Translations under genes and position numbers: made by a program
The notes under the pieces: model-generated
The model's input: only the letters and a program-made list of their open reading frames with translations
The model's database searches: none
What the model was told of the DNA's origin: nothing
Shown: positions 1 through 64,000 of the stretch, one piece after another
Position numbering within the stretch: position 1 is the stretch's first letter
How the letters are laid out: each line of letters starts with the position of its first letter
Source: Tubulanus polymorphus
Taxonomy: Eukaryota > Animalia > Nemertea
NCBI RefSeq assembly: GCF_964204645.1
Contig: NC_134025.1
Span: 5,084,001-5,148,000 of the forward strand
DNA length: 64,000 nucleotides
Reading direction: 5' to 3'

Positions 1-2349
1 CTATATTTCCAGCACTTCAAAGTACAATATCGAATGAGCCATTATCTATAAAACAATCGTTACAGCCATACTTCAAAGTCCGTACGCGTTTTGATATTGT
101 GACACCTTAGCATCAGTATTTCAATATATTTATGAATATTTGATCCTAGTAGTGTCGATATGAACCGCGAATGATGAATAATTCAACATGGAACGTTTTC
201 CCACTTCATCTTCTCCAACTCTTCTTTTTCTTTTTCATTTATCCATAATATTCATTATCAATTGACCTCTAAATGGTCGCTTCGAAAGTATAGAAGAGTA
301 CATGTTAATAGGCGTTTCAAGTACGAAGGGTCTTATCGCCAAATACAATATATTTTCTAATAATGGATTAATAAAACACGTAAGACATAGACTCCAATAC
401 ATTTATTGTATAAGTTTTTCATATAAAAATGTAATTTTAGAATTTTCCCAGCTTCCTTGGCATTCTTGAAATGCGTATCGATTTGAAATTTCGTCATTAT
501 TGTAGGCATATTTACATAGCAATTTACGTTTCATGAATCTTACGCGCTTCACGAATCTTCTCAAGCGTATGTTTGATTATCAAGTATTCATAATACCTAA
601 GCAAATTTCCGATGAGATCTACACAAAACAGCCAATAGAAAGTACCTCCCAATGTCGTGCAGTCATCTGTTTCACTCAATACGTGGCTCACTAATAATTA
701 ATTCGATGATTTTGGCGAATCGCTTCTTCTTCGAATGACAAAAGGTCATACCGGAGTAACCAGAGTGAACACGCGTAGGCCACATTAATTAATCAATGCT
801 TTACATCTTAAATCTGATGAACATACTGCGGGTGTGCGGCTAAACAGACCTCTGGTCACATCATCACAAAAGATTCAAATTGATATCCCCTGATGCGTGT
901 ATATAACAGTTTCAACAAAACGTAAATAATGTATATTGAATTGTAGTAATATGAAGACCTGCTTTACTATTGTAAAGTGAGAAAGTGTTTTGAAAATTCT
1001 CTAATCATTCGTTGGCTTGATATAACCATCTATTCGAAATTTGTTTTAGAGTCCATGATACAATGTACGACTTATAAATCATCTAAGCCGTTCCATAGAT
1101 ATAAGTTAATCAAACGCCCGCAGAGGTTGAAGTCATTTATATTGATTTTTTAAAATGAGTAATGTAAATCATATCGAAAACCGAGTGTTCAAGAATATTA
1201 TATTATATATATATTTAGAATATATAGTTAGAATATCAAGAATTTTTTCAAATACCAATCGTGTCAATCGTTGTGGTAGTCAACGCGTGGGATATGCACC
1301 AGAGAAGACCTTAAGAACAAGCTACAAAGAAGCATTCGGACTTATACACGTGGAAAATCGGAAAGAAACTTAAACAACGGACAATGTGATCTTAGTTCTT
1401 TGTAAATTCTATGTATGAAATCAGGCAGTTAACAAAAACCAAACCCCTCAGTCGCTAGAAGGTTCAGAAACCGGAACTGAAATTTACATTTATTTTCTTC
1501 GAATCAAACCAGAAATTCTGGACCTTTTATATTTCTTACTCCACATTCAAAATTTAAGTCCCCTGTATGTTTCCCGGCAGGTGAGTCGGGTTTGTAAGGG
1601 GACACATTAGATAAATAAGAGATTGACAATATGAGAGTAAGTACTATGAGATCACGTTAATGAATTATAAGCTATTAAGTCAGCCAATTATACATTTGCT
1701 ATTTACTAAATTGAAACTAGTTCCTTGAAGTTTCATCACTTTTTCAAGTGTCAATTCATTTAATATACCGTTCACGAAAGTTTCCGAAAGTGAGCAGATT
1801 AATGTAAAATCTGTCTGCTGTCGGTGACCAAAAATCGATTCTATTGGAAGAAAGAAAAACGACGATTAATCTTTTCATTGTTCATTAACTGCGCATATAT
1901 ATCTGAATAACCTGTGCGGCACCAACAGATGGGTACGTATGTTGACAATCGAAAACGAAAGCTGTGAGCGAAGCAGCCATTTATTTACGTGTCAAGATTT
2001 GATAAATACGTTATACAATATGTTAGTGAACAACGAAATAGGCGTTTTTTTATAAAACAACCAAATTCATTTTTGAATAGATATTGCACTAGTTGTTTTA
2101 TAGCATTGTTGCAAGTTTTTTTTGCCAACAAAAGAAAATAATTTGATTGACCACGTGCCAAATTGCGTTCGTGTTGATCAGAAATTTGTCCGTGGAATGA
2201 AATGAATTGTCAAACATTTAATGAGGATTTGATTAGAACTTGGAATGAAAATTCATGCTTCGAAAATATGAAAAGTAATTTTAGCACTTCGTCGCGAAAT
2301 GTATATTGTTGAAATAAACTAGGCATGTAATTTATCAAAGTACGCTTAC

Positions 2350-2680
2350 CTATTGTCGAAACAACGGTTCCCACAAAATAGAAAGAGCCCGAAAAGTCCC
2401 AGCGCATTCGTTTATGCTCCAAAAATCCAGCAGTAGTCGCTTCTGAATGTAATTCCAACAGTTCAAATAACTCCGTTTGATTTATATCCTGGTAACGCTT
2501 AATGAAGCTATTCAGAGACTGCAGGTAATTTTTCCGTTCTAGGATCTCATTGTCCCGTTCCAAGAACACAAATAACGTCGCCCCAAACAGCATGTAGATG
2601 ATAAGCACAACCGCCAGAAGAAAAAAACGGGCATTGTCTTCCCTCAAGTTCAAACGAGCGCAACAGCCGACGTGGTTCAT
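2350..2680 (-). CDS. KCNK13: K2P potassium channel THIK (KCNK13/12-like), first coding exon, proximal copy A (N-terminus, M1, cap, P1 helix); remaining exons lie left of the window
   Basis: Translation has LNLREDNARFFLLA and RWDFSGSFYFVGTVVSTIG, characteristic of THIK channels; ends at phase-1 donor ATAG|GTAAGC at 2350/2349. Confidence 0.9.
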
Positions 2681-2845
2681 TCTTATCGGACGAAGTTCTT
2701 GTTAAAATCCGACAAATGCGACGTCATAACGAGTGAAGAAAATTAACCTGACGCATTCAGTCACTCGATGGAATTCAAACTTGCATAGATTTTCTAGTGA
2801 GGCGAACTAGGCAAGTAATACATACCACTCGACACCAGTCCAGTC

Positions 2846-2870
2846 AGAGAGAGAGAGAGAGAGAGAGAGA
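2846..2870. repeat. (AG)12 microsatellite upstream of K2P exon A
   Basis: Pure AG run seen directly. Confidence 0.95.
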
Positions 2871-5800
2871 AAGTCATCATAATTGTTGACGATGTGTCTG
2901 ATGAAGTTACGATCCTCGAGCACCGTCCGATCAGTGACAACGGTGAATTAAAACAGCCATGTCCGTGAGAGTTGACGACAACGTGCGAGCATTGTTTCTA
3001 TAGAAACTACACATTAATATCTAGCGAGAAAACCATTGGACTGTTTGGGAAAATCGAGAGCCAATTTTGACATGTTTTTGCTCCATATCATATTCGACTA
3101 GATGGTGGCCCGCATGTGAACCTGGTGTTAGTGCGATTAATATGTGAATAATATTAATAATAATATTATCGATAATGTCGATCGGTAGGCAGATGCAAGT
3201 CGTATATCTATAAAATGAAGTGGCAGATGTTTTTTCCTGGGAATACGATACAATATGATCTACGTAGCCATCATTTGATTATAGTCGTGAGCGGTATTTG
3301 AAAAAAAAAATTGCCTACAATGATTAAGAGGTGAACGGATGCCACTTACGTATTGTTAATATGTTTTTTTTCCAGTGAAAATCCTGCACATAAAACATCT
3401 ACACCAAATTATACTGAATATATACATTTTTTGATTGACGCTTCGATTGCGAGCTTCGTCATATTCTTATCCAACTTGTTTGAATATATCTTTCATCGAA
3501 AGACCATTATTGTTATGATTATCTTCCGATGGATTGTAGATCATAATCAACGCATTTATCATCTTGGCCTCCAGAGTTCTCTCGCAAACAGCGCGTTTCC
3601 GGTTTAGTTAATTAATGGCAGCGCATTTTTCAAGTAAGCGATTGGAAGCTATGATCGGCTCCTAGCAAACACCATAGACGTCGCTGACAAGAAATGTAAA
3701 TAAAGTTCTGATTTTTACGGTACACTCTCAATATCTCGTCATCAATTATTTACATCAGTCACACCGATTTCTCATAACTACTGTTGTATGGAGGGTAACG
3801 TTAGAATTTATAAATCAGTAGAATCATGACGGTTTACATTTGAAGCAACGATATTTGTATAGAGCTGATTAATTTCTTCAGTAAGATATGCCAATATATT
3901 TTCTATGGTCGCATTATTCACAATCTCAAAGTACCACAGTTCTATGTTATTTATTGTTCATTTCCATATGTTGATTAATATTGAGTGAAATCATAACGTA
4001 GATATTTCGAACTGGATCTTTGACTGTATCTCGTAACAATGATATGTCGAAGCTTTCTTATGCTACTGTTCTTTCACCAAATTTCGAGCGTAGAAAAACT
4101 GATTATCACATACGTATGAAAGTAGATTACAAAAACAGATTTAGATTATATCAATAGTTAGTACTAAGAGTGTCCAAAACGTTACGTGAATTTCATGCCC
4201 CTTTTTCGAATCCTGCATTAATAAAAATATCTTACGAACTACTTTCAAAGTTAGTCGTAGATATCGTAGAGCACGGCGGTGCAGATTACAAAAACAGTTG
4301 CTCCAAAAGCGATCACAAAATTTCAGTTATCAACTAGTCACCAATTTTTTCACCATCAAGTAACACTCGAAATGTAGGTTAAGTTACAATGGAAGAAACG
4401 ATCGATTTTTCAATCAATGATTTGCTGCATAGTACCACATACAGCCTCAACAAAATGATCGTGCTTTTTCGCAAAATCTGTATGGCACATCATCAATAAA
4501 TTACCAAGGTTCGCATTGATAGATCTCAGCCCAATTATGCGATAGTTAGAAAAAAGTGTGGTCGCTTTCCCTAGGCTGGAATATGCTAGAATCCTGGCAT
4601 TCCGTCAACCATCACGCGATTACGTACGTGACGTCTAGTGAACGGTACGCTCTAGACCTTATTAGGAAACAAATCATCATTGACGTCTTGGTTTATCTCG
4701 GTCGTCGATAAGACCGCACGGCGCTTCAAAAATAATTCTGACTACTTTCGGTTCTTCAAACGCTTTTTATCAATGGAAAAGGTTGTGATCTACATTTCGT
4801 ATTGTGTCCGAGTTGTTATAAGTACATACTGTGAGGACACAGTTCGGGAATTCTGATTACAATCAGTCAAGGCACGGAAAATGGATTTTTTATCGATATG
4901 TATATGAATGAAATTTCCACTTTTGGGAATATGGAACCGAGCATTATATAGCTGTAAGCCAGATTTGCCTTCTCCCACCAGATACAAATTCATCCGTAAT
5001 GTTTGGCTTCGCAATTCGCCGCCCGCACCAATTTCATCGTTTAGCCAGAGTCGATATCAAGCAAATAATGAAGGGAAAAAATATATATGATTTACCACCA
5101 AGAAGCCACATTAAATTCATCGCTAGCGCGCTGTCTTATTTCTAGGGTTTCACGTGGGACGCGGTATAATCTATTTCGTTCCCGCATATTTGGCGCCATG
5201 ATAGATGAAAATAACCTTAAACACGAACGTCGTCAACGTAGCTGTAAATGCGTAGTACGGATTTTTTTTTAATAGATAATTCTGATCAAGTCTTGTCGGT
5301 TTTTCAATGCGGTATGTATGATATAGTTATTTTTCCACTAACTTGTAAAATAGATTCAACACAGTTCAACCGTTGTTTGCGAATCCACCGTTTGGGCCTC
5401 ATAATCACAATCACTTAATAACCAAAAATATACTTGATTTCATTAAGTTATTATCTCTTTTAGATCATTATCACGTTGATCATGAAGAAAGTAAAGGTAA
5501 TACAGATTTTTCTACATAAAAAAAAAAATAAAACGTTTATGGCAGATAAAAGCTGCATATTGAGCTGGAATATATGATTTATGTTTGACTAGTACGGCTT
5601 TCTATCACAATGGCTGACATGTTATCAAGTGATGCAAGCTGCTCCTGCGTAACAGCAAGCTTTATTAGTTTTGCGCACTATTTTCATTTAATAACAGAAG
5701 ATTTTTTATAATCTTATCACCATGAGGTATATGTGGCGCTTGTAAATAGAACGGCCTTGTCAGCTGTTACGCCAGGTCATAGTTAATTCTACATAAATGT

Positions 5801-8800
5801 ATATAAAATAATTTCGCATTATGAAATGAATACGAGGTTTATGAACTTAGATTCGCTCATCTATAAAAGTGCAAGCAATCTACATATGTGTACTCATAGT
5901 ACCATTAAATGAAACATAGACTTGAGGACCTTTATCCGCACACCATCTGGAATATAACACTCTAAAAGCACACATGCTAATCTAAATCTCAATACGAAAA
6001 AGTGGCTCTCAAATAATCAATGATACGTGAATTACGTTGATATCTTTACACTTAACGCAATTCAAAAAATCCCATCAATGGGTCTTAATAAATATTATCC
6101 ACGATGAATGATTTTTTCATCCATGGAATGAGTCAGTTGGATATGATTGCTATCAGGTTTGGTGTGAAGTGGTTATCAGATGACTAGCCGTCTCTATCTA
6201 TCCTTCAAGTCGACGGCAATCTCAGCTCCCCTTGATGATGGGTGCATCCGGGAAACGTTGCGGCTTCTTTTAAAATTCTAAGCCCGAGGCCAGTTATAGG
6301 GACGAATCACTAATGTATTTATATTCATGTTATTATCGCAGAAATTGACTTATGTTGAAAATAAAAGCTTTCAAATGTTTGATATTTGGGTGAATTTCAA
6401 AAATGAATGAATGAAGTGAATGAAAAAAATTAGATTTCTATTGATTCTTTTGTCTATCTCAGTACAACCAACGACAACCCGTTTGAAATGCGTAAATACG
6501 GTGAAGTCGTCTTCACAATCGAAAATCAAGTGGCGATCTGATCGAAATTGATCGATCTATCTTACATCGTTTGATTGTCGGCTTTGTCGTTATCGAGAGC
6601 TGCTTTGAAATCGTATATATCACCCCTTTGCCTTTATCATGAGCATCGAATTTCTGTCGCCATATATCGAACGTGGATGTACACGGCGCAAATTTATTGG
6701 AATATTTTCTGCTATCTGGTTAACAACTACGCGACATCTGCTGTAGTTTTGCCAAATTAAGCATCTATTCAACCTGCTCCTAATGGCACAGCAGCGCGGC
6801 AGCGTTACATAGCTATAAATTATACCATACTTTATAGCGATACTGTCGGCAGTACAGAACCCTTGAGCTGGATGATCTGATTTTTCAATGTAACATTATC
6901 CGAGATCTTTTTTCAGAATCTCCGTAAGTCAATTCCTAAAGAAGAGAAACTAATGTTTATAATAATCTGAAAAAACCGCTTCAAAGCATCATTTCTGATT
7001 TTGATAATGGATCTCAGATAATCATAATCCCGGGTATAAATCATAATACAAATCTTTTAATTTTTCTACTTTTCTACGTTTTTCTATTGTGTATATTGGA
7101 TTCGTTGTGACATTAAGAAATATATGGTCTTTGTATGTGTCTTGTGGAAAAGAAACTAGTTTAGTTTTGATAGTAATTTCCGTTAGTTTTCCCATTTCGA
7201 ACCCAATGTGACATACCAATGCCTATTTAGTGATAGCTTAAAGTTTTTTTATCCTTCCTTCGCTAGTAAGATCAAAACCTGAATTTCCAACCAGGTGACA
7301 TTTTAACGTCGCCACTATTCATATCTCATCGCATTTCAGAACACAAAACAAGTCGATTCAATAAGAAATCCGTTTGTTTCAGTAATAATACCGTCGTCAT
7401 CATGCTAACATCTGAAAATAGTCGTATGCGATTGAAAACTCGTTATGATTGATTACTAGCGTCATTCCGTTAAAAACAACACCCGTGGTAGGAGAAAACA
7501 GGTATGTCCCCGGAAATATATCCATCATGTCCTGGATGATAGGTTTTATATCCCCCAGCGGTTTGGGTCGCTTAAGATAATGCTGGCTGTATCTCATCAA
7601 ACGGTTTATTTATATCTTTAACAATTGCTGTATTGGATCTTCGAGAATGGGAGAATGCTCTTGAAAGTACAATTATCAGCAAAATAGGTTATTCGTCGTT
7701 AAGTGCTTCGATTATTTGTTGGTCTCATTTCGAGATTCACGGTTACAGTACTAGAATATTGGGTGTGGCTCCCCGATTTATCAGAAGTAATTGTTAGAGA
7801 TCCTTACGTTAAGCAGAATATTGCCTTAGTTAAGAAAATCAGCCGGTACCGATGGACAAGTGAGAAGCAGACAACAAACGGAATACTATTATCATCCGGG
7901 TGATTGAAAACGACCTCATATCAGGACTGTTTACCATATCACGGTGTCAAAAGCATTCAGCAGTAACGCTGCCTCGAGTAATTCCTTTTTCATCATTCAG
8001 CAATAAACCACACGTACATAAAGGAAGCGCTGTATTAATTATGGGCCAACGACAGGGATATAGACTATAATTATATCCTAATATGATATAGCATTAAATG
8101 TGTGCATCGTTGGATGGCAAATAAATGAGAACATTCTTTGAAGTTGGCGAGCTAGTCGGCGTAACTGCTTAACATGTTTCGGGTGCTTATTAGTATATAG
8201 CCGTACTCGCGATGCGTGTGACCCTCCGCCAGTATACTTAACCTTTAATCAGTCGGCGCAAATGCTTCAATCTCCACACGGCCATAAACAAATCAGAAAC
8301 AAATTACCGATGGACGTGACGTGCAAAAAATGCTTCGTACCATTAGAAAAAAAGAATATTGTATCAAGAATTTCGGCGAGGGAGGTGAATAAAGATAGGA
8401 GTAGAATCTTCAAGACCATCTTATTTATCTATTAATCAGAAACATATAAGCAATACGTAACAAAATTATGATCATTATTTTCCACACTGAAGCAGATTCA
8501 TCAACTGTCATACTCGGTAGAGGTGAAAACTGGTCACGTTACAATTCACGCTGTATATGGCTTATTGGAAGCCTAATTGAATTTTACGCGATTCCATTAC
8601 GAATTTCGTCTCCAATATATATAACAGTGGGGATAATCTTACTTGAGAATTGTACTGCCACGAGCATGGCCATTTGTCAAGCAGAAACCGATTATAGAAT
8701 TCGAATTCATGGCCGTGGAACTAATTACGAGACCAGTCCATATATATTGTATTTCATCATTAGCGCATAGTGGTGCATTTCTCCTTATACATTAAGTCAA

Positions 8801-9364
8801 TCGTGCGTATGCAAATCAAATCTCATTATATTGAATCTAAATTATTGGTTAAAAGGGTTGATAATAAGTTCAAAAAGGGTAATTTTAAGCCAAAATTTAA
8901 ATAAATTCTCATATTTTCACAATGTTTTTTAAGAAAGCGCCGATATGCAGAAATCAGAACGTGTTTACTCGAATAGTCGACAATAAGTCCAATGCTTATT
9001 ACCGGAGATAACGTAATATTCAAAATCGTTAAAATTCTCTTTGATACACAATACGGCTGATGTCATGACAGATTTTTACCTCTAAGTCATGAGGTATGAA
9101 ACATACATATCGAGATTGATGTTGAGTCGAACTCAAGGGGTGTTGTATTTCCTTTCTTTTTGTATCGTGCCACGTTGACGACCGTGACGTCGACTATTGA
9201 ATAGTTACGCCTACAAATCTGACAATTTTCAATGAATTCCTGATTAATTTTGGCTGCTGTAATTAACACTGTGTGAAAGAGGATGGACAATGCTGTACTT
9301 ACACAACAACTGAGTGAACGGCATTGCTGAAAGTATTAATTTAAGATTGATCTATAAAACCTAC

Positions 9365-9728
9365 CTATGGTTGAAACCACTGTGCCAACGAAGTAGAAAG
9401 ATCCAGCGAAGTCCCATCGCCTACGCTTATCGACAAGAAGACCAGTCACACTCGCTTCGGCGTGTAAATTCAAAAACTCCTGAAACTCCGTCTTGTTTAG
9501 ATGCGGGTTGTTCTCGTGGAATTTCTCCAGTGCTTCATAATATTTATTCCTTTCGACAATTTCGTTTTGCCTCTCTAGAAACATGAAGACGGTGGCACCG
9601 CTGACCATGTAAATACACATAACAATTGCTAAAAGTATGAATCTTGCGTTATCCTCAGTAAGGTGGAGATAAGCGCAGCACCCCTTTCTACGACGGGGAA
9701 CTGTTTGCCGAAATCTTCTTTTAGCCAT
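9365..9728 (-). CDS. KCNK13: K2P THIK (KCNK13/12-like), first coding exon, distal copy B
   Basis: HLTEDNARFILLA ... RWDFAGSFYFVGTVVSTIG; same phase-1 donor position (ATAG|GTAGGT at 9365/9364) as copy A. Confidence 0.9.
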
Positions 9729-10256
9729 TATCTATTCGGCATACCACCTAGAATCGAATGGGAAAACACGGTATGAAACACCGATATGAAATACTATTGT
9801 GTTAATGCAACCCACTACTACAACTGGTAATAACATATTTTGTCGTCTTGCTCGTGATGAATCTCTCCATCAAGTATCGTTGCACCGGTAAGATGACGGT
9901 GCACTGAAAGTGATAGACGACAACGGGCACGCGAGTTATTACAACGCTCTCACCATCGTTTAGTAACCTTTGCAAAAATATCGGAATCTTTAATCCCAAC
10001 GACATTAGTCCGCTATCAAGGAAAACATATTAAAGATTTTCGACCTGCAACTGCTTAGAGCGAATCATTATAACCTCGGAAAAACGTTGTTGATCCGTGA
10101 TTGGCGATGAAAATCAGTGTAGAGCTCAACCAGTTATAATACGCATAAAAAGGCTGTGAGCTTATAAGCTTCACATTGATAAATATGTACGTTGATTTGA
10201 CTTATAGCCTCGGGATGTGGTGTAAAACCACGCCTAATTTTCTGTATAGATGCTGT

Positions 10257-10270
10257 GTTGCTATAGCAAC
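10257..10270. promoter_or_regulatory. RFX X-box-like perfect palindrome GTTGCTATAGCAAC
   Basis: 14-bp palindrome matching the RFX consensus, lying between the divergent K2P exon B and TMEM229B. Confidence 0.55.
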
Positions 10271-11431
10271 GAAAATAACAAACCAAAAAGTTACCTATCA
10301 AAATTAATCCTTGGACAAATCTTTAGACACTGTTAACAAATGCTTTTATAGGTATAATGAAAATTGATTTTAAAATGAAAAATGAAATTGATATATCTAA
10401 AATCTTTTGATTAATACACTCAAATATTTTTAATTGGTATATCTAAGATATTTGAAAATCTAAAGATTAGATTGCTGAATATGAATTGCCTCGATTGATT
10501 AATGATTTATATTATCAGTAATAATATGTTGTAAACAAACAGAAATATTTACACTACTCGTTCAAACGATTTTCAATTCGATGATCGAAAGCCTGTGAAC
10601 TTCCTAAGAAAAACTTCCTAAGAAAATCCGATGATTCTGAATTGAGATAGTACCGAATATCTGGATTCTTCAAAAGTAAATATAATTTCTAAATTTAAAA
10701 GAAAAATTTTACGAGAACTAGGCCTGCTGGTAGCCTACGTCTGAATTGGAAGAGCCCATGAATTTGATTCTTCAAACAGACATTTTTCAAATTCGACGGC
10801 CTTATCGATTTTATAAACATATACTTATCACAAACAAAAGGTTACCGGTGCTACATAAACTAAGACTAACGAGAGAAAAGGGATGCAATACGGAAGCAGA
10901 GCTAAGGAATTTTGAGATTTAAGAGAAATATAAGCAGCAAGTTTTTTCTCTTATTATCGTCGTCATCACTGCATCATCAGATTTGTTACTTTGCACCTAG
11001 CCCATCCTCACAGGGTGGGTGTTAAACTATTTCTGTCACAGAATGGTACCGAATGAAAAAATGTGTAAAATTCCGAATCGATTAGCACTTAATTTTTCCT
11101 AGAACAAGTGGATGGCCTTTTCTTCCCTAGGAAAAAGATCGTACTCCTTATCGCCCTGGCAAGCAAAAACCGAAGTATATTCGTCCACTAGGTGGTGTTC
11201 TTGTCGATTAATGAAACGTTATAGACTCTAAAGAAAAAAACCTCGTAAGGAAGAGCCATTACGAAGCACTCAAACATTTTAATCGTAAAAGGTACCTTTG
11301 ACGGATTTTGGAAAAATATTTATTTCAGTTTATTGTCAATCAACAGCTCAATATCTAAAATCAATTTATTAGGCCTACATTAATTTAAAATTGGTTGACA
11401 AATCGTTCTCCAATCTTCCCAACCAATCCAA

Positions 11432-11885
11432 GGGTCATCCTTATTACCGAGATGATGTATTTTACCGAGATGAACCGAGATCAACCGAGATGAAATTAAA
11501 TATAACATATCTATTTATTCCTTATCGATTTTAACACTTGAAATCACGTTATATCAGTAATAAATACCTCCTAGAGTCATATTTTACATATTTTTTTATT
11601 TAAAAAAATTTTGACTCAAAAAACGTAAACTCGGTTAGCAATAAAATTTCATTGAATTTGATTGATCGACGATCTCATCTCGGTAAAGTTAAAAGTTATT
11701 TTTCCAAAAATATCCGACAAAATATGTAAACTATGAACCCAGCAGGCATTTATTACTGATATAATATGATTTCAATGGTTAAAATCGATATGGAAGGAAT
11801 AAATAAATATGTTATATTTAATTTCATCTCGGTTGATCTCGGTTCATCTCGGTAAAATACATCATCTCGGTAATAAGGATGACCG
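11432..11885. mobile_element. Mutator-like MITE, 454 bp, ~160-bp terminal inverted repeats, 9-bp target site duplication
   Basis: GGTCATCCTTATTACCGAGATG... inverted at both ends; CCAATCCAA at 11423-11431 and 11886-11894; subterminal ACCGAGAT motif four times per arm. Confidence 0.85.
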
Positions 11886-12052
11886 CCAATCCAATCCCGG
11901 CAGAGCCCTGTCTTAACAACAATCTCACAAATAATTGAACTTACCTTTTGCCCTGGTTGCAAATATTTGTACATTAGCCATGATATTTTTTCATCTAAAA
12001 GTAGCTGATTTTGAAATACAAGTTTTGGGTTGTTCACCACAAGCTTAAGTGA

Positions 12053-12637
<585 letters not shown>

Positions 12638-14127
12638 GAAATAACATATCCACCTCTAGAGGTACTAATACCATAGGTTCATTAGAAATTTTGTCATTCA
12701 GGGGTCATTTTGAGAAATTACAAGTAGGCTAAATATTGGCTCGAAAGTGATCCAGCTAATAATATATAAGAAAATGTACTTTTGTATCATACTCTGCTAG
12801 CCTGTCTATACTCATATCTAATACCCGGGTTACGCGTCTAAACTACGTTTGAAACACGGGTTTTCAACAAAACCTAGGTTTTAGAAACCTTTCTTGAAAA
12901 TGAAGAGTTTAAACCTGCATCAGGCTCTGCATTTTTGCTAGTATAGACGATAAACTTGTGTTCAATGCAGCGTTCGAGAGTCGACCTAGAACTTGAACTA
13001 TGGATCTGGACCCAAGTTTTTTGGTATTTGAGAGAAGTTTTTCCAGTGAGATTGCAATGGGTATATTTGTTTATGAAATAAATCAGTGGTCCACTCTTTC
13101 AGTAGCTTAATTCCGGTAAATTCAAAACCTAATCAAAATTTCAACTCGCCTAAAAGAAACTTGATCTGTGTCTTATATAACATTTTCTTAGTGATTTTAC
13201 TACAAGAAAAGTAGCCTCTGTAGCCTTTTATTCTAGTCTTAATCCTATATTGTCATTCAGCTTTATCATTTAACTTTATGCATCTAATTGTTAGTTTGGT
13301 ATTTATGATAGTAGTCTCTAAAACTTTGACAATCCATTGTAACCGCATGTAATGATACATGTATTATAGGCCTATATGTTGTTGAATCTTTTTGCATCTA
13401 AATGTTTTTAACCTGAACTGATTAGCCTTAATCTTTTAATGTAAATGCTATAGCATTTTTATGATGGGTATTAATCACGTGTTTCATCTGTGAAGATATC
13501 TGCATTTAATATGGAATTTTGGATACATTTTCACTCCATGATGACCAAGAAATCCGTTTGTATCATCTATCAGCCTTTAATTAATACCTCATCGAGTCAG
13601 AATTTCTTGTAATTGCATTTATTCAGTTGTTAATACCTTGCCCCTGACAGCCTTTTCTGTTTATTCATTTCATTTGTTTAGTTTTGTGTACCCGCTATTG
13701 AGTTAGAGTGATTGGCTGTCATTTTGGTCACCGTTAGTAAGAAAAACAACTTTCCCGTCCCTGTAGCACCAATATATATTTTCTGTATTCCCAGGGTTGT
13801 TCATGGTTAGTTGATGTATATTGATCATTCCACGACAGATGTCACCAAGCTGTGTTCTTTCTTGGGGTTCTTTGCAAATAGCCTTGACACATTCAGATAT
13901 TTAATTACCGGGTAACTTTTAACGAATATGATTAATTTTTCTATCAATATTATTATGAATTTATTTCTATTTCAAAGACTAATGTAAATCTAGACTTTGA
14001 ATTTAATGATTACCGGTCTGATCGGCTTATATTATGAAATAGGTTTTCAGTGTACCAAGGATTTAGCTGAAGAACCGGTTTTCAATATATATACGTAGTT
14101 TATGTATTTAATACGAAGTTTTCCGAT

Positions 14128-14267
14128 TAGGGGAACCTCATTACAACGGATGTCAAGGGCTGAAATATTTCCTCAACCAACATTTCATCACACCCATGAA
14201 TGAATTTGGTTTGATAAGTCATTTTACTTTTATAAAGTCGTCCCGAAGTCATAATGAGATTCCACTG
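14128..14267. mobile_element. Degenerate Tc1/mariner(pogo)-type MITE
   Basis: GGAACCTCATTACAAC ... GTCATAATGAGATTCCACTG-TA inverted ends; related end CAGTGGAACCTC at ~15865. Confidence 0.5.
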
Positions 14268-14864
14268 TATTCATGGTTAATTGTTCCATTTTTTTATTTT
14301 ATTCATTTTTCTTGTTTTGTCGTTGTATTTTTTGTGATATAATATTTCATTACCGGTGAAATAAGCCCCACACTGTGTCAAAGGTTAAAACGTCATGAGT
14401 CTGAATCAGTGTATAGATACAAATGGAATTGTTTTGAAGGTTTTTTATTGAACGTTGGCACCCCTAAATTAATAGGTCCAATCATGGATGTAAAAACTAG
14501 TTTATACGTCCATGGTCCAATGTATATGACCACAAATTGATGGAGTTGTACTTGTAAGCGAATAAATCAGATTGCGCTGCTCCTTTCCAAAAGTGGGAGG
14601 TGAAAAAACTGTTGAAAAAAGCTTTTCGGTTAGCTCATATATTTATTAGATGAACACTTGGGGCAGCTAGGACACAGCCATCTCAGAAACATTCTTTGTT
14701 CATAAACATTGTAGTATGTAAATTTGTAAGTAGTGATTGATAATATATTCAAATGATATTGAGATGATAATAATCATACAAACAAGGTAACGGTTTTTAT
14801 TGACTTGTAAATTGTTGAATAAAAACGTTGTTTGAATTCAAATATATCTTAAGTTCGTCGATAT

Positions 14865-16128
14865 CTATTCCTTGTGAGTTCGGAGCTTTGTAGCGTTGTC
14901 TTGAAGAAACCTGGAGAATGACAGCTTGTCTATCTTGACACCAGTACGACTTTTCGCCTCCAGATAAAGTTCCAGTGCTTCCCGACGCGGCAAGCCGATG
15001 CTCCTATACATGTCCGGTGTCGGTATTCCTAACAGTTTTCTGATTGCCTTAGTTATTACCTAAAACATTGAGTTTTCTATTCAGGATCAAGGAATATCTA
15101 CTCCGACTTGGGATGCAATTTATGGTCACTAGTAGTCTACTACTCGCTTTGGCGGAGATGAGAGGATGATTAAATGTAGGGATGAAGAAAAATATACATA
15201 TACAACTATTTTGATCTGAAAATTATACATTTGATATATTCAATATATACCACCAACCTGTTGAGACTTGAATTACGGGGCAGTCGGGCACTTTTTTGTT
15301 GGATTGGAAATTATTTAAAAAGTTGCTATCGTAATACATGCTATATCCTCTTGTATATAATAAATTTCACGATTTTCATGGCCAGATTTGTTCAGAATCG
15401 ATCTCAAAGCTTGGACAAATTAAACAATTTCTAGGTGAGGGCTCGCTTAATCTGCAATCTCGTAACCTTGCTAGTTATGGCAAAACCTCAATGGCCGCAC
15501 CATTGAAAATTTCCTCCCAATAATTTCGAAGAAGAATTTCTGGCCTGGTAATCAATTAATCATAACATTATTCTCGGTGAAAGTAAAGTGAGATTAATCT
15601 TTTTGGATTGCGAAACGGGTGAGACTAGGTTAAAAAAACGTCGAGCTTCGGAATGTATTGTCGATTATTACCTTCATATGTTCGTAATCGGTAATTCCAA
15701 TCTTGGGAAGACTGCACATGTCCAGAAATATCAGTTTCTTGCCGTTGATGAAATTATCGATAAAACACAGCTATAATTATTACCAAAACTAAATTTGTTT
15801 AACTCGGCTTTAAGCACATTAAAACTAATTGGTCAAACAGAATCCAAAATATATATTAGGTATACAGTGGAACCTCAACGAACTTCACGGGAACAAAAAA
15901 TATCTTCGTTATAACCGATAGTTCGTTGTATCCAGTATGATTAAATTAATTGAATTTTCTTACTTTGCGTTTATCGGTAATATGAAAATACGAAGCTACC
16001 TTGTACTGGGGGAAGCCTAGATCTGAGATCCAACACGCGACCTGCTGTTCGGGCCAAGTGACGCAGTGAGGCACCAATGCTTGGACTTTTCTCTCGAGAT
16101 TTTTTCGAGTGGATGCAAGTTGGGCCAT
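14865..16128 (-). CDS. SAMD15: SAM-domain protein SAMD15-like; exons 16000-16128, 15672-15770, 14865-15059 (alternative in-frame ATG at 16146)
   Basis: Spliced product W..QQVACWISDLGFPQYK|LCFIDNFINGKKLIFLDMCSLPKIGITDYEHMK|VITKAIRKLLG...RSIGLPRREALELYLEAKSRTG resembles the SAMD15 C-terminal region; GT-AG phase-0 introns. Confidence 0.85.
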
Positions 16129-16145
16129 CTTTCGGGATCCCTGCA

Positions 16146-16159
16146 TTTACCAAGGAAAC
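16146..16159 (-). promoter_or_regulatory. X-box-like motif GTTTCCTTGGTAAA at the SAMD15 start
   Basis: 12/14 match to GTTTCCATGGTAAC; second partial site GTTGCCGTTAAC ~15 bp further upstream. Confidence 0.4.
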
Positions 16160-16809
16160 GTCATTGACGGAATGTTGCCGTTAACTACTGTAACCACGAT
16201 ATCCTGTGAGACTGACGAATGTATGACGAGTGCATATGCGTGAAAGGTATCAAATGTACAGTTTATTTGCTTGATTTCCATCACAATCAGAACTCGGCGC
16301 TATCCGAAACCCGACTCAAAAATTAGGAGGATGAAGCAAACGAAATTCTGAAAGGCCTAACTAAAACGAGAGCAGGTCACCTGATTTTTATCGTCACTAT
16401 CCGGCAGATCTATTGAAGTATGTCGGTGGCCTGATTTCTATTTTGCCGGCCACACTGTTGCATTCGATAGAACACCTTCCTGCAAGTATTCTATCTTGTT
16501 TCTATCAGGCATTAGTGATAGCCTAAAGAGCAACGATTTACCCCAAAAATCACCCCACAACAATGAATATTTAAGACAATTTTTCGAGACTAGAATTATA
16601 TTACATGTAAATACATTAAGTTAATTTAACGGAGAATACTTGGAGTGGGAATTTGGAGTTGGCTATTGACTATGCGTTGAACTTAACAGCTTCGTGTGAA
16701 AACAAGACAAATTGTCCAAAGGTTTTTGCATGAATGCACGTACATGAACTTACCACACATATCTTAGACTCACAAATATCACAAAAAATCGAGTTTTCAG
16801 TACTCATTA

Positions 16810-16878
16810 TTCAATTTCTTCAAGATTTCCGCTTCCCTGCTAGGGGTTGAGCAAAGATCCGTCATATTAGAATATCAA
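16810..16878 (-). promoter_or_regulatory. SECIS element (type II) in the deiodinase 3' UTR
   Basis: Minus strand AUGAC-GGAUCUUUGCU-CAAC-CCCU-AGC-AGGG-A-AGCGGAAAUCU-UGAA: UGA/GA quartet, 11-bp helix II with one mismatch, unpaired AA, apical mini-helix. Confidence 0.88.
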
Positions 16879-17025
16879 CGAATACCGTACTACTGCGGTT
16901 CTTGGTATTTCCATTAGTTAGTTTGTTCTGATGGCTATATTAACATTACCTTGATTTAAATTCGGACACAATAAGACACAACACACTTTTAAGATAGATT
17001 TTGTTAATGTTTGAAGCTATTTAGA

Positions 17026-17847
17026 TCATCCATCCAAGTTTTCATTTTCTACGCACACCATCACGGGATAATTCGTTTCAAGCCAAGTCAACAGATCTTT
17101 CGGATTGAAAGAGAATGGTCCGACTCCACCTTGATATTTGATGATTCCGCCGACGATGGCGTAAATCCGTTCATTCACCGCACCAAACGATCGCATGCAA
17201 TTATTGTCAAGATCGTCGACGACGACAAAAAACGGTAGACCCATTTCAATGATAAACGTCGCCGCGGCGAATCTATCACTTAATGTACGGTGCATGTTTA
17301 CTTCCCGGCCGGTGCTCCGAAAACCCGGCCAGCGATCAGTAGGATGAGATTCGTCGATATAAACTAAAACGAAATCAACGACGCCAGAAAAATCAAAAGC
17401 CATTCTGCTGAGATCTTCCAAAGCATCCATAAACGGTGGTCAGGTGCAGTTCCCGAAGATGACCACCAAAGGTCTGCCGTTTCTCGCGTAATCCATCAGT
17501 TTCGCTTGTTTTTGGTCTACAACAGCAAAAACCGTAGGGTTAGGCGCTTCCTGGTTTATGCGCGCTAATTTCAATGTATCGTAGTAATGGGTTTTCAGTA
17601 CAAGTTTAAAACTTTCCAGCGAAAACAGCGACTCGGCCGCCTCAGTAGTGAAATTTTCGTATTGTCGTTTAGCCACGTTGGTCATTTTCGAAACGGCAAC
17701 CCTGCGAATCGGTGGAAATATTCCGATAGGAAACAACATCAAATGAATGTAGCAAATGACGATAAAGATGATGAAAAATCGTAGCCATGTGAATGTACGT
17801 CTTACGCCCGACGACAAGTCCGATACAAATTTATTCCAGCCTCCCAT
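17026..17847 (-). CDS. Iodothyronine deiodinase (selenoprotein), intronless, ~273 aa, Sec codon TGA at 17440-17442
   Basis: Two listed ORFs are in frame across TGA giving RPLVVIFGNCT-U-PPFM; also YIDESHPTDRW, VDDLDN, ERIY motifs and an N-terminal hydrophobic segment; ATG at 17847 in good Kozak context (listed ORF start at 17934 is TTG). Confidence 0.93.
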
Positions 17848-19069
17848 GTTTCTTGTGAGAAAACGGTTTTTGAGATGTCTCCAATGTTGGATCCCAATAT
17901 GTATTTGGTGCGCGCCAAAAACCGCCGCTTCCAATCATTACATCAGCTTAAAAATTACAGCGTGTTATTGGTTTCGATCAAGATGACGTCATCATTTTCT
18001 AACTGGCCAAGTGCGAACAAATATCGATATCATGTCACTGAATCATTCATCAGGATACAGTTTCATCAGATGCTGTGTGTATAACTGCGAAGATACCGGG
18101 GATAAAAACTTAAGACAGAAACCTGTATGCCTCAGCGAAATCTATCTCTTCCAATGAGTAATAAATTATTCCCATTTCCATAGAACAGCATTTCCAAAAG
18201 GTTTAAATTGTCCGAAGCTTCAGATTAGCCACGCTGTACTTTTCCTACTTTTCCTTGCAATCCCGATGCGGATATAAGAACTCGAAGATCCGAAAATAAT
18301 TTCTTCTTTTTCAACAGGTCCTCTTCAATCATATATCGGTGATATTCGGTTTCCGAAAACCTCATTGCGTCGGAATGAGATCGTTTCTAGAGCACTCATT
18401 TGTCATCGAGAAATAAGCTTGAATGAGATCATTTAGCCAGAGGCAATTGAACCCGTAACCGAATCTGGGCTAAATGATTCCCCGTTAGCAAACAAATGTG
18501 AAGTGTGATAAGCTTTTTGGTAATTGCTAGGCATCGGCGGTCAATTTGAGGAATCGATCGCAGAAAGGGCGGTCGACTTTTTGGAAAATGAATGATGCAT
18601 TTAATACAATACATTCAATAGTTCGAAATGATACTCAAGTGATAAGATTGCCAGAAATTAACCAAATATTGAAATTTTGTGCAATCTTCGTCATTCAAAG
18701 AACTAAAAGATCCGTGGTATCTACGGTGCTATCAAGATCTTTTGTTTTCTAAAACCAGTATTGATGGCGAAGATAAGGCTCGAGTGGAACTAAGCCACAT
18801 GGCTTGTTGCAAGTCTACTAAAGTTCTACTGTTTTAAATTCGACTGCCCGCGGTGCGCAATTCTGTCAGGTAACTGTACGGTGCTGCCACCATGTCACCT
18901 TGCTGCCCGGAGCTGTCCAGACCGCGTCGATGGATGCCCGTATGGTGCTGCCGCCATGCCTTAACGACCAACGTTAGATCCAACAGCAAGATCCACTACT
19001 ACTAGCAACGTTAGTTTGTTTTCCAGTTAAGTCATTGTTTCGAGCGTTTATTATTCTTCAAACACTACA

Positions 19070-20131
19070 ATGACGACTTACAGAGTAAGTATATCTAATC
19101 TACTTTATTTACAACAGCAGAAATTCACCTTGAACAATTCAAAATTAACCCAAAATTGGTAAAAAAGAATAATAATCGTACAAAAATTCCTCTTGTGCTA
19201 ACTACCAAAAAATAAAACGTACGTCCAGACCAGTCACCAGGACCAGTCTGAGCTTCTGGAATCTGTGTGCGGAGTGCGGCTTTTGAGCGACTGCAATTTA
19301 GGTGTCCCCCAGGCAGTGTTATATACCTCTAACCTAACCTTAACCATAACACTGTTCTTTTTTGACACTCTGATATTATTGTCATTTATATTATAATTTT
19401 ATAGCGCCACTGAAAAGGTTCCCTAAACTGCAGTTAGACCAGCCAAGGCCTCCGTCGCACGACCCTCCACGCACTCTGCAGTTTGATATGACTGATTGAT
19501 ACCTATGAATCTTTTTTGAATTTAGGCTGCTGATTCCAAACGGGAAGAGTACAGAAAATACTTAGAAAAGGCTGGAGTACTAGATGCTTTAACTAAAGGT
19601 AGACTATCCTATCCGTGAATGCATGATTGGTTTTTGATTACAGATGAACTCAATGACAAAGTGGTGCACCACCTTTTCCTTGTTAAGCTTTATAATTTCT
19701 AAACATACTTTTCAGTACTTGTCACGTTATATGAAGAACCCGAAAAACCAAACAATGCCTTAGAGTATCCTTTTATCGAAAACAGAACCAACATAGTTGT
19801 TAGTCTAACACTTGACATAGAATTTTATGAAAATCAATGATGGACTCTTCATTTGATTCCTTAACAAGCGTTAAAGCTTTCTTCGTCAGCATATCGGAGC
19901 TAGTGGGCCAGAAACTGCTGATGTCGAAGCACTTCGGTTAGAGGTCACGGAACTTAGACAAAAAGTTGAACAGTTAACCGAAGAAAACAATGAGCTCAAA
20001 GCTAAGGTAAGTTTAAAATATCTTAGTCAACAGTACCTTGAAAACTTTTTCATTAACATGCAATGTTTATGTATATATTTTTTCTAATTATTTGCCTTTT
20101 TCAGCTTCAACAAGAGCCAGCAGCTGAATAG
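19070..20131 (+). CDS. MYCBP: c-Myc-binding protein (AMY-1); exons 19070-19084, 19526-19598, 19716-19764, 19877-20006, 20105-20131
   Basis: Spliced MTTYR|AADSKREEYRKYLEKAGVLDALTK|VLVTLYEEPEKPNNALD|FLRQHIG...ENNELKAK|LQQEPAAE*; absent from the ORF track because exons are short. Confidence 0.93.
19765..19876 (+). other. U12-type (minor spliceosome) GT-AG intron in MYCBP
   Basis: 5' site GTATCCTTT, branch site TTCCTTAAC at 19857-19865, no polypyrimidine tract before the AG; removal restores the reading frame. Confidence 0.92.
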
Positions 20132-22004
20132 ATGCATTCCACTAATTTACTTTTACTCGGAACTTCTGATTTAGATCTTCTACAATAACATTTTACCAGT
20201 ATTTTCACTGTGTGTACATATCATCAATTAGTTTACTAGGAATGTTCAGATTACGACTACATTTGGTCTCTATTGGTGTCGTTTCAAAAATTTGGAAAAA
20301 AGTTCCAACGGCACCCGGTACAGGAGTTGTTTATGTCAGAAGTTTACTGGAGCATATTTTGGTTACACAGCGTTTGAAATTTGCCTTCATTTATGAAATT
20401 ATCAGCCTAAAATATTTAATTTAAATGTACAAGACAATGCTGAAAGCTGGAATGTTTTAACTTTGCCGTTCGCTTGGAATTTATCCTAGCAGCTGAAGCA
20501 ATTAATTCAAATGAAATCGTCGACATGCCTAGCATAATCATCTGACACTAGATATCTATTATAAACCATATTCATTTCTGTTGTGCTGATTTTTTAAGAT
20601 GTTTAGAAATTTACATTTGTCATATTCAATGATTAAAATGCTCTATCTATATTTCTGTTATTTTTTCGCCACATATGCTCAGAATTATCTAAATTCTATG
20701 AAAAACGATGTCTGAACGAGGCTTCATTTAATTATCATTTCATTTTCAATTAGAAAGACCTAGCCTTAAATGTTATTTCTCCACGTATTTATTTGAGGTT
20801 TTCGTATATTCTCGTGAAAAATGTGAACAAGGAGGGGTCACAAGTTTGTGCTTTATTCATTAGCTATATTTTTTTATTCGTATGATTCAGTTGTATGGCA
20901 CCAATTCATCATATTTTAGTCAAAATTTTGGTTTGAAACAAATGTCATACAGATATGTGGCACCAGTTCATTTAATTATTCGTATATTTTGGAGTCAAGT
21001 TGGTCAGTAAGTGCAATTTTTTAGATGCAGTTGTGATCGGTACTGGTGATTGTTACATGATGCAAGCAGCATTACAGTAATATATATAAATCAGCTTATA
21101 TTTATTTTGTAAAAAAAAAACGTAATTTATAAGTGAAACAGTCGATTTATCTGCTGTAAATTCTGATAATTATTATCTAATAAATGTTGCGTATTTTATA
21201 CTTGAAACAAAACCTTGAATAGCTTGTTTTTTTGTAGTAAGACGAGATAAACTCCAAAATTTGACGGAGAACAATTAACAATATATTAAGACATCTCTAC
21301 TGGACCCATTAGTTTCAAATGACTAGTTAGAAGATTGCGCCAAATTACATGTGTATGTAATGTATGTCCCCACATAGATTACAAGACCCTCTTTGTGCCA
21401 TTTGTTTGAATAGATTAGATCGAGATAGCTGCAGTCATACGGACTGGTCAAATTGTAATGGTTTGTGCATAATTAGAATTTTTTAAATCACTCACTCGTT
21501 GCTAAAATACTATCAAACGATGCTGTTAAAACAAGTGATGAGAATCACTTCCAGAACAAACCATTTGACCCATGTTAATATTTGCTTCGAGCCTGGTCTG
21601 AATTTTCTGGCCGGGTAAAATTTTGTGTAAATGGTCGGCCCTAGTAAAAAATTCCTGTGTGCAGCTGATTATGGAATCTCTGGAACCAATATTACGTACG
21701 AGTAATCCATTTCTAATTGTATTTAGTTAGAATAATTTTATTTCATACATGTATGAAAAACATAGATTAAGTTTAACAATGATACATGAAAATATCTTTA
21801 ACAGCAAAAACGAATAATGTTCATTATCCAAGGACTACTTTCAACACATAGTCAAAATGTAGTAGTATAAACCTGATATTTCCCGGTATGTATAGACAAA
21901 TATATCGAAACTTCATCAAGGCTAGGCTTTTTATAAACATACATTTTCCATTTATTTTGATTGACTAGTTCTCATATAGCCCATTGATCAGCTGGAATTG
22001 TTTC

Positions 22005-22271
22005 CAGGTTTCTTACGGGTGAATTCAAATTTCCCTGATTTTCCGCGACCCTTTAGCTAAGAGTCCTTGATTGAACTGGATACAAGATATCCTCACTGGG
22101 GGCCATTTCCTTATACCACTCATCACCAGTAGGAACATGAGACTAAAAATCAAGTCCCTAACCTTTACCCAATTTTCAAGAGAAGAGTCAGAATTCCCCG
22201 ATTTTCCCTGCAGACAATAGGGAAAATAAATCCGGAATTCCCTGATTTTCCCTGATCTGCTAAGAACTCTG
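22005..22271. mobile_element. Degenerate non-autonomous DNA transposon (hAT-like ends)
   Basis: CAGGTTTCTTAC ... CTAAGAACTCTG ends, repeated subterminal TTCCCTGATTTT motif, partial flank match ATTGT. Confidence 0.4.
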
Positions 22272-23748
22272 ATTGTAGATAGGCTGTTGAAAACCCTACA
22301 AAACCATTGGTATATATTGAATGAATATGACTTATGCAGAAGTTTTTCCATAAATGTATTTATTATGGCTTAATTTACATAGATCCACAGCTATTACATT
22401 AACCACTAACTAGATACAGTTATGCCAACCACATGGTTTTTGGTAGCATCTTACCAACGGTTGTGGCATAACTGATCAATTTTTCATTTCAGGTTATGTT
22501 CCGGACATTTTGGTACAAATATCACAAATTTCCATTATTTAACAGACAAAACAATAATTCGAATACTGGGACTTGTACACTACTCAAGGATTATTTCTTT
22601 TACCTCAATACCCCTTGTTGCATAGACACTGGACTTACAATGCAATCTACATATTTCAATATGTACACTACAGTTTTTATAATTAAAATAGTTTAAAATG
22701 ATGACGTGAAAAAAATAAATAGTGGTTTTGATAGTTTTATAACATTCAGAATATAAATATACTTTACTCAAATGAATGTAAATAGAGATTTGAAATGCCT
22801 TTGACGATAAGCATAGGTATATAAGGCACAACACTATTTGACCGGTTAAATTCTATTCAATTTCAAATTTTAGAAATGGTGCCTTTCTGTAGGTTGGGAC
22901 TTGTAAAACTTTCACCATTAGTGGATGAGAGGTGGCTTTTGTGTAAAAATATCAGTAAAATGTGATGATCATTAGTAATACGAATAAGTAATAAGTAATA
23001 AGAATACTCCCCATTTACAATATCAACGTTCAATAACAACTTTATCACAGCCACATCTAACAATATAAAGTGACTAAGTACTCTTGCCTTCCGTATCTAT
23101 CAAATCAGTTAACTCCATTTTACTGTAGAAATGTAATTCTTGAAATCCTCAGTAATTTACTCAATCATTTCAATCACAATCACAATGTACTAATCACTGA
23201 CCGGTGTCTCATCAGCTAGTAGCGGCTTTAAAAACGTAAACTGTGCTCACAACAACTTGTAGAGATCAATGATAATAAACCGAGAATCAACACTTAATAA
23301 TCATAAGGTTTTCAAAGAAAAAATGAGCGAAAACTTGAATTCAACATGAGCCACAAATAATCACATCATTGGTATCTAGCTTCTTGACATCATATCATGA
23401 ATACTTGATTCAGATTGTACTATAGAGTTTACTGAGTACTGTCATTTAAGAGACAGTCGTAAAACATCTAAACTATTGCTAGAATTAAATAGTTCGTTAC
23501 ATTATATGAGTATTACCCATTCAATTAGATATACATGTATATATACTTGTTCAATTTCAGTTTGCCTCATATATGTTTTATTCGATTTTACATGCCGTAA
23601 CCGTTTAATTGTCCCTGAAAACAAAAAGTACTCTGACGCACCAACTCAAGGGTTACCGAAGGAAATATTTTTATCCCTGCTGTTGATAATTACTTCCATC
23701 AGCAGGAAGCATTTTGCCTTTTAGTAAATCTAGTTGGTTAAAACGGAA

Positions 23749-26700
23749 TTACATTAGACCAGGATTAAGCTGTAGTTCATCTTGATCTCCAGTCTGATCA
23801 TCATCTTCATAATTCAAATCACTGGCCTCCATTAACTTTCTCATCATGCCCATGATCGTTTCGTTTTGCTCAGTGAGGTTCTTCAGTCGAAGGCGCATTT
23901 TTCCAATGTCTTTCTGAATGACTTCTTGTTGTTCTTCGATTCTTTCAATGTCATCCTAAATAATAAATAGGTTAATTTTCATATTACTACAATGACTATT
24001 TTCATATCATGATACATGATGAAAGACATTGGAACATAAATGTTCGATGAGAAGCCACCATAGAGAAAATGTTTGTATTGATTATCTAGTTCTGACACTC
24101 CAGATTCCAACTCACCAGTTCTGGATTAAGAGCCTGAGCTATAGTGGATGCTGATAATGTGCTTTCCCAATTCATAAATTTTCTCACAGCCCCCATTCTT
24201 TTGTTCGGTCGAATCGTTTCGCACTTGCGTATAAACTTCCGTCTCAGAAATTGTGGCAAGATGCCTTCAACTTCAAGAGCCAATTCAACCTAGAGAATAT
24301 TAACACATGAAGTTCATCAATACAGAGATACTGAACTAAAATATTTTTCTAATGTGAAGAAAATAAGAAGCTGTACCTGCATTGCTAATCTCTTAAGGAC
24401 AGCCTGTTCTTGTACAGCTTTGATGTCATCTACAGCCAAACCAACCTACAACATTTAGAATATACTATTAACGCAACCATAAACTCATTAATATTTCAAC
24501 ATTAAGCCAGCTCTTTAAACCACTTAAAATCAACTTGTCAATCATAAATATTACAATATTGAGAAGTAAGATTTTTTGTATACAAATAATTGTATCTGAA
24601 TTATATAAAACAGTTACAACACTGAATGAGCGCTTCATCTGCTGAGATACAGAAAAGAACATCTGATATCACACATAAAATATCTGAATACATGTGTATG
24701 TTGCACGTGACGAGTGATCAGCATTCATTACAGCACGCTTATATTCATTTTGATTCACTAATAATTTCGATTTTGATCCTTCTTTCGAAACTCAATCCAA
24801 TCAAATTGAAGCATTCTGATTTCTCTTGATTACATACACATAAATAAATTGGAGTCATCCCTATATCATCATATACACAATATTGATATTAAAGTCATAT
24901 TTTTCCTTCACCTCCAATTTGTGTATCTTTTGATTTTAAACCCCTTCATCCTAATGTATACGTAATGTATGGATGAACCTAATCATGAATTCTAGGAGCA
25001 TTTATCGATAAAGCTTTAATCAGACGAAAACATCTCGAGGTAAAATCAGAGGATGCTGTTAGGAATTGAATCTATTCGGAAAATCATTAAGACGCATGAT
25101 CCAAAAAAATAACACCCTGGGTCTGACATTACACAGGCAGGAAATTGGCCAAATGGACCTATCTAAATGCAATATTCGGGGGATTAGTGAGGAATCAAAG
25201 ATCTATTATGGGAAGAATGTAGAAAAGAAACAAGTTCTCCTACTCGAATGCAAACATAAATTAAACTAGGTATTCTACATTTTTAGTTAAAACAAAAACA
25301 ACAACGAACATTTTAATGTAGATACATTAATACATATATGAGTAAAGAGTGATTAATTCGAGTGAAACAACAATTGGCAAAGAGTGAAGGACGAAGGACT
25401 CTATAGGACAGTAGTGCGCCGAGATTGTTATAAATTACCAGCAAGTTCATCGTGATGATTGACATCATGATGACAAATGTATAGAATAGGATATAGGACA
25501 TGGTCTCATAGAACACCATTGAGACATAGGTAGCTTCGGATCTCGGGTACATAGTCGTAAACAAATCGTCGTACTCAAATTCACCGATCATCATTACGGT
25601 CGTCTTAATGAGCGAAAAGTCGAATCGTCGAAACGACACCTGAAACATATACCGATCGCAACGCGTTAGTTTCAACAGTTTCAACATTATCTAACCACTA
25701 CTTACCAGTAAATTCATTATAATGATCGACATGACGATGAGGAAGCCAACGAATAATATATACATGGTAATCGGGTAAAAATGGTTTCCCGCGTATGAAC
25801 CATCGAGCGTATGAAACACGCCTTCATATTCCATTTCACCGATCATCATCACCATCGTCTTCACTAATGTTTTACCGAATGAATTAAACGTCACCTGCAA
25901 TATTCGCCCGTCAAACAACACTGCATATACATGTATATAATACAACACATGACTGCACAGACCGATGGAGTAACAATTATCAATGCCGGTATTATACCTT
26001 ATTATCATTTACATTATTCCTTACTTATTAAAGCTCATTATTATTACTATTTATCATTAAATTCTTTTTCAAGGGGCCTGAACGTCCTAGTGATCATACA
26101 GCCTTTATGGCTCTATTCAGGCCCCCAATCATCAAACTTGTGCATTAATACAAGCCCTTTATAATGTCACTGTTGGGAACAATGAAAAACATGGCAATAA
26201 AATGAAGCCATCATGATCAAGAATGGTATTTTCATTGAATATGACTTAGATTGAGCAAATCTGTTCTCTGTAAATGTTGGTGTCAAATGAGCAGTGGCAT
26301 TAACAAAGATAGCGTTATAAAGCCATGGACATTGACTGGTATCGTTTTATAGTCAATTACTGTGTATGAATGATTGAATTACATAATCTTTGAATTAGGC
26401 ATGAATCAAAACCAGCCGAGACCTTAACAATACATTGATAGGCTATCGTGTCAGTGTACAGTCACTTGTTACAATTCACAATTTGTCCGTTTTTTACGAT
26501 GGGACAGATATTATACAAACCTGATTTTGTAACAGCATGTAAAACGCGAATGCGAACGCCAATATGAACAGAACGAACACGACGAAGAAACGAAGAAATG
26601 TACGGAAAACATCCGTAAACATCACCACGTAGATACCAAAACGCGGAACTTTACGAATGAATAACACAAGATCGATCCACGCTAAAAATATACTCGCTGC

Positions 26701-29700
26701 TCCAACTTGCCACTGCCATGCCTAATGAGAGAAAACTACATATCAGAACAATGTTTTCCCGAAGGTGACTTTTAGAATATAGTTGAAATGCTAAATAAAC
26801 TACTAGCTCTGGAGACTTTTATATTTTTCATTATAATTGTGGGATATTCTACATACTATCTTCACAACAAGGATGTAATGTTTCATCAATGGTTATACAT
26901 ATCAGAACATCGGCATGGTCGTTCAAATGACCAGTAAATGGAGGAATTTCTTACCTCTCTGATGCCGATTTCACTTTGACAATCAGTAAAGTCCATCACT
27001 AGTAAAATTGCAGTGACATACATCACCCATTCAATGAAATTCTCCATTGTGAGGTAATGCAGTTTTGACTGATATATTTGGAACAGCTGAAAAATAATTG
27101 AAGACGCTCATGTACAAACTGCTATGTTATTCTTCAAAATCATAACCCTAAATTTTACATACAAAGAATTAGCAATCAAAGTTCGTATACGTTTTTGAGA
27201 AGAGCAAAATCTGAATAAATGTCAATCGTATTGAAATATTTACCTCTCGCAGTAGATTGAAAGCCGTCAATGAAATTATGACCCATTTCGATATTTTTAA
27301 GATCAACTTCCCAGTTTCATCCAACAATTCAGTGTAACCATTTGCCCTAACATCCTCACAACCAGTACAATTCCTATAGTAAGAGATAAAAGATACTTAA
27401 CTTGTAGCCATCGGATTGAAAGGATTTAGAACAATGCGAAATTATTCAAAGATTTTACGTACATTGTAGATTTGCAGTAGGCAAATGGAGGAAATGCGAC
27501 CATTGTATACGTGGTAAGAAACGTCAAAAATATGACATAAAAACTGAGATTCCCGTAGTAAACATAACGACCAAAGCTATTCCACTTGTGACGCAATAGT
27601 GAAGTAACCAACGGATGCATCAGTAAATCTTCACGATTGGACTGCACCTGAATAAAAATGCACCTGATATTAAGTAACATGTATATTTCTAACGAGTACC
27701 GGGCATCTTTTCCTGATCATTTACCATTATCATCAATGGATGATTTTTCTTAATAAGAGTTGAGTCCGCTGAATATGGTTTAACGTCTTCTTTCAGACGA
27801 AATTCTTCATCATAGATATCGCCTGAATAAAAAAATCAATATCACTTACTTACTAATTAACATTTACAAATACAAATTTACAAATCACAAAACCAGGATC
27901 CTTTATGCAAACCTGGGTCAGTTCCTGATTCGCTTTGTGGAATTTCCTTCCAGTATGAATACATGTCATCCAGAAATTCATAGTTGAATGTGATTTTGTA
28001 CTTCGGATGTTCAGCATTCATTGAATTAGATGACGTACACTTCATGAAAACTTTCTCAGCCACATCTGAAATCAGGTCGATCAAGTGTTACACCGATCCA
28101 CTTGAGAACTGGGTTTTTCTCAAACAAGACTATGAAAAACAAGTGTATGAATTATAAATACCTGGCATCTTCTTGATGAGTTTCCTCATGGGAGTATTCC
28201 TCCTACCAGAGGAGGGATCTGAAGTTTCATTTCGTAATGCTTCCTCCCAGCGGTCACTTTCACAAATAACAGTAGCTACATCCCTGAAATAAAAAATGTC
28301 ACCAGTAAAGAATATGACTTTGATGTCGATTTTCATGTGTGAGTGCTCCCCACGGGAATGTGGTAAAACCTATTACCTGAAGTTATTGTCAATAGCTAAG
28401 TCGAGACAATTGTTACCATCACTATCACGCTGCTCCACTGAAGCGTTCCATGCGAGCAACAATTTAACCATATCAGCATGACCTCTAGATGATGCCAAAT
28501 GAAGGGGTGTGGTCTATAATAACAAAACACAGAATCATTTTCATTATGATTTAACACTGAGTATTTAGTGATTTTAGCCAAGTAATGCGTTGTACATGCG
28601 GTTACACCCAAAATATACTTTAGCTACAACTTAAGTGAAACAGAAATCACGGAATCTTGAAGTAATCAAACCATGCATGAATCAAAAACGTATAATAAAC
28701 AGTTCTTGTCAGAGAAAAGGATTGAACTATGGTATCTAATAGAAAATTATCAACACAGTTTATATTCTAAGGGAAACTTTGAAGATGAACACACGTTTTT
28801 CTCACTTTCATAGAGTAATTCATGTTAGATTACATTACTATATCAATATACAGCTGGTCATAGTCAAAATTAGAGACACACTACAAGTGTGTTTTTACTC
28901 AAATACATGTACTTCTGAAATATATGCTACTCAAATGTGGTAATTAATGCTAATTAACTTTCAAATTGCATACATAGAGAATGGGTTAAAATTATACAGC
29001 TCAAAGAACACGATCAAATAAATAATTCTACAGAGATAAATCAACATTTCCATTCGAGATCATTCTTCGATCAGATAGGGCACCAATCAGTGGTTCAATT
29101 TGAAATTGGAAGCAAATGATTTCTAAAGCACGATGGAAATGTTATAACATAAGAAACTCACCATACACGAGGGACAACAATAGATTTTACAAATAGATCT
29201 TTTATACATTCTACCGATACCTTAGACTTATCCATAGGGTCGACAGGACTGTCATTATCAAGTAAACGACGAGCTGTCTTAACCCAACCTTTTGCGGCTG
29301 CGCAATCGAGTGGTGTCCACAGATTACAATTCCTGTCAGCAAGATTATAGCAAAGTTAAATAGCGCTAACTACGTAATAAGATATCAAAGCACAGATACT
29401 GTCACCAAAAGAGAAGATTGTGAATAAGAATCCTCCCAACTCGGCACTCATGATGTTGGGTGTCTAATTTTCAGCTCCCTTTGAAAGTGTTTACCGGTAG
29501 TTTTAACTACATGTTAGCCTTTTCGACACCAAACACCTCTAACACCATTTACAGTATGAATATAATAACGGTATCACAGTCACCACAACTACCTGGTACG
29601 TATATATTGACAGGCAAATAGTTTAGATTTGATGCTTCTCGGATATATGATTATAGATAGAATCCTTTGAAAGTGATACTATACAGAAATCCATACATAA

Positions 29701-32700
29701 TTTAGGCAAATGATTGCCATCTTGGTGAAAAGAATATAATATATGCCCAAATACGAAACAAAAGTTAAGACTACCTTCGATTTATCAAGAGGGTCAACGG
29801 GACAGTCGTGGTTCAATAATGCTTTAGCAACGTTCATTGAACCATTGGCAGCTGCACAATCCAATGGAGTCCATAAAGAACAATTCCTAAGCAAAAGTTG
29901 TATCACTGAATATCATTGTTATTCTACCAGATTTTAACAAAATCGATTCCTATATAAATGATGTGTACCTGACCTATAGAAACATTTAAGGGCCTGATTT
30001 TACGAATTCACTCAGTGGAATATATATTCATATTAAACATCTTATAAGATGAACTTTTATATGACTAAAGTTGCAGTGACTTTTCTTCATGGGGGTGACA
30101 AAGAATACCACGAAATATCCCATATCTGTGCTAAGTGTGTAATAATCTTTTGTGCAAATAAATGTTCAAATCAATCAAAGTGTATATGTTCTAAATATGT
30201 TAGTGGCATTTAATTGTTACTTTGCTTCGATTAGTTCAATCAACAAGCCGCGCTACCAACAGCAGTCAACATTAAATCATAAACCAATCGATCAGATTGA
30301 TAGTTCAATAAATCAATCAGTTATTGGTGGATATTGTGTTAATTGGTTAAATGTAAATGTATAATGGTGTAGTACGCGTTGTATACCTTGGATTTGTCTA
30401 GAGGATCAACAGGACAGTCGTTGTCCAGTAAAACCTGCGCGCATTTCAGTGACCCATTAGCCGCTGAACAATCAAGCGGGGTCCACAAACTGCAGTTCCT
30501 GGTAGCAACGAAAGTGATTTTTGTGTATAATTACATTGTTCAATAAACATACCCATGCTATCAAGATGTATTTTCGTACATGATACTAAGTTCAATTCGT
30601 CATTTATTCTCCTCAAGTGGTCGAGGTAGCAAAGTGATCGAATCATTAGCCGCGGTGATTCAATACATATTCCATATGAGCTGGAAATAATTCAGGCCAT
30701 GCTGATCACGGCGATACTCTACATACCTGGCTTCAATATCAGCTCCCATTTCTATCAGTTCAGCCGCGACTTTAGCATGACCCGCTAGAGCAGCAAGATG
30801 AAGAGCGGTATTCGAATCTTCATCTTCATCATTGACAATCATTTTATTTCTTCTCACCAACTCCCTTACAACTCTAAAACATCAAGCAACTCATTAAATA
30901 TTTCAACTCCTAAAGACTACAAAAATACGATGATATTGATATTTTTTTGGATAAATTCAATAGTAACTCATTATGTAAACTTACTTTGTTCGGCCATATT
31001 TAGCACCGAGATGAAGTGGAGTTTGCTCTTCCTCATTTTTAGCATCCAGCTGAGCTCCATGATCGAGCAGGCTCTAAATACGTGGATATGTTTAAATCAG
31101 TTGTATTTACAAGTGTTTTGGACATAATAGTGCGCTTTGAATTGAGTGGAAAATGCCAAAATCTACCTTAACTATGGCTAGATAACCTTTCATGGCTGCG
31201 ATATGTAGAGGAGAATTATCATATCGATCGCTAGAGTCAATCAAACCATACTGAGTTGCTTTTGGATGATTTGCTAGAACCTAAAATATAACAAAAGAGT
31301 CTAAATTACTCTTTTCTGTGGCATAGAAATCTTATACAAGTATGTACACATAAAACCAGCATAGTCTAGAATTCTAACTGAAATTACCTCTAGAGCCTCA
31401 ATGTTGTCTTCCTCAGCGGCCCAGTAAAGAGCAGTTTTATCGTTTTTGTCCATAGCTCTAATATCTGCACCACGTTTCAGTAGGGCTTGTTCCGTTTCAG
31501 CATGACCATAACAAGCAGCGATTAGAAGTGGAGTGAAATTGTCTCGATCTCTTCGTTCAATCTTAGCACCCCTACGAAAAAACCAAAACTTTTCTACTAA
31601 TGTTTCTGAGTTATTTTACTAACTGGCGTACACGATGTGTACTTGGTTCAACATAAACTTACTTGTCCAATAAGTACTCAACAACCTTTGCGTGGTTATA
31701 CTTGGCTGCCTGATGTATTGGTGCGGCCTGTTGTTGATTGAGGGCATCAATTCTAGGATTATGATCGCAAAGAAGTTTCACAATTTCCAAATCTCCTGAC
31801 TGCGCTGCTAAGTGTAAAGCAGTGCTGTAGTTTTTCCTATGTCCATTTACATCAGCGCCTAGAAATTATGATACAGTCACAATTTAAGATTAAATCGACA
31901 TAGAGATATTAAAGATTTTCAATTACCGGGTAAGTTTTACCTTTCTCAATCAAAAGTCTAGCAACTTCATAGTTTCCATTTTCAACAGCTAAATGTAAAG
32001 GTGAACTTTGATCGATATCTTGGTCTGTCACCATCTAATGATAAAAGAGATGAGTTAAAATATTCAAATATCAATAGGTATGATGGCAAAATATATCAAC
32101 AATTTATTGGATTGTCTTAAAATCCTTCTTGAATATATTTCTGAGAATATCAATAACGATCTTTAAGTCTCTTACTTGTGATATTGTCACCCAACCATCA
32201 AGCTTTTCACCAGCATCAAACAACAATTTACACATTTCGACATTTCCTTCCATAGCGGCGAGATGAAGAGGGGTTGATAGCTCTTCATCAACGCAGCGTA
32301 ATTTAGTACCTGCTTCTATAAGCATACGACAAATTTCTAGATGATTGTGGGTAGCCACGAGATGCAATGCTGTCATATTCGTCTTGTCTACAGCCTATAA
32401 ATATGATTCAACAATTTCAAAAGTGCATTTCATCAAATAAGGACATGATTTCAACTGTAAAATTTTCATTTCAAATTGTGTCACGGTAGGGTAAGTTTTT
32501 GGCTCTATATTCATTCATAATTGATTCACCCATTCCGAGTCTACTGGGATTATGGATACGTTTAGAAAATTGAATAATTGTTCATTTTTTGACTCGTGAT
32601 ATCTAAAACAGACAATGCTTTACCTCTATCTGAATTTCAGGACAAAGCAGCAAATCGCGGGCAGCCACTTCATTTCCCCTCATGGCGCTGTAATGAAGGG

Positions 32701-35700
32701 GTGTCAAACCATAGATATCCCGACAATTCGGATCAGATCCATGTGATATGAGGTATTCAATGACGCTAGGCTGCTCGTCGACATCCTTTTCAGCAGTTCC
32801 CTCTTCATTTTCATTCGGAGTGACATCTCCGTTAGGCTAGATAAATTGGAAAGAATTCATAAAACCGAAACTGCAAGAATGGGTTAAATTGAAGTGACTA
32901 CATGCATTCGGGTGATGTTTACAACATTAATCAATAGTACCGGCCATTACTGAGGAAAATTGGGGAAAATTTGATCTAGAAATTGATTGACACCTTGAAG
33001 ATTATCTAATCAACTGGTTATTAGAAATTGACAACGGTATAACTCTATATTCACTCTCATAAAGGTACTATTTATGCAGTATACAGTGACGTGTTTTTGT
33101 GACCATTCAATATCAGTGACAATGATATATTACGATCAATATTTGGAAAACAGCATCGCGATGCAAAAACCGTATCACGAAATAACTTCATCAATGTTCA
33201 GCTAAAACAGCACTAGTGTTTGCTCACTGAGCAGCTGAATATAGGGTAGATTGTATCCCATAAGTGATAAGATCAGTTCTATGTATTGCCAACTTTCAAG
33301 CAGGGTTCTTTTTACAGGGGTTAGTCTGACTGGTTTCTATTTTTTACCAATTTAATCTCCGGCACTCTGAGGAAAGAATGTTATATCAACAAGTGGCTGA
33401 TTCATTGAGATTTCTCATCCATGTGATATGAAATAATATCCTGGGTGGATATAGATGATAATTATTGATATAACTAGATTGCAATGACTGGGTGTGGTTG
33501 AATTGTGCATGTTGACTGTTTTAAGTTGATCTATACAAATATGAAGTACCTAGTACTCAAACATTTCACAGCTGAAGGTATTATATCTCAGTATACAAGC
33601 TCCCACGTGAATCTGATACAATTGTGAATACACATAGAATGGTACATCAGCAGCAAAGCCAGAGAGGGCTATCGGTTTGAACTAGCAAATCAAGCTTGGT
33701 ACATGTATTTCAAAGAACAGCAAAAGAAAAGTGACAAAGAACAGAAATATTGATTCCTATAAATAAGTTTAGGATACAGCCGGAGGATTCCCACTAGACG
33801 CATGAGTTAGATTTCTTGCGAAACCTTTTATGTGCAGATTATATGAACAGACATAATACATTATGAATATAGCCATGTATATTCTGTTTCCACGGCAAGT
33901 TTAAAGTGGAAACTCACAAGTTTAATATAGGCCCTAGAATTCTTCTAACATCTCTAGTGAGAATCTGCATTAAAATTTGAAGTTTAACAATTCAAATTGT
34001 GAAGCAACATTTAGAGCAATTCACACACATTTCAAACTCAAAGAATTCCACTGAAATTTCTGATGCCTCTCAGTAAAAGTGTTTCTATAGTTACTGTAAA
34101 TATCCAATTTCAAGTCATTGATTAGAATCACCTATGCACATATGACAGGAATGAAACTATAATTCTATTTCAGCTCGAAGCGATGAAGACATCGAAATTA
34201 CGAAACACGAATGACCATGTTTAAAACTGAATTTTTTTGAAACAGAAACCTTGACAGATGCTAAGTGGAAAAGCAAAATCAATGTGTGCTATACATGAGG
34301 GTCAAAATATTATCCATACTTGTGCAATTCCACTGTCCGTACTATCAGCAATCTGAAAACATAATTCATTTGTTCCATGCAAAATACGGTTCATAAAAAA
34401 TTCTCAAACATTACAGCCAATGAAATATACACTATCATGTCCTCATTATCAATTTATTATCCCGAATATACCAGAAGGGGTGAAATTATTGGCTGAACTA
34501 CAAACTCATCTTAGAAATTGTGTGTCTCATTGATTTCTTCTGGATCTGTCCGAAGGATTATATTGCTGGATTAAAGATTACACGATAGGGGCAAACGCAC
34601 CTTCACCAAATTACTGCAGATGATTTTTCAAATTTTATATTAGAAATAAGACAAACATCCAAGAATGTAAGTATATAAGCTATATACGCGAGGGCAATCA
34701 TAATCATTGATGTCATTTCATTTCTATCTGACCAGTTTACATTCTTTGACGCACAGATATATAGATGAGTGCTATGACTCATTACAGTACGTTCACAAAT
34801 AAATAAGAGGTTTTGAACTGACGAGTACTATGACTTATTAGAGTACGTTTACGGTGTATTAGAAACTAATTCGAGAAGTTTCGTAGGTGTATTGATTAAT
34901 ATCTGGTAAACGTTTGAAATATTATGAAATTAACTCAAAACCATTTCACTTACGTTCATACAATAGCATGTAATTGATTGTGAGAGATGAAATTATATCA
35001 ATAAACACAATTTCAGTATTATAATAAACAAATCAGCAAAGAACTTAAAGGAATTAATAGTTAATGTAATCAAGTAAAAAAAACAATACCAGTAGATTGG
35101 TTTGGTTTCAAGAAAAGGTTTAAGCATTACAAAGCAAGGCAATCTTTCCTCACTGGAAATAAATCTGAAAACTCCCACTGCAATTGATTTATTGTTAAGA
35201 TGTTGTGTAATTTTCAGGGGCAAGGAGAGCAACCAAAATTCTTATGAAACCGAACCCAACATGGCAGTAAGAAAACAAGACATACACACACATACATATA
35301 TCATACATACTGGAGCATATAAGGTACTACTTGTAGACCTGTGGTGTAACTTCTGCAATAGATTTGACAATAACACAAATACGTAAAATATGTATGTGAT
35401 GACCATACATTTCCATAAGGTGAAAAACTAGACCCTTGGCAATACAGTTATTCACTATGCAATTAGTATACAAACGTCAGGTTTTAGTGTTTTAGTTTCT
35501 ATGCAGAAAATGGTTGAATTGCTCACGAAAATAGTAAGTAATACTCTTATCCAAACAAATTTACGAATTACGAATCATCATTTTTGCGACTATTTCAGAG
35601 TTTGAATTTCAACAAAGAGCAACTAAAACATGATCTTTTTTATCAGCTTCAGTGAAAATCCATATGACAAATTGACAAAATCAGCAGCAATTACAGTACA

Positions 35701-36738
35701 CGAACATAGAATACAAGAATGTGAGGTCGTAACTAATCTTACCTTCGAGTCGGGGATGTTTTCATCGACGGACCTAGATCGGTTGATTTTTTGTTTTTTA
35801 TATCGAGCTCCGTAATGAAGAGGAGTCGCGTCATCTTCACCGCGATCGTTTACATCTAAATGAATTAAAAACGTAGTTCACGATTACAGAATATTTGTAA
35901 GAAAATACCGAATATTCTGCCAGGTTTTTAAGGATGATTCACTTACTCGCTCCTCTTTCAACCAGAAGTTTAACAATGAGATAATGATCGTAACGAGCCG
36001 CGTAATGAAGGGCGCTTAGTTTATTTTCATCATGCCAATTAATCCTTTTCTTGAGCTGACCCTTCGACATTTGATCGAGAAGTCGGCGTAATGAGTCAAC
36101 ATTGCCATCTCTAGCGCACTGAAATGAATTTTTTTATATCGGTTTAGAATAGGCCTAATTTGAAATCGGAAATTCAGCTCCAAGCAAGCTCATGAAAGTG
36201 TAATAAGGTTAATTGAGTAAATAAGTGGGTAAGTATACTAATATATGAGTTATTCACTCAATTAACCTGTTCTTCTCCGTTTATACCCCTGTTTTCAGTC
36301 AATATCTCACACCTGATGATGATCTCTAGGGTGAGATCGAAACGTCTTGTATTTTATATATTTTAGATTTTCTGAATTCGATTTTAAAATCATCTTAATT
36401 TGTGGGTTTTTATCTTATTATCCATTCACCACGTTAGAGAGTGGTTATTGTTCTAAGTATAATTGATATTTTACCTGATGTAGGGTTAATCCAGCAATGG
36501 ATTCAGTGCTTTCAACTCTCTTTAATCCAGGAGATGATACTAAAGTAGTTAATTCTGTTGCACCGGGTAGGGCACCCGCGATATGACGCTGTTCATTATC
36601 ATCGTCCGCGGGGTCAACAAACCCAACCGATCCAGCTACACGTGACATGTCGTATTGTCGAGTTTTACCTCCAAGGAATTTTGAAAATCGGAAGTTCAGC
36701 TCCACCGTATTTCTGGAATCTAAGATATCATCAGCCAT
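23749..36738 (-). CDS. TRPA1: TRPA1-family ankyrin-repeat cation channel, multi-exon, with mutually exclusive exon clusters
   Basis: Many ankyrin exons (SALHYAA, TPLHY, TALHLAA), linker LLMHPLVTSLLRHKW, S4-S5 LFIRKVPRFGIYVVMF, pore MMIGExEY, S6/TRP-like MNLLVGLAVDDIKAVQEQAVLKRLAMQ, C-terminal coiled coil; first coding exon 36475-36738, last 23749-23955; exact TRPA subclade unresolved. Confidence 0.92.
25439..25639 (-). CDS. TRPA alternative pore+S6 exon P2 (201 nt)
   Basis: TTTCAG|VSFRRFDFSLIKTTVMMIGEFEYDDLF...IMMSIITMNLL|GTAATT, phase 0-0. Confidence 0.9.
25706..25894 (-). CDS. TRPA alternative pore+S6 exon P1 (189 nt)
   Basis: TTGCAG|VTFNSFGKTLVKTMVMMIGEMEYEGVF...IVMSIIIMNLL|GTAAGT, phase 0-0. 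Confidence 0.9.
29221..29332 (-). CDS. TRPA alternative ankyrin exon C (112 nt)
   Basis: CAG|G-NCNLWTPLDCAAAKGWVKTARRLLDNDSPVDPMDKSK|GTATCG. Confidence 0.9.
29775..29886 (-). CDS. TRPA alternative ankyrin exon B (112 nt)
   Basis: TAG|G-NCSLWTPLDCAAANGSMNVAKALLNHDCPVDPLDKSK|GTAGTC. Confidence 0.9.
30387..30498 (-). CDS. TRPA alternative ankyrin exon A (112 nt)
   Basis: CAG|G-NCSLWTPLDCSAANGSLKCAQVLLDNDCPVDPLDKSK|GTATAC. Confidence 0.9.
34320..34352 (-). CDS. Candidate 33-nt TRPA microexon (IADSTDSGIAQ)
   Basis: GTTTTCAG acceptor, GTATGG donor, phase 0-0 like the flanking exons, no stop. Confidence 0.55.
36309..36350 (+). ncRNA. Minimal type I hammerhead-like motif, probably a Penelope-like element remnant
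   Basis: CTGATGA-T-GATCTC-TAGGGT-GAGATC-GAAA-CG-TC; stem II perfect, stem I partly mismatched. Confidence 0.5.
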
Positions 36739-39064
36739 TTAACATGTAAGATTCCAAGTTGGAGACAAAACTCCATGAGCTGAGCTCAAACTGCTGTATA
36801 AATTATTTAAAGTGACTAAATACTAAATGAATGCTATACATAATACCGTAGAGAGTATTCTCTATACACAAGCTGCCCGGTACTCGAAATTTAAGGCATA
36901 GCAATTCTATTCATTGAAGACTTAAGCATTCATGCACTAGTAAACTTGTCTTGGCCTTGCCCCAATTCTTAATCTCATTCATTGAGTTGTGAAACAATAT
37001 AAAATCTTCTCTGATACAGTAGTAAAACAAAATACCATTTTGAAATGTTTACCAGCAGATGATTTTTTTACCCAAAAAGATACCTACCATTTCAGCAACA
37101 TCTCTGAGCTAATAGTAAGCAGCAGAGAATCACTGACTCGGCCGACTTGGCAGTCAATGTATTTATGTTATTTTTGACAGGTCTACGATCGATACTGCTG
37201 TCGCCGCCTTTCGGTTACTGAATTAACTACACTAAACTGACTACACCCTTCCCTTCCTCTAGCGCCTCTCAAGAAACAAATTTCACATAATCCTCCATTA
37301 ATCTGTGAATAAAATGTTACCTGTGATAGTATTCCGAGGTATGTATTTATTTCACCATTGTCAAAGAAGTGTAATTCGTCGTCTATTTTGTTTTTTCGAT
37401 CCTAACAACCGTCATTGGTACAGAGTAAATCACGTACGGTGTAATCGGAATAAGAAGAGATCTCGTCAATTTGATATCAAGAGGAAAACGCGTAATCGGA
37501 TTAAGTACTTCCATCTCCAACGCCGGGTATTGACAATCAAAGATCCAAATTCAAATAAGTTACAACACTTCAATTCAGAATTGAATAGTTATTGTATGTA
37601 TTTTTTATTAATTACAAAAGCAACAACAGCCCATGACAAATCATATCCAACGAGCAATCTGAACAGCCTGATGGTTTAACTAATACATCCGATGTGCAAT
37701 TCTTTAAAATCCGTCATTACGTCTTAACATCAAAACTATATCCATAAAGCATGAAACAAATATCTAAATTGCTTTAACTTCAGAACACCATTAATGTAAA
37801 CCTTTAAAAAGCTATGGCTTTATATGTATACAACTTTGAAATGGACTATCTCTATAGACTGCAAGCCTGATATCATATAGCAGACGAACACAGAGCGACA
37901 CTAACTATGACATTATTATCCCTGAGATAATAATCGATTATTTTCTACAACAATTAAAACTACAACTATTATTCATCTCGAGATATGTTTTATATTTACT
38001 TCTAAGATACTCTCGTAGGCGGAATATGAAAGGACTGCAATGTATCAGAACAAAAACGTATACATTACTATCATCTTCACTAGCCTTTAAATACTTTGTC
38101 ATCAATATTTTATTCAGGTAAAGAACAAAATGGCATAACTTAACATCAAAAAGCATAATGATAATTACTATCAAAGAATACAACTTGGTTTGAACTTGTA
38201 CCGGTAAAAAAAATATTGAAGAAAATCATCTATGAAATCATCATAATGAATTATAAAATGTCTATGGAATTCCATAGATGAAATCCTTGCAGCATAGCCT
38301 CAATACTATCTGTATGACCTAGGAGCAATTATCTAATAGATAATTGCTCGTAGGTATAACATACACTCCACACACAGATCACAGCATTATGAGTTCAACT
38401 CATTGTTCCCAACTGCAGTACTCGTATACCTATATACTATATCACTATATTTACCTTATTACCTATTTACAATTTAAAACAATTGGTCTTATCTAAAATT
38501 AAGAATACTATCATTTTACAGATCACTAAACAACTAACTATATTCTTGGTTTTTCTTCATAACTAATTTGAATAGCGCCACATAAAAACGGAAGACAATA
38601 TTTATATATGGTACCTTACTTAGGATAAAATTAGACATACTAGGTAGTTATGGAGGGTAAAATATATATGTCATTGTTGTTGAATGTATTAGAACCACAA
38701 TATATCAAATTATCAAAATTTAAGTACAATCAAGTTTTCTATTGGTTACGGAAAAATACAGGAACAAAATTATGCAGAACACCTGAAAAATTTCAAAGAA
38801 AAATTATTGAATTAAATTTCAATACGTTAGGTAATGGTACATGCAACTAATGAATCATACAATGACCATTACTTTGCTGCAGAAAACTATCAGGTGATAA
38901 CCAGATCACCTATAAACACACAAATAGATTTAAAATGCCATTGAAAGCAAAAAAGAAACAAAAAGAATTGCACCTGGTTAGATAATAATTATGAGTAAAA
39001 TGCATAGTATTTAAATTATTCATTGAAGTTTGAGTATACAATTGTGTAGTGTATTGAGTTGCCT

Positions 39065-43200
<4,136 letters not shown>

Positions 43201-44227
43201 ATTGATTGAGATTATAATGATTTCTTATCCAAATCTGCAAAAGAAAATATTGATTTTTAATATGCAAACTCCAGGGAGCCTAATGAATATCTAAGCAATT
43301 AGGCTCAAAATTATCTTTTTATTTGAGCCAGTGCATTCAATTCTTAATTCGAAATGCCCAAATAGTTGCTATCAGTATTAGGCCTATGTAGCCTGCTGAT
43401 ACTAGATCCTGGCCCCTGCTCTCCAAATCAAATTCCATTTAAAAGTCTTAGCAAGACTAAAGTGTCCAAATCAGACTAACCAGGCGATCACCCAGTGGCA
43501 GCAGTAGCCCTGACTTGTACTGACACTGACACCGTACACATGTCATATATATACAAAACATACACAATAAATTAATTTAAATTTGACTTGACTAATGATT
43601 GGTTATGTAATGTACACGAAATAACCCGTTTGAAAAGGGACAGACTCTGAATTTAAAGTTAACAGGAGGTAAGATGTGATATAGATGGTATGCCTGAATA
43701 GTATGCATAACGTGTATTTCGGCTCAGAAACCTTTAGATTTGTATTTTTGAAACAGGTTAAACTGCAGCTATGCAGCATGTCCCGTGAGAGGACCTGGGG
43801 CCTGTGACGGGACAAGGATGTCCCGTCACAGGTCCCGATGGAAAATGAAAACTTTGCATTTCGTAGACGAAATGTCGAAAGAAACTGCACTCCATTGGTT
43901 ACTATATACACTCAAAATAATGTTAAGAACATGTTAATAATCGAAATTTGTTCGTAATTTTATTATTTCAGATCAATGATATCATCAAATCGAAACATTA
44001 AATGTAATAATGAAGATCGGATCAAGAGAAGACAGAACCACAGCTATCGAAATTTCAATTTTTAGTGTATAGACTGACTCATACTATCGAAAATAAAGTG
44101 AATGTATCTTGACAATTTTGGTGCCAATGGTGTTAGTAACCGTTTGTTAAGCGTTACACTGCAAACAAAAGTAAAAGTGGAGGGGGCAACTTAATGGCCC
44201 TAGATCACTCTCGAGAGAGAATTCAAA

Positions 44228-45251
44228 GTGAGGGACCCGATTCAACACACTGTCCCGTGAGAAGACCCGATTCAACTTACTGTCCCGTGAGAGGACCCGA
44301 TTTCAAATACTGTCCCGTGAGAGGACCCGATTCAACACACTGTCCCGTGAGAGGGCCCGATTTTAAATACTGTCCCGTGGGAGGACTCGATTCAACACAC
44401 TGTCCCGTGAGAGGACCTGATTCAACACACTGTCCCGTGAGAGGACCCGATTTCAAATAATGTCCCGCGAGAGGGCCCGATTCAACACACTGTCCCGTGA
44501 GAGGACCCGATTTTAAATACTGTCCCGTGAGAGGACCCGGTTCAACACACTGTTCCGTGAGAGGGCCCGATTTTAAATACTGTCCCGTGAGAGGATCCGA
44601 TTTTGAATACTGTCCCGTGATAGGGCCCGGTTTCAAATAATGTCCCGTGAGAGGGCCCGATTCAACTCACTGTCCCGTGAGAGGGCCCGATTTTAAATAC
44701 TGTCCCGTGAGAGGACCCGATTTTGAATACTGTCCCGTGAGAGGGCCCAGTTTCAAATAATGTCCCGTGAGAGGGCCCGATTCAACACACTGTCCCGTGA
44801 GAGGACCCGATTTTAAATACTGTCCCGCGAAGGAACCCGATTTTAAATACTGTCCCGCGAGAGGGCCCGATTCAACACACTGTCCCGTGAGAGGACCCGG
44901 TTTCAAATAATGTCCCGCGAGAGGGCCCGTATCAACACACTGTCCCGTGAGAGGACCCGATTTTAAATACTGTCCCGTGAGAAGACCCGAATCAACTTGC
45001 TGTCCCGTGAGAGGGCCCGGTTTCAAATAATGTCCCGTGAGAGGGCCCGGTTTCAAATAATGTCCCGTGAGAGGGCCCGATTCAACACACTGTCCCGTGA
45101 GAGGACCCGATTTCTAATACTGTCCCGTGAGAGGACCCGAATCAACTTGCTGTCCCATGAGAGGACCCGGTTTCAAATAATGTCCCGTGAGAGGACCCGA
45201 TTCAACACACTGTCCCGTGAGAGGACCCGATTCAACACACTGTCCCGTGAG
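44228..45251 (+). repeat. Left 30-bp tandem array (~34 units), TGTCCCGTGAGAGGACCCGA plus variable 10-mer
   Basis: Exact 30-nt period visible from 44251 to 45251. Confidence 0.97.
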
Positions 45252-45682
45252 CCAAAAGTTGTTGAATGAGTATCTTTATGACAAATAGTGAATATTGTTG
45301 GAATATTTCTCTATTTTGATTTATAGGTGTCCGGCGAACGACAGGACCAAGACGATGACGTGGGCGATGATATTTCAAACGTGAGTCAAAAGTTGTTGAA
45401 TAAATATCTTTATGACAAATAGTGAATACTGGTGGAATATTTCTCTATTTTGATTTATAGGTATCCGGCGAACGACAGGACCAAGACGACGACGTGGACG
45501 ATGATATTTCAAACGTGAGTCAAAAGTTGTTGAACGAAAAGTTGTTGAATAAATATCTTTATGACAAATAGTGAATATTGTTGGAATATTTCTCTATTTT
45601 GATTTATAGGTGTCCGGCGAACGACAGGACCAAGACGATGACGTGGGCGATGATATTTCAAACGTGAGCCAAAAGTTGTTGC
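45247..45682 (+). repeat. Three tandem copies of a ~135-150-bp intron plus 54-nt exon unit
   Basis: Exons 45327-45380, 45461-45514, 45610-45663 each encode VSGERQDQDDDV(G/D)DDISN between TTTATAG and GTGAG. Confidence 0.9.
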
Positions 45683-47941
45683 ATGAAAACTTCAATGTAC
45701 AATATGAAAAAATGATCAAATATTGAAAAAAAATATATTTTACTGTATGAAATTACAGGTGTCCGCAGAAGACGGCTGGCTTAGATTGTATGACGACGTC
45801 TTTGATATACAAAATCTCACCGAGGCAGAACAGATTAAAATCAGTATGAAGTTATCACTCAAAGAGTCACATCTCCGTCAGAGTGCAGAGAAAAGGCTTC
45901 AATCTCTAGTTTCCGAATCCAATCTGAATATTGTGTCGGTCGCGGATGACGGAAGCTGCTTTTTTTGCAGCTGTTGTCGAACAATTGAGGCGAGAAAACG
46001 TTGACATAACAGCACATGAGCTACGATTAATGGCTGTTTCATACCTTTCTGAAAATAGATATTGCGCTGTAAGTAAATTAAAAACCCATTGATATATCAA
46101 GACAGACTACAATAAATATTATATACACATATTATGGTTTGCTTCGCTGGATGGGGCTGATAAGGCCGACTTTCTGGAGTCTCATCTGACATGGCCATTA
46201 TATCTTAATAAAATGAGACAAAGAACCACCTGGGCCGATGCTTTAGTTGTCCGTGCCACAGCTGACTGTTAAGGGAGACCAATGGTACTATATACCAGTT
46301 CAGAGCAGTCAAACATCAATATGATAGATCCTGTCGAATGTAAAAATGCTGAACCCATCTTACTAGGGCATATTCAAGATATTCACTACGTTGCCCTAGT
46401 AAAAAGGAGCTATATCCCATGACGACGCGTGTCAGTCGAGAGTGTCAGAGGGTACCCTTGCGGCCTAACCCACGGAAGACGGTAAGTTGATAGTATATGC
46501 CACCCCTTCTGACTATTTGGCAAAAATAATACAGCCATCAGAAGCCTTGTTCATGTCAGCTAAGGGTTAATTAATTGAATTTCATAGCGTCAAAGTGACA
46601 GTTACCTCTGAGAACCGCAGAAAAAAAGAAGACGGGTTGTCGATAAAGGAATCTACTGCGTTTGCAAGAAACCAGATGATGGAAGGTAAAGCTTAATTAT
46701 ATCATATAAGATCAGGCTGTTGTTTTAAGATTCAGTCGTCATTGTCGAAAAAATCTTTTACCTTCACTTTCACTTTCACTTACCTTCACTTTCAAAATTT
46801 TCTGCATTTGCATTTTGGGAAGTATTTGCAATGCGATGAATGTAGTGGGTGGTTCCATCCGAAATGTATTGGTCTGAACGAAGATACTGTGGAGAAAATT
46901 GACTATAGATGCGAAACGTGTTTTTAGGTAAGCGATGAACTAAAAAAATATTTTGATCAAATAAGCTATGCCTATATCCTTGCTATGCTATCCTTTTATA
47001 CAATGTGATTGCATTCTTTTTATATAGGTACCTAAACGATTCATTAAGAGTCAGGTATGGAATCCGATACATAATGCATACGAAACTCTTGCCATTTTCC
47101 ACTAGAAAGCAATGAATCAAATGTTTTTCTTTTCGCAGCTTGGCGCGGTTGAATATCACGTTTCTCGTATAATTAATGCCGAGATAAAAGACAAGAGGTA
47201 AATATTGTACCTTAGTAGAAATCTCGCCAGTTTGTTGAATTTTTCAAACTTTTGTTGATAATATACAATCTTTGGTTTCAGAAGGCCGGAATTCAGGAGA
47301 CATTTGGACTTGATTAACAAAGACCATGAAAGAGCCGAAAAAGAACTGAAAGGATATGGCTATGGGCTTTTAACTGATGAGGTAAGCATTGATAACAGAA
47401 AATATGAAATGCGTACAAATAAATGAGCTTTCTTTCGATCATCGTAATATTCAATATTTTAAAGGGCCATGCATATCTCTATAGTGTAATGAAATCATAC
47501 GTCAGCCCTACCTTTGCGGACAAATCGTAAGTATATACATGAATCAGACGTGAAGTTTTTTTACTATATTTCGAAATGATAATCAATTCATTTCAATTAC
47601 AGGAAACCATATTCAACTCGCTACATGACCCTCCGACAACATCATTCTAAAATGCTGAATTCAGTTTTTAAAGAAGGAAAGACGTAAGTTCATTCTCATC
47701 TTCTATTGCTAATTTCTTAAAAGAATTTCATCCATGTTATATTCATTGTATTAAAATATTTTTCAGGTCAGCAGTAACGTATGTTAATGACGTTTTGCTT
47801 AAAGAGGCCATTTGTTTATTGGTGTCAACCTACCGAAATATCACATACAACGAGGCTGATATTCTTGGAAGAAGAACAGAGGCCAAAAAACTAAAAGATG
47901 TACAACGACTAATGTCCAAATACTTCTTGCCAGATTATTGA
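45327..47941 (+). pseudogene. 5'-truncated spliced transposon gene: acidic repeats, UIM-like helix, OTU cysteine protease, PHD finger, unknown C-terminal domain
   Basis: VADDGSCFF(frameshift in T7 at 45960-45966)AAVVEQL...HELRLMAVSYL; YLNKMRQRTTWAD..(TAA 46270-46272)..ILLGHIQDIHYVAL; IYCVCKKPDDG / LQCDECSGWFHPKCIGL...YRCETC; further small GT-AG exons ending in TGA at 47939-47941. Confidence 0.82.
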
Positions 47942-48864
47942 AGAGTGAAGCAGTTTTCGATTCTTAAATGGGAGCTGTTGTAGATTGGTTATCCCGTAAT
48001 GATTGTATTCTATGGAATAAGTTTTCTTGTTGCGATGAATTTTTGGATTGCTAGAGATGGTCTTTGCTGAATTTTGGTAATGGTTTTAATAGGAACCAGA
48101 TTGTGACATGGATGTTTGAATTGTTGAAATGCTGTCCAGTCTTCTAATAGATGTGTGTAGTATATAGCCTATAGAAGTTCTTTGCAATGATGTTTCAGAA
48201 GTTATGAATGATGGTTGAAAGATTCCAGCCGGGGCCGAGATGGTATTGTAAATTGTTGTTAATTAGTGGATCGTTTTATCTGCCTGGTTTGTTGTCGATG
48301 TCTTATGCTGTGTACTACTTCGTGTTAAATATTATTTTTGTATTGTGTCTTAACAGACAAGGGCGTTTTCTGTCATCCAATATGAAATGATAATTTTTGG
48401 TTCAAATTATAATACATCTATCCGGAATTGGGAAATATTGCTGAAGAGTAAAAGGGGAAATATGAAAGAATTGATGATAACCTTTTTTACCGTGTAAAGT
48501 AATAATTAATAATTAAATGATAAGTAATAATTTAGTTTGGCGACAAAGATTTAGTAATCTAAAATGCTAAATTGATTTCGAATTCCAACGTATGTTGTTT
48601 ATGTTCAAATATGAATAATATAGTCTTCGAATGTAATATGGTTTACAGATTTTGATAAATAAATAACTGAACATAATTTCACATATATACGATTTGTTTT
48701 ATGTTTTAAGGGGACATAGCCAATTTGGCTTTTAGTACGTACATCCAGCCATCATTGTACGCATATTGTTGAAATAATAATTTCTTGTTGTAATTTTTAT
48801 ATATGGCAAAAATGCATTATCATTATGAGCATGGGACTCAACATTGACAAAGTGGACAATTTTA

Positions 48865-50150
48865 GTCCTCTCACGGGACAGTGTGTTGAACCGAGTCCTC
48901 TCACGTGACATTCTTTGAAACCAGGTCCTCTCACGGAACAGTAAGTTGATTCGGGTCCTCTCACGGGACAGTGTGTTGAATCGGGTCCTCTCACGGGACA
49001 GTATGTTGAATCGGGTCCTCTCACGGGACATTATTTAAAAGCGGGCCCTCTCACGGGACAGTGTGTTGAATCGGGTCCTCTCACGGGACAGAGTGTTGAA
49101 TCGGGCCCTCTCACGTGACATTATTTGAAACCAGGTCCTCTCACGGGACAGTGTGTTGAACCGAGTCCTCTCACGTGACATTCTTTGAAACCAGGTCCTC
49201 TCACGGGACAGTAAGTTGATTCGGGTCCTCTCACGTGACAGTGTGTTGAATCGGGTCCTCTCACGGGACAGTATGTTGAATCGGGTCCTCTCACGGGACA
49301 GTATTTAAAATAGGGTCCACTTACGGGACAGTGTGTTGAATCGGGTCCTCTCACGGGACAGTGTGTTGAACCGGGTCCTCTCACGGGACAGTATTTAAAA
49401 TCGGGTTCCTTCGCGGGACAGTATTTAAAATAGGGTCCTCTCACGGGACAGTGTGTTGATTCGGGTCCTCTCACGGGACAGTGTGTTGAATCGGGTCCTC
49501 TCACGGGACAGTATTTAAAATAGGGTCCTCTAACGGGACAGTATTTAAAATCGGGTCCTCTCACGGGACAGTGTGTTGAACCGGGTCCTCTCACGTGACA
49601 TTATTTGAAACCAGGTCCTCTCACGGAACAGTAAGTTGATCCGGGTCCTCTCACGGGACATTATTTGAAACCAGGTCCTCTCACGGGACAGTGTGTTGAA
49701 TCGGGTCCTCTCACGGGACAGTATTTAAAATCGGGTTCCTTCACGGGACAGTATTTAAAATAGGGTCGTCTAACGGGACAGTATTCAAAATCGGGTCCTC
49801 TCACGGAACAGTGTGTTTAATCGGGTCCTCTCACGTGACATTATTTGAAACCAGGTCCTCTCACGGAACAGTAAGTTGATCCGGGTCCTCTCACGGGACA
49901 TTATTTGAAACCAGGTCCTCTCACGGGACAGTGTGTTGAATCGGGTCCTCTCACGGGACAGTATTTAAAATCGGGTTCCTTCGCGGGACAGTATTTAAAA
50001 TAGGGTCGTCTAACGGGACAGTATTCAAAATCGGGTCCTCTCACGGAACAGTGTGTTTAATCGGGTCCTCTCACGGGACAGTATTTAAAATCGGCTCCTC
50101 TCACGGGACATTGTGTTGAATCGGGACCTCTCACGGGACGGTAACTTGAA
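48865..50150 (-). repeat. Right 30-bp tandem array (~43 units), inverted relative to the left array
   Basis: TCGGGTCCTCTCACGGGACA recurs every 30 nt; the TCACGGGAC(A/G) core runs from 48871 to 50140. Confidence 0.97.
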
Positions 50151-53100
50151 TCGCGGGTTCCGTTGTAAAATCCTGCGTGAAAAACGTGCATTCATATCCC
50201 CTATTGTCCCCCTGGCCCTGCAGTAAATTAGAATTTTTCGGTAGGCCCTCATGTATTTATAAATGAAATCAAAATGGAAAATGTAATAATTACAATCGAT
50301 AGTTGAATTTATTTATTCATAATCGTTATAGGCAGAATACATAAGAATATATAAGGGACTCGAAACCGCTAGCATTGGAATCGACGTTTCATGTAAGAAT
50401 TCTACATTTGTCCCGTGAGAGGACCCATGTCCCGTCACAGGCCCGGGTCCTCTCACGGGACGCTGCAGTTAAACTCATATGGAATTTTTGTATTAACTTC
50501 ACAACTTACTTCCGGGTTTCTAGAAAATACAGATACGCTGGCCAAAATGATCAAAAATGTGAGAGTTATTTCAGAATTAAGTCTCTTGTGACCACCCTAT
50601 ATTTAATGTCAGGACTAAAACACATTAGAAAATTGTTAAAGTTACTGATGATTTAGAGGGATTTACTACTAGGACTACATTTCCTTGTTTTTTCATTTTC
50701 TAGTAACCGACATGGTTGGTACAAAGTACGGTTCCGGACTGACTGCGGCCCGGCCTGTTGGTGACGAGACACTGACCGGGCGGGCCGGGTTTTATACAGA
50801 AGCTCACTTACACCATTCAGTCGGATTTATCTCATGATGTCCAACCACCACCACCATTAATTAGACAACTGATGGAGTTTTGAAGAAAATCATATGTAAT
50901 GCCCACATGAATGATGCTAAGCTCTAACCTCACAAACGTACAGCAAGCGACAATTAAATCGGAAGAATTTTATTCATATTTTCCCCTTTGTGAATCAAAT
51001 ATATCTTTTATTCATATATATGTATTATATACATCGCTAAATTACTGGTGACAATGATTTAAGTACAAGTGCACAATAAAATGCACTTGATTAGTACTGC
51101 TTTCAGTAAAATCTACCAAAAACCACTTAAATTCATCAAGAAGGAAAATTAATTCTATGAAGGTTATGCCCCTACAATTACATGTATCTTCAAGCTCAGT
51201 TTCAGTTATAAGAATACAATACGTTTGTAAAGTATTTTAGGTCATGGAGTTATTTCATCTTCCTGAGGATCCTTACCCCTAATCCTAGCCCTATCCACGG
51301 ACATATAAACTCTAGTTCTTATGTCCATGCTCTATCATAGAACAGCCTCATAGAACCACGGCCTATATGCACACTTTGGTAGTGACATTAACAGAGGAAC
51401 ATTAAGTGTTCATGTAAGTGATCTCTGGCCAATATTAATCTATTGTTGAAAAGCATTTTAGAGACTTCCATCTTTGTCATAAATATAGCTAATATTTAGC
51501 TAATACAAACTGATATCGAAGGTTTACCCTGTAAAGACCCATATCGCACTCAATACATAAGTATCATTTTGACAATATACCATTACTGGTAATCAAAAGT
51601 TGGATCAAATTCTTTTTTACACACCCTCAAAAACATTTACAACATTTTCACTGAAACTCAAACGATTGTCAGAGCCCCAAAATGTTTTATTACATAAATT
51701 ACATATTATTTCTTAAGGGGCTATTTGATACCATCCGAATAATAATTCGAAATCAGTAGCCTCATTCATAGAGCAGTGGCGTTGGAAGTGCAGCGACTGC
51801 GGGGGCGAAAGCCGCGGCAATAATTTACTGAATGGCGTTTTTTTTCCTTTGAATATCACGTTTTTGAAGAAATTAAGTAAATTCGTCGTGGCAATATTTA
51901 GAACCTGTTCAAAATCTGCATTAAGCCGCAGCAATCAAAAATTGCTTCCAACGCGCCTATAGAGTACAATCTACTAGAAAAAAACAACCTAGTTTCTATA
52001 TAGAGTATGGCGAGACTAGGATAGGAGAATCGTCAAAAGTAAATTAGTTTGAATATTGGTATATGTGGATTGATAGAAGATTTGTATTAATATCATCAAT
52101 GAATGAAAGTGGTATAGCATTCTATAAAAGAAATATGGGATTTCAATTGTTTTTATGCATCAAGTTAGGTTCAGTCAAATGATTCTTAGCGATAAAAATG
52201 GTGTAGACATATCAAAATACCAGGACGGATGTTGAAATGGACTGATATATCTCATAGATTGATTGAAGAAGTACTACATTATGACAATCAGAAAACAACA
52301 TGAATCATTTGAGTTAATCATATTTTGCTAAGGAAAGTAGTGTAGTAACCACCTCTGTTCGTTTTTTGTAAAATTCACATTACCAAAGTATTTTAGAGTA
52401 GATTGTTGGACTATTACCACTAACCATAGACAATAATACCGGGTATATATTTGGGTTCATATCTTACATGTATTGTAAATTCTAATAGTTGTAGAGGATT
52501 GTGGGAAGGCTGCACGTAGATAACTATATCTTCTGCATTGTTCAAGTAATTACCTATTTTGAGTATTCTAGCTACAAATAACATACAATCTAACTGTCCC
52601 TGCTCCACAAAATATATCATCACATGCCACACAATACTGAATAGATATTCCTATGTGGGCTAAACAATCAAACCCATATAATTTGAATCAAATCATTTGG
52701 GCACCAATCCAAATTTTAGTGTGACAGATGAAAATAAATTTTCCACAAGTTAAAACACACCGAGAATCCACAAGACATTTCGTGGGTCTCAACCAATCAA
52801 TTCAATGTGGGCTCAACTGTACAAACGATCCTGAATCACAACAATGCATATGCGACTAAAATAATCTGTAGCATTAGAATAAGCAAAACAAAATTATTAT
52901 GACATTTTTACAGTGATGAAAGAATTTTAAGCAAATTTATCCATCAATGTTGGGGACAGCCAAATACCATATTATCAATCACAGGCTCTTAGAATAGATT
53001 TGTTCATAGCTGATGACCTCTGATGAAATACAGCACACTGTTTGGGTTTAATCATCCATGCTGAAGTCATTGGCGATAATTTTCGAGAAAAGAACATGAG

Positions 53101-54196
53101 GAATACAATAAAAGGCACAGCAACTAGAGATATGTTCTCGAGCAGTTGATATATTGAAATATTCATAACCACATTTCAAAAGCTACCTACTTCTAAAGAT
53201 GGAGCTTGGAATCGAATGAGGCTTATACATGACATTCATCTGCCAACGCAAAAATTAATTAATCATAATAATAAAGATAGCTTTAAATGTAAATATTTCC
53301 TGACTATGCAAACTTTATACAACATAAGATATAAAACATTGAAAATACATGAGACAAGACTTGAAATCATTTACAATGACTAGCATGCAATAAAACATAA
53401 ACAAAGAACATAGTTCTAGGATGCATCCTTCATGTTCAATGTAGTTAAACAAAAACAAATATCAACTTATAAAGCAAGGGTTTAAGAAATATTTTCCATT
53501 CAGGCTGCATGGAAGGCATTAGCTAATTTTCAATAAACCCATGTTTTATACCACCAGTAACTGTAGCGTAGATATTACGCTTCTTTTAGAGCATTTTAGA
53601 ATGGATAGACTGCTGTAACTGTTAAAACGCTTTCTTCCCAAATGAAAAAAGATAAATGAATACTTCTGAAATCTAAATCTGACCAACACAACTGACTGTT
53701 CATTATGCTTTCGACAAACCTATCTTGACATAAACATCATAATCACAGCTAAAATTATTTTCAAATGAAAAGCACCAGTGACCTCTTCACATGGCACAGT
53801 GAGCAATGACTAGCCAAAATAAAAGTATAATGTGACTTCTAATGCCCACCACAAGCTCAAGACAACGAAAAAATCTATGCAATTATAGGCAGATTTCCGA
53901 AATTGTCATTGATTTCATGATTCAACACCAACAGCGGTTCTAGATCTAAATTCCACCACAGTATATACAATATCATGAGTAGCTTTCGTAAGCCTATTGC
54001 ACCTGGTGATCAGAACAGCAGCATGTATATACACACATACAGACACTGTTAACCGATCTTCTAAACTGTTTTTATATAAGCGCTAATGATAACGACAGTT
54101 CACCATAACGAGATACACTTTCCGTATCTCAAGAAATACAGATCTTCTTCCATTCATTACACTTGAATCGCAGTATCCAGGAACAACTCTTGTATT

Positions 54197-57100
54197 CTAT
54201 TTCACGAATATTTCCTCGTAGTAATCAAGTAGAAGCTTCGTAAACGCGTTGATATGACCCATAGCCGTCAATGACGCTTGACTTCGTGGCCAGATTAGAT
54301 TCGGCCCGAAGACGATCGCCAGGTTTTGAGACGTCATCTTGTTCTTCTCAGAATTTTCTTTAACCTACAAAAAAAAATTTATAGCAGGGCATAGTGATAA
54401 GTTAATGATTATCTATCAATCAATTGAGATATCTCTTACCATTGTTAGAAATGAAATGACGTATTTGAGCACTTCATAGTTATCATCTGGTAGTTCATCA
54501 ACAATCAACCTTCGAGTTTCTGTGACACGTTTTTTAGGTTCAGAAAATGCTGTAAAACACAGGCCAAATATGCCATATAAATGTTACCACAAATACTTTC
54601 CTATACGAATTATATTTCTTCCAGTATCAGCACCAGGAGTTTAGTGATTGATTTTCTGATTTTGCAGTAAAATAGAATATATTCAGGCATCAGGCAGTAT
54701 TATTAATAATGGTAAACTCACATGGAATTCGTATAACAGCATCGTACAGATCAAACGTCAGGATTGGCTCCGGTAATTCACGAAGGAATGTTTTGAGGAT
54801 GACAGCAGGTACATGGATGTCATGTTCGCGGAAGTTCACCGGCTCACCTGAAATATCACATTGCAATCAACATGAAATTCAACTCTCTCATATCATAGCG
54901 ATGATTAGCTGAATATGTACATATACCAACTTACCTGTGTTAAACTTTAACTGCACTGTTTTCACGGTACTTGCATTTGCAGATCTACGAAATATGCCTT
55001 CAGTATCAAGACCTAAACATGAATGTGACATAAAATGTTAATTCAAAATGACCAAAACTTCATCTTAAACACGAGCATTCACATATTCATACATAAATGA
55101 ATAAGAGAATATTTTCGCTGATCTTTTGAAATACGTACCATGATCTTTCAGATGTTTTATAGTCATCTGAACAATAGGAGGTATTGGATCATCATTATTG
55201 TTGGCCCGAATTCTGAAATGTGAAAAAAAAAACAGCTAAGATACAATACTACATACAATGGAATGAAATTGGATGAGAGCATAAATCGGCGAAAAGAACT
55301 TACACATTTAGCGGCAGTCCAAATTGTTTGTACGCATCATCATAGAACTGACTCGTAGGCTGGGCAGGGGTCACTTTGTTTTTAGTGAGCACATGAACAT
55401 CATGACTGAAATAGTGATTCAAATAATCTTAACATATATTACTATGATATAACAAATAGCTTTTTTAATTGACTATTTATCTGAATACAATAAATCTACC
55501 TTCATACAAACATATTATTTTCTTATACTATGAAATAAACAACAGCAATTGATGGGTTCGTAATGAGTATATATGTATAAATGGTTAACAAAAGCGAGAT
55601 CAACAGAATTTTTGCAGTTAGTCGTAAAAGGAATGTTTAAACTTAGTATTTGACTAAATAGGAGCAGTTTGGGGTACGAGGGCTTGTCACAGAAATGTAC
55701 ACTGAAAAATATTGGTCAAAAGGATGAATTGACATGGTTAAGCATATTTGAAGTTTGTATTTCTATGACAAGCCCCTGTGACTGGGTGCTGAACACAGCA
55801 AGTACTTGACGAATGAACAGTCTAAGGAAAAGCTACAAAATTTAACTGTAGGCAGTCTGAGAGAGGATTTCTACAATCCCTGAAAGATGTAGTAAACATC
55901 TTGTTTTTCAAGAAAAAACGTTAAAAAATATGATGAATTTCTAAATCTTCCAATACAATATTTAATATTCATTCCAATTGTTCAATTCTAAAAACCATAC
56001 ATTTTGCTGCTAATAAACACTCAACTAATCGGCATGTATTATTTACTACCTGTGTGTATAGCTCTATGCTTACCATTGACAGCAGAAACATATCAATTTA
56101 CATGCACCACACATGGGTACACAATCACCGTTATTTCATGAACAAAAATATTTGCGCCAAAGACTTTTTCAATCATTTTCACAAGTGGTTAAACTGTTTC
56201 CGTACTTCCAATGTTCTAAGAACAGTTCATTATGGATGTCTGTTATTATTTACATGTACTAGTATTGATGATCGTAGATAGTGAAATAAACAGGTATAAC
56301 GGGTTTATATGCGAACACTTGGTTGCTGTTAGCAACCGATGACATGCCACTATGCCGCCTATACAGAAATCTTATCTCGGTGTCATAGATTTTAATTGTC
56401 AATAACCTAACCTAAGTTAAGTTTCAGTGATCAGATATTTACACAAGCCTATCCAATAGAAAAACAACTAAGATGTTTGATTGCTATCAACAATACAAAT
56501 AATACTGCAGAGGCCTGAACACTGAGTAAAAAGTAGGTTAGTTTTCGATAAGAGATATAAAAGTAAAGGGTTGTGCCCTAATCAAAGGAAAGAAATTTTC
56601 AGTCATGTTCATATTCAAATACAATAAAACAAAATAGTCAGTTTAATTGAGTTAGCTATAATACATATAAACAGTTTGTAGGCCTAATTAATTCTTAAAG
56701 GAAGCACTCATTTGAAATAAACCACCCTTTATTAACTGGAACATGCTAAATAGTTTCACCAATTACCCACTCGACATTACAAATCAGATATTTGGATTTG
56801 GATAAATGAACTAATAACCAACTCGTTGCCATGTTATGTACAAAACCACAAATGGAAAGAGTCATTTAAAACTGAGCCATGACCACTTCCTTTAGTTTAG
56901 AACACCCATGAGAATCAATGAATAATTGAAGACTTGGAGAGATAATTATTCCAATATGGTTAGCGCCTCATGTATTTCAACACGTTTTGTCTTCTATTTT
57001 TCATGATGTTTCAACATGCAATAAGATATCATACAATTTTTTCATACAGTGCTTTATACTTATACGCAATGTTAAAAAGGCAGTGTCCATAAAAACGAAA

Positions 57101-60100
57101 TCCACGTAGAAGTTCATGATACTTATTTTGAAAATTCAAGCAATTGCACAATGGAGACCAAACATCTTAGTTTAGAGTTAAGAGATTTGAAGCAAGTACT
57201 GTATTTTGAGAAGTGACTGGGTTAAAAAAGCTAGGTAGGACTTTCAACAAGAAAGCTTTAAGTAAAATACTGATTCATTTTTATGGACTATTATATATAA
57301 GAACACAAAATAAAGAAATTCTTTAAATTGTTTTTAAAATTGAAAAATAAAGTGGTTAAAATGGCTAATCAACAAGCGCAGGTTATATATGAATGGTCTA
57401 AAAACAGTCAACGGTTTTATCAACTGTAATTACTTATTGATTGATCCCCTTGGTCTGTATCTCTGTATGAGAAGCTGATCGTAACTGTAAATTACCAAAA
57501 CCCAAAAATTCGAATTGCAAATACATTTGTTCATATGAGAAAAAAAAACAAAATCATTAATCGATGCTGGCAAGATCTTATAGAAATAACTACAACCATT
57601 TCAAACTATTATCGAAATATCGAAGCTTTCAAGCTTATGAAGAAACCTGTAGTATTTCATTGAGTGGAAAATACTTTGCTACTTAGTTGCTAGATAGTTC
57701 AAGGGTAGGATATAATTATTACTGGAAACAGGTTCTTTCAAGACCACCCACATAAGTAGGAAATTATTAGTACAAAAATTTCTTTTTCAAATCCAAAATG
57801 AGTCATAGTGGTAGAATGGCGAATTATAGAAGCAATATTTGGGTCACTTCGAGAAAACATACCATATTAAGCAATATCCGCGCGCTAATCCCGTACCTAT
57901 AAACTTGTCCGGTTTAAAGTGTACATGATACTGAAAGCCATTAGTATCAGTCATCGGGAATCATGAATTCGTGATACTGGTTTACAATAAAACTTATCTA
58001 CTGACAGTAGTATATTAGACCCATATATCGCCCCTTATCCTATCTACCTCGTAGCATAGCAATTTCACAAAGTCCAACATTATTACGTAATTTTGTTGAA
58101 TAATCGGCACATCTTGACGTAGATGTTCAATCACAAGTCACTCAGGTCAACATTTGTTTCAAGGATTAACAGGACCGAGCGAATTACACAGAAGCATGCA
58201 TACTTGTATCATGTCAGGCTGCATTTTAAGAAGGTATGTCCACATAATTCAGAATTTTATATATACATATATATCAACAGAGATATATTGTGCTTATCAG
58301 CTTTTTGACAAGAATGCATACTTATATAGATCAATACAACAGGCAATGTATCTTAGCGGGCAAAGAATTCTCAAACAAGCTGTATCGAATATGATTGGTA
58401 GTATAAGTGATGAATATGCTTACTCTTTCACTCTCTGAGGGATTGGTAACTGTTCAAAATGCATGTGCTCTTGTAACTCGAATAGATAGTTTACGTACAT
58501 TATCTTCCGGCCAAATTTGACACTGAAAAATTGCAAACAAAATTTACTAATGCGGTTTTATGGAAACCGAAAAATAAGAGTTCTATTCACAGTAGCTTCT
58601 CTTACCTGATTAGAGGCTTAAACAGACCCCATAGAAATTTTATAAAATTTGTGGGATGGACTAGATATAACGCCTTCAAATTTTTCTTGTACCTGAATAA
58701 TCGAAGTGAAACCAGTTTCAGACATCGACATCCTGACAAAACTCAATTTTCAACAGAAATAATACAGTAACATTTGAGGTGTTCGTCTTTTGGAAACTCT
58801 ATTCAAAGATTACTTAGTTTAGTGCACATAATACCTCGACACATCCAGAACATAAACAGACTTGATCATTCAGGAATAGCGGTACTCACTTGCGATCAAA
58901 TTCCCTATATGCCTCCCGTAACCAGCCAAAAGACGGCTTATTTTTACTGTTGAGACCAAAATGAAAATAGACCAGTGTGTAGTCATTTTCCACGTACTGG
59001 TCCAGAGTATGTTTAAGATATCTATAAGAAAAAATCCATAAATTCAAAAGCTAATCAGAAACAATAATCAAATGATGGCAATATGTTCAGATTAACACTT
59101 ACTTGAGAAGTCTTTTGTGATCCAGGTCTTTACTGGGCGGCAAACGACACGCGGAAAATACTATAACCTTCCGACCATAATGATCATCACCTGTTCAAAG
59201 CCACAGTTCGCAAATATAAGACAAAGCTCAAAGGAATGTCCTATGCAGTTTGGGGATGTATTTGTTACCTGCTACTTGCACTATTCCTAAACGAGCAATA
59301 TCAGCGAATCCACCATCAATGTCATTTGCAACCTCCTGTAAAACCGCATTTCAGAAATGAATAATCTCCATAATTGATCTAGAGACAAGACTTTCATGAA
59401 ATCACGAAACTCACCTGTGAGGGAGAACCTAATTCTTCCTCGAAATCTTCATCGATCAACCCATCTGGAGTTATCGCTCCACTTCGAAAAGGTCCTTTAT
59501 CACCACCCTCTTGACGCAATTCTGAAAGAATCAAATGAAATCTATGTACAAGATCGGCAGGAAAACCCAATTTCAAGCGCTTTTTGGTGGTCAAATACAT
59601 TGATTAGTGGAAGACCAAAACTAAACCATAGAAATTAACTACTTAGCAGTAAAGAATAATAAAATCCAATAGGATATGATTTTGAGAGTAGTAACCCTAC
59701 GTAAACTAGCATTATTCCAAAGTTTTATTCTAGCATAATATGATCCAAATTATATGGGTAAAAAGACAATTAGCCTCATCGCAACACTTTTACCATGTGC
59801 ATTGGTAAATATGGTCAGATTTCAAATTTACAACTAGCGTTGTGCAGTTATTAGAAGTTAAACAGTTTAGAAGTATGCAACCACAAAGGCGAGAAAGAAT
59901 ACTGTTATTTCAGTGAAATCGAAACAGGATGCTCCCATGACGAAAGTGAATGTTAACAAAATATCACTTTGAAGCAGTATAAGAGCAGAATATCAAATTA
60001 TGAGGACTTCCATTCTAATGTAAATTATATTTGGTGTTAAAGTGTGATGGTAGTATATTTTCCTCCATGCTAATGCTGCATGCACTTCTTCATGCATTAC

Positions 60101-63100
60101 ACGTTATTACTATAATAATCTATCTATGATGTACAGCATTAGAATTAAAGAAAAGGAAAGTTGTTGTATATGTGAAGAAAGAATGTTAACAGCTCAGCAC
60201 TTGATAGACCATGGACTTTCATTTTAGAGTCCATGGATAGACCAAGCGCATTCATTCTAGTAACTTTCAGAAGAGCATGTCTTGTTATGAATAATAATAT
60301 GCACATATGGTTAATCGTTAATGTGTGTTTTGATTGATGTGATTATAAATACACTTCTGACACCTATAAAGTAAAGCATTGCAAGATACGAAACAAAATA
60401 CCAAATTGTCCAGAACGACGATGAAACCCAACCAAAACTGGAACAGAAAGCCAAATTTACATCATGCACCGATAAACCTTATATTTAGTAAAAGTGAAGA
60501 TAGATTTACAGGAAAATAAAGAGGAGCAATTGAAACTGATGGAAGAGTAGATGAATATAAAGTGATAAAACAAAAATGCCAGTAGACACCTCCTTATTTT
60601 ATGCTGACCAACTTAGAATTTTCTTCAAATGATTGACATTACCATTATTGTTAAGATAATAAGAAACTACATAGCACAGAGTCTACTATAGTGACATGTC
60701 CATGTAGGAGAACAAAATGCATCACACAAATAATAATTTTTATATACGTTCATGTCTACCTACAGGTATGATGTGTTTTTACGATGGGAATAACTAAAAG
60801 GTTATCTATGTTTGTCTGGTTTTGCTATAGTGCGGGAATGAACTAAAGAAAGATGGGTGCTGAACACGTTCAAGGCAAACCTGGTGCTAAGTGAAACAAA
60901 TAGAGGTCATCCACTTATTAAATACATAGGCCCCCCTACAATTTCCTCAACTTTCCACTCCCTCCGAAAGAATAGAGGCCTATACAGGCTTATCTAATAA
61001 ATGGATGATCCCATAGAGATACAACACGCTGACAAAAAGCTCTGTTGGGATTCAGCCAAATATTTCTAATGATTGCCAAGTGTAAATCAAGTGGTTATAG
61101 ACAAAATACACTGCTCAAAAGCACAGTATCAGACACCAAACAGTAAAATCATTTCTATTAAACTAAGATATGTAACGTTAAGATAAACGTCAAATTCATT
61201 ATACAGTGTTGAATAGAATTTGAATGATGTTCTACATTTTAGTTTCAATAGAAATAAATTTTTCAAACGAATTTACGAGAAGAGCCGTTATGTACCAAAT
61301 GATCCTGAAGATGCAAAAATAAGAAAAATCATAACATACATTTGTATTCTTATGGTCTAGAAACTAAAAGGATTAACCTATAATCTACTTACAACAAAAA
61401 TCTAATGAAATTGAAAATTCTTAACTCAATACGGAACAGTAGGGTAATGAAATAGTAAAAGTATTTCAAATCTGATTTAGCGAACATTGATAAGAATCAT
61501 TTTCAAAGGGTCATCTCACAGTTTGTTTTCTTTTAAGAAATCATGTAGATAATGCAGCTTGAAGCAACTACAGCACAAAAGAGGACATACAACAATTCCT
61601 TTAAACCCAAAAGAACTGATGGAAAGAGAGCAAATTGTGAAGCATTAAGGGGAGTTAACTACTAAATCTGCAGTTTTAACCATCGGGGTGAGGGTGAAAT
61701 GTTGAAATTTTTATTGTATTTAGAGGTCCCACTAAATGCAAAATGATACCAAAGGCCAGTTAGTAGAAAAATATATCAATACACCCATGCTTAATCCCAT
61801 ATTCTTCTAAGATGGCCTCCAAAAAAATGCAGTTACAATTTCCTTTTAGGATGTTTTCAGGGACCAATATCTGACAACATGCGACATTAAATGTTTAACG
61901 GATGAAGATTATTTTCCAAACTGCTGACACCACAAAAAGAAAGCGCTTGCGCGTCTTTGTTAAAAAGTGCTAAGTACCTTCTTCATCTGCTTCCAGTTCT
62001 GCAACAAATATATACAAACTCATATTGAATGAAATAAACAACTCAAACATAGGAAACTACTGAATAGATAGATAGATAGAGATAGAATGATACGATTAGT
62101 TCTCATTTCATGCACTACACTAGCCTTTTAATAATGAATGATAGTATTGTGCAAGCGTATCATAAAAACACTATTCTTAAAGAACATTAATCAATGAATG
62201 CATTGAAAGCTGAACATGATTTCATGATTAGTCAAGAGACACCTATCAACTAGTAAATCATATTTTCTCATAATTGAGATTCCATCAATCATTTAACAAA
62301 AACTAAAACATCATTGAGCAACTAACAAAATAGCGTTTGAAGTGAAACAACTAGCTTACTACATACCCCTTTCAGCAGCCAACTCAAGACCAGTTTCATC
62401 AAATTCTAATTCAGGTTCTTCCATACCAGCTAACTCGGGCTCGAAATCACTGTCACCGTCAGACGAATCTAAAAATAATTTGATAGGTGTTCAATTGTTT
62501 GCAGTAGGCCTAAACCATTATTTTAGACTACATAGTCCATTCTTAGAATAATGTGTAAGTGTCCCGGTATGTCATTCAAGTCATTCGACAAAATTACAAA
62601 ACAGTTTTCATCATAGAAAGTGAATATTAAGTAAGAAATTTTGTCAAAGGTGATTTGAATTTCAAGATATGGAATTATTAGTACATGTATATGACTAGTA
62701 CCCGGTACTTATTATTCTCCCATGCCTATTATGTAGATCATGTGAATGGTAATATTAGGAAATACTTCCTGATTATAAATCAGCACCAGAATGCATTTAC
62801 AACACATAGCGATTCGAAACATACAGGTAGGGATGATCAAGAGATGAAAATATTAGTAGGCTATAATCAAACCAATTGTAGAAATTTGATTTATAGATAG
62901 AAAATGCTTCGATAAATTGTGATATTTGAAAAATTCATTATTGCATACCTTTAGGTACTTCAGGAATGTAACGTTCTTCTAAAAAAGAAAGGTAACAATG
63001 TGCGGTCGATAGAGTACAAAATTTCAACCAAATAAATCACACCCGATAAAGGGAGGCATCTATTGTAATTCTACTTGGACTCGAGAGAAGTTTTACATTC

Positions 63101-63164
63101 TGAGCTTACCGAGCCTTTCATCTGTACCATCATCAATAAGCGGATGTTCTTCATTTCCAGCCAT
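54197..63164 (-). CDS. ARHGAP1: Rho GTPase-activating protein of the ARHGAP1/ARHGAP8 type (acidic N-terminus, BCH/CRAL-TRIO domain, RhoGAP domain); includes 21-nt exon 61978-61998
   Basis: [82 protein letters not shown]; N-terminal exons and ATG at 63164 are less certain. Confidence 0.9.
55678..55778. mobile_element. ~100-bp MITE-like inverted repeat in an ARHGAP intron
   Basis: GGGCTTGTCACAGAAAT ... ATTTCTATGACAAGCCCC. Confidence 0.55.
57430..57484 (-). CDS. Candidate alternative terminal exon of ARHGAP ([17 protein letters not shown])
   Basis: TTACAG acceptor in the phase required by the donor at 58424; begins like the canonical next exon (D-YDQ versus D-HDV). Confidence 0.55.
60905..61011. 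mobile_element. Short MITE-like inverted repeat with GGTCATCC termini
   Basis: GGTCATCCACTTATTA ... TAATAAATGGATGATCC; termini resemble those of the element at 11432. Confidence 0.45.
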
Positions 63165-64000
63165 TTTTATTCAAAATCTTAGTGACTTTGATACAATGTT
63201 CTACTCATTCTACAAGCAATGAAAAGTGTCAGTGACAATAATAATCTTTCAGGACAAATCAGGAGTTTGCCAAATACGGGGTAGGCCTAGTCAAGCAAAA
63301 CTCAATAGATTTAGGCAATATACTTGCAGGGGTAGAGCCAGGGTTTCGTGACTTGTTGACAGATAGGGTGTTTGACTCACAACCAAGGAAGGGTTTCGAA
63401 CCCATTCAGTCAGGACATGTCAGTGTTCCAAATGTTGGAGCGACTGCAGTTTTTTGGTTTCCCTATGGTTATCTACCTAACCTTACCATATGACATGTCG
63501 GTATAACCCTAATCTACAACAACAGTCGCTACAAGCAGACCCTCTATCACTAGGCCTACTAAACACTAGCACCACACATCATCATGATGAGTGATATGAC
63601 ACGACCAACATATCATGGAGGAAAGATGATCAAATTAGCATTTAGATCCCCAAAGTTAGAGAGGTGGTTTAGTGATCCCCTCGGAACTCCAGTTAATCCA
63701 CCATTTCGTTTATTCCTTCGTCCAATATTTCATTGATCAATACTCGGAGTCGTTTTGCATTCCTTCCTTATTTTTCTTATCTATAAATAATCTATGTTAC
63801 ATGGTTACGTAGCCTATTTCCTTACCTCTGACTCGTCAAAAAATGATTCCTATTTAACTCACACCACTGACGATAAATAGCTTAAGCCGAAACAACAATA
63901 ACAGATTAAACGCAATAACTCAGTGAGAAATAGAATGAGAATTTTGCAGAGATTTTGCTGAAAATTAGTCAAAAAACAATTCCCACTTCCGGTATTGCTA

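What the first reader, a model, noticed from the sequence alone, without database searches (positions are those of the whole stretch)
2350..9728. Duplicated M1-cap-P1 exon of a THIK channel with no downstream exon between the copies
Seen: two intact paralogous first coding exons 6.7 kb apart end at the same phase-1 donor inside the first selectivity filter (STI-G). I find no G(F/Y)G-initiated second exon or long ORF between them, so they are not two complete tandem genes. Their N-termini differ (MNHVGCC versus basic MAKRRFRQTVPRRRKGCC), as do the caps. Known: a basic N-terminal region contributes to ER retention of vertebrate THIK-2. Inference: alternative first exons spliced to shared constant exons, yielding THIK-1-like and THIK-2-like variants from one gene.
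Basis: partly seen in the sequence, partly recalled or inferred. Interest (0 to 1): 0.7.

Follow-up and report, generated by a model that had tools for sequence, protein, structure and literature searches.

The report
THIK channel with spare first exons
A leak potassium channel gene, probably of a ribbon worm, carries two old, intact copies of its first coding exon with no rest-of-gene between them, so one gene likely makes several channel versions that differ in their front end and outer cap, though no spliced RNA has been seen.

Summary
Observation confirmed. Two THIK (KCNK12/13-type) exon-1 copies, A 9728-9365 and B 2680-2350 (minus strand), run ATG to STI-G|GT at the same phase-1 donor. 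No THIK exon 2 lies anywhere in the 64 kb; in relatives exon 2 is one ~290-codon frame, so micro-exons cannot hide it. The copies are old (synonymous sites saturated, flanks unalignable) yet keep frame, donor, 39/39 and 38/39 conserved residues and a short upstream ORF ending at the start codon: both look selected. New: a full-length THIK (P0007) is recorded on a contig of the same length as a window protein, so likely the same chromosome, and its exon 1 is a third version (69% to A, 59% to B); no collected protein carries A or B. Best reading (0.65): alternative first exons spliced to a shared exon 2 left of the window, possibly three. No RNA was obtainable, so splicing is untested. The 'THIK-1-like/THIK-2-like' label is not supported by the tree; A's basic tail is only an analogy. 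Duplicated alternative first exons are a known kind; I found no K2P precedent.

The parts
9365..9728 (-). THIK coding exon 1, copy A: basic N-tail, M1, cap, pore helix P1 up to STI + first G of the filter; phase-1 donor GTAGGT at 9364
   Evidence: (by homology to B); 0 of 39 conserved columns changed
9728..9742 (-). 4-codon upstream ORF whose TAA overlaps A's start ATG
   Evidence: function inferred
9748..9770 (-). pyrimidine-rich stretch ending in TAG (AG at 9749-9748), a candidate acceptor 19 bases before A's ATG; A may have a non-coding leader exon
   Evidence: sequence; not tested
2681..9364 (-). spacer between the copies: no THIK exon, longest stop-free stretch 91 codons, no Rfam family
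   Evidence: other haplotype continuous 2881-11321
2846..2870 (.). (GA)n microsatellite about 170 bases upstream of B's ATG; the one point not bridged by independent contigs
2683..2727 (-). 14-codon upstream ORF ending 2 bases before B's start ATG
   Evidence: function inferred
2350..2680 (-). THIK coding exon 1, copy B: short uncharged N-tail, M1, cap, P1 up to STI + G; phase-1 donor GTAAGC at 2349
   Evidence: 1 of 39 conserved columns changed
1..2349 (-). intron downstream of B, running off the window; exon 2 (and likely a third exon 1) must lie outside the window
   Evidence: third exon inferred

Best explanation
The two exons are old, intact tandem duplicates of THIK coding exon 1, and each is likely used as an alternative first exon spliced to one shared exon 2 predicted to lie left of the window, likely alongside a third exon-1 copy. 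Shown: two intact copies, same phase-1 donor, no exon 2 in 64 kb, purifying selection since an old duplication. Inferred: each copy has its own promoter or leader; its donor skips the downstream copies (first exons lack a strong acceptor) and joins the acceptor of the ~290-codon exon 2, completing the filter as STI|GFG; the subunits would share M2-M4, pore 2 and the C-terminus and differ in N-tail, M1 and cap. Because the pore helix is nearly identical (18-19 of 20 residues), the versions would differ in where and how much channel is made and trafficked rather than in ion selectivity; co-expressed versions could form mixed dimers. A's arginine-rich tail may hold it inside the cell as in THIK-2 (about 0.25).
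For: Saturated synonymous but not replacement sites (pS 0.88, pN 0.25; codon positions 62/87/34% identical; 7 of 24 four-fold sites identical; no indel in 106 codons), flanks no more alike than shuffles. In a substitution-only simulation an unselected exon keeps ATG, frame and GT in 16% of runs at 0.1 changes per site and 0.2% at 0.5. 0 and 1 of 39 conserved columns changed; a short uORF ends within 3 bases of the start in A, B and 2 of 3 relative loci, against 256 of 2701 ATGs in the window (post hoc, and L002/L003 are related). Donors match those of L001-L003. 62 of 63 exon-2-only proteins hold the whole downstream half in one frame; intron 1 exceeds 3.6 kb in L003, so exon 2 beyond 2.35 kb is expected. 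P0007 and the window's own ORF P0458 are each recorded on one contig of identical length; P0007's exon 1 is neither A nor B (73/106, 63/106), is not in the window, and only P0007 carries that exon 2 among the best 120 of 1265 hits (next 87%): three exon-1 versions and one recorded exon 2.
Against: No spliced RNA: no listed run is on record as RNA. No collected protein contains A or B (top identity 69% among the best 120 of 455 hits, 65% among 71 of 71), P0007's cluster has one member, so the public annotation has no A or B isoform. No within-species pair with shared C-terminus and different exon 1 was found among 165 full-length relatives (5 of 285 close pairs flagged, none with an identical C-terminus). 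The position of P0007's exons relative to the window is not known.
Confidence: 0.65

Rival explanations
1. Relics: complete tandem genes once existed and A and/or B recently lost their exon 2; they are orphan exons that are no longer used, and the only working gene is P0007.
For: The annotation holds neither A nor B. Old divergence dates the duplication, not present use. Dead variable exons occur in UGT1 clusters (PMC1885805, passages).
Against: Both copies keep ATG, frame, donor, uORF and 39/39, 38/39 conserved residues; loss would have to be within roughly the last 0.1 changes per site of a history that saturated silent sites, for each orphan. No decayed exon 2 is found between them.
Confidence: 0.13
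2. Separate, interleaved or nested paralogous genes: A and B each have their own exon 2 further left (or exon 1 and exon 2 are both duplicated and combine).
For: Nothing left of position 1 could be read (no genome held). The copies are old enough to be whole-gene paralogues, and P0007 could be a separate locus on the chromosome.
Against: A second complete gene should be easy to annotate by homology, yet no protein with B or A and no second exon 2 on that contig was listed. A's intron would cross B's donor region on the same strand.
Confidence: 0.12
3. Truncated modulators: the exons are not spliced but read through or are cleaved in the intron, giving M1-cap-P1 fragments (130 and 156 aa) that suppress full channels.
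For: A short N-terminal TRESK fragment is dominant-negative (PMC13582297, passages). B's frame runs 46 codons into the intron and hexamer poly(A)-like sites follow at +128 and +365.
Against: Both donors are kept as in relatives while flanking intron has lost all likeness; the tails are unrelated; such hexamers are common at 34% GC; the exon is conserved right up to the split filter codon.
Confidence: 0.05
4. Assembly artefact: two loci were joined at the (GA)n repeat, so A and B are not neighbours.
For: No contig of X1-X3 bridges 2836-2880.
Against: The tool skips that repeat; contigs of X1 and X2 carry 34-35 further letters towards it from both sides; depth is alike on both sides (32.6, 27.4). 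Even so A would have 6.5 kb downstream without exon 2 on an independent contig.
Confidence: 0.04

Closest known systems
Variable-first-exon clusters: vertebrate UGT1, GCNT2, clustered protocadherins (PMC1885805, passages)
   Same: Tandem homologous first coding exons of near-equal length and same frame ahead of shared downstream sequence; GCNT2 has three.
   Different: Here an ion-channel pore subunit in an invertebrate; the splice falls inside the selectivity filter; promoters and shared splicing are not shown.
Tandem exon duplication-derived N-terminal substitutions (39 in the human catalogue, PMC8373072, passages and supplement search)
   Same: Homologous N-termini from duplicated 5' coding exons and alternative promoters.
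   Different: 'KCNK' occurs 0 times in its text and in the one supplementary file held.
Vertebrate THIK-1 (KCNK13) and THIK-2 (KCNK12) (PMC12263422, PMC11230452, passages)
   Same: Same subfamily; R92 of the arginine sandwich kept, no cap cysteine; one version with an arginine-rich N-tail and one without.
   Different: THIK-1/2 are two whole genes that form their own clade; A and B are orthologues of neither. The cap arginines R83 and R87 are absent from both; A's tail does not match the R11-R12-x-R14-R15-R16 spacing.
Duplicated pore exons of invertebrate NALCN (exon 15a/b, 31a/b; PMC4436565, passages)
   Same: Exon duplication diversifies the pore region of a leak channel in lophotrochozoans.
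   Different: Those are internal mutually exclusive exons that change the filter residue; here first exons, and the filter half is identical.

Membership tests
THIK (K2P13/12) subfamily | Closest sequence relatives are KCNK12/13 | tested here: met
THIK (K2P13/12) subfamily | Arginine at the R92 position before RWDF (arginine sandwich, THIK-only per PMC11230452) | tested here: met
   A RRRWDF, B RMRWDF align to human RPRWDF; partner R258 lies in exon 2, outside the window
THIK (K2P13/12) subfamily | No cap cysteine for an inter-subunit disulfide (PMC12263422) | tested here: met
   no Cys in either cap
THIK (K2P13/12) subfamily | M4 tyrosine gate and second pore | not testable with these tools
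   encoded by exon 2, not in the window; present in P0007
THIK-2 (KCNK12) | Orthology to vertebrate KCNK12 rather than to both THIK genes | tested here: not met
   vertebrate THIK-1 and THIK-2 rows form one clade without A or B
THIK-2 (KCNK12) | N-terminal arginine cluster that retains the channel in the ER | tested here: inconclusive
   A has 8 K/R and two RxR, B none; spacing differs; basic tails also in single-copy invertebrate THIKs; retention untested
Variable-first-exon gene (UGT1/GCNT2 type) | Tandem homologous exons, same strand, length and end phase, no constant exon between | tested here: met
Variable-first-exon gene (UGT1/GCNT2 type) | Each exon under purifying selection | tested here: met
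   (shows past selection; recent loss not excluded)
Variable-first-exon gene (UGT1/GCNT2 type) | Each exon spliced to the same constant exon | not testable with these tools
   no RNA run listed; no genome held
Variable-first-exon gene (UGT1/GCNT2 type) | Each exon has its own promoter | not testable with these tools
   upstream 1 kb of A and B share no likeness above shuffles; A has a candidate acceptor 19 bases upstream, so a shared leader exon is not excluded

The most novel reading that the evidence does not exclude
A single K2P gene with a three-member array of variable first exons (A, B and the exon 1 of P0007) on one constant exon: three subunits, up to six dimers, spliced in the middle of the selectivity filter, each with its own uORF-guarded start and trafficking tail, with copy B older than the split of the ribbon-worm lineages sampled (AU p 0.047 against A+B+P0007+Lineus as one clade) - an invertebrate route to the surface/retained pairing that vertebrates reached with two genes.
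Probability: 0.3. Interest if true: 0.7.

Novelty: new variant of a known kind. Interest (0 to 1): 0.5.

Why it matters
If spliced as inferred, this is a K2P channel built like UGT1 or the protocadherins: nature's own N-tail/M1/cap swaps on a fixed pore and gate. That gives a clean set of natural chimeras to ask what the K2P cap and N-tail contribute to trafficking, dimer choice and gating, and whether THIK-2-style intracellular retention arose independently. It also shows a likely gap in the public annotation (two conserved exons in no protein record). The architecture itself is a known kind and recurs in this scan, which limits the surprise.

Tried and rejected
No genome is held for the window, so nothing left of position 1 could be read. 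Run search: no RNA holder listed; the three runs are contigs of one study and showed no joint at either donor, which says nothing on splicing. Polymorphism: none of the listed X1 differences falls in exon A, but only about 1.6 were expected; uninformative. Micro-exons between the copies: rejected. Recent duplication or collapsed repeat: rejected (even depth). Isoform pairs in relatives: none among 165 full-length proteins; L003 shows no second exon 1 within 5.5 kb upstream or 3.7 kb downstream, L001 and L002 are too short to tell. Exact look-up of the two read-through ORFs: not in the collection. Dating B: unresolved; AU tests do not reject A+B (p 0.098, 0.086), A+B+P0007 (0.076), B+P0007 (0.217), B+Lingula (0.415) or A+Lineus (0.506), and only marginally reject A+B+P0007+Lineus (0.047); the second tree left out 7 long or redundant rows and added 7. 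Cap specialisation: not shown. A spliced onto B through a weak AAG at 2699-2698 would be in frame but would double M1-P1 and break A's filter; rejected as unlikely. Literature: searches listed no paper on invertebrate THIK exon structure, duplicated K2P first exons or a THIK uORF (listings only; subscription papers are not searched; bioRxiv supplements are closed). The primary THIK-2 retention paper was not held; PMC13192137 and bioRxiv 2025.08.08.669258 passages added nothing on retention. No structure or complex was predicted, since the downstream half is not in the window. Earlier-finding look-ups by place and sequence were blank.

Full report
Observation. On the minus strand two exons encode the N-terminus, M1, cap and first pore helix of a THIK channel: A (ATG 9728 to 9365) and B (ATG 2680 to 2350). 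Both end STI plus the first G of the filter glycine, followed by GTAGGT and GTAAGC. The shared 106 residues align without gaps at 65/106. Human THIK-1 is the best solved-structure match (E 6e-20); spiralian KCNK12/13-like proteins are the best sequence matches (65% for B, 69% for A).

No exon 2 in the window. tblastn with 153 THIK proteins hit only the two exons; an HMM of 145 C-terminal halves found nothing above threshold in any frame. No acceptor followed by G-F/Y-G occurs below 9365 on the minus strand, and the longest stop-free stretches are 91 codons (between copies) and 74 codons (after B). In relatives the downstream half is one frame of about 290 codons: 62 of 63 exon-2-only proteins hold it whole, many preceded by intron-like letters (some may come from RNA contigs). 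Relative loci L001-L003 have the donor at the same place, and L003 has no exon 2 within 3.7 kb. An independent contig of run X1 with 38 other letters is continuous over 2881-11321; the (GA)n repeat at 2846-2870 is not bridged, but the tool skips it and contigs extend 34-35 letters towards it from both sides.

Both copies look selected. Silent sites are saturated (pS 0.88; 7 of 24 four-fold sites identical), replacement sites are not (pN 0.25; second codon positions 87% identical), and 1 kb flanks are no more alike than shuffles. A changes 0 and B 1 of 39 columns conserved in 90% of relatives. An unselected exon kept ATG, frame and GT in 67, 38, 16, 3 and 0.2% of simulations at 0.02, 0.05, 0.1, 0.2 and 0.5 changes per site, so an orphan would have to be recent. 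Both keep a cap glycosylation sequon. A short upstream ORF ends within 3 bases of the start codon in A, B, L002 and L003 (4 of 5 loci; L001 has an out-of-frame upstream ATG), against 256 of 2701 ATGs in the window. This was noticed after the fact and L002/L003 are related, so it is a lead; no paper was listed for a THIK uORF.

A third version. The window's TMEM229-like ORF (P0458) and the full-length nemertean THIK P0007 are each recorded on one contig of identical length; I infer they share a chromosome. P0007's exon 1 is neither A (73/106) nor B (63/106) and is not in the window; other genes fill the 52 kb upstream of A, so it most likely lies left of the window or elsewhere on the chromosome. 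P0007 is alone in its cluster, is the only 100% hit to its exon 2 among the best 120 of 1265, and no listed protein contains A or B. The simplest fit is A-B-third copy-exon 2, with the annotation using the copy nearest exon 2; its position was not seen. The same facts also count against my reading: the annotation shows no A or B isoform, and no relative among 165 full-length proteins shows two exon-1 versions on one C-terminus.

Kinship. A groups with nemertean rows (97/80 with P0007; 91/87 for the wider group, bootstrap not settled); B is unresolved near the spiralian base. AU tests leave B's age open (only A+B+P0007+Lineus is marginally rejected, p 0.047). Vertebrate THIK-1 and THIK-2 form their own clade, so A and B are not THIK-2 and THIK-1 orthologues.

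Mechanism. Inferred: each copy is a first coding exon, and its donor joins the single exon-2 acceptor, completing STI|GFG. Differences between A and B lie in the N-tail (8 versus 0 K/R), M1 (16/24 identical) and cap (22/50), not in the pore helix (18/20), so selectivity should be shared. Both keep the arginine at human R92, a THIK signature (PMC11230452, passages), and both lack the cap arginines R83/R87 that shape human THIK-1 conductance (PMC12263422, passages). Cap divergence between A and P0007 (26/50) equals that between two species (27/50), so it shows no specialisation. THIK-2 is retained in the ER by R11, R12, R14, R15, R16 and co-assembles with THIK-1 (PMC12263422, passages); A has two RxR triplets, but single-copy invertebrate THIKs carry up to 5 basic residues there and the fish THIK-2 records fetched lack the cluster. 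Retention of A is a testable guess (about 0.25). That RxR is a general ER signal is recalled, not from a call. A has a candidate acceptor 19 bases before its ATG, so mutually exclusive use behind a shared leader is a variant I cannot exclude.

Known kind. Tandem variable first exons are established for UGT1, GCNT2 and protocadherins (PMC1885805, passages); a human catalogue lists 39 such N-terminal substitutions with no mention of KCNK in text or the one supplement held (PMC8373072); duplicated pore exons are known in invertebrate NALCN (PMC4436565, passages). Searches (listings only) showed no K2P case. Earlier notes of this scan report the same layout in other genes (unchecked), so the architecture is not rare.

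Verdict. Real feature; alternative first exons on a shared exon 2 at 0.65; relics 0.13, separate genes 0.12, truncated modulators 0.05, misassembly 0.04. New variant of a known kind; interest 0.5.

Noticed in passing
window 25894-25706 and 25639-25439 (-): A TRPA-like ankyrin channel gene has its pore-helix/filter/S6 exon twice (63 and 67 codons, 49% identical, both phase 0-0), separated by a 66-base intron with a CTAAC branch-like site 40 bases from the upstream donor: the layout of sterically mutually exclusive exons, which would swap the pore itself. Likely worth its own follow-up.
   Followed up: partly
window 9742-9728 and 2727-2683 (-); L002, L003 just upstream of the match: Short uORF ending within 3 bases of the THIK start codon in 4 of 5 spiralian loci; possible conserved translational control.
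   Followed up: partly
window 17934-17029 (-): Apparently intronless iodothyronine deiodinase with an in-frame TGA at 17442-17440 (NCT-TGA-PPF), so a likely selenoprotein; no Rfam SECIS at gathering score in 1-20000.
   Followed up: partly
window 11433-11884: MITE-like element with 91-base, 99% inverted arms and contig depth in the thousands, 1.7 kb upstream of copy A.
   Followed up: no
window 12110-12634 (+): TMEM229-like ORF (Pfam PF06541; the TMEM229 name is recalled), divergent from THIK copy A.
   Followed up: partly
window 44228-45251 and 48865-50153: Two arrays of a 30-base minisatellite in opposite orientation about 3.6 kb apart, with 149-base repeats between; possibly the ends of a mobile element.
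   Followed up: no
window 39613-40467 (-): Exons of a cytosolic 5'-nucleotidase (PF05761).
   Followed up: no
window 2699-2680 (-): A weak AAG acceptor 18 bases before B's ATG is in the phase that would join A's donor to B in frame; probably chance.
   Followed up: partly
P0074 versus P0188: Across species exon 1 diverges much faster than exon 2 (84.5% versus 98.6% in two scallops), so the duplicated part is the naturally variable part of THIK.
   Followed up: no

What the first reader, a model, noticed from the sequence alone, without database searches (positions are those of the whole stretch)
25439..25894. TRPA channel with two interchangeable pore+S6 exons
Seen: between the exon ending ...YMLLQNQ (26521) and the exon starting VGLAVDDI (24445) lie two intact paralogous exons, each encoding pore helix, selectivity filter, outer loop and S6. 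They differ at the filter (IGEMEYEG versus IGEFEYDD), in loop length (63 versus 67 aa) and across S6, yet both keep MMIGE and MNLL. Known: these segments set ion selectivity, gating and blocker pharmacology in TRPA1, and pore-loop splicing changes selectivity in TRPM3; the Drosophila TrpA1 alternatives I know are at the N-terminus and ankyrin-TM linker instead. Inference: one gene makes channels with two different pores, possibly as heterotetramers.
Basis: partly seen in the sequence, partly recalled or inferred. Interest (0 to 1): 0.9.

Follow-up and report, generated by a model that had tools for sequence, protein, structure and literature searches.

The report
Spare pore exon in ribbon-worm TRPA
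A ribbon-worm gene for a TRPA-type ion channel carries two intact copies of the exon that builds the channel's pore and three copies of an ankyrin-repeat exon; only the first pore copy is seen in transcripts, but the second is so well conserved that it is likely a rarely used alternative, predicted to change the pore's outer mouth rather than its filter.

Summary
Observation confirmed; interpretation partly. Exon A (25894-25706, 63 aa) and exon B (25639-25439, 67 aa) are intact, AG/GT-flanked paralogous pore+S6 exons of a nemertean (Tubulanus) TRPA gene, likely of the basal TRPA-1-like clade, not TRPA1 proper. Only A is seen spliced: both A junctions occur in one RNA-like run, no B junction does, and 7 of 7 RefSeq isoforms use A. 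Yet B keeps 26 of 27 conserved residues (A: 23), good splice sites and the gene's best branch-point motif, despite dS about 1.5-2 from A; neutral decay beyond about 0.1 substitutions/site is unlikely. That branch point lies 40 nt from A's donor, suggesting steric exclusion. Best reading (0.65): mutually exclusive cassette, A dominant, B rare; rival (0.25): B recently silenced. The filter Gly-Glu is identical in both; differences lie in outer vestibule, loop and upper S6. Swappable pore exons are known in NALCN, and this scan noted them before in octopus TRPC on other DNA; my searches found none for TRPA.

The parts
23749..36648 (-). Coding span of a TRPA-family channel gene (ankyrin repeats plus six-TM domain); 26 exons in RefSeq model X1 (1232 aa), named 'TRPA1 homolog' of Tubulanus by the source
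   Evidence: P0001 found with exon A; maps onto the window with 25 GT-AG introns of 77-1483 nt; Pfam Ank and Ion_trans
26521..26721 (-). Shared upstream exon (S4, S4-S5 linker, S5); its donor at 26521 feeds the pore cassette
   Evidence: joint 26521>25894 in run X2
25706..25894 (-). Pore exon A (pore helix, filter, outer loop, S6 up to human L956 equivalent); the dominant, annotated form; the more derived copy
   Evidence: Both junctions in X2; 7 of 7 RefSeq isoforms; 23 of 27 conserved columns, 8 rare residues
25640..25705 (-). 66-nt intron between A and B, shorter than all 25 introns of model X1 (minimum 77); holds an ACTAAC branch-point motif whose branch A (about 25666) is 40 nt from A's donor and 26 nt before B; predicted steric block to joining A and B
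   Evidence: threshold under 50 nt from PMC5740500
25439..25639 (-). Pore exon B; intact and unannotated; same length as the Lineus pore exons; predicted minor alternative exon
   Evidence: 26 of 27 conserved columns, 3 rare residues; acceptor scores above 20 of 25 and donor above 9 of 25 introns; no junction seen; no protein carrying it found
24377..24445 (-). Shared downstream exon (end of S6 with the lower-gate region, TRP-like helix)
   Evidence: joint 25706>24445 in X2
30387..30498 (-). Ankyrin cassette copy a (112 nt), used in RefSeq isoform X2 (P0009)
29775..29886 (-). Ankyrin cassette copy b (112 nt), used in RefSeq isoform X3 (P0005)
29221..29332 (-). Ankyrin cassette copy c (112 nt), the ancestral-like copy, used in 5 of 7 RefSeq isoforms
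   Evidence: 33 of 37 residues identical to Lineus P0031

Best explanation
The gene holds two intact, long-diverged copies of its pore+S6 exon, of which A is spliced into the transcripts seen and B is likely a mutually exclusive alternative used rarely or in a tissue or stage not sampled. Shown: the tandem duplication, splicing of A alone, strong purifying selection on B until at most very recently, and a second cassette of three ankyrin exons that appear one at a time in RefSeq models and frameshift in any combination. Inferred: A and B cannot be joined because B's branch point lies only 40 nt from A's donor (steric exclusion); no frameshift safeguard exists there, as both lengths are multiples of three. 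Predicted by analogy with human TRPA1: both channels keep the same filter (Gly-Glu) and lower gate, but B has an acidic residue where human E920 collects cations and A has glycine, plus a loop 4 residues longer, so the forms would differ in conductance, divalent or ruthenium-red block and perhaps gating, not in basic ion class. Up to 3 x 2 = 6 combinations are possible.
For: Intact frame, AG/GT and equal phase. pS 0.70 versus pN 0.33 between A and B (dS about 1.5-2.0, dN about 0.4; Fisher p 5e-5; 39 synonymous sites, near saturation). B matches 26 of 27 columns conserved in 110 distinct homologous exons (homologue median 25; A 23). Neutral simulation from B: frame, splice dinucleotides and at least 25 of its 26 conserved residues survive in 12% of 4000 runs at 0.05 substitutions/site, 1% at 0.1, 0 of 4000 at 0.2. 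B's acceptor beats 20 of 25 introns of the gene; CTAAC occurs in 0 of 25 of those introns' 3' ends but does before B (chance about 0.6-2%). Donor-to-branch distance 40 nt versus at least 51 in the 14 of 25 introns with a candidate motif. No A-to-B joint in 4 runs laid. The same gene uses another duplicated-exon cassette one exon at a time in RefSeq X1/X2/X3. In humans one exon of such clusters often dominates while the other is restricted (PMC5740500 section 8). E920 role from PMC5100928; mapping.
Against: No B junction in the one RNA-like run (X2), where both A junctions were present; an unbroken contig runs through B and both its boundaries. 0 of 7 RefSeq isoforms use B; no protein carrying B in two database searches. 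No second pore variant among annotated members of 20 clusters from other animals (150 of 173 members listed, many fragments), so conservation of the pair is not shown. The simulation cannot exclude silencing within the last about 0.05 substitutions/site. The branch point is a motif guess and the 50-nt limit comes from human data. The E920-equivalent column is variable in the family (Ser 34, Asp 22, Thr 16, Gly 16 of 110), so the predicted effect may be modest. The exon tree was unresolved.
Confidence: 0.65

Rival explanations
1. B is the older pore exon, functional for most of its history, but recently displaced by the derived copy A and now silent; decay has not yet shown.
For: No transcript or protein with B. 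B is the more ancestral-looking copy (same 67-aa length as both Lineus genes; 65.5 versus 50.8 bits to Lineus P0031), while the more derived A is what is expressed.
Against: Silencing would have to fall in the last about 0.05-0.1 substitutions/site of a history of about 0.75-1 per branch, and both copies must have been kept for most of that time, which itself implies long alternative use. Splice signals and branch point of B are good. Only one RNA-like run, as contigs that drop rare forms, was examined.
Confidence: 0.25
2. B is sometimes included after A (or the A-B intron is retained), giving a non-conducting product that regulates channel dose rather than a second pore.
For: A+B would stay in frame (189 and 201 nt); read-through of the retained 66-nt intron meets a stop 4 codons after A; X2 holds a contig continuous from A through B.
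Against: No A-to-B joint seen; the intron is shorter than all 25 others and its branch point is close to the donor; a poison role would not need 26 of 27 conserved pore residues; all neighbouring introns are also covered by unspliced contigs in X2.
Confidence: 0.06
3. The second copy is an assembly or haplotype artefact or a chance resemblance.
For: None beyond absence from annotation.
Against: 52% protein identity with saturated silent sites is no haplotype pair; an independent 11,190-nt contig of X1 and a 599-nt contig of X2 carry the same arrangement; profile and structure-sequence hits.
Confidence: 0.01

Closest known systems
NALCN alternative pore exons 15a/15b and 31a/31b (Senatore et al. 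2013, PMC3557258; abstract and section 6 read)
   Same: Tandem, mutually exclusive duplicates of an exon spanning pore helices, filter and the start of S6, in invertebrates including lophotrochozoans.
   Different: NALCN exons swap the filter residue itself (E versus K), are conserved across phyla and both forms are expressed. Here the filter is unchanged, the pair is seen in one species and only one exon is shown spliced; as a TRPA is a tetramer of one domain, a swap would change all four pore loops or give mixtures.
Drosophila TrpA1 mutually exclusive exons (exon 1 and exon 10a/10b; PMC11471635, abstract read)
   Same: A TRPA gene with two separate either/or cassettes whose choices can be linked.
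   Different: The fly cassettes encode the N-terminus and the ankyrin-to-membrane linker of a TRPA1-clade channel; here they are one ankyrin repeat (three copies) and the pore+S6 exon (two copies) of a basal-like TRPA.
TRPM3 long and short pore-loop variants (PMC9290681, abstract read)
   Same: Splicing in the pore region of a TRP channel changes loop length and pharmacology.
   Different: The abstract describes a loop-length change; (recalled) it arises from an alternative splice site adding 12 residues, not from duplicated exons, and leaves pore helix and S6 unchanged.
Basal / beta TRPA channels (starfish PpTRPA basal, PMC5438368; Capitella TRPAbasal, PMC6451338; beta-TRPA, PMC13402157; passages read)
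   Same: Family of the host gene by similarity: 1635 bits to Lineus, 1215 to a Lamellibrachia homologue, 622-708 to nematode TRPA-1-like proteins versus 408 to human and 378 to chain 7ykr (fly TRPA1, recalled).
   Different: The passages read mention no pore-exon duplication; the starfish basal channel gave no response to heat or agonists in oocytes, so the stimulus for this clade is open.
Octopus TRPC with three alternative pore exons
   Same: Duplicated pore+S6 exon in a spiralian TRP channel.
   Different: Other TRP family and other animals; not tested here. The Limulus paper those notes cite (PMID 15525336) is not held, so it was not seen.

Membership tests
Mutually exclusive exons from tandem duplication (pore pair A/B) | Adjacent paralogous exons, similar length, same phase, coding the same structural region | tested here: met
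Mutually exclusive exons from tandem duplication (pore pair A/B) | Each exon is found spliced to both shared neighbours | tested here: inconclusive
   Met for A; no junction for B in one RNA-like run held as contigs, which cannot show absence; 0 of 7 RefSeq isoforms use B
Mutually exclusive exons from tandem duplication (pore pair A/B) | The exons are not joined to each other | tested here: inconclusive
   No 25706>25639 joint in 4 runs laid, of which one is RNA-like
Mutually exclusive exons from tandem duplication (pore pair A/B) | A mechanism of exclusion (donor to branch point under 50 nt, frameshift, or docking structure) | tested here: met
   Predicted branch A 40 nt from the donor, motif-based only; no frameshift safeguard; no convincing pairing element
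Mutually exclusive exons from tandem duplication (pore pair A/B) | Purifying selection on both copies | tested here: met
   very recent loss of constraint not excluded
Mutually exclusive exons from tandem duplication (ankyrin trio) | Each copy appears alone in a transcript model; combinations break the frame | tested here: met
   RefSeq X1 (c), X2 (a), X3 (b); 5 of 5 other combinations hit early stops. These are predicted models; the junction rows for this cassette were not visible
NALCN-type selectivity-switch exons | The alternatives differ at the constriction residue of the filter | tested here: not met
   Gly-Glu at human G914/D915 in both A and B and in 109 of 110 homologues
TRPA family | Many N-terminal ankyrin repeats plus a six-TM ion transport domain; best solved-structure matches are TRPA1 | tested here: met
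TRPA1 clade (electrophile sensors) | Reactive cysteines equivalent to human C621, C641, C665 and K710 (sites recalled) | tested here: not met
   Thr, Cys, Asp and Lys at those places in the alignment; Thr in 117 of 119 and Asp in 119 of 119 homologues
Basal / beta TRPA clade | Groups with nematode TRPA-1 and invertebrate-only homologues rather than with vertebrate and fly TRPA1 | tested here: inconclusive
   Similarity scores favour it; no tree with TRPA1-clade sequences could be built, none being among the stored proteins used
Functional ion channel with two distinguishable pores | Both forms conduct and differ in permeation, block or gating | not testable with these tools
   Needs expression and recording

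The most novel reading that the evidence does not exclude
One TRPA gene builds up to six channels by independently swapping a sensor-side ankyrin repeat (three copies) and the whole pore helix-loop-S6 module (two copies), with a hidden, unannotated pore form B reserved for a specific cell type or life stage and differing in outer-pore charge, divalent block and gating: the first modular pore switch in the TRPA family that my searches could find.
Probability: 0.4. Interest if true: 0.65.

Novelty: new variant of a known kind. Interest (0 to 1): 0.45.

Why it matters
If B is used, it gives a natural pair of TRPA pores on an identical background, a clean way to test how the outer vestibule and upper S6 tune conductance, block and gating in a clade (basal TRPA) whose stimuli are largely unknown. 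It would extend pore swapping by duplicated exons from NALCN, and from the TRPC cases noted earlier in this scan, to a further channel family, and show that annotation can miss a well-conserved pore exon. Limits: one species, a non-model animal, no change at the filter residue, and no transcript of B yet.

Tried and rejected
No whole genome is held, so other TRPA genes and genome-wide minimum intron size could not be checked. Run search: no RNA holder listed on record; X2 behaves as RNA by its GT-AG joints; X1 looks like DNA; X3 and X4 showed no splice joints and gave no information; X5 laid nothing, which is no evidence. Contig depths were not used to rank exons. In one search, 24 of 39 joints were not shown, so junctions of the ankyrin cassette could not be read; both read-laying runs are spent. 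Exon tree of 33 rows: 2 of 30 inner branches starred, A and B unplaced; AU tests rejected neither A+B (p 0.45) nor B+Lineus (p 0.42), so the age and order of the duplication are not resolved by the tree. Repeat search found no convincing docking/selector pairing. Two hits with two matched stretches (P0232, P0243) hold only one pore copy; of 358 stored proteins only P0189 has two pore motifs, about 1170 residues apart in a 3636-aa prediction that looks like fused neighbouring genes. In one search, 5 of 119 homologues were dropped (motif not located) and 4 duplicates merged, leaving 110. Rfam: 0 matches in the window. No fold or complex prediction was run: the B-form is not available as an unjoined sequence and a model would not test splicing. 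Literature: 10 searches; the listings showed no paper on duplicated pore exons in a TRPA gene or on Tubulanus TRP channels; subscription papers are mostly not covered and no supplements were read. Look-ups of earlier scan notes by sequence and by genome returned nothing.

Full report
Observation. On the minus strand, between an exon ending at 26521 and one starting at 24445, lie two open exons: A, 25894-25706 (189 nt), and B, 25639-25439 (201 nt). Each follows AG, precedes GT and is phase 0 at both ends. They share 33 of 63 aligned residues. Each matches Pfam Ion_trans 170-225 and the pore helix-loop-S6 stretch of solved TRPA1 chains. A contig of 11,190 nt from a DNA-like run spans both without listed differences in this stretch, so the pair is real.

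The gene. Exon A retrieved P0001, labelled by its source as a TRPA1 homolog of Tubulanus (species name cut off; a nemertean genus), identical over the exon. It maps onto the window from 36648 to 23752 with 25 GT-AG introns of 77-1483 nt. It scores 1635 and 1392 bits to two Lineus genes and 622-708 to nematode TRPA-1-like proteins but 408 to human TRPA1. At the places of human C621, C641, C665 and K710 (electrophile sites, recalled; positions counted from the alignment) it has Thr, Cys, Asp and Lys, as do nearly all of its 119 close homologues. It is therefore likely a basal or beta TRPA, the invertebrate-only clade described in PMC5438368 and PMC13402157 (passages); no tree with TRPA1-clade rows was built.

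Splicing evidence. Five runs were listed, none on record as RNA. X2 shows GT-AG joints and behaves as RNA. It holds both A junctions (26521>25894 and 25706>24445). It holds no junction into or out of B and no A-to-B joint, and one unbroken contig (25135-25733) runs through B. Contigs drop rare forms, so this shows dominance of A in one sample, not absence of B. All 7 RefSeq isoforms use A, and two searches with B found no protein carrying it (best identities 48% and 67%).

Is B alive? Between A and B, 70% of synonymous and 33% of non-synonymous sites differ (dS about 1.5-2.0, dN about 0.4, p 5e-5; few sites, near saturation), so the duplication is old. Among 110 distinct homologous exons 27 columns are conserved at 70% or more; B matches 26, A 23, the homologue median is 25; B has 3 rare residues and A 8 (median 3). 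B has the length of both Lineus exons and scores better to Lineus P0031 than A does. In 4000 neutral simulations per step, B kept its frame, splice dinucleotides and 25 or more of 26 conserved residues in 12% of runs at 0.05 substitutions per site, 1% at 0.1 and none at 0.2; less with indels. B's acceptor scores above 20 of the gene's 25 introns and its donor above 9 of 25, whereas A's acceptor is weak. So B was under selection for nearly all of its history. Either it is used rarely now, or it fell silent very recently; the tools could not separate these.

How exclusion would work. A and B are both multiples of three, so joining them would keep the frame and give two pore modules in a row, which I infer to be non-functional. 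The intron between them is 66 nt, shorter than all 25 others, and holds an ACTAAC motif whose branch A is 40 nt from A's donor; in the 14 of 25 introns with a candidate motif the distance is 51 nt or more, and 0 of 25 have CTAAC. A distance under 50 nt is the steric-interference criterion used for human exon clusters, met by 9% of them (PMC5740500, passages); the same paper reports that one exon often dominates and the other is tissue- or stage-restricted (section 8). No convincing RNA pairing element was found. The steric step is inferred from a motif.

What a swap would change. On human numbering both exons have Gly-Glu at G914/D915, the constriction (PMC5100928, abstract and passages), like 109 of 110 homologues. 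Both end at L956, so the lower gate (I957/V961, recalled) is shared. They differ at I916 (Met/Phe), R919 (Glu/Asp), E920 (Gly/Asp), in the outer loop (23 versus 27 residues, 4 versus 6 acidic) and in several S6 residues. In human TRPA1, neutralising E920 roughly halves inward single-channel conductance and weakens barium, gadolinium and ruthenium-red block without changing the size cut-off. The prediction is tuning of conductance and block, not a calcium/sodium switch; the column is variable in the family, so the effect may be small.

A second cassette. Three 112-nt paralogous exons (30498-30387, 29886-29775, 29332-29221) each encode the same ankyrin repeat (about human 512-547, counted). RefSeq X1, X2 and X3 differ only in which one they carry. 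Each alone is open; all 5 other combinations tested hit early stops. Silent sites are saturated while 18-20 of 20 conserved residues are kept. The gene thus has one cassette already in annotation and one hidden, with up to six combinations. Ankyrin and pore regions both bear on TRPA1 temperature sensing (PMC10120293, passages), but nothing is known for this channel.

Spread. In 20 clusters from molluscs, annelids, brachiopods, arthropods, flatworms, acoels, echinoderms, hemichordates, amphioxus and Lineus (150 of 173 members listed, many partial), no annotated isoforms of one gene differed in the pore or this ankyrin exon. Unannotated copies would be missed, as B is here. The exon tree was unresolved.

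Comparison and verdict. Duplicated alternative pore exons are established for NALCN (PMC3557258); fly TrpA1 has either/or exons elsewhere; TRPM3 varies its pore loop; earlier notes of this scan describe the same design in an octopus TRPC (unchecked). Ten searches showed no TRPA case (listed under Tried and rejected). This is a new variant of a known kind. Alternative use of B is likely (0.65) but unshown, and the filter does not change; interest 0.45.

Noticed in passing
window 30498-29221 (-): Three tandem paralogous 112-nt ankyrin-repeat exons in the same TRPA gene, used one at a time in RefSeq isoforms X1, X2, X3; any combination frameshifts.
   Followed up: yes
window 35353-35311 and 34352-34320 (-): Two small exons after the second ankyrin stretch that are present in isoform X1 and appear to be skipped in the shorter isoforms X4-X6 (lengths 1221, 1218, 1207); X7 has a shorter N-terminus.
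   Followed up: partly
window 17934-17029 (-): Iodothyronine deiodinase-like reading frame (PF00837 on both halves) interrupted by one in-frame TGA at 17442-17440 in the active-site motif, as expected for selenocysteine; Rfam found no SECIS at gathering score.
   Followed up: partly
window 9731-9339 and 2701-2213 (-): First exons of two neighbouring two-pore-domain potassium channel-like genes (PF07885), apparently tandem paralogues.
   Followed up: partly
window 12110-12634 (+): Single-exon small membrane protein (PF06541; TMEM229B-like by recall).
   Followed up: partly
window about 39060-41060 (-): Exons of a cytosolic 5'-nucleotidase (PF05761) ending about 2 kb upstream of the TRPA gene on the same strand.
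   Followed up: partly
window about 44100-45300 and 48700-50350: Two arrays of a roughly 30-nt tandem repeat that read as long open frames on both strands, with a PHD-finger-like fragment between them (46697-46924); possibly a mobile element.
   Followed up: no
window about 26040-26270 and 36280-36460: High-copy repeat fragments in introns of the TRPA gene, one of them in the intron just upstream of exon A (very high contig depth and many loose ends).
   Followed up: no
proteins P0031 and P0058 (Lineus): Lineus has two separate genes of this family whose pore exons differ even at the filter (Gly-Glu versus Gly-Asp) and whose ankyrin exons resemble different Tubulanus copies: gene duplication there, exon duplication here.
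   Followed up: partly

Follow-up and report, generated by a model that had tools for sequence, protein, structure and literature searches.

Alternative exons for ankyrin repeat 14 in a TRPA-family channel gene of the nemertean Tubulanus polymorphus

INTRODUCTION

In insects, mutually exclusive exons are known to encode portions of the cytoplasmic N-terminal region of a TRPA channel: the TrpA1 genes of Drosophila and Anopheles have two alternative sites (exon 1 A/B and exon 10a/10b; PMC11471635), both pairs of exons, at the N-terminus and in the interval between ankyrin repeats and membrane. A basal TRPA clade has been described (PMC5438368, PMC12980990, both in part; sources so marked are cited from the available portion of their text), with PpTRPA basal of starfish, CtTRPAbasal of Capitella and C. 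elegans TRPA-1 among its studied channels; in their available portions, PMC5438368 and PMC6451338 report no mutually exclusive ankyrin exons. Outside the family, exons 5a and 5b of SCN-alpha genes (92 nt; PMC12772994, in part) are duplicated ion-channel exons of a length not divisible by three, so that including both or neither causes a frameshift; the pair lies in a voltage sensor, its intronic RNA structure is conserved, and decay plays little part.

Here we describe a gene of Tubulanus polymorphus within a window of 64 000 nt (contig NC_134025.1, positions 5,084,001 to 5,148,000; all coordinates below are those of the window). Like insect TrpA1 it has two alternative sites, which raises the question of their coupling; unlike the insect pairs, one site is a triplet that replaces the whole of ankyrin repeat 14 (AR14), in a channel that groups with basal TRPA. 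It shares with basal TRPA the absence of equivalents of human C621 and C665 and departs from the cited accounts of that clade in having mutually exclusive ankyrin exons. Compared with SCN-alpha, it has three exons rather than two, no intronic pairing above shuffled controls and a visible tandem joint. RefSeq annotates seven isoforms of this same gene, and a literature search found no paper on a Tubulanus TRPA gene.

RESULTS

Family assignment of the gene

The gene and two optional exons near its 5′ end are as follows.

23749..36738, minus strand: whole TRPA-family gene, first in-frame ATG to stop (RefSeq start at 36648)
35311..35352, minus strand: optional 42-nt micro-exon, N-terminal insert (in RefSeq isoforms X1-X4, missing from X5-X7)
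34320..34352, minus strand: optional 33-nt micro-exon, N-terminal insert (in RefSeq isoforms X1-X3 and X5, missing from X4, X6 and X7)

The full frame encodes 1248 aa. Taking a long N-terminal ankyrin array, a linker, a six-helix pore domain and a C-terminal coiled coil as the marks of the TRPA family, we identified the gene as a TRPA homolog that matches over its whole length (404 bits to human TRPA1, 371 bits to fly TRPA1). The predicted structure (pLDDT 83.5) has 7ykr as its best fold match (TM 0.65).

The best 120 matches of the channel are 45-63% identical to it, and the named ones are all from invertebrates, including Nematostella and Trichoplax. In a FastTree tree with midpoint root, which held a single canonical-like sequence (P0443; 590 and 581 bits to human and fly TRPA1) and did not include C. 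elegans TRPA-1, PpTRPA basal or CtTRPAbasal, the channel fell inside a group of 41 sequences (SH 98) that also contains Nematostella and Trichoplax and excludes P0443. The group comprises cnidarian, placozoan, echinoderm and spiralian homologs. Its Asterias members (1384-1396 aa) agree with PpTRPA basal (1398-1406 aa; PMC5438368, in part) in length only. One of the three reactive linker cysteines of canonical TRPA1 is kept (see below), and by sequence comparison the channel falls with the basal TRPA clade rather than with canonical TRPA1 of vertebrates and insects.

Three exons for ankyrin repeat 14

30727..30873, minus strand: constitutive exon 11 (repeat 13), upstream of the triplet, phase 2 out (frame, contig joints)
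30387..30498, minus strand: alternative exon 12A, four cysteines, ankyrin repeat 14 plus flanking loops (RefSeq isoform X2; exon 11-to-A joint)
29775..29886, minus strand: alternative exon 12B, three cysteines (RefSeq isoform X3; 11-to-B and B-to-C joints in one contig of run X2)
29221..29332, minus strand: alternative exon 12C, two cysteines, basic, nearest to the family form (RefSeq isoforms X1 and X4-X7)
28377..28513, minus strand: constitutive exon 13 (repeats 15-16), downstream of the triplet, phase 0 in (frame, RefSeq proteins)

A first-pass annotation of the window had described three paralogous exons of equal length and phase, with 4, 3 and 2 cysteines in A, B and C and with C the most basic, that encode a membrane-proximal ankyrin repeat and break the frame if joined in pairs or skipped altogether. 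This description held. Each exon is 112 nt long, flanked by AG and GT, with phase 2 in and 0 out; Lys plus Arg number 3, 3 and 6; and 'membrane-proximal' is roughly right, the repeat being third from last in the structure model. Among the eight possible inclusion patterns only the three with a single exon gave the full 1248 aa; stops appeared at aa 652 (all skipped), at aa 653 or 671 (any pair) and at aa 671 (all three). Constitutive tandem repeats were rejected because no combination of two or three exons keeps the frame. Being adjacent homologous exons of the same length and phase with intact splice sites, the three have the structural marks of a mutually exclusive cluster; the introns between them are 442-500 nt long, and no fourth copy of exon 12 was found within the window.

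Use of the exons in transcripts and annotated proteins

The A, B and C isoforms are already listed: RefSeq annotates C, A and B as X1, X2 and X3. All seven isoforms (X1-X7, XP_074658298.1 to XP_074658348.1), which are models from automatic annotation, carry exactly one exon of the triplet (five C, one A and one B). RNA support came from one sample of one study (run X2, its contigs being taken as RNA from their CT..AC joints), whose spliced contigs show direct joints of exon 11 with A and with B. These joints and the RefSeq proteins agree with the earlier statement that the three exons are used as alternatives rather than one only. Joints of exon 11 to C and of A, B or C to exon 13 were not found in contigs, where absence is not evidence, and are all present in RefSeq proteins.

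One run X2 contig contains a tandem joint of B to C, with the intron between C and exon 13 unspliced. This joint breaks the frame and yields no full-length protein. The statement that exactly one exon must be used thus stands for full-length protein and fails for splicing: exclusivity is leaky, and likely policed by decay.

Pore exons

25706..25894, minus strand: pore/S6 exon 21A, 63 codons (joints with exon 20 upstream and exon 22 downstream; all seven RefSeq proteins)
25439..25639, minus strand: pore/S6 exon 21B, intact and 67 codons long (66 nt downstream of 21A, which it matches at 49% identity; none of the seven RefSeq proteins)

The first-pass annotation had multiplied three ankyrin exons by two pore exons to obtain at least six sensor/pore combinations. 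Two pore exons do exist. With use of 21B seen neither in the seven RefSeq proteins nor among the joints listed, all of which have 21A, the six combinations are not established. Both exons have phase 0/0, so reading frame alone would not keep them from being used together.

Choice of one exon

The acceptors of the three exons score -6.3, -3.3 and -1.7, against a median of ∼5.8 for constitutive exons (one of 20 constitutive sites is equally low), and the donors of B and C are weak as well. Potential docking/selector pairing was no better than in shuffled sequences for six of six intron pairs (6-14 of 15 controls were as strong), so that a Dscam1-type docking/selector cluster was rejected; no long intronic inverted repeat was found in the window sequence. 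Steric exclusion is unlikely to apply, since it requires introns shorter than the 442-500 nt found here. Exon choice would then rest on competition between the three weak acceptors, with no docking/selector RNA structure involved, and transcripts with two exons would likely be destroyed by nonsense-mediated decay. Against the decay step counts the observation that in SCN genes with exon pairs of a length not divisible by three exclusivity does not stem mainly from decay (PMC12772994, in part).

Divergence of the three exons

Pairwise, the exons are identical at 74-81 of 112 nt and 25-29 of 37 aa, and the isoforms differ in only 8-12 residues. They match each other at E-values from 3e-19 to 8e-16, the other ankyrin repeats of the gene at 0.005 or weaker. 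Synonymous sites are near saturation (pS 0.78-0.97; pN 0.14-0.22). For 87 of 119 homologs the nearest variant is C alone, while A and B share K611N, W613S and a change of net charge from +1 to -2/-1. This pattern suggests two old tandem duplications, with C retaining the family-type sequence and A and B sharing a derived one. Faster change of A and B reached p<0.05 in only one of 12 outgroup tests. The second haplotype has no variants in the 336 nt of the three exons versus 14 in 1877 nt (P=0.10, not significant). In phylogenetic analysis A and B grouped with a second Lineus paralog at 90/83, but A, B and C as one group were not rejected (AU 0.22); the duplication may be older than the Tubulanus/Lineus split.

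DISCUSSION

The exon 12 segment aligns to residues 510-546 of human TRPA1, which span AR14 and its linker. This stretch belongs to the AR10-15 module and becomes exposed when mouse TRPA1 is activated (PMC5940248, in part). A swap of AR10-15 transfers heat sensitivity (PMC4843866, in part), the AR10-15 data coming from the other TRPA clade. More striking than the cysteine differences is the loss in A and B of a conserved Lys-Gly-Trp turn: position 611 is Lys or Arg in 90 of 119 homologs, position 613 is Trp, His, Phe or Tyr in 106 (Trp in 74, Ser in one), and both lie at the inter-helix turn in the structure model. We consider it somewhat probable that one of three AR14 exons is used, with decay of doubles, and that the resulting three channels differ in ease of opening through the helix turn and the surface charge of repeat 14, not through reactive cysteines. 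The swap may shift the opening threshold for the channel's own stimulus, for which mechanical, thermal and hypoxic candidates have been published in this clade.

The earlier reading took the 4/3/2 cysteines as graded sensitivity to electrophiles and oxidants. The counts are real; C625 of A and B lies within ∼2 residues of human C540, in the stretch exposed when N-methylmaleimide activates mouse TRPA1 (PMC5940248, in part), and a mutually exclusive exon of insects alters sensitivity to the same compound (PMC11471635). Yet of the three reactive cysteines of the human linker only one is kept: Tubulanus has T710, C730 and D754 at human C621, C641 and C665, and across the clade the first is Thr in 117 of 119 homologs, the second is kept in 117 and the third is Asp in all 119. 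The variable cysteines (616 and 625) occupy ankyrin positions 17 and 26, of core type (hydrophobic in 92% and Ala in 52% of 487 repeats, respectively) and, judging from the ankyrin consensus, presumably buried. Cysteine is common at these sites in homologs (25 and 16 of 119), whose exon 12 segments hold 0 to 5 cysteines; the only Lineus form annotated has four. Starfish TRPA basal did not respond to cold, heat or TRPA1 agonists, with failed expression a possible cause (PMC5438368, in part), and C. elegans TRPA-1 is insensitive to electrophiles (PMC4843866, in part). With the main irritant-sensing cysteines of human TRPA1 absent and the channel grouping with basal TRPA, graded chemical sensing by cysteines is quite unlikely, and the earlier reading is not upheld.

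The three exons could instead be near-equivalent, with A and B minor forms that are tolerated and stay intact only because a misfolded subunit would spoil the whole tetramer; alternatively, the triplet could serve mainly as a splicing-and-decay valve on the amount of channel. The B-to-C joint with its unspliced C-13 intron, the weakness of all three acceptors and of the B and C donors, the prevalence of C in RefSeq models and the many A/B/C differences that are ordinary ankyrin substitutions are consistent with this. Still, dispensable exons would not be expected to stay intact while their silent sites approach saturation; A and B have both lost a Trp that most homologs keep, and the adjacent repeat appears to be duplicated in a second lineage. 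We regard near-equivalence or a valve as rather doubtful. That the swap alters binding of a partner protein or ligand, and thereby localisation or scaffolding rather than gating, seems very improbable: ankyrin repeats are general interaction modules (PMC4843866, in part), the differences are concentrated at repeat positions 12-20, 23-24 and 31, and A and B have three fewer basic residues, but no partner is known. Moreover, A, B and C hardly differ in the residues of the hairpin and first helix, which make up the usual binding face of ankyrin repeats.

In the annelid Owenia, the block corresponding to exon 11 (repeat 13) is swapped between two proteins, which suggests that the repeat next to repeat 14 became switchable there independently. 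That a second phylum appears to switch an adjacent repeat hints that selection favours variation there. No swap of repeat 14 was found in other species among the annotated isoforms listed (277 proteins, 660 near-identical pairs, at most 15 per cluster). It would be a bolder and, we think, unlikely proposition that basal TRPA channels are repeatedly tuned through repeats 13-14, with the nemertean triplet and the annelid pair independent and the former coupled to a second pore that is not annotated, for up to six functionally distinct sensors from a single locus.

The value of the finding is limited by the known mutually exclusive exons of insect TRPA and by the presence of all three isoforms in RefSeq. 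Basal TRPA channels are found across invertebrates, most of them without a known stimulus, and three natural isoforms in which a single repeat varies would offer a ready-made experiment on how repeat 14 sets gating.

Anatomy of the exon triplet

The gene model of the TRPA-family channel has AG/GT at every junction and, read by coordinates, gives a product of 1248 aa. Between constitutive exons 11 and 13 lie three paralogous 112-nt alternative exons, 12A, 12B and 12C (here A, B and C), encoding ankyrin repeat 14 (AR14):

36738-23749, minus strand, TRPA-family gene, 1248-aa exon model
30873-30727, minus strand, exon 11, phase 2 out
30498-30387, minus strand, exon A, 112 nt
29886-29775, minus strand, exon B, 112 nt
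29332-29221, minus strand, exon C, 112 nt
28513-28377, minus strand, exon 13, phase 0 in

All eight inclusion patterns of A, B and C were translated, and the frame was kept in three, the single-exon patterns only. Without any of the three, translation stops at aa 652; with two of them it ends at aa 653 or 671, and with all three at aa 671. The first-pass annotation of three equal exons compatible with the frame only one at a time is thus confirmed, as are the graded cysteine content (4, 3 and 2 in A, B and C) and the more basic character of C (3, 3 and 6 Lys+Arg). Any two of the exons share 74-81 of their 112 nt and 25-29 of their 37 aa; pS of 0.78-0.97 and pN of 0.14-0.22 indicate old copies under constraint at the protein level. 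No fourth copy was found within the 64-kb window.

Annotation and transcript evidence

Exon 20 is 100% identical to the RefSeq Tubulanus protein 'TRPA member 1 homolog isoform X1', and the RefSeq cluster of this homolog holds seven proteins (isoforms X1-X7). Each of the seven has one triplet exon (C in X1 and X4-X7, A in X2, B in X3); the A, B and C isoforms are already automatically annotated. Our search, which left out most subscription journals and returned TRPA-exon papers on arthropods only, found no literature on these Tubulanus isoforms.

Four sequencing runs (runs X1-X4, distinct from the isoforms) cover the stretch; all belong to a single study, with no more than two samples. Run X1 behaves as DNA from another haplotype. 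In run X2 spliced contigs confirm joints of the gene model (15 among those listed); among contigs on the cluster alone, the exon 11-to-A joint has a contig depth of 17.3, and one 167-nt contig (16.7) carries the exon 11-to-B joint plus a B-to-C joint. A can be skipped, the exon 11 donor is taken by both A and B, and tandem joining occurs. Neither the 11-to-C joint nor any joint to exon 13 appears in run X2 contigs on the cluster, and none of any kind is found there in runs X3 and X4; as contigs show presence only, these absences refute nothing.

Use of a single exon, one of two cases that would overturn the proposed exclusivity, is contradicted by the joining of exon 11 to both A and B. Exclusivity itself agrees with the RefSeq proteins and with both exon 11 joints, but not with the B-to-C joint. 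The second case, tandem joining, is real as a joint but not as a constitutive repeat, since its product stops at aa 653; as this stop lies far upstream of later junctions, the tandem transcript is likely a decay substrate.

Another run X2 contig (1981 nt) has its introns removed between exons 13 and 20 and keeps the one upstream of exon 13, through which it extends into C. This C-13 intron (window 29220-28514), also covered in runs X3 and X4, may be slowly spliced or detained.

Choice among the exons

Splice sites were scored with a matrix built from the gene's own 20 constitutive exons. For A, B and C the values are -6.3, -3.3 and -1.7 at the acceptor, where the median of constitutive sites is about 5.8 and 1 of 20 is as low, and 6.2, 4.3 and 2.8 at the donor (median about 8.5). 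The introns inside the triplet measure 500 and 442 nt. Pairing between intron RNAs received no support: for the six intron pairs tested, folding was no better than for shuffles. The best reading is that the weak sites of A, B and C would compete, and that frame and decay would clear the mis-spliced products. Counting against the decay step, decay was not the main factor for SCN exon 5a/5b, according to PMC12772994.

Second pore exon and other parts of the locus

A second pore/S6 exon accompanies 21A, and two optional micro-exons lie in the region of the N-terminal insert:

25639-25439, minus strand, pore/S6 exon 21B, intact
35352-35311, minus strand, optional micro-exon, 42 nt, phase 0, N-terminal insert
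34352-34320, minus strand, optional micro-exon, 33 nt, phase 0, N-terminal insert

The splice sites of exon 21B are good (7.4 and 8.1), and the exon is about as family-like as 21A, being the better match for 50 vs 67 of 119 homologs. The intron between them, at 66 nt the smallest of 27, could prevent their joint use by steric hindrance. All seven RefSeq proteins contain 21A and none 21B, whose use was not seen in the contig joints listed either. The predicted 3x2=6 sensor/pore combinations are therefore possible rather than demonstrated.

All four combinations of the micro-exons are annotated, and isoforms of Lineus, Owenia and Lingula likewise differ here in short inserts. An in-frame ATG precedes the RefSeq start by 30 open codons (window 36738-36649). 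In intron 1 (window about 36280-36410) contig depth is very high in all four runs and loose ends are numerous; this stretch is a short high-copy repeat element. Farther upstream, a same-strand gene (window about 39065-42970, minus), whose exons we take to read like cytosolic 5'-nucleotidase II, ends its last exon about 2.3 kb before the channel start. Window 44228-45251 and 48865-50153 each hold an array of a related 30-nt unit, the two running in opposite orientation and open in several frames; 134-149-nt repeats with splice-like signals follow at 45246-45740.

Possible comparable swaps in other species

A survey of block swaps in 277 proteins (660 near-identical pairs) flagged seven block groups, two of them the Tubulanus triplet. 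All 21 mismatches between the Owenia fusiformis proteins CAH1799596.1 and CAH1799595.1 in the compared span fall within a block of 48 aa. The block matches exon 11 (window 30873-30727), i.e. repeat 13 adjoining AR14, and these two proteins point to a likely independent pair of mutually exclusive ankyrin exons. The four other groups seem to reflect differing gene models, in Nymphon, Physella and Mytilus, or, in Bulinus, a degenerate pore copy. In Bulinus truncatus, near-identical models (P0103/P0131) show 16 mismatches in a pore-region block, a duplicated or degenerate pore segment.

Two Lineus proteins (P0009/P0010) are sister paralogs, one resembling exon C (33/37) and the other grouping weakly with A/B. 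Possibly an ancestral exon pair was partitioned between two Lineus genes, a partition that is not significant (AU 0.22).

Position within the TRPA family

The best 120 relatives have 45-63% identity, and the named ones are all invertebrate, including Nematostella and Trichoplax. Human and fly TRPA1 match at only 404 and 371 bits; the Trichoplax protein scores much alike. A 52-row FastTree phylogeny placed the gene within a 41-row group (SH 98) and left outside P0443, the only row with Cys at the position of human C665; the matches of P0443 to human and fly TRPA1 reach 590 and 581 bits. By sequence the gene fits the basal TRPA clade described in PMC5438368, PMC6451338 and PMC12980990, the clade's named members being outside the 52 rows. 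Starfish TRPA basal is unresponsive to cold, heat and TRPA1 agonists, failed expression not being excluded (PMC5438368), and Capitella TRPAbasal has been proposed to sense hypoxia (PMC6451338). C. elegans TRPA-1 has been linked to touch and cold and is insensitive to electrophiles (PMC4843866).

Cysteines and place of the segment in the protein

Two cysteines are common to A, B and C; the variable ones (isoform X1 numbering) are 616, in A only, and 625, in A and B. Among 487 repeats, the repeat position of C616 (17) is hydrophobic in 92% and that of C625 (26) is Ala in 52%. Homologs carry Cys at 616 in 25/119 and at 625 in 16/119 cases, with 0 to 5 cysteines per segment; the Lineus ortholog has four in its one annotated form. 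As C625 is present in Lineus and Owenia, its absence from exon C is probably a loss. The gradient resembles an ordinary exchange of small residues. Cysteine-graded electrophile sensing, the function first suggested, would be favoured by the location of C625 near human C540, in a stretch moving on activation. It is unlikely, as the variable positions are often Cys in homologs and equivalents of two reactive cysteines are missing: C621 corresponds to Thr (117/119 homologs) and C665 to Asp (119/119), with C641 kept as Cys (117/119). The human cysteine numbers agree with the mouse ones in PMC5940248.

The segment aligns unambiguously with human TRPA1 510-546. In a model of isoform X7, whose closest fold match is fly TRPA1, it forms a single helix-turn-helix repeat together with its loops, and two further repeats come after it. 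According to PMC5940248, mouse residues 536-542 lie in AR14 and the loop between AR14 and AR15, inside the AR10-15 primary module, and become exposed upon maleimide activation; AR10-15 from fly or rattlesnake transferred heat sensitivity (PMC4843866).

Of 119 homologs, 87 are closest to C alone and four each to A and to B, the remainder being ties or gappy. Relative to the Lineus ortholog, A/B have changed more than C (8:2 and 9:1), a difference that reached significance in 1 of 12 tests. Net charge is +1 in C, -2 in A and -1 in B. K611N and W613S, common to A and B, fall at the modelled inter-helix turn; at position 613, 106/119 homologs have an aromatic residue or His and 1/119 has Ser. The triplet of alternative AR14 exons in this putatively basal TRPA channel is real, used and policed by the frame, and A and B may alter how a repeat of the gating module packs or flexes.

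Follow-up and report, generated by a model that had tools for sequence, protein, structure and literature searches.

Structure of the element

The window, a 64,000-nucleotide stretch of the genome of the ribbon worm Tubulanus polymorphus, contains an element of ~6.7 kb that extends from 43750 to ~50484, its start at 43750 being set by second-sample reads. The element is bounded by short non-inverted motifs and carries a subterminal inverted repeat, motif clusters, spacers, two inverted arrays of 30-bp units and, between the arrays, the exons of a broken gene (Table 1). A 5'-nucleotidase start codon lies 550 bp downstream of the window copy. The read and contig sets used here are denoted X1 to X5; X5 comes from another sample and study than X1-X4, and the window itself may stem from the sample behind X1, which does not count as independent evidence.

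Table 1. Features of the element and its flanks in the window
Feature	Position	Strand	Remarks
Left copy of likely TSD, TTTTT	43745..43749	.	ATTTTT from 43744 if right end is 50483
GAAACAG, left non-inverted terminal motif	43750..43756	+	X5 loose ends; X1 and X3 contigs
Left copy of 13-bp subterminal inverted repeat	43757..43769	+	
Left motif cluster	43778..43836	+	3 array-type motifs (forward, reverse, forward); 18-bp stem
Left unique spacer	43837..44230	.	Family-specific and multicopy (read depth); unlike right spacer
Left array of 30-bp units	44231..45251	+	33 complete cores plus a cut one
CGTGAG microhomology (6 bp), last array unit/intron join	45246..45251	+	Putative deletion junction
Three tandem 54-nt acidic mini-exons with introns	45327..45663	+	AG/GT sites
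OTU-like cysteine protease, two exons	45759..46481	+	Pfam OTU; OTUD5 structure 3pfy
PHD finger, two exons	46588..46927	+	46588-46685 and 46823-46927; Pfam PHD E 4.1e-9
C-terminal helical domain, five exons	47028..47941	+	Weak PF20886 likeness
Right array of 30-bp units	48864..50153	-	43 cores; recent 240-bp duplication
Right unique spacer	50154..50407	.	
Right motif cluster	50408..50461	-	3 motifs; 17-bp stem
Right copy of 13-bp subterminal inverted repeat	50462..50474	-	1 base off family reads
TCATATGGAA, right non-inverted terminal motif	50475..50484	+	Last base 50483 or 50484
Right copy of likely TSD	50485..50489	.	

The initial annotation had described inverted kilobase arrays of a motif at exact 30-bp spacing, the same motif near both ends, and non-matching spacers in between, all of which we could reproduce. 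The step between units is exactly 30 bp in both arrays, which hold 34 and 43 copies in opposite orientation, and clusters of three copies lie at each end, giving 77 motifs in the arrays and 6 terminal ones. Full cores of the left array span 44252-45227, with a truncated core at 45242; in the right array, on the minus strand, the cores span 48864-50139. Across ~1 kb, complementarity between the arms is 81-85%. The spacers (~400 vs ~255 bp) are unalike, with a local score of 18 vs a shuffled mean of 19.7; 83% of 300 shuffles reach or exceed this score. Within the unit, core positions are conserved at 94% and spacer positions at 75%, with zero indels in 75 units. Aligned with each other, the arrays match at 80-85% whichever of 40 offsets is used and so lack a colinear register, and one unit variant is present in 13 of 33 vs 2 of 42 units of the two arrays (P 0.0003), indicating that the arrays expanded separately.

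The units are plausible candidate protein-binding sites. The helical phasing originally proposed for them holds only loosely: 30 bp corresponds to 2.86 turns at 10.5 bp per turn, a drift of ~51 degrees per unit, and the units are in phase only near 10.0 bp per turn. A short form of the family, in which the left spacer at 44085 is joined to an array-less right end, was seen in 16 reads of X5 and in contigs of X2 and X3; the arrays may therefore be dispensable for movement.

Element ends and flanking duplication

Reads show that 43750 is the first base common to other copies of the family. In X5, the flanks of other copies diverge before 43750 in 51 reads and before 43749 in 20 reads, and none of the six X5 loose-end groups listed, from a longer list with 40 further ones, falls at 43751-43764. 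The left boundary is sharp, and the flanks of the copies are unrelated to each other; no T precedes the element in 51 of the 71 reads that make up the two X5 boundary groups, and in an X3 contig the flank before the element ends in GCA. The right end was placed from cross-mapping reads only, by their loose ends before 43780 (86 reads in X5; also X2). The 86 X5 reads at this end, and one X2 contig, still match through ...CATATG(G/A)AA. The terminal motifs, 7 bp on the left and 9-10 bp on the right, are not inverted and lie outside the 13-bp subterminal inverted repeat.

A duplication of 5-6 bp, 7 bp at most, likely flanks the read-defined ends at the one site examined, its length of 5 or 6 bp hinging on one base at the right end. 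The chance of a match at fixed ends is 0.0016 for a 5-mer and 0.0005 for a 6-mer. We rejected an 8-bp TSD, TTTGTATT, which requires three extra Ts missing in other copies and would branch at 43746-43747, whereas the observed branch is at 43750; this 8-bp repeat is probably a pre-existing tandem in the target.

The flanks had initially been read as a 5-bp TTAAA duplication with CTGCAG ends or a 7-bp GTTAAAC duplication with TGCAG ends. These strings are present, but according to the reads they lie in the subterminal inverted repeat, 7-17 bp in from the element's ends, and are neither termini nor TSD. Family right-end reads carry GTTTAAC where the window copy has GTTAAAC, and the apparent GTTAAAC duplication results from this private base change in the 13-bp repeat of the window copy. 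As both readings are refuted, the idea of a Galileo-like 7-bp palindromic TSD falls with them.

Copy number and polymorphism

Mean depth in X5 was 4.4 in 22 flank bins vs 121.7 in 7 element bins, a ratio of 27.7 that corresponds to ~28 copies. The flank depth agrees with the expected 5.4x (1934 Mb read, 358-Mb genome; genome size as given in PMC8468679). In addition, three NCBI gene models, on contigs of 32.1, 21.6 and 27.4 Mb, contain the same invariant C-terminal stretch (161 invariant columns), and near-identical gene remnants are found on two other T. polymorphus chromosomes. Together with the arrays themselves, the X5 depth and the three gene models support the earlier proposal of a foldback-type transposon with modular arrays in inverted orientation, and show it to be multicopy. 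The start of the model P0003 matches the left spacer at 93% (43838-43924), and the mini-exons follow directly, a layout suggesting that the same deleted form is present elsewhere.

An X1 flank contig ends at exactly 43750, and ~40 of extra depth fits contigs starting at 43721; the pattern in X1 contigs at 43750 is that expected for two alleles branching there. An X2 contig departs from the window sequence after 43750. This branching of reads and contigs looks like an indirect sign of an empty allele, and the window copy looks polymorphic.

A broken gene inside the element

The initial annotation did not include the spliced pseudogene in the interior. The element is not an empty one but likely a deletion derivative that retains the 3' part of a gene. 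The 5' part of the gene is missing, and the left array abuts an intron at CGTGAG. The mini-exons that follow (45327-45380, 45461-45514 and 45610-45663) precede an OTU-like part broken by a frameshift in a T run near 45960-45966 and by a stop at 46270. The Pfam OTU match of this part has an E of 0.0096, below the Pfam cut-off, and its match to the OTUD5 structure 3pfy an E of 0.0014. The PHD part has a stop at 46925, where the paralogous model reads on. The C-terminal domain weakly resembles that of PWWP3A (PF20886), below the Pfam cut-off, and is related to a protein of the mussel Mytilus edulis with a Ulp1 domain (XP_071124002.1). The predicted structure of P0002 has a mean pLDDT of 46, and a PDB sequence search with P0002 as query returned no match under E 0.3.

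Searches for a transposase or a known family

Protein, locus and pattern searches yielded neither a transposase nor an autonomous copy. A protein search for a long transposase-bearing relative, up to 2000 aa, retained 1 of 57 candidates, which is the locus's own model, and further searches in the same size range retained 0 of 2159 and 0 of 13; all are weak negatives. The full HMMER scan gave three matches, among which P0005 was retained and P0004, an ankyrin-repeat protein, was dropped as spurious. Locus scans retained 0 of 25 candidate stretches of metagenome contigs and 0 of 116 of viral contigs, and the pattern scans gave zero matches. Within 40000-54000 (14,001 bases) there were no Rfam matches; the insertion site is not a small RNA gene. 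No description of this family was found in the literature searched, and the searches run found no matching family, in keeping with the initial view that the family is uncharacterised. The listed literature that pairs T. polymorphus with 'transposable' deals with genome size and neuropeptides.

Interpretation

We conclude that the multicopy stretch from 43750 to ~50484, with its inverted 30-bp arrays and its broken OTU-PHD gene, is likely derived by deletion from a cut-and-paste DNA transposon; it would be non-autonomous and moved in trans by an intact partner. The best reading is that it is of the foldback type and was recently amplified. According to the mechanism we propose, the lost 5' part would have held the transposase core, OTU and PHD being its C-terminal accessory domains (compare Ginger1 and some Mutator-like elements). 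Every unit would offer the transposase its conserved 20-bp core as a binding site, with the terminal clusters pairing the element ends and the arrays serving as secondary loading sites. Each end would be cut outside the subterminal repeat, at a distance that is constant for that end, and a stagger of 5-6 bp would leave the duplication; the insertion would be young and polymorphic. The enzyme is most likely a DDE enzyme of the Mutator/Dada neighbourhood, of a superfamily that is not assignable. The ends and the predicted 5-6-bp scar match none of the transposon groups checked.

A possible but somewhat unlikely alternative is that the element is simply a Mutator-like foldback transposon of the same kind as Tm1, Phantom or Rehavkus, its short duplication being an aberrant or eroded 8-10-bp TSD. 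A G at the 5' end, as in GAAACAG, is typical of Mutator-like elements and counts in its favor, but no 8-11-bp duplication fits the read-defined ends, and the sole 8-bp repeat, TTTGTATT, needs the three Ts that other copies do not have. Tm1 as described in PMC3169594 has asymmetric 7-bp ends outside its inverted repeat, variable numbers of tandem repeats and deletion derivatives, and 8 of its 53 complete elements are without an 8-10-bp TSD; OTU, PHD and minisatellites are known in MULE groups (PMC6446971). We also consider unlikely a relative of Dada or KDZ (Kyakuja, Dileera, Zisupton) that has no target specificity, groups in which TIRs are weak or lacking, introns are numerous and TSDs measure 6-8 bp. 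In its favor, the 6-bp reading ATTTTT is permitted at the window site; Dada is described as lacking TIRs and having introns, subterminal repeats of 7-9 bp and TSDs of 6-7 bp (PMC3706591), and Kyakuja as having a 7-bp TSD and no TIRs (PMC12730594). The site, with its zero Rfam matches in 40000-54000, argues against Dada, as does the end of the remnant gene without the CCHC finger common to all Dada transposases; the latter point holds provided that the transposase gene ended with this remnant. Against KDZ, the ends are not the CA..TG of Kyakuja, and the 8-bp TSD of Zisupton and Dileera is absent.

Two readings without a cut-and-paste transposase are highly improbable. Both flanks of the window copy are T runs, which would be a T|T target without duplication if the element were a non-autonomous Helentron (HLE2) moved by rolling-circle replication; HLE2 carry OTU cargo and internal tandem repeats, and have subterminal repeats of 11-18 bp and T-rich flanks (PMC4067079, PMC11417382). 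However, the 51 of 71 X5 boundary reads lacking T at -1 and the GCA flank of the X3 contig disagree with such a target, the repeat-to-end distances are 7 and 9-10 bp vs 2-4 and 38-60 bp, both stems lie inside the repeats with no stem-loop outside the 3' repeat, and the X1 branch at 43750 suits a duplication, not plain T|T insertion. A Crypton-type origin, with a tyrosine recombinase moving the element via a circle and the flanks being 5-6-bp terminal direct repeats, is hardly credible. Cryptons have no TIRs, 4-6-bp direct repeats and sometimes Ulp1, and many CryptonS termini are TATGG (PMC3212892), which is found at the right end of the window element, but not at the left end. CryptonS were described from oomycetes and a diatom, and the left flanks vary between copies, so that a fixed direct repeat is probably not carried.

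Ends and TSD length are the basis on which non-autonomous DNA transposons are classified. In a young family of ~28 copies in a sequenced genome, the partner enzyme expected for a deletion derivative moved in trans is cheap to find, and it would decide between a short-TSD Mutator, an untargeted Dada/KDZ relative and a new lineage. Since forms with and without arrays exist, a role of foldback repeats as extra transposase binding sites is directly testable. More speculatively, and with considerable doubt on our part, the family may represent a still active, undescribed animal cut-and-paste lineage. Its transposase would recognise two ends that differ from each other and are not inverted, generate duplications of 5-6 bp and load on the kilobase inverted arrays of 30-bp units, and the lineage would carry a deubiquitinase-PHD module with a PWWP3A-like domain at its end. 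Relatives would exist in mussels, and the vertebrate repair factor PWWP3A could have acquired its C-terminal domain from this mobile lineage.

Comparison with known systems

Tm1 of root-knot nematodes resembles the ribbon-worm element in its short asymmetric non-inverted end motifs, its subterminal inverted repeat, its inverted tandem repeats in unequal numbers and its non-autonomous derivatives. As described in PMC3169594, it differs in its 8-10-bp TSD vs 5-6 bp, in its 14-bp units beside the ends vs 30-bp kilobase arrays behind unrelated 250-400-bp spacers, and in its known MULE transposase, whereas the ribbon-worm cargo is OTU-PHD. Mutator-like TSDs in general, at 8-11 bp, are longer than that of the ribbon-worm element. 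Within this group, Rehavkus likewise combines a PHD finger with a minisatellite that precedes the 3' TIR, and MuDR-6_HM shares an OTU domain and the lack of a TIR; the TSD of Rehavkus is 9 bp long, and its TIRs are true ones (PMC6446971). The ribbon-worm remnant offers no catalytic domain for comparison. Dada, with a TSD of 6-7 bp vs 5 or 6 bp in the ribbon-worm element, shares the lack of TIRs, short subterminal inverted repeats, many introns and internally deleted derivatives, but targets snRNA/tRNA genes and ends in a CCHC finger; a term search of PMC3706591, the source for Dada, returned no arrays, OTU or PHD.

OTU, Ulp1 and PHD occur at transposase C-termini, and in Ginger1 OTU or Ulp1, plus PHD, are interchangeable C-terminal domains, as described in PMC2836005; the mussel relative, with Ulp1 where the ribbon-worm gene has OTU-PHD, offers a parallel. 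Ginger1 differs in its TGT termini, 40-270-bp TIRs and 4-bp CCGG/CCGT TSD (PMC2836005), none of which is seen here. IS3EU has TIRs of >30 bp ending in TAYGG..CCRTA and a 6-bp TSD (fungal families), whereas the ribbon-worm ends are not inverted. In Galileo, FB and Tetris, too, the inverted arms are long and internally repetitive and their repeats expand independently, but these elements have true TIRs, with TSDs of 7 bp (Galileo) or 8-10 bp (Tetris), and the 7-bp GTTAAAC of the ribbon-worm element is internal and private to the window copy. The repeats of Galileo are described as secondary binding sites (PMC3573991, PMC4079207).

Copy number and true ends of the element

The element at 43750 to about 50484 is real and most likely a young, non-autonomous transposon of the foldback type, with unusual ends that had to be corrected. 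Reads of four sequencing runs were mapped to its repeat-free left end (42400-44225). In run X5, taken from a different sample and study than X1-X4, the 22 flank bins averaged 4.4 in depth and the 7 element bins 121.7, giving a family of about 28 copies. The flank depth is consistent with the 5.4x expected from a genome of 358 Mb (available text of PMC8468679). The copies and the arrays described below bear out the foldback-like transposon proposed in the initial annotation.

The ends proposed there, CTGCAG or TGCAG, lie too far inside. Reads of other copies diverge before 43750 (at least 51 reads) or 43749 (at least 20 reads), 13-14 bp farther out. On the other side, right-end reads cross-mapping to the left end (at least 86 in X5, and at least one contig in X2) match the window up to ...CATATG(G/A)AA, at 50483-50484. 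These family reads carry GTTTAAC where this copy has GTTAAAC, showing that the supposed target-site duplication (TSD), TTAAA or GTTAAAC, is a 13-bp subterminal inverted repeat, which a private single change in this copy makes look direct. Beyond this repeat the outermost motifs, left GAAACAG and right TCATATGGAA, are not complementary.

The likely TSD is TTTTT, which flanks both read-defined ends; with a right end one base shorter it would be ATTTTT (chance of a match at fixed ends 0.0016 and 0.0005, respectively), for a single site with the right end placed from the cross-mapping reads. An X1 flank contig ends exactly at 43750, an excess depth of about 40 is what contigs beginning at 43721 would give, and at 43750 an X2 contig also departs from the window sequence. 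This geometry suggests an empty allele at the site; X1 is perhaps the source sample of the window. The branching at 43750 also limits the duplication to at most 7 bp, which opposes a nearby 8-bp repeat, TTTGTATT, as the TSD.

Arrays and deleted relatives

The inverted arrays of a 30-bp motif are present as first annotated, at an exact step (Table), and comparison confirmed that the spacers separating each end from its array are unrelated. The arms are 81-85% complementary across about 1 kb. Near each end lie three more motif copies in mixed orientations, with stems of 18 bp and 17 bp. Among 75 full units, conservation is 94% over the first 20 positions, a core containing GTCC-N7-GGAC, and 75% over the last 10, with zero indels. 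Neither array mirrors the other: at every one of 40 offsets identity is 80-85%, one unit variant occupies 13 of 33 left units versus 2 of 42 right ones, and a 240-bp duplication, 99.6% identical, lies in the right array. The rough helical phasing read by the initial annotation is no more than approximate: 30 bases make 2.86 turns in free DNA, and the sites therefore spiral unless the DNA is wrapped.

Features of the element
Feature	Position	Strand	Description
Left array, full cores	44252-45227		33 copies, 16-bp core, exact 30-bp step
Left array, cut core	45242		one further copy, shortened
Right array	48864-50139	minus	43 copies, 16-bp core, exact 30-bp step
Subterminal inverted repeat	43757-43769 and 50462-50474		13 bp
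Acidic exon	first part of gene remnant	plus	54 nt, three copies
OTU-like protease	after acidic exons	plus	Pfam E 0.0096, below cut-off; OTUD5 structure E 0.0014
PHD finger	after OTU-like protease	plus	E 4.1e-9
Helical domain	after PHD finger	plus	weakly PF20886-like (PWWP3A C-terminal domain), E 0.006-0.04, below cut-off

An array-less short form joins the left end and spacer, up to 44085, to a variant right end (at least 16 X5 reads, plus contigs of X2 and X3). Its lack of a right-end array counts against a strict need for arrays. Reads on 43750-44095 revealed more internally deleted forms, with joints 43805-43841 and 43814-44095.

A broken gene inside the element

The interior holds a spliced gene remnant with canonical splice sites (Table). 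A frameshift and a stop disrupt its OTU-like stretch, and the 5' part of the gene is absent. The left array ends mid-unit and runs into intron sequence through a common CGTGAG, which may be the trace of a microhomology deletion. In its last exon the remnant matches an NCBI model of the ribbon worm Tubulanus polymorphus at 100% identity. The C-terminal part recurs without a single difference in two further models, which lie on other chromosome-size contigs. One of these two has its start inside the left spacer and is then spliced to the acidic mini-exons, which makes it probable that the deleted form has itself spread.

A search of the C-terminal domain against 1.84 billion representatives yielded three matches: the NCBI model of the remnant itself, an ankyrin protein discarded as spurious, and a protein clustering with Mytilus proteins in which a Ulp1 protease precedes the same domain (27-28% identity). 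The Mytilus relatives P0005 and P0006 are annotated as sentrin-specific protease, and this protein could be part of a related transposon in mussels. The weak Pfam match on the same mussel stretch is RTC4-like rather than PF20886, so kinship with PWWP3A is only a lead. Protein searches (up to 2000 aa) found no long relative with a transposase, and scans of metagenome and viral contigs no related locus.

Genomic surroundings

Two minus-strand genes flank the element, one for a RhoGAP and the other (39546-43200) for a 5'-nucleotidase (NT5C2-like). The nucleotidase gene has its likely start codon at 43200, and the element lies 550 bp upstream of that codon. A short GC-rich stretch (50727-50790), 240 bp beyond the right end, could be the nucleotidase promoter or a non-coding first exon severed by the insertion. 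Elsewhere, a 454-bp MITE-like element (11432-11885), unrelated in sequence, has 91-bp arms, 99% complementary and containing 10-bp repeats, and an exact 9-bp flanking duplication, CCAATCCAA (11423-11431, 11886-11894); its features resemble those of a small Mutator/foldback element bearing a canonical TSD. An iodothyronine deiodinase-like gene (17026-17934, minus; Pfam E 7.7e-13) has an in-frame TGA (17440-17442) splitting two open frames and likely encoding selenocysteine. Paralogous minus-strand exons at 2210-2701 and 9336-9731 presumably represent two-pore potassium channel genes, and minus-strand exons at about 25313-36738, with a short duplicated coding stretch (25559-25861), what we take to be an ankyrin/TRPA-type channel.

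Proposed mechanism

For a multicopy element with these ends and arrays and a broken cargo gene that has lost its 5' part, we propose that an intact partner would supply a DDE transposase binding the conserved 20-bp core. The terminal clusters and 13-bp repeats would serve to pair the ends, and cuts 7 and 9-10 bp beyond the repeats would yield a 5-6-bp duplication. The arrays may act as secondary loading sites, as proposed for the repeats of Galileo (available text of PMC3573991 and PMC4079207). Judging from its domain type, the OTU-PHD module could read chromatin and remove ubiquitin, helping the element.

Comparison with known transposons

The papers searched, as distinct from Repbase or Dfam, held no description of this family; that it marks an undescribed lineage is possible, if rather unlikely. 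None of KDZ, IS3EU, Ginger1, Helentron and Crypton could be matched in all defining features. hAT5 and hAT6 have TSDs of 5 and 6 bp, and hAT elements as a rule have true terminal inverted repeats (TIRs). Like Dada, with its 6-7-bp TSD, the element has subterminal repeats and no TIRs; of the small RNA gene target and the terminal CCHC finger that the available text ascribes to Dada (PMC3706591), the first is absent at 40000-54000, where Rfam gave 0 matches, and the second is absent from the gene remnant, provided that the remnant is the end of the transposase gene. The OTU of the ribbon-worm element and the Ulp1 of the mussel protein, before the same domain, recall Ginger1 transposases, in which OTU and Ulp1 replace each other as C-terminal domains (available text of PMC2836005). 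Nearest in build is Tm1 (Mutator/Foldback), which has tandem repeats and whose 7-bp ends are asymmetric; its TSD is 8-10 bp in 45 of 53 complete elements (available text of PMC3169594) and that of Mutator-like elements generally 8-11 bp (available text of PMC6446971), whereas the likely TSD here is 5-6 bp. Since no group is matched in full, the element works like a foldback cut-and-paste transposon, a likeness rather than a superfamily placement.

Follow-up and report, generated by a model that had tools for sequence, protein, structure and literature searches.

Positions 45759-47941 of the 64,000-nucleotide stretch analysed here (the window) contain the 3' part of a spliced gene that encodes a UIM-like helix, an OTU domain, a C4HC3 PHD finger and a C-terminal region of 167 residues. 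With a probability of about 0.7, this is a decayed gene part within a multicopy, transposase-less DNA transposon of the foldback type, which likely borrows its transposase; the gene probably belongs to the element itself and is not a recent capture from the host. This reading is built on observed features, namely the boundaries of the element, its inverted arrays, its many copies, the domain motifs, eight breaks in the gene and the intact C-terminal exons. Other copies were examined through sequencing reads and contigs (runs X1, X2, X3 and X5) and through RefSeq models; X1 and X3 derive from one sample, X1-X3 belong to one study and may be the window's own source, and X5 comes from a separate study. 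At 6.7 kb, the element is larger than the gene part at 45759-47941 and is laid out as follows.

43742..43749, plus strand: candidate left target-site duplication, an 8-bp match to 50482-50489 that has one mismatch, or its last 6 bp equal to 50484-50489
43750..50481 (right end 50481 or 50483), no strand assigned: the whole non-autonomous DNA transposon, delimited by loose read ends and a drop in depth
43750..43832, plus strand: left imperfect terminal inverted repeat, in which the array core motif occurs three times, once inverted; outer 8 nt non-complementary to the right end
44228..45251, plus strand: left subterminal array, ∼ 34 units of 30 bp
45246..45251, plus strand: array-to-gene junction, a 6-bp microhomology with an exon donor, as read from the sequence
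48865..50153, minus strand: right subterminal array of 43 30-bp units, in inverted orientation relative to the left array and with the same consensus
50412..50481, minus strand: right imperfect terminal inverted repeat, from sequence alignment

Loose read ends in X5 mark both boundaries, at 43749/43750 (20 and 51 reads) and at 50481 (59 reads), and X5 read depth is 36-140 inside the element against 2-6 in the flanks. Relative to the flank, the mean of which comes from four thin bins, depth is ∼ 15x in the coding part and 33-39x near the ends. This indicates that the interior is present in roughly 15 copies and that a similar number of further copies have only the ends in common. An earlier, sequence-only reading of the window had described the gene as transposon-borne, a claim that the element ends, the inverted arrays and the multicopy depth bear out. 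Its remark that no transposase is visible also holds, in that a Pfam search of the six frames of the element gave no transposase family at E up to 0.1.

The imperfect terminal repeats (∼ 80 bp) contain the core of the 30-bp array unit. The non-complementary outer 8 nt are a family-wide trait, as judged from the loose read ends and the alignment, and the element ends begin GAAAC and CATAT, or TCCAT two bases further. The flanking duplication either matches at 7/8 bp, a result with a chance of 0.8% for this left flank, or is perfect over 6 bp, with the right end then placed at 50483. In X5 and X1 alike, the loose letters behind 50481 have the same first two bases; this leans towards an end at 50483 and a perfect 6-bp duplication. 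There are signs of an empty allele of the insertion site: two X2 flank contigs stop at 43750 and 50484, the exact branch points computed for such an allele. The insertion appears to be polymorphic and fairly young. At 43758-43769 and 50463-50474 the same five bases lie in direct orientation beside the inverted core; this arrangement is reminiscent of a recombination-site spacer, yet other copies have 7-8 more outer bases in common. A viral origin was considered and dropped, since the element gave no viral family beyond one weak zero-stretch row and no viral contig match. No related locus was found among metagenome or viral contigs, and the array pattern gave 0 viral matches and 2 metagenome matches, both of them short unrelated repeats in GC-rich DNA.

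The left array enters the first intron of the gene at the 6-bp microhomology, 76 bp before the first exon, and no promoter or start codon was identified in these 76 bp. An internal deletion at 45246-45251 is likely to have taken away everything upstream, that is, the 5' part of the gene. At 48862, where this copy enters the right array, 34 X5 reads run on into other sequence, and a second deletion in this copy is therefore probable at that point, with longer variants existing elsewhere in the family. By analogy, the 30-bp arrays are more likely to be binding sites for a transposase than targets of the encoded protein: in the MULE Muta1, a larger number of subterminal repeats leads to stronger transposase binding and more excision (available excerpts of PMC5499845).

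Thirteen exons can be drawn for the gene, comprising three duplicated acidic exons, two for the OTU domain, two for the PHD finger and six for the tail.

45327-45380, 45461-45514 and 45610-45663, plus strand: three tandemly duplicated 54-nt acidic exons with AG/GT sites, 51-54/54 identical, used in RefSeq model P0004
45759..46068, plus strand: exon for the UIM-like helix and the N-terminal half of the OTU domain; Cys at 45957, extra T at 45960-66
46150..46451, plus strand: exon for the C-terminal half of the OTU domain; His at 46384, donor at 46452 or 46482, broken acceptor at 46148, stops at 46270 and 46420, two extra bases near 46442
46588..46685, plus strand: exon for a basic patch and the N-terminal part of the PHD finger; stop at 46609-11, putative acceptor position
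46819..46927, plus strand: exon for the C-terminal part of the PHD finger, with a Pfam PHD match; broken acceptor at 46817, stop at 46925-27, open in RefSeq model P0004
47028-54, 47139-97, 47282-381, 47465-526, 47603-83 and 47767-941, plus strand: six tail exons with AG/GT sites and no stop, encoding the 167-residue C-terminal region

The motifs named in the sequence-only reading are all in place. The UIM-like stretch lies at 45816-45866; the OTU domain has its catalytic Cys codon at 45957, with an Asp three residues before it, a Trp at 46231 and a His-Tyr pair at 46384; the C4HC3 ligands of the PHD finger are divided between two exons (Cys 46657, 46663, 46832 and 46841, His 46856, Cys 46865, 46910 and 46919); and the last exon occupies 47767-47941. 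Pfam profile searches recovered the PHD finger and, below its cut-off, the OTU domain. The PHD half-domain scored clearly (E 7.2e-9, 36 bits against a curated cut-off of 24), and the finger has Tyr, Tyr and Trp at three candidate cage positions, which presumably correspond to the methyl-lysine cage of H3K4me3 readers. The OTU piece, queried with its intron and two X residues included, gave E 5.3e-4 and 20.9 bits, below the cut-off of 23.3, and a single OTU exon gave E 0.0085. Among solved structures it matched OTUD5 (E 0.001), and the residue two after the His is Val here against Asn in OTUD5. Matches to LRP4/LRP6 structures were rejected as summed weak repeats. The UIM-like call is weak: no Pfam UIM row appeared for this exon at E up to 1 or 10, and the top PDB sequence match, a weak one, was the proteasome subunit S5a/Rpn10 (E 0.084), the aligned stretch of which we take to be a UIM.

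The OTU frame is not open in this copy, being interrupted by a frameshift, a broken acceptor and stops. The frameshift at 45960-66 and the stop at 46270, by which the gene had already been called disabled, are both real, but six further breaks had been missed: the acceptor at 46148, the stop at 46420, two bases near 46442, the stop at 46609-11, the acceptor at 46817 and the stop at 46925-27. All eight fall in the OTU and PHD exons. Three of them are nearly private to this copy, as X5 reads carry the other base at 46420 in 56/65, at 46817 in 56/56 and at 46925 in 62/63 cases. Three others are missing in a minority of X5 reads (10/44 at 46148, 15/74 at 46442 and 12/54 at 46611), and since ∼ 1/5 of the reads are without these breaks a less damaged subfamily exists. 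As a separate observation, three of the four near-fixed differences listed between this copy and X5 over 45680-48000 create a stop or break a splice site (46420-46925); among all substitutions that could occur, the share of such changes is 4.8% (post hoc P about 4e-4), which is odd in a gene already broken upstream.

The two remaining breaks are shared more widely. Among the differences listed for the majority contigs of X1, X2 and X3 there is none at 45960-66, 46148 or 46270, and the contigs of X1-X3 that cover 45960-66 and 46270 have their differences accounted for at other positions. Intact alleles of low frequency may exist at 45960 and 46270, in up to ∼ 1/6 of the reads. The OTU domain is cut one codon past its catalytic Cys both in this copy and in these majority contigs, and 3/3 RefSeq models, which are predictions, skip the OTU exons; these data lend no support to the earlier suggestion of a present function or an action on the arrays. 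Because the 45960-66 frameshift and the 46270 stop also occur in the majority contigs of X1-X3, it is likely that the family spread with a dead protease and that most copies arose after the protease had died.

The C-terminal region is 167/167 identical to the Tubulanus polymorphus RefSeq proteins P0001 and P0004 and 159/159 identical to P0003, which sit on three different large contigs, and the last exon is 100% identical to a RefSeq protein of the same species. A HMMER search over 1.84 billion representatives gave 3 matches, namely the protein itself, P0005 and a mussel protein, P0006 (E 1.6e-5). P0005 (E 5.7e-6) was rejected as an ankyrin-repeat artefact, the match being made up of six stretches with a pairwise score of 65 against a shuffle maximum of 64. 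Word searches with the last exon (proteins of 105-2000 aa) left one of 27 candidates, the element's own cluster, while the OTU piece (proteins of 267-2000 aa) and the tail alignment (proteins of 425-2000 aa) gave 0/1526 and 0/7991, respectively. Neither these searches nor HMMER returned a single-copy host gene as best match.

The P0006 cluster has 8 members, 3 of them named, from Mytilus edulis and M. coruscus, and a 441-residue member carries an Ulp1 domain (E 3e-20) followed by the same tail as the worm protein. Worm and mussel tails share 36/124 identical residues (29%), and their alignment scores 132, where 1000 shuffles reached 65 at most. The mussel protein XP_071124002.1, named sentrin-specific protease 2-like in its source, resembles the worm protein over these 124 aa of the C-terminal region but has Ulp1 in place of OTU and is without a PHD finger. 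The closing helices of the worm tail gave a weak Pfam PWP3A-B_C row (E 0.006-0.03; 17 bits at E 0.006, cut-off 27) and those of the mussel tail a weak RTC4 row (E 0.002-0.006, below the cut-off of 23.7). The AlphaFold models available for comparison with a PWP3A-B_C/RTC4-like fold had pLDDT values of 39.4 and 35.3, too low to be usable, and a Foldseek search had no match at E up to 0.001. In the ESM Atlas the worm and mussel tails gave no usable feature match, and the structure rows were all below a TM of 0.5.

Taken as the element's own, the gene likely once served the element's lost transposase. With a UIM-like helix, an OTU domain and a PHD finger in one chain, the ancestral protein may have removed ubiquitin at the element's site of action, either from chromatin or from the transposase itself: the helix would hold ubiquitin, the OTU domain would cut it and the PHD finger would bind the histone H3 tail. 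A role of such an intact ancestor in targeting or anti-silencing, as first proposed, is conceivable. The deletion at 45246-51 would have removed the promoter and the 5' exons, perhaps together with the transposase, and the OTU domain would have died before most copies were made. Today the element would be passive, moved by a transposase supplied in trans and bound at the 30-bp arrays, if the analogy to Muta1 is correct. Several points count against this explanation. No autonomous copy or transposase was found in the reads, contigs or RefSeq models. The mussel cluster extends over two Mytilus species, which would be expected of a host gene, and the worm gene has 13 exons or more. The ends are non-complementary in their outer 8 nt, and the duplication can be read as 8 or 6 bp. 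The less damaged subfamily and the possible rare intact alleles at 45960 and 46270 also belong on this side.

Alternatively, a non-autonomous element could have acquired an intron-containing 3' end (OTU-PHD-tail) from a host gene, in the manner of a Pack-MULE, and the fragment could have decayed as a passenger. The many introns and the abrupt junction with the array would fit such a capture, as would the weak similarity between the tail and the host domain PWP3A-B_C and the possibility that the mussel homologue is a host gene; non-autonomous MULEs carry host fragments in the available excerpts of PMC5499845. However, no parent gene appeared in the word searches or in HMMER over 1.84 billion representatives, although these are weak blanks. 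Moreover, the pairing of the same tail with Ulp1 in the mussel, together with the alternation of OTU and Ulp1 in Ginger1 (excerpts of PMC2836005), argues for a gene that belongs to the element, and capture is considered unlikely.

Transposases of Ginger1 end in OTU or Ulp1, the two alternating at the same place, and one has a PHD finger (excerpts of PMC2836005); the earlier statement that Ginger1 carries OTU, Ulp1 and PHD domains is thus in print. The worm gene resembles Ginger1 in having OTU at its C-terminal end, where Ginger1 has OTU, or Ulp1 with PHD, and in having introns. It is unlike Ginger1 in lacking an integrase, TGTNR ends and the 4-bp CCGG/CCGT duplication, its flanks being AT-rich; with ends of GAAAC and CATAT/TCCAT, Ginger1 identity is excluded. 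Proteases had also been ascribed to Dada, for which no trace was found: protease, peptidase, OTU and Ulp1 have 0 occurrences in the main text of the Dada paper (PMC3706591). OTU domains are likewise carried by Helitrons/Helentrons, which are animal DNA transposons too (excerpts of PMC11417382 and PMC6431247). Those elements insert at T|T or A|T and encode RepHel, whereas the worm site is T|G with a duplication, the inverted arrays are symmetric and RepHel is absent, and this identity was ruled out. In Zisupton/KDZ elements the C-terminal protease is an Ulp1. The worm protease is an OTU, and no KDZ domain was found in this deleted copy; its many exons, possible 8-bp duplication and C-terminal protease are shared with Zisupton, described as multi-exonic with 8-bp duplications in the excerpts of PMC9297572 and PMC12730594.

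A foldback MULE is the best guess for the superfamily, such elements being classed by their ends and duplication (excerpts of PMC4455052). Like Muta1 (PMC5499845) and Rehavkus and MuDR-6_HM (PMC6446971, both papers in part), the worm element has inverted ends of tandem repeats and a possible 8-bp duplication, and the long inverted ends with subterminal tandem repeats that characterise foldback MULEs are present. It also combines the two kinds of cargo reported there, an ovarian tumour domain in MuDR-6_HM and a PHD finger, along with a minisatellite, in Rehavkus (the available part of PMC6446971, including Table 1; Table S1 may list further domain orders). Unlike these elements, the worm copy, which is deleted, is without a MULE transposase, its outer ends are non-complementary, its arrays exceed 1 kb and are set 330-480 bp inside the ends, and OTU, PHD and the unnamed tail are encoded together by a single spliced gene, of which the tail is the last part. 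Against the 8-11 bp target duplication of MULEs, the worm element has a 7/8 match or a perfect 6 bp. A literature search with subscription journals outside its scope gave no paper on OTU-PHD with such a tail, or on PWWP3A/RTC4 domains in transposons. The type of cargo is known; new are the domain order, the ends and the unnamed tail domain.

The outer 8 nt that differ between the ends family-wide, and the loose letters in X5 and X1, which would move the right end to 50483 and make a 6-bp duplication perfect, could instead indicate an undescribed group that is not MULE, hAT, P or Zisupton. This proposal concerns classification and is compatible with the preferred reading of a decayed gene in a foldback-type element. 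It is doubtful, as it relies on one insertion site, where 8 bp with one mismatch fits equally, and 6-bp duplications occur in hAT6 and IS3EU (excerpts of PMC12730594). A broader proposal, similarly improbable, is an undescribed lophotrochozoan DNA transposon group with non-complementary ends that encodes a ubiquitin/SUMO-protease module around a conserved helical domain distantly related to the tail of PWWP3A, a DNA-repair chromatin factor, and to fungal RTC4. The protease would be exchangeable, with OTU plus UIM and PHD in the ribbon worm and Ulp1 in mussels, and host domains might derive from such elements.

It is very improbable that the family, by skipping the dead OTU exons, continues to produce a short protein (acidic repeats, UIM-like helix, half of the PHD finger and the intact tail) in which the tail is the part that matters. 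Such a protein is predicted by RefSeq model P0004, and 8/8 breaks lie in the OTU-PHD exons and 0 in the 504 nt that encode the tail (post hoc P about 0.02 for a uniform distribution of breaks), but an intact tail needs no selection because the copies are nearly identical, a minority contig has an 8-base loss at 47861 in the tail, the 76 bp from array to first exon yielded no promoter or start codon, the PHD exon is broken twice in this copy and the RefSeq models are predictions.

The literature, so far as the available excerpts go, leaves open why animal DNA transposons carry ubiquitin/SUMO proteases and PHD fingers. This copy, being dead and transposase-less, cannot answer the question; it does show that the protease was likely no longer working while the family spread. 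Found with two protease classes in two phyla, the unnamed tail domain is a concrete lead to what such proteases couple to.

Several other loci lie in the window. A gene of the 5'-nucleotidase family (Pfam E 8e-59) occupies the minus strand at 43200 and below, with its likely start codon at 43200, 550 bp from the left end of the element; a polymorphic insertion could affect its promoter or a 5' intron. An imperfect palindrome of 452 bp at 11433-11884, 80% self-complementary and MITE-like, is unrelated to the 6.7-kb element. On the minus strand at ∼ 29000-36000 there is a multi-exon ankyrin-repeat gene that seems to hold an internally duplicated exon and presumably resembles the N-terminal part of a TRPA channel. 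Open frames lie at 12053-12637 (plus strand), 2210-2701 (minus strand) and 17026-17934 (minus strand); we take the first to be a TMEM229-type membrane protein and the second an exon of a two-pore potassium channel, and the third looks, in our estimation, iodothyronine-deiodinase-like, with an in-frame TGA at 17440-42 that we would assume to be a possible selenocysteine codon.
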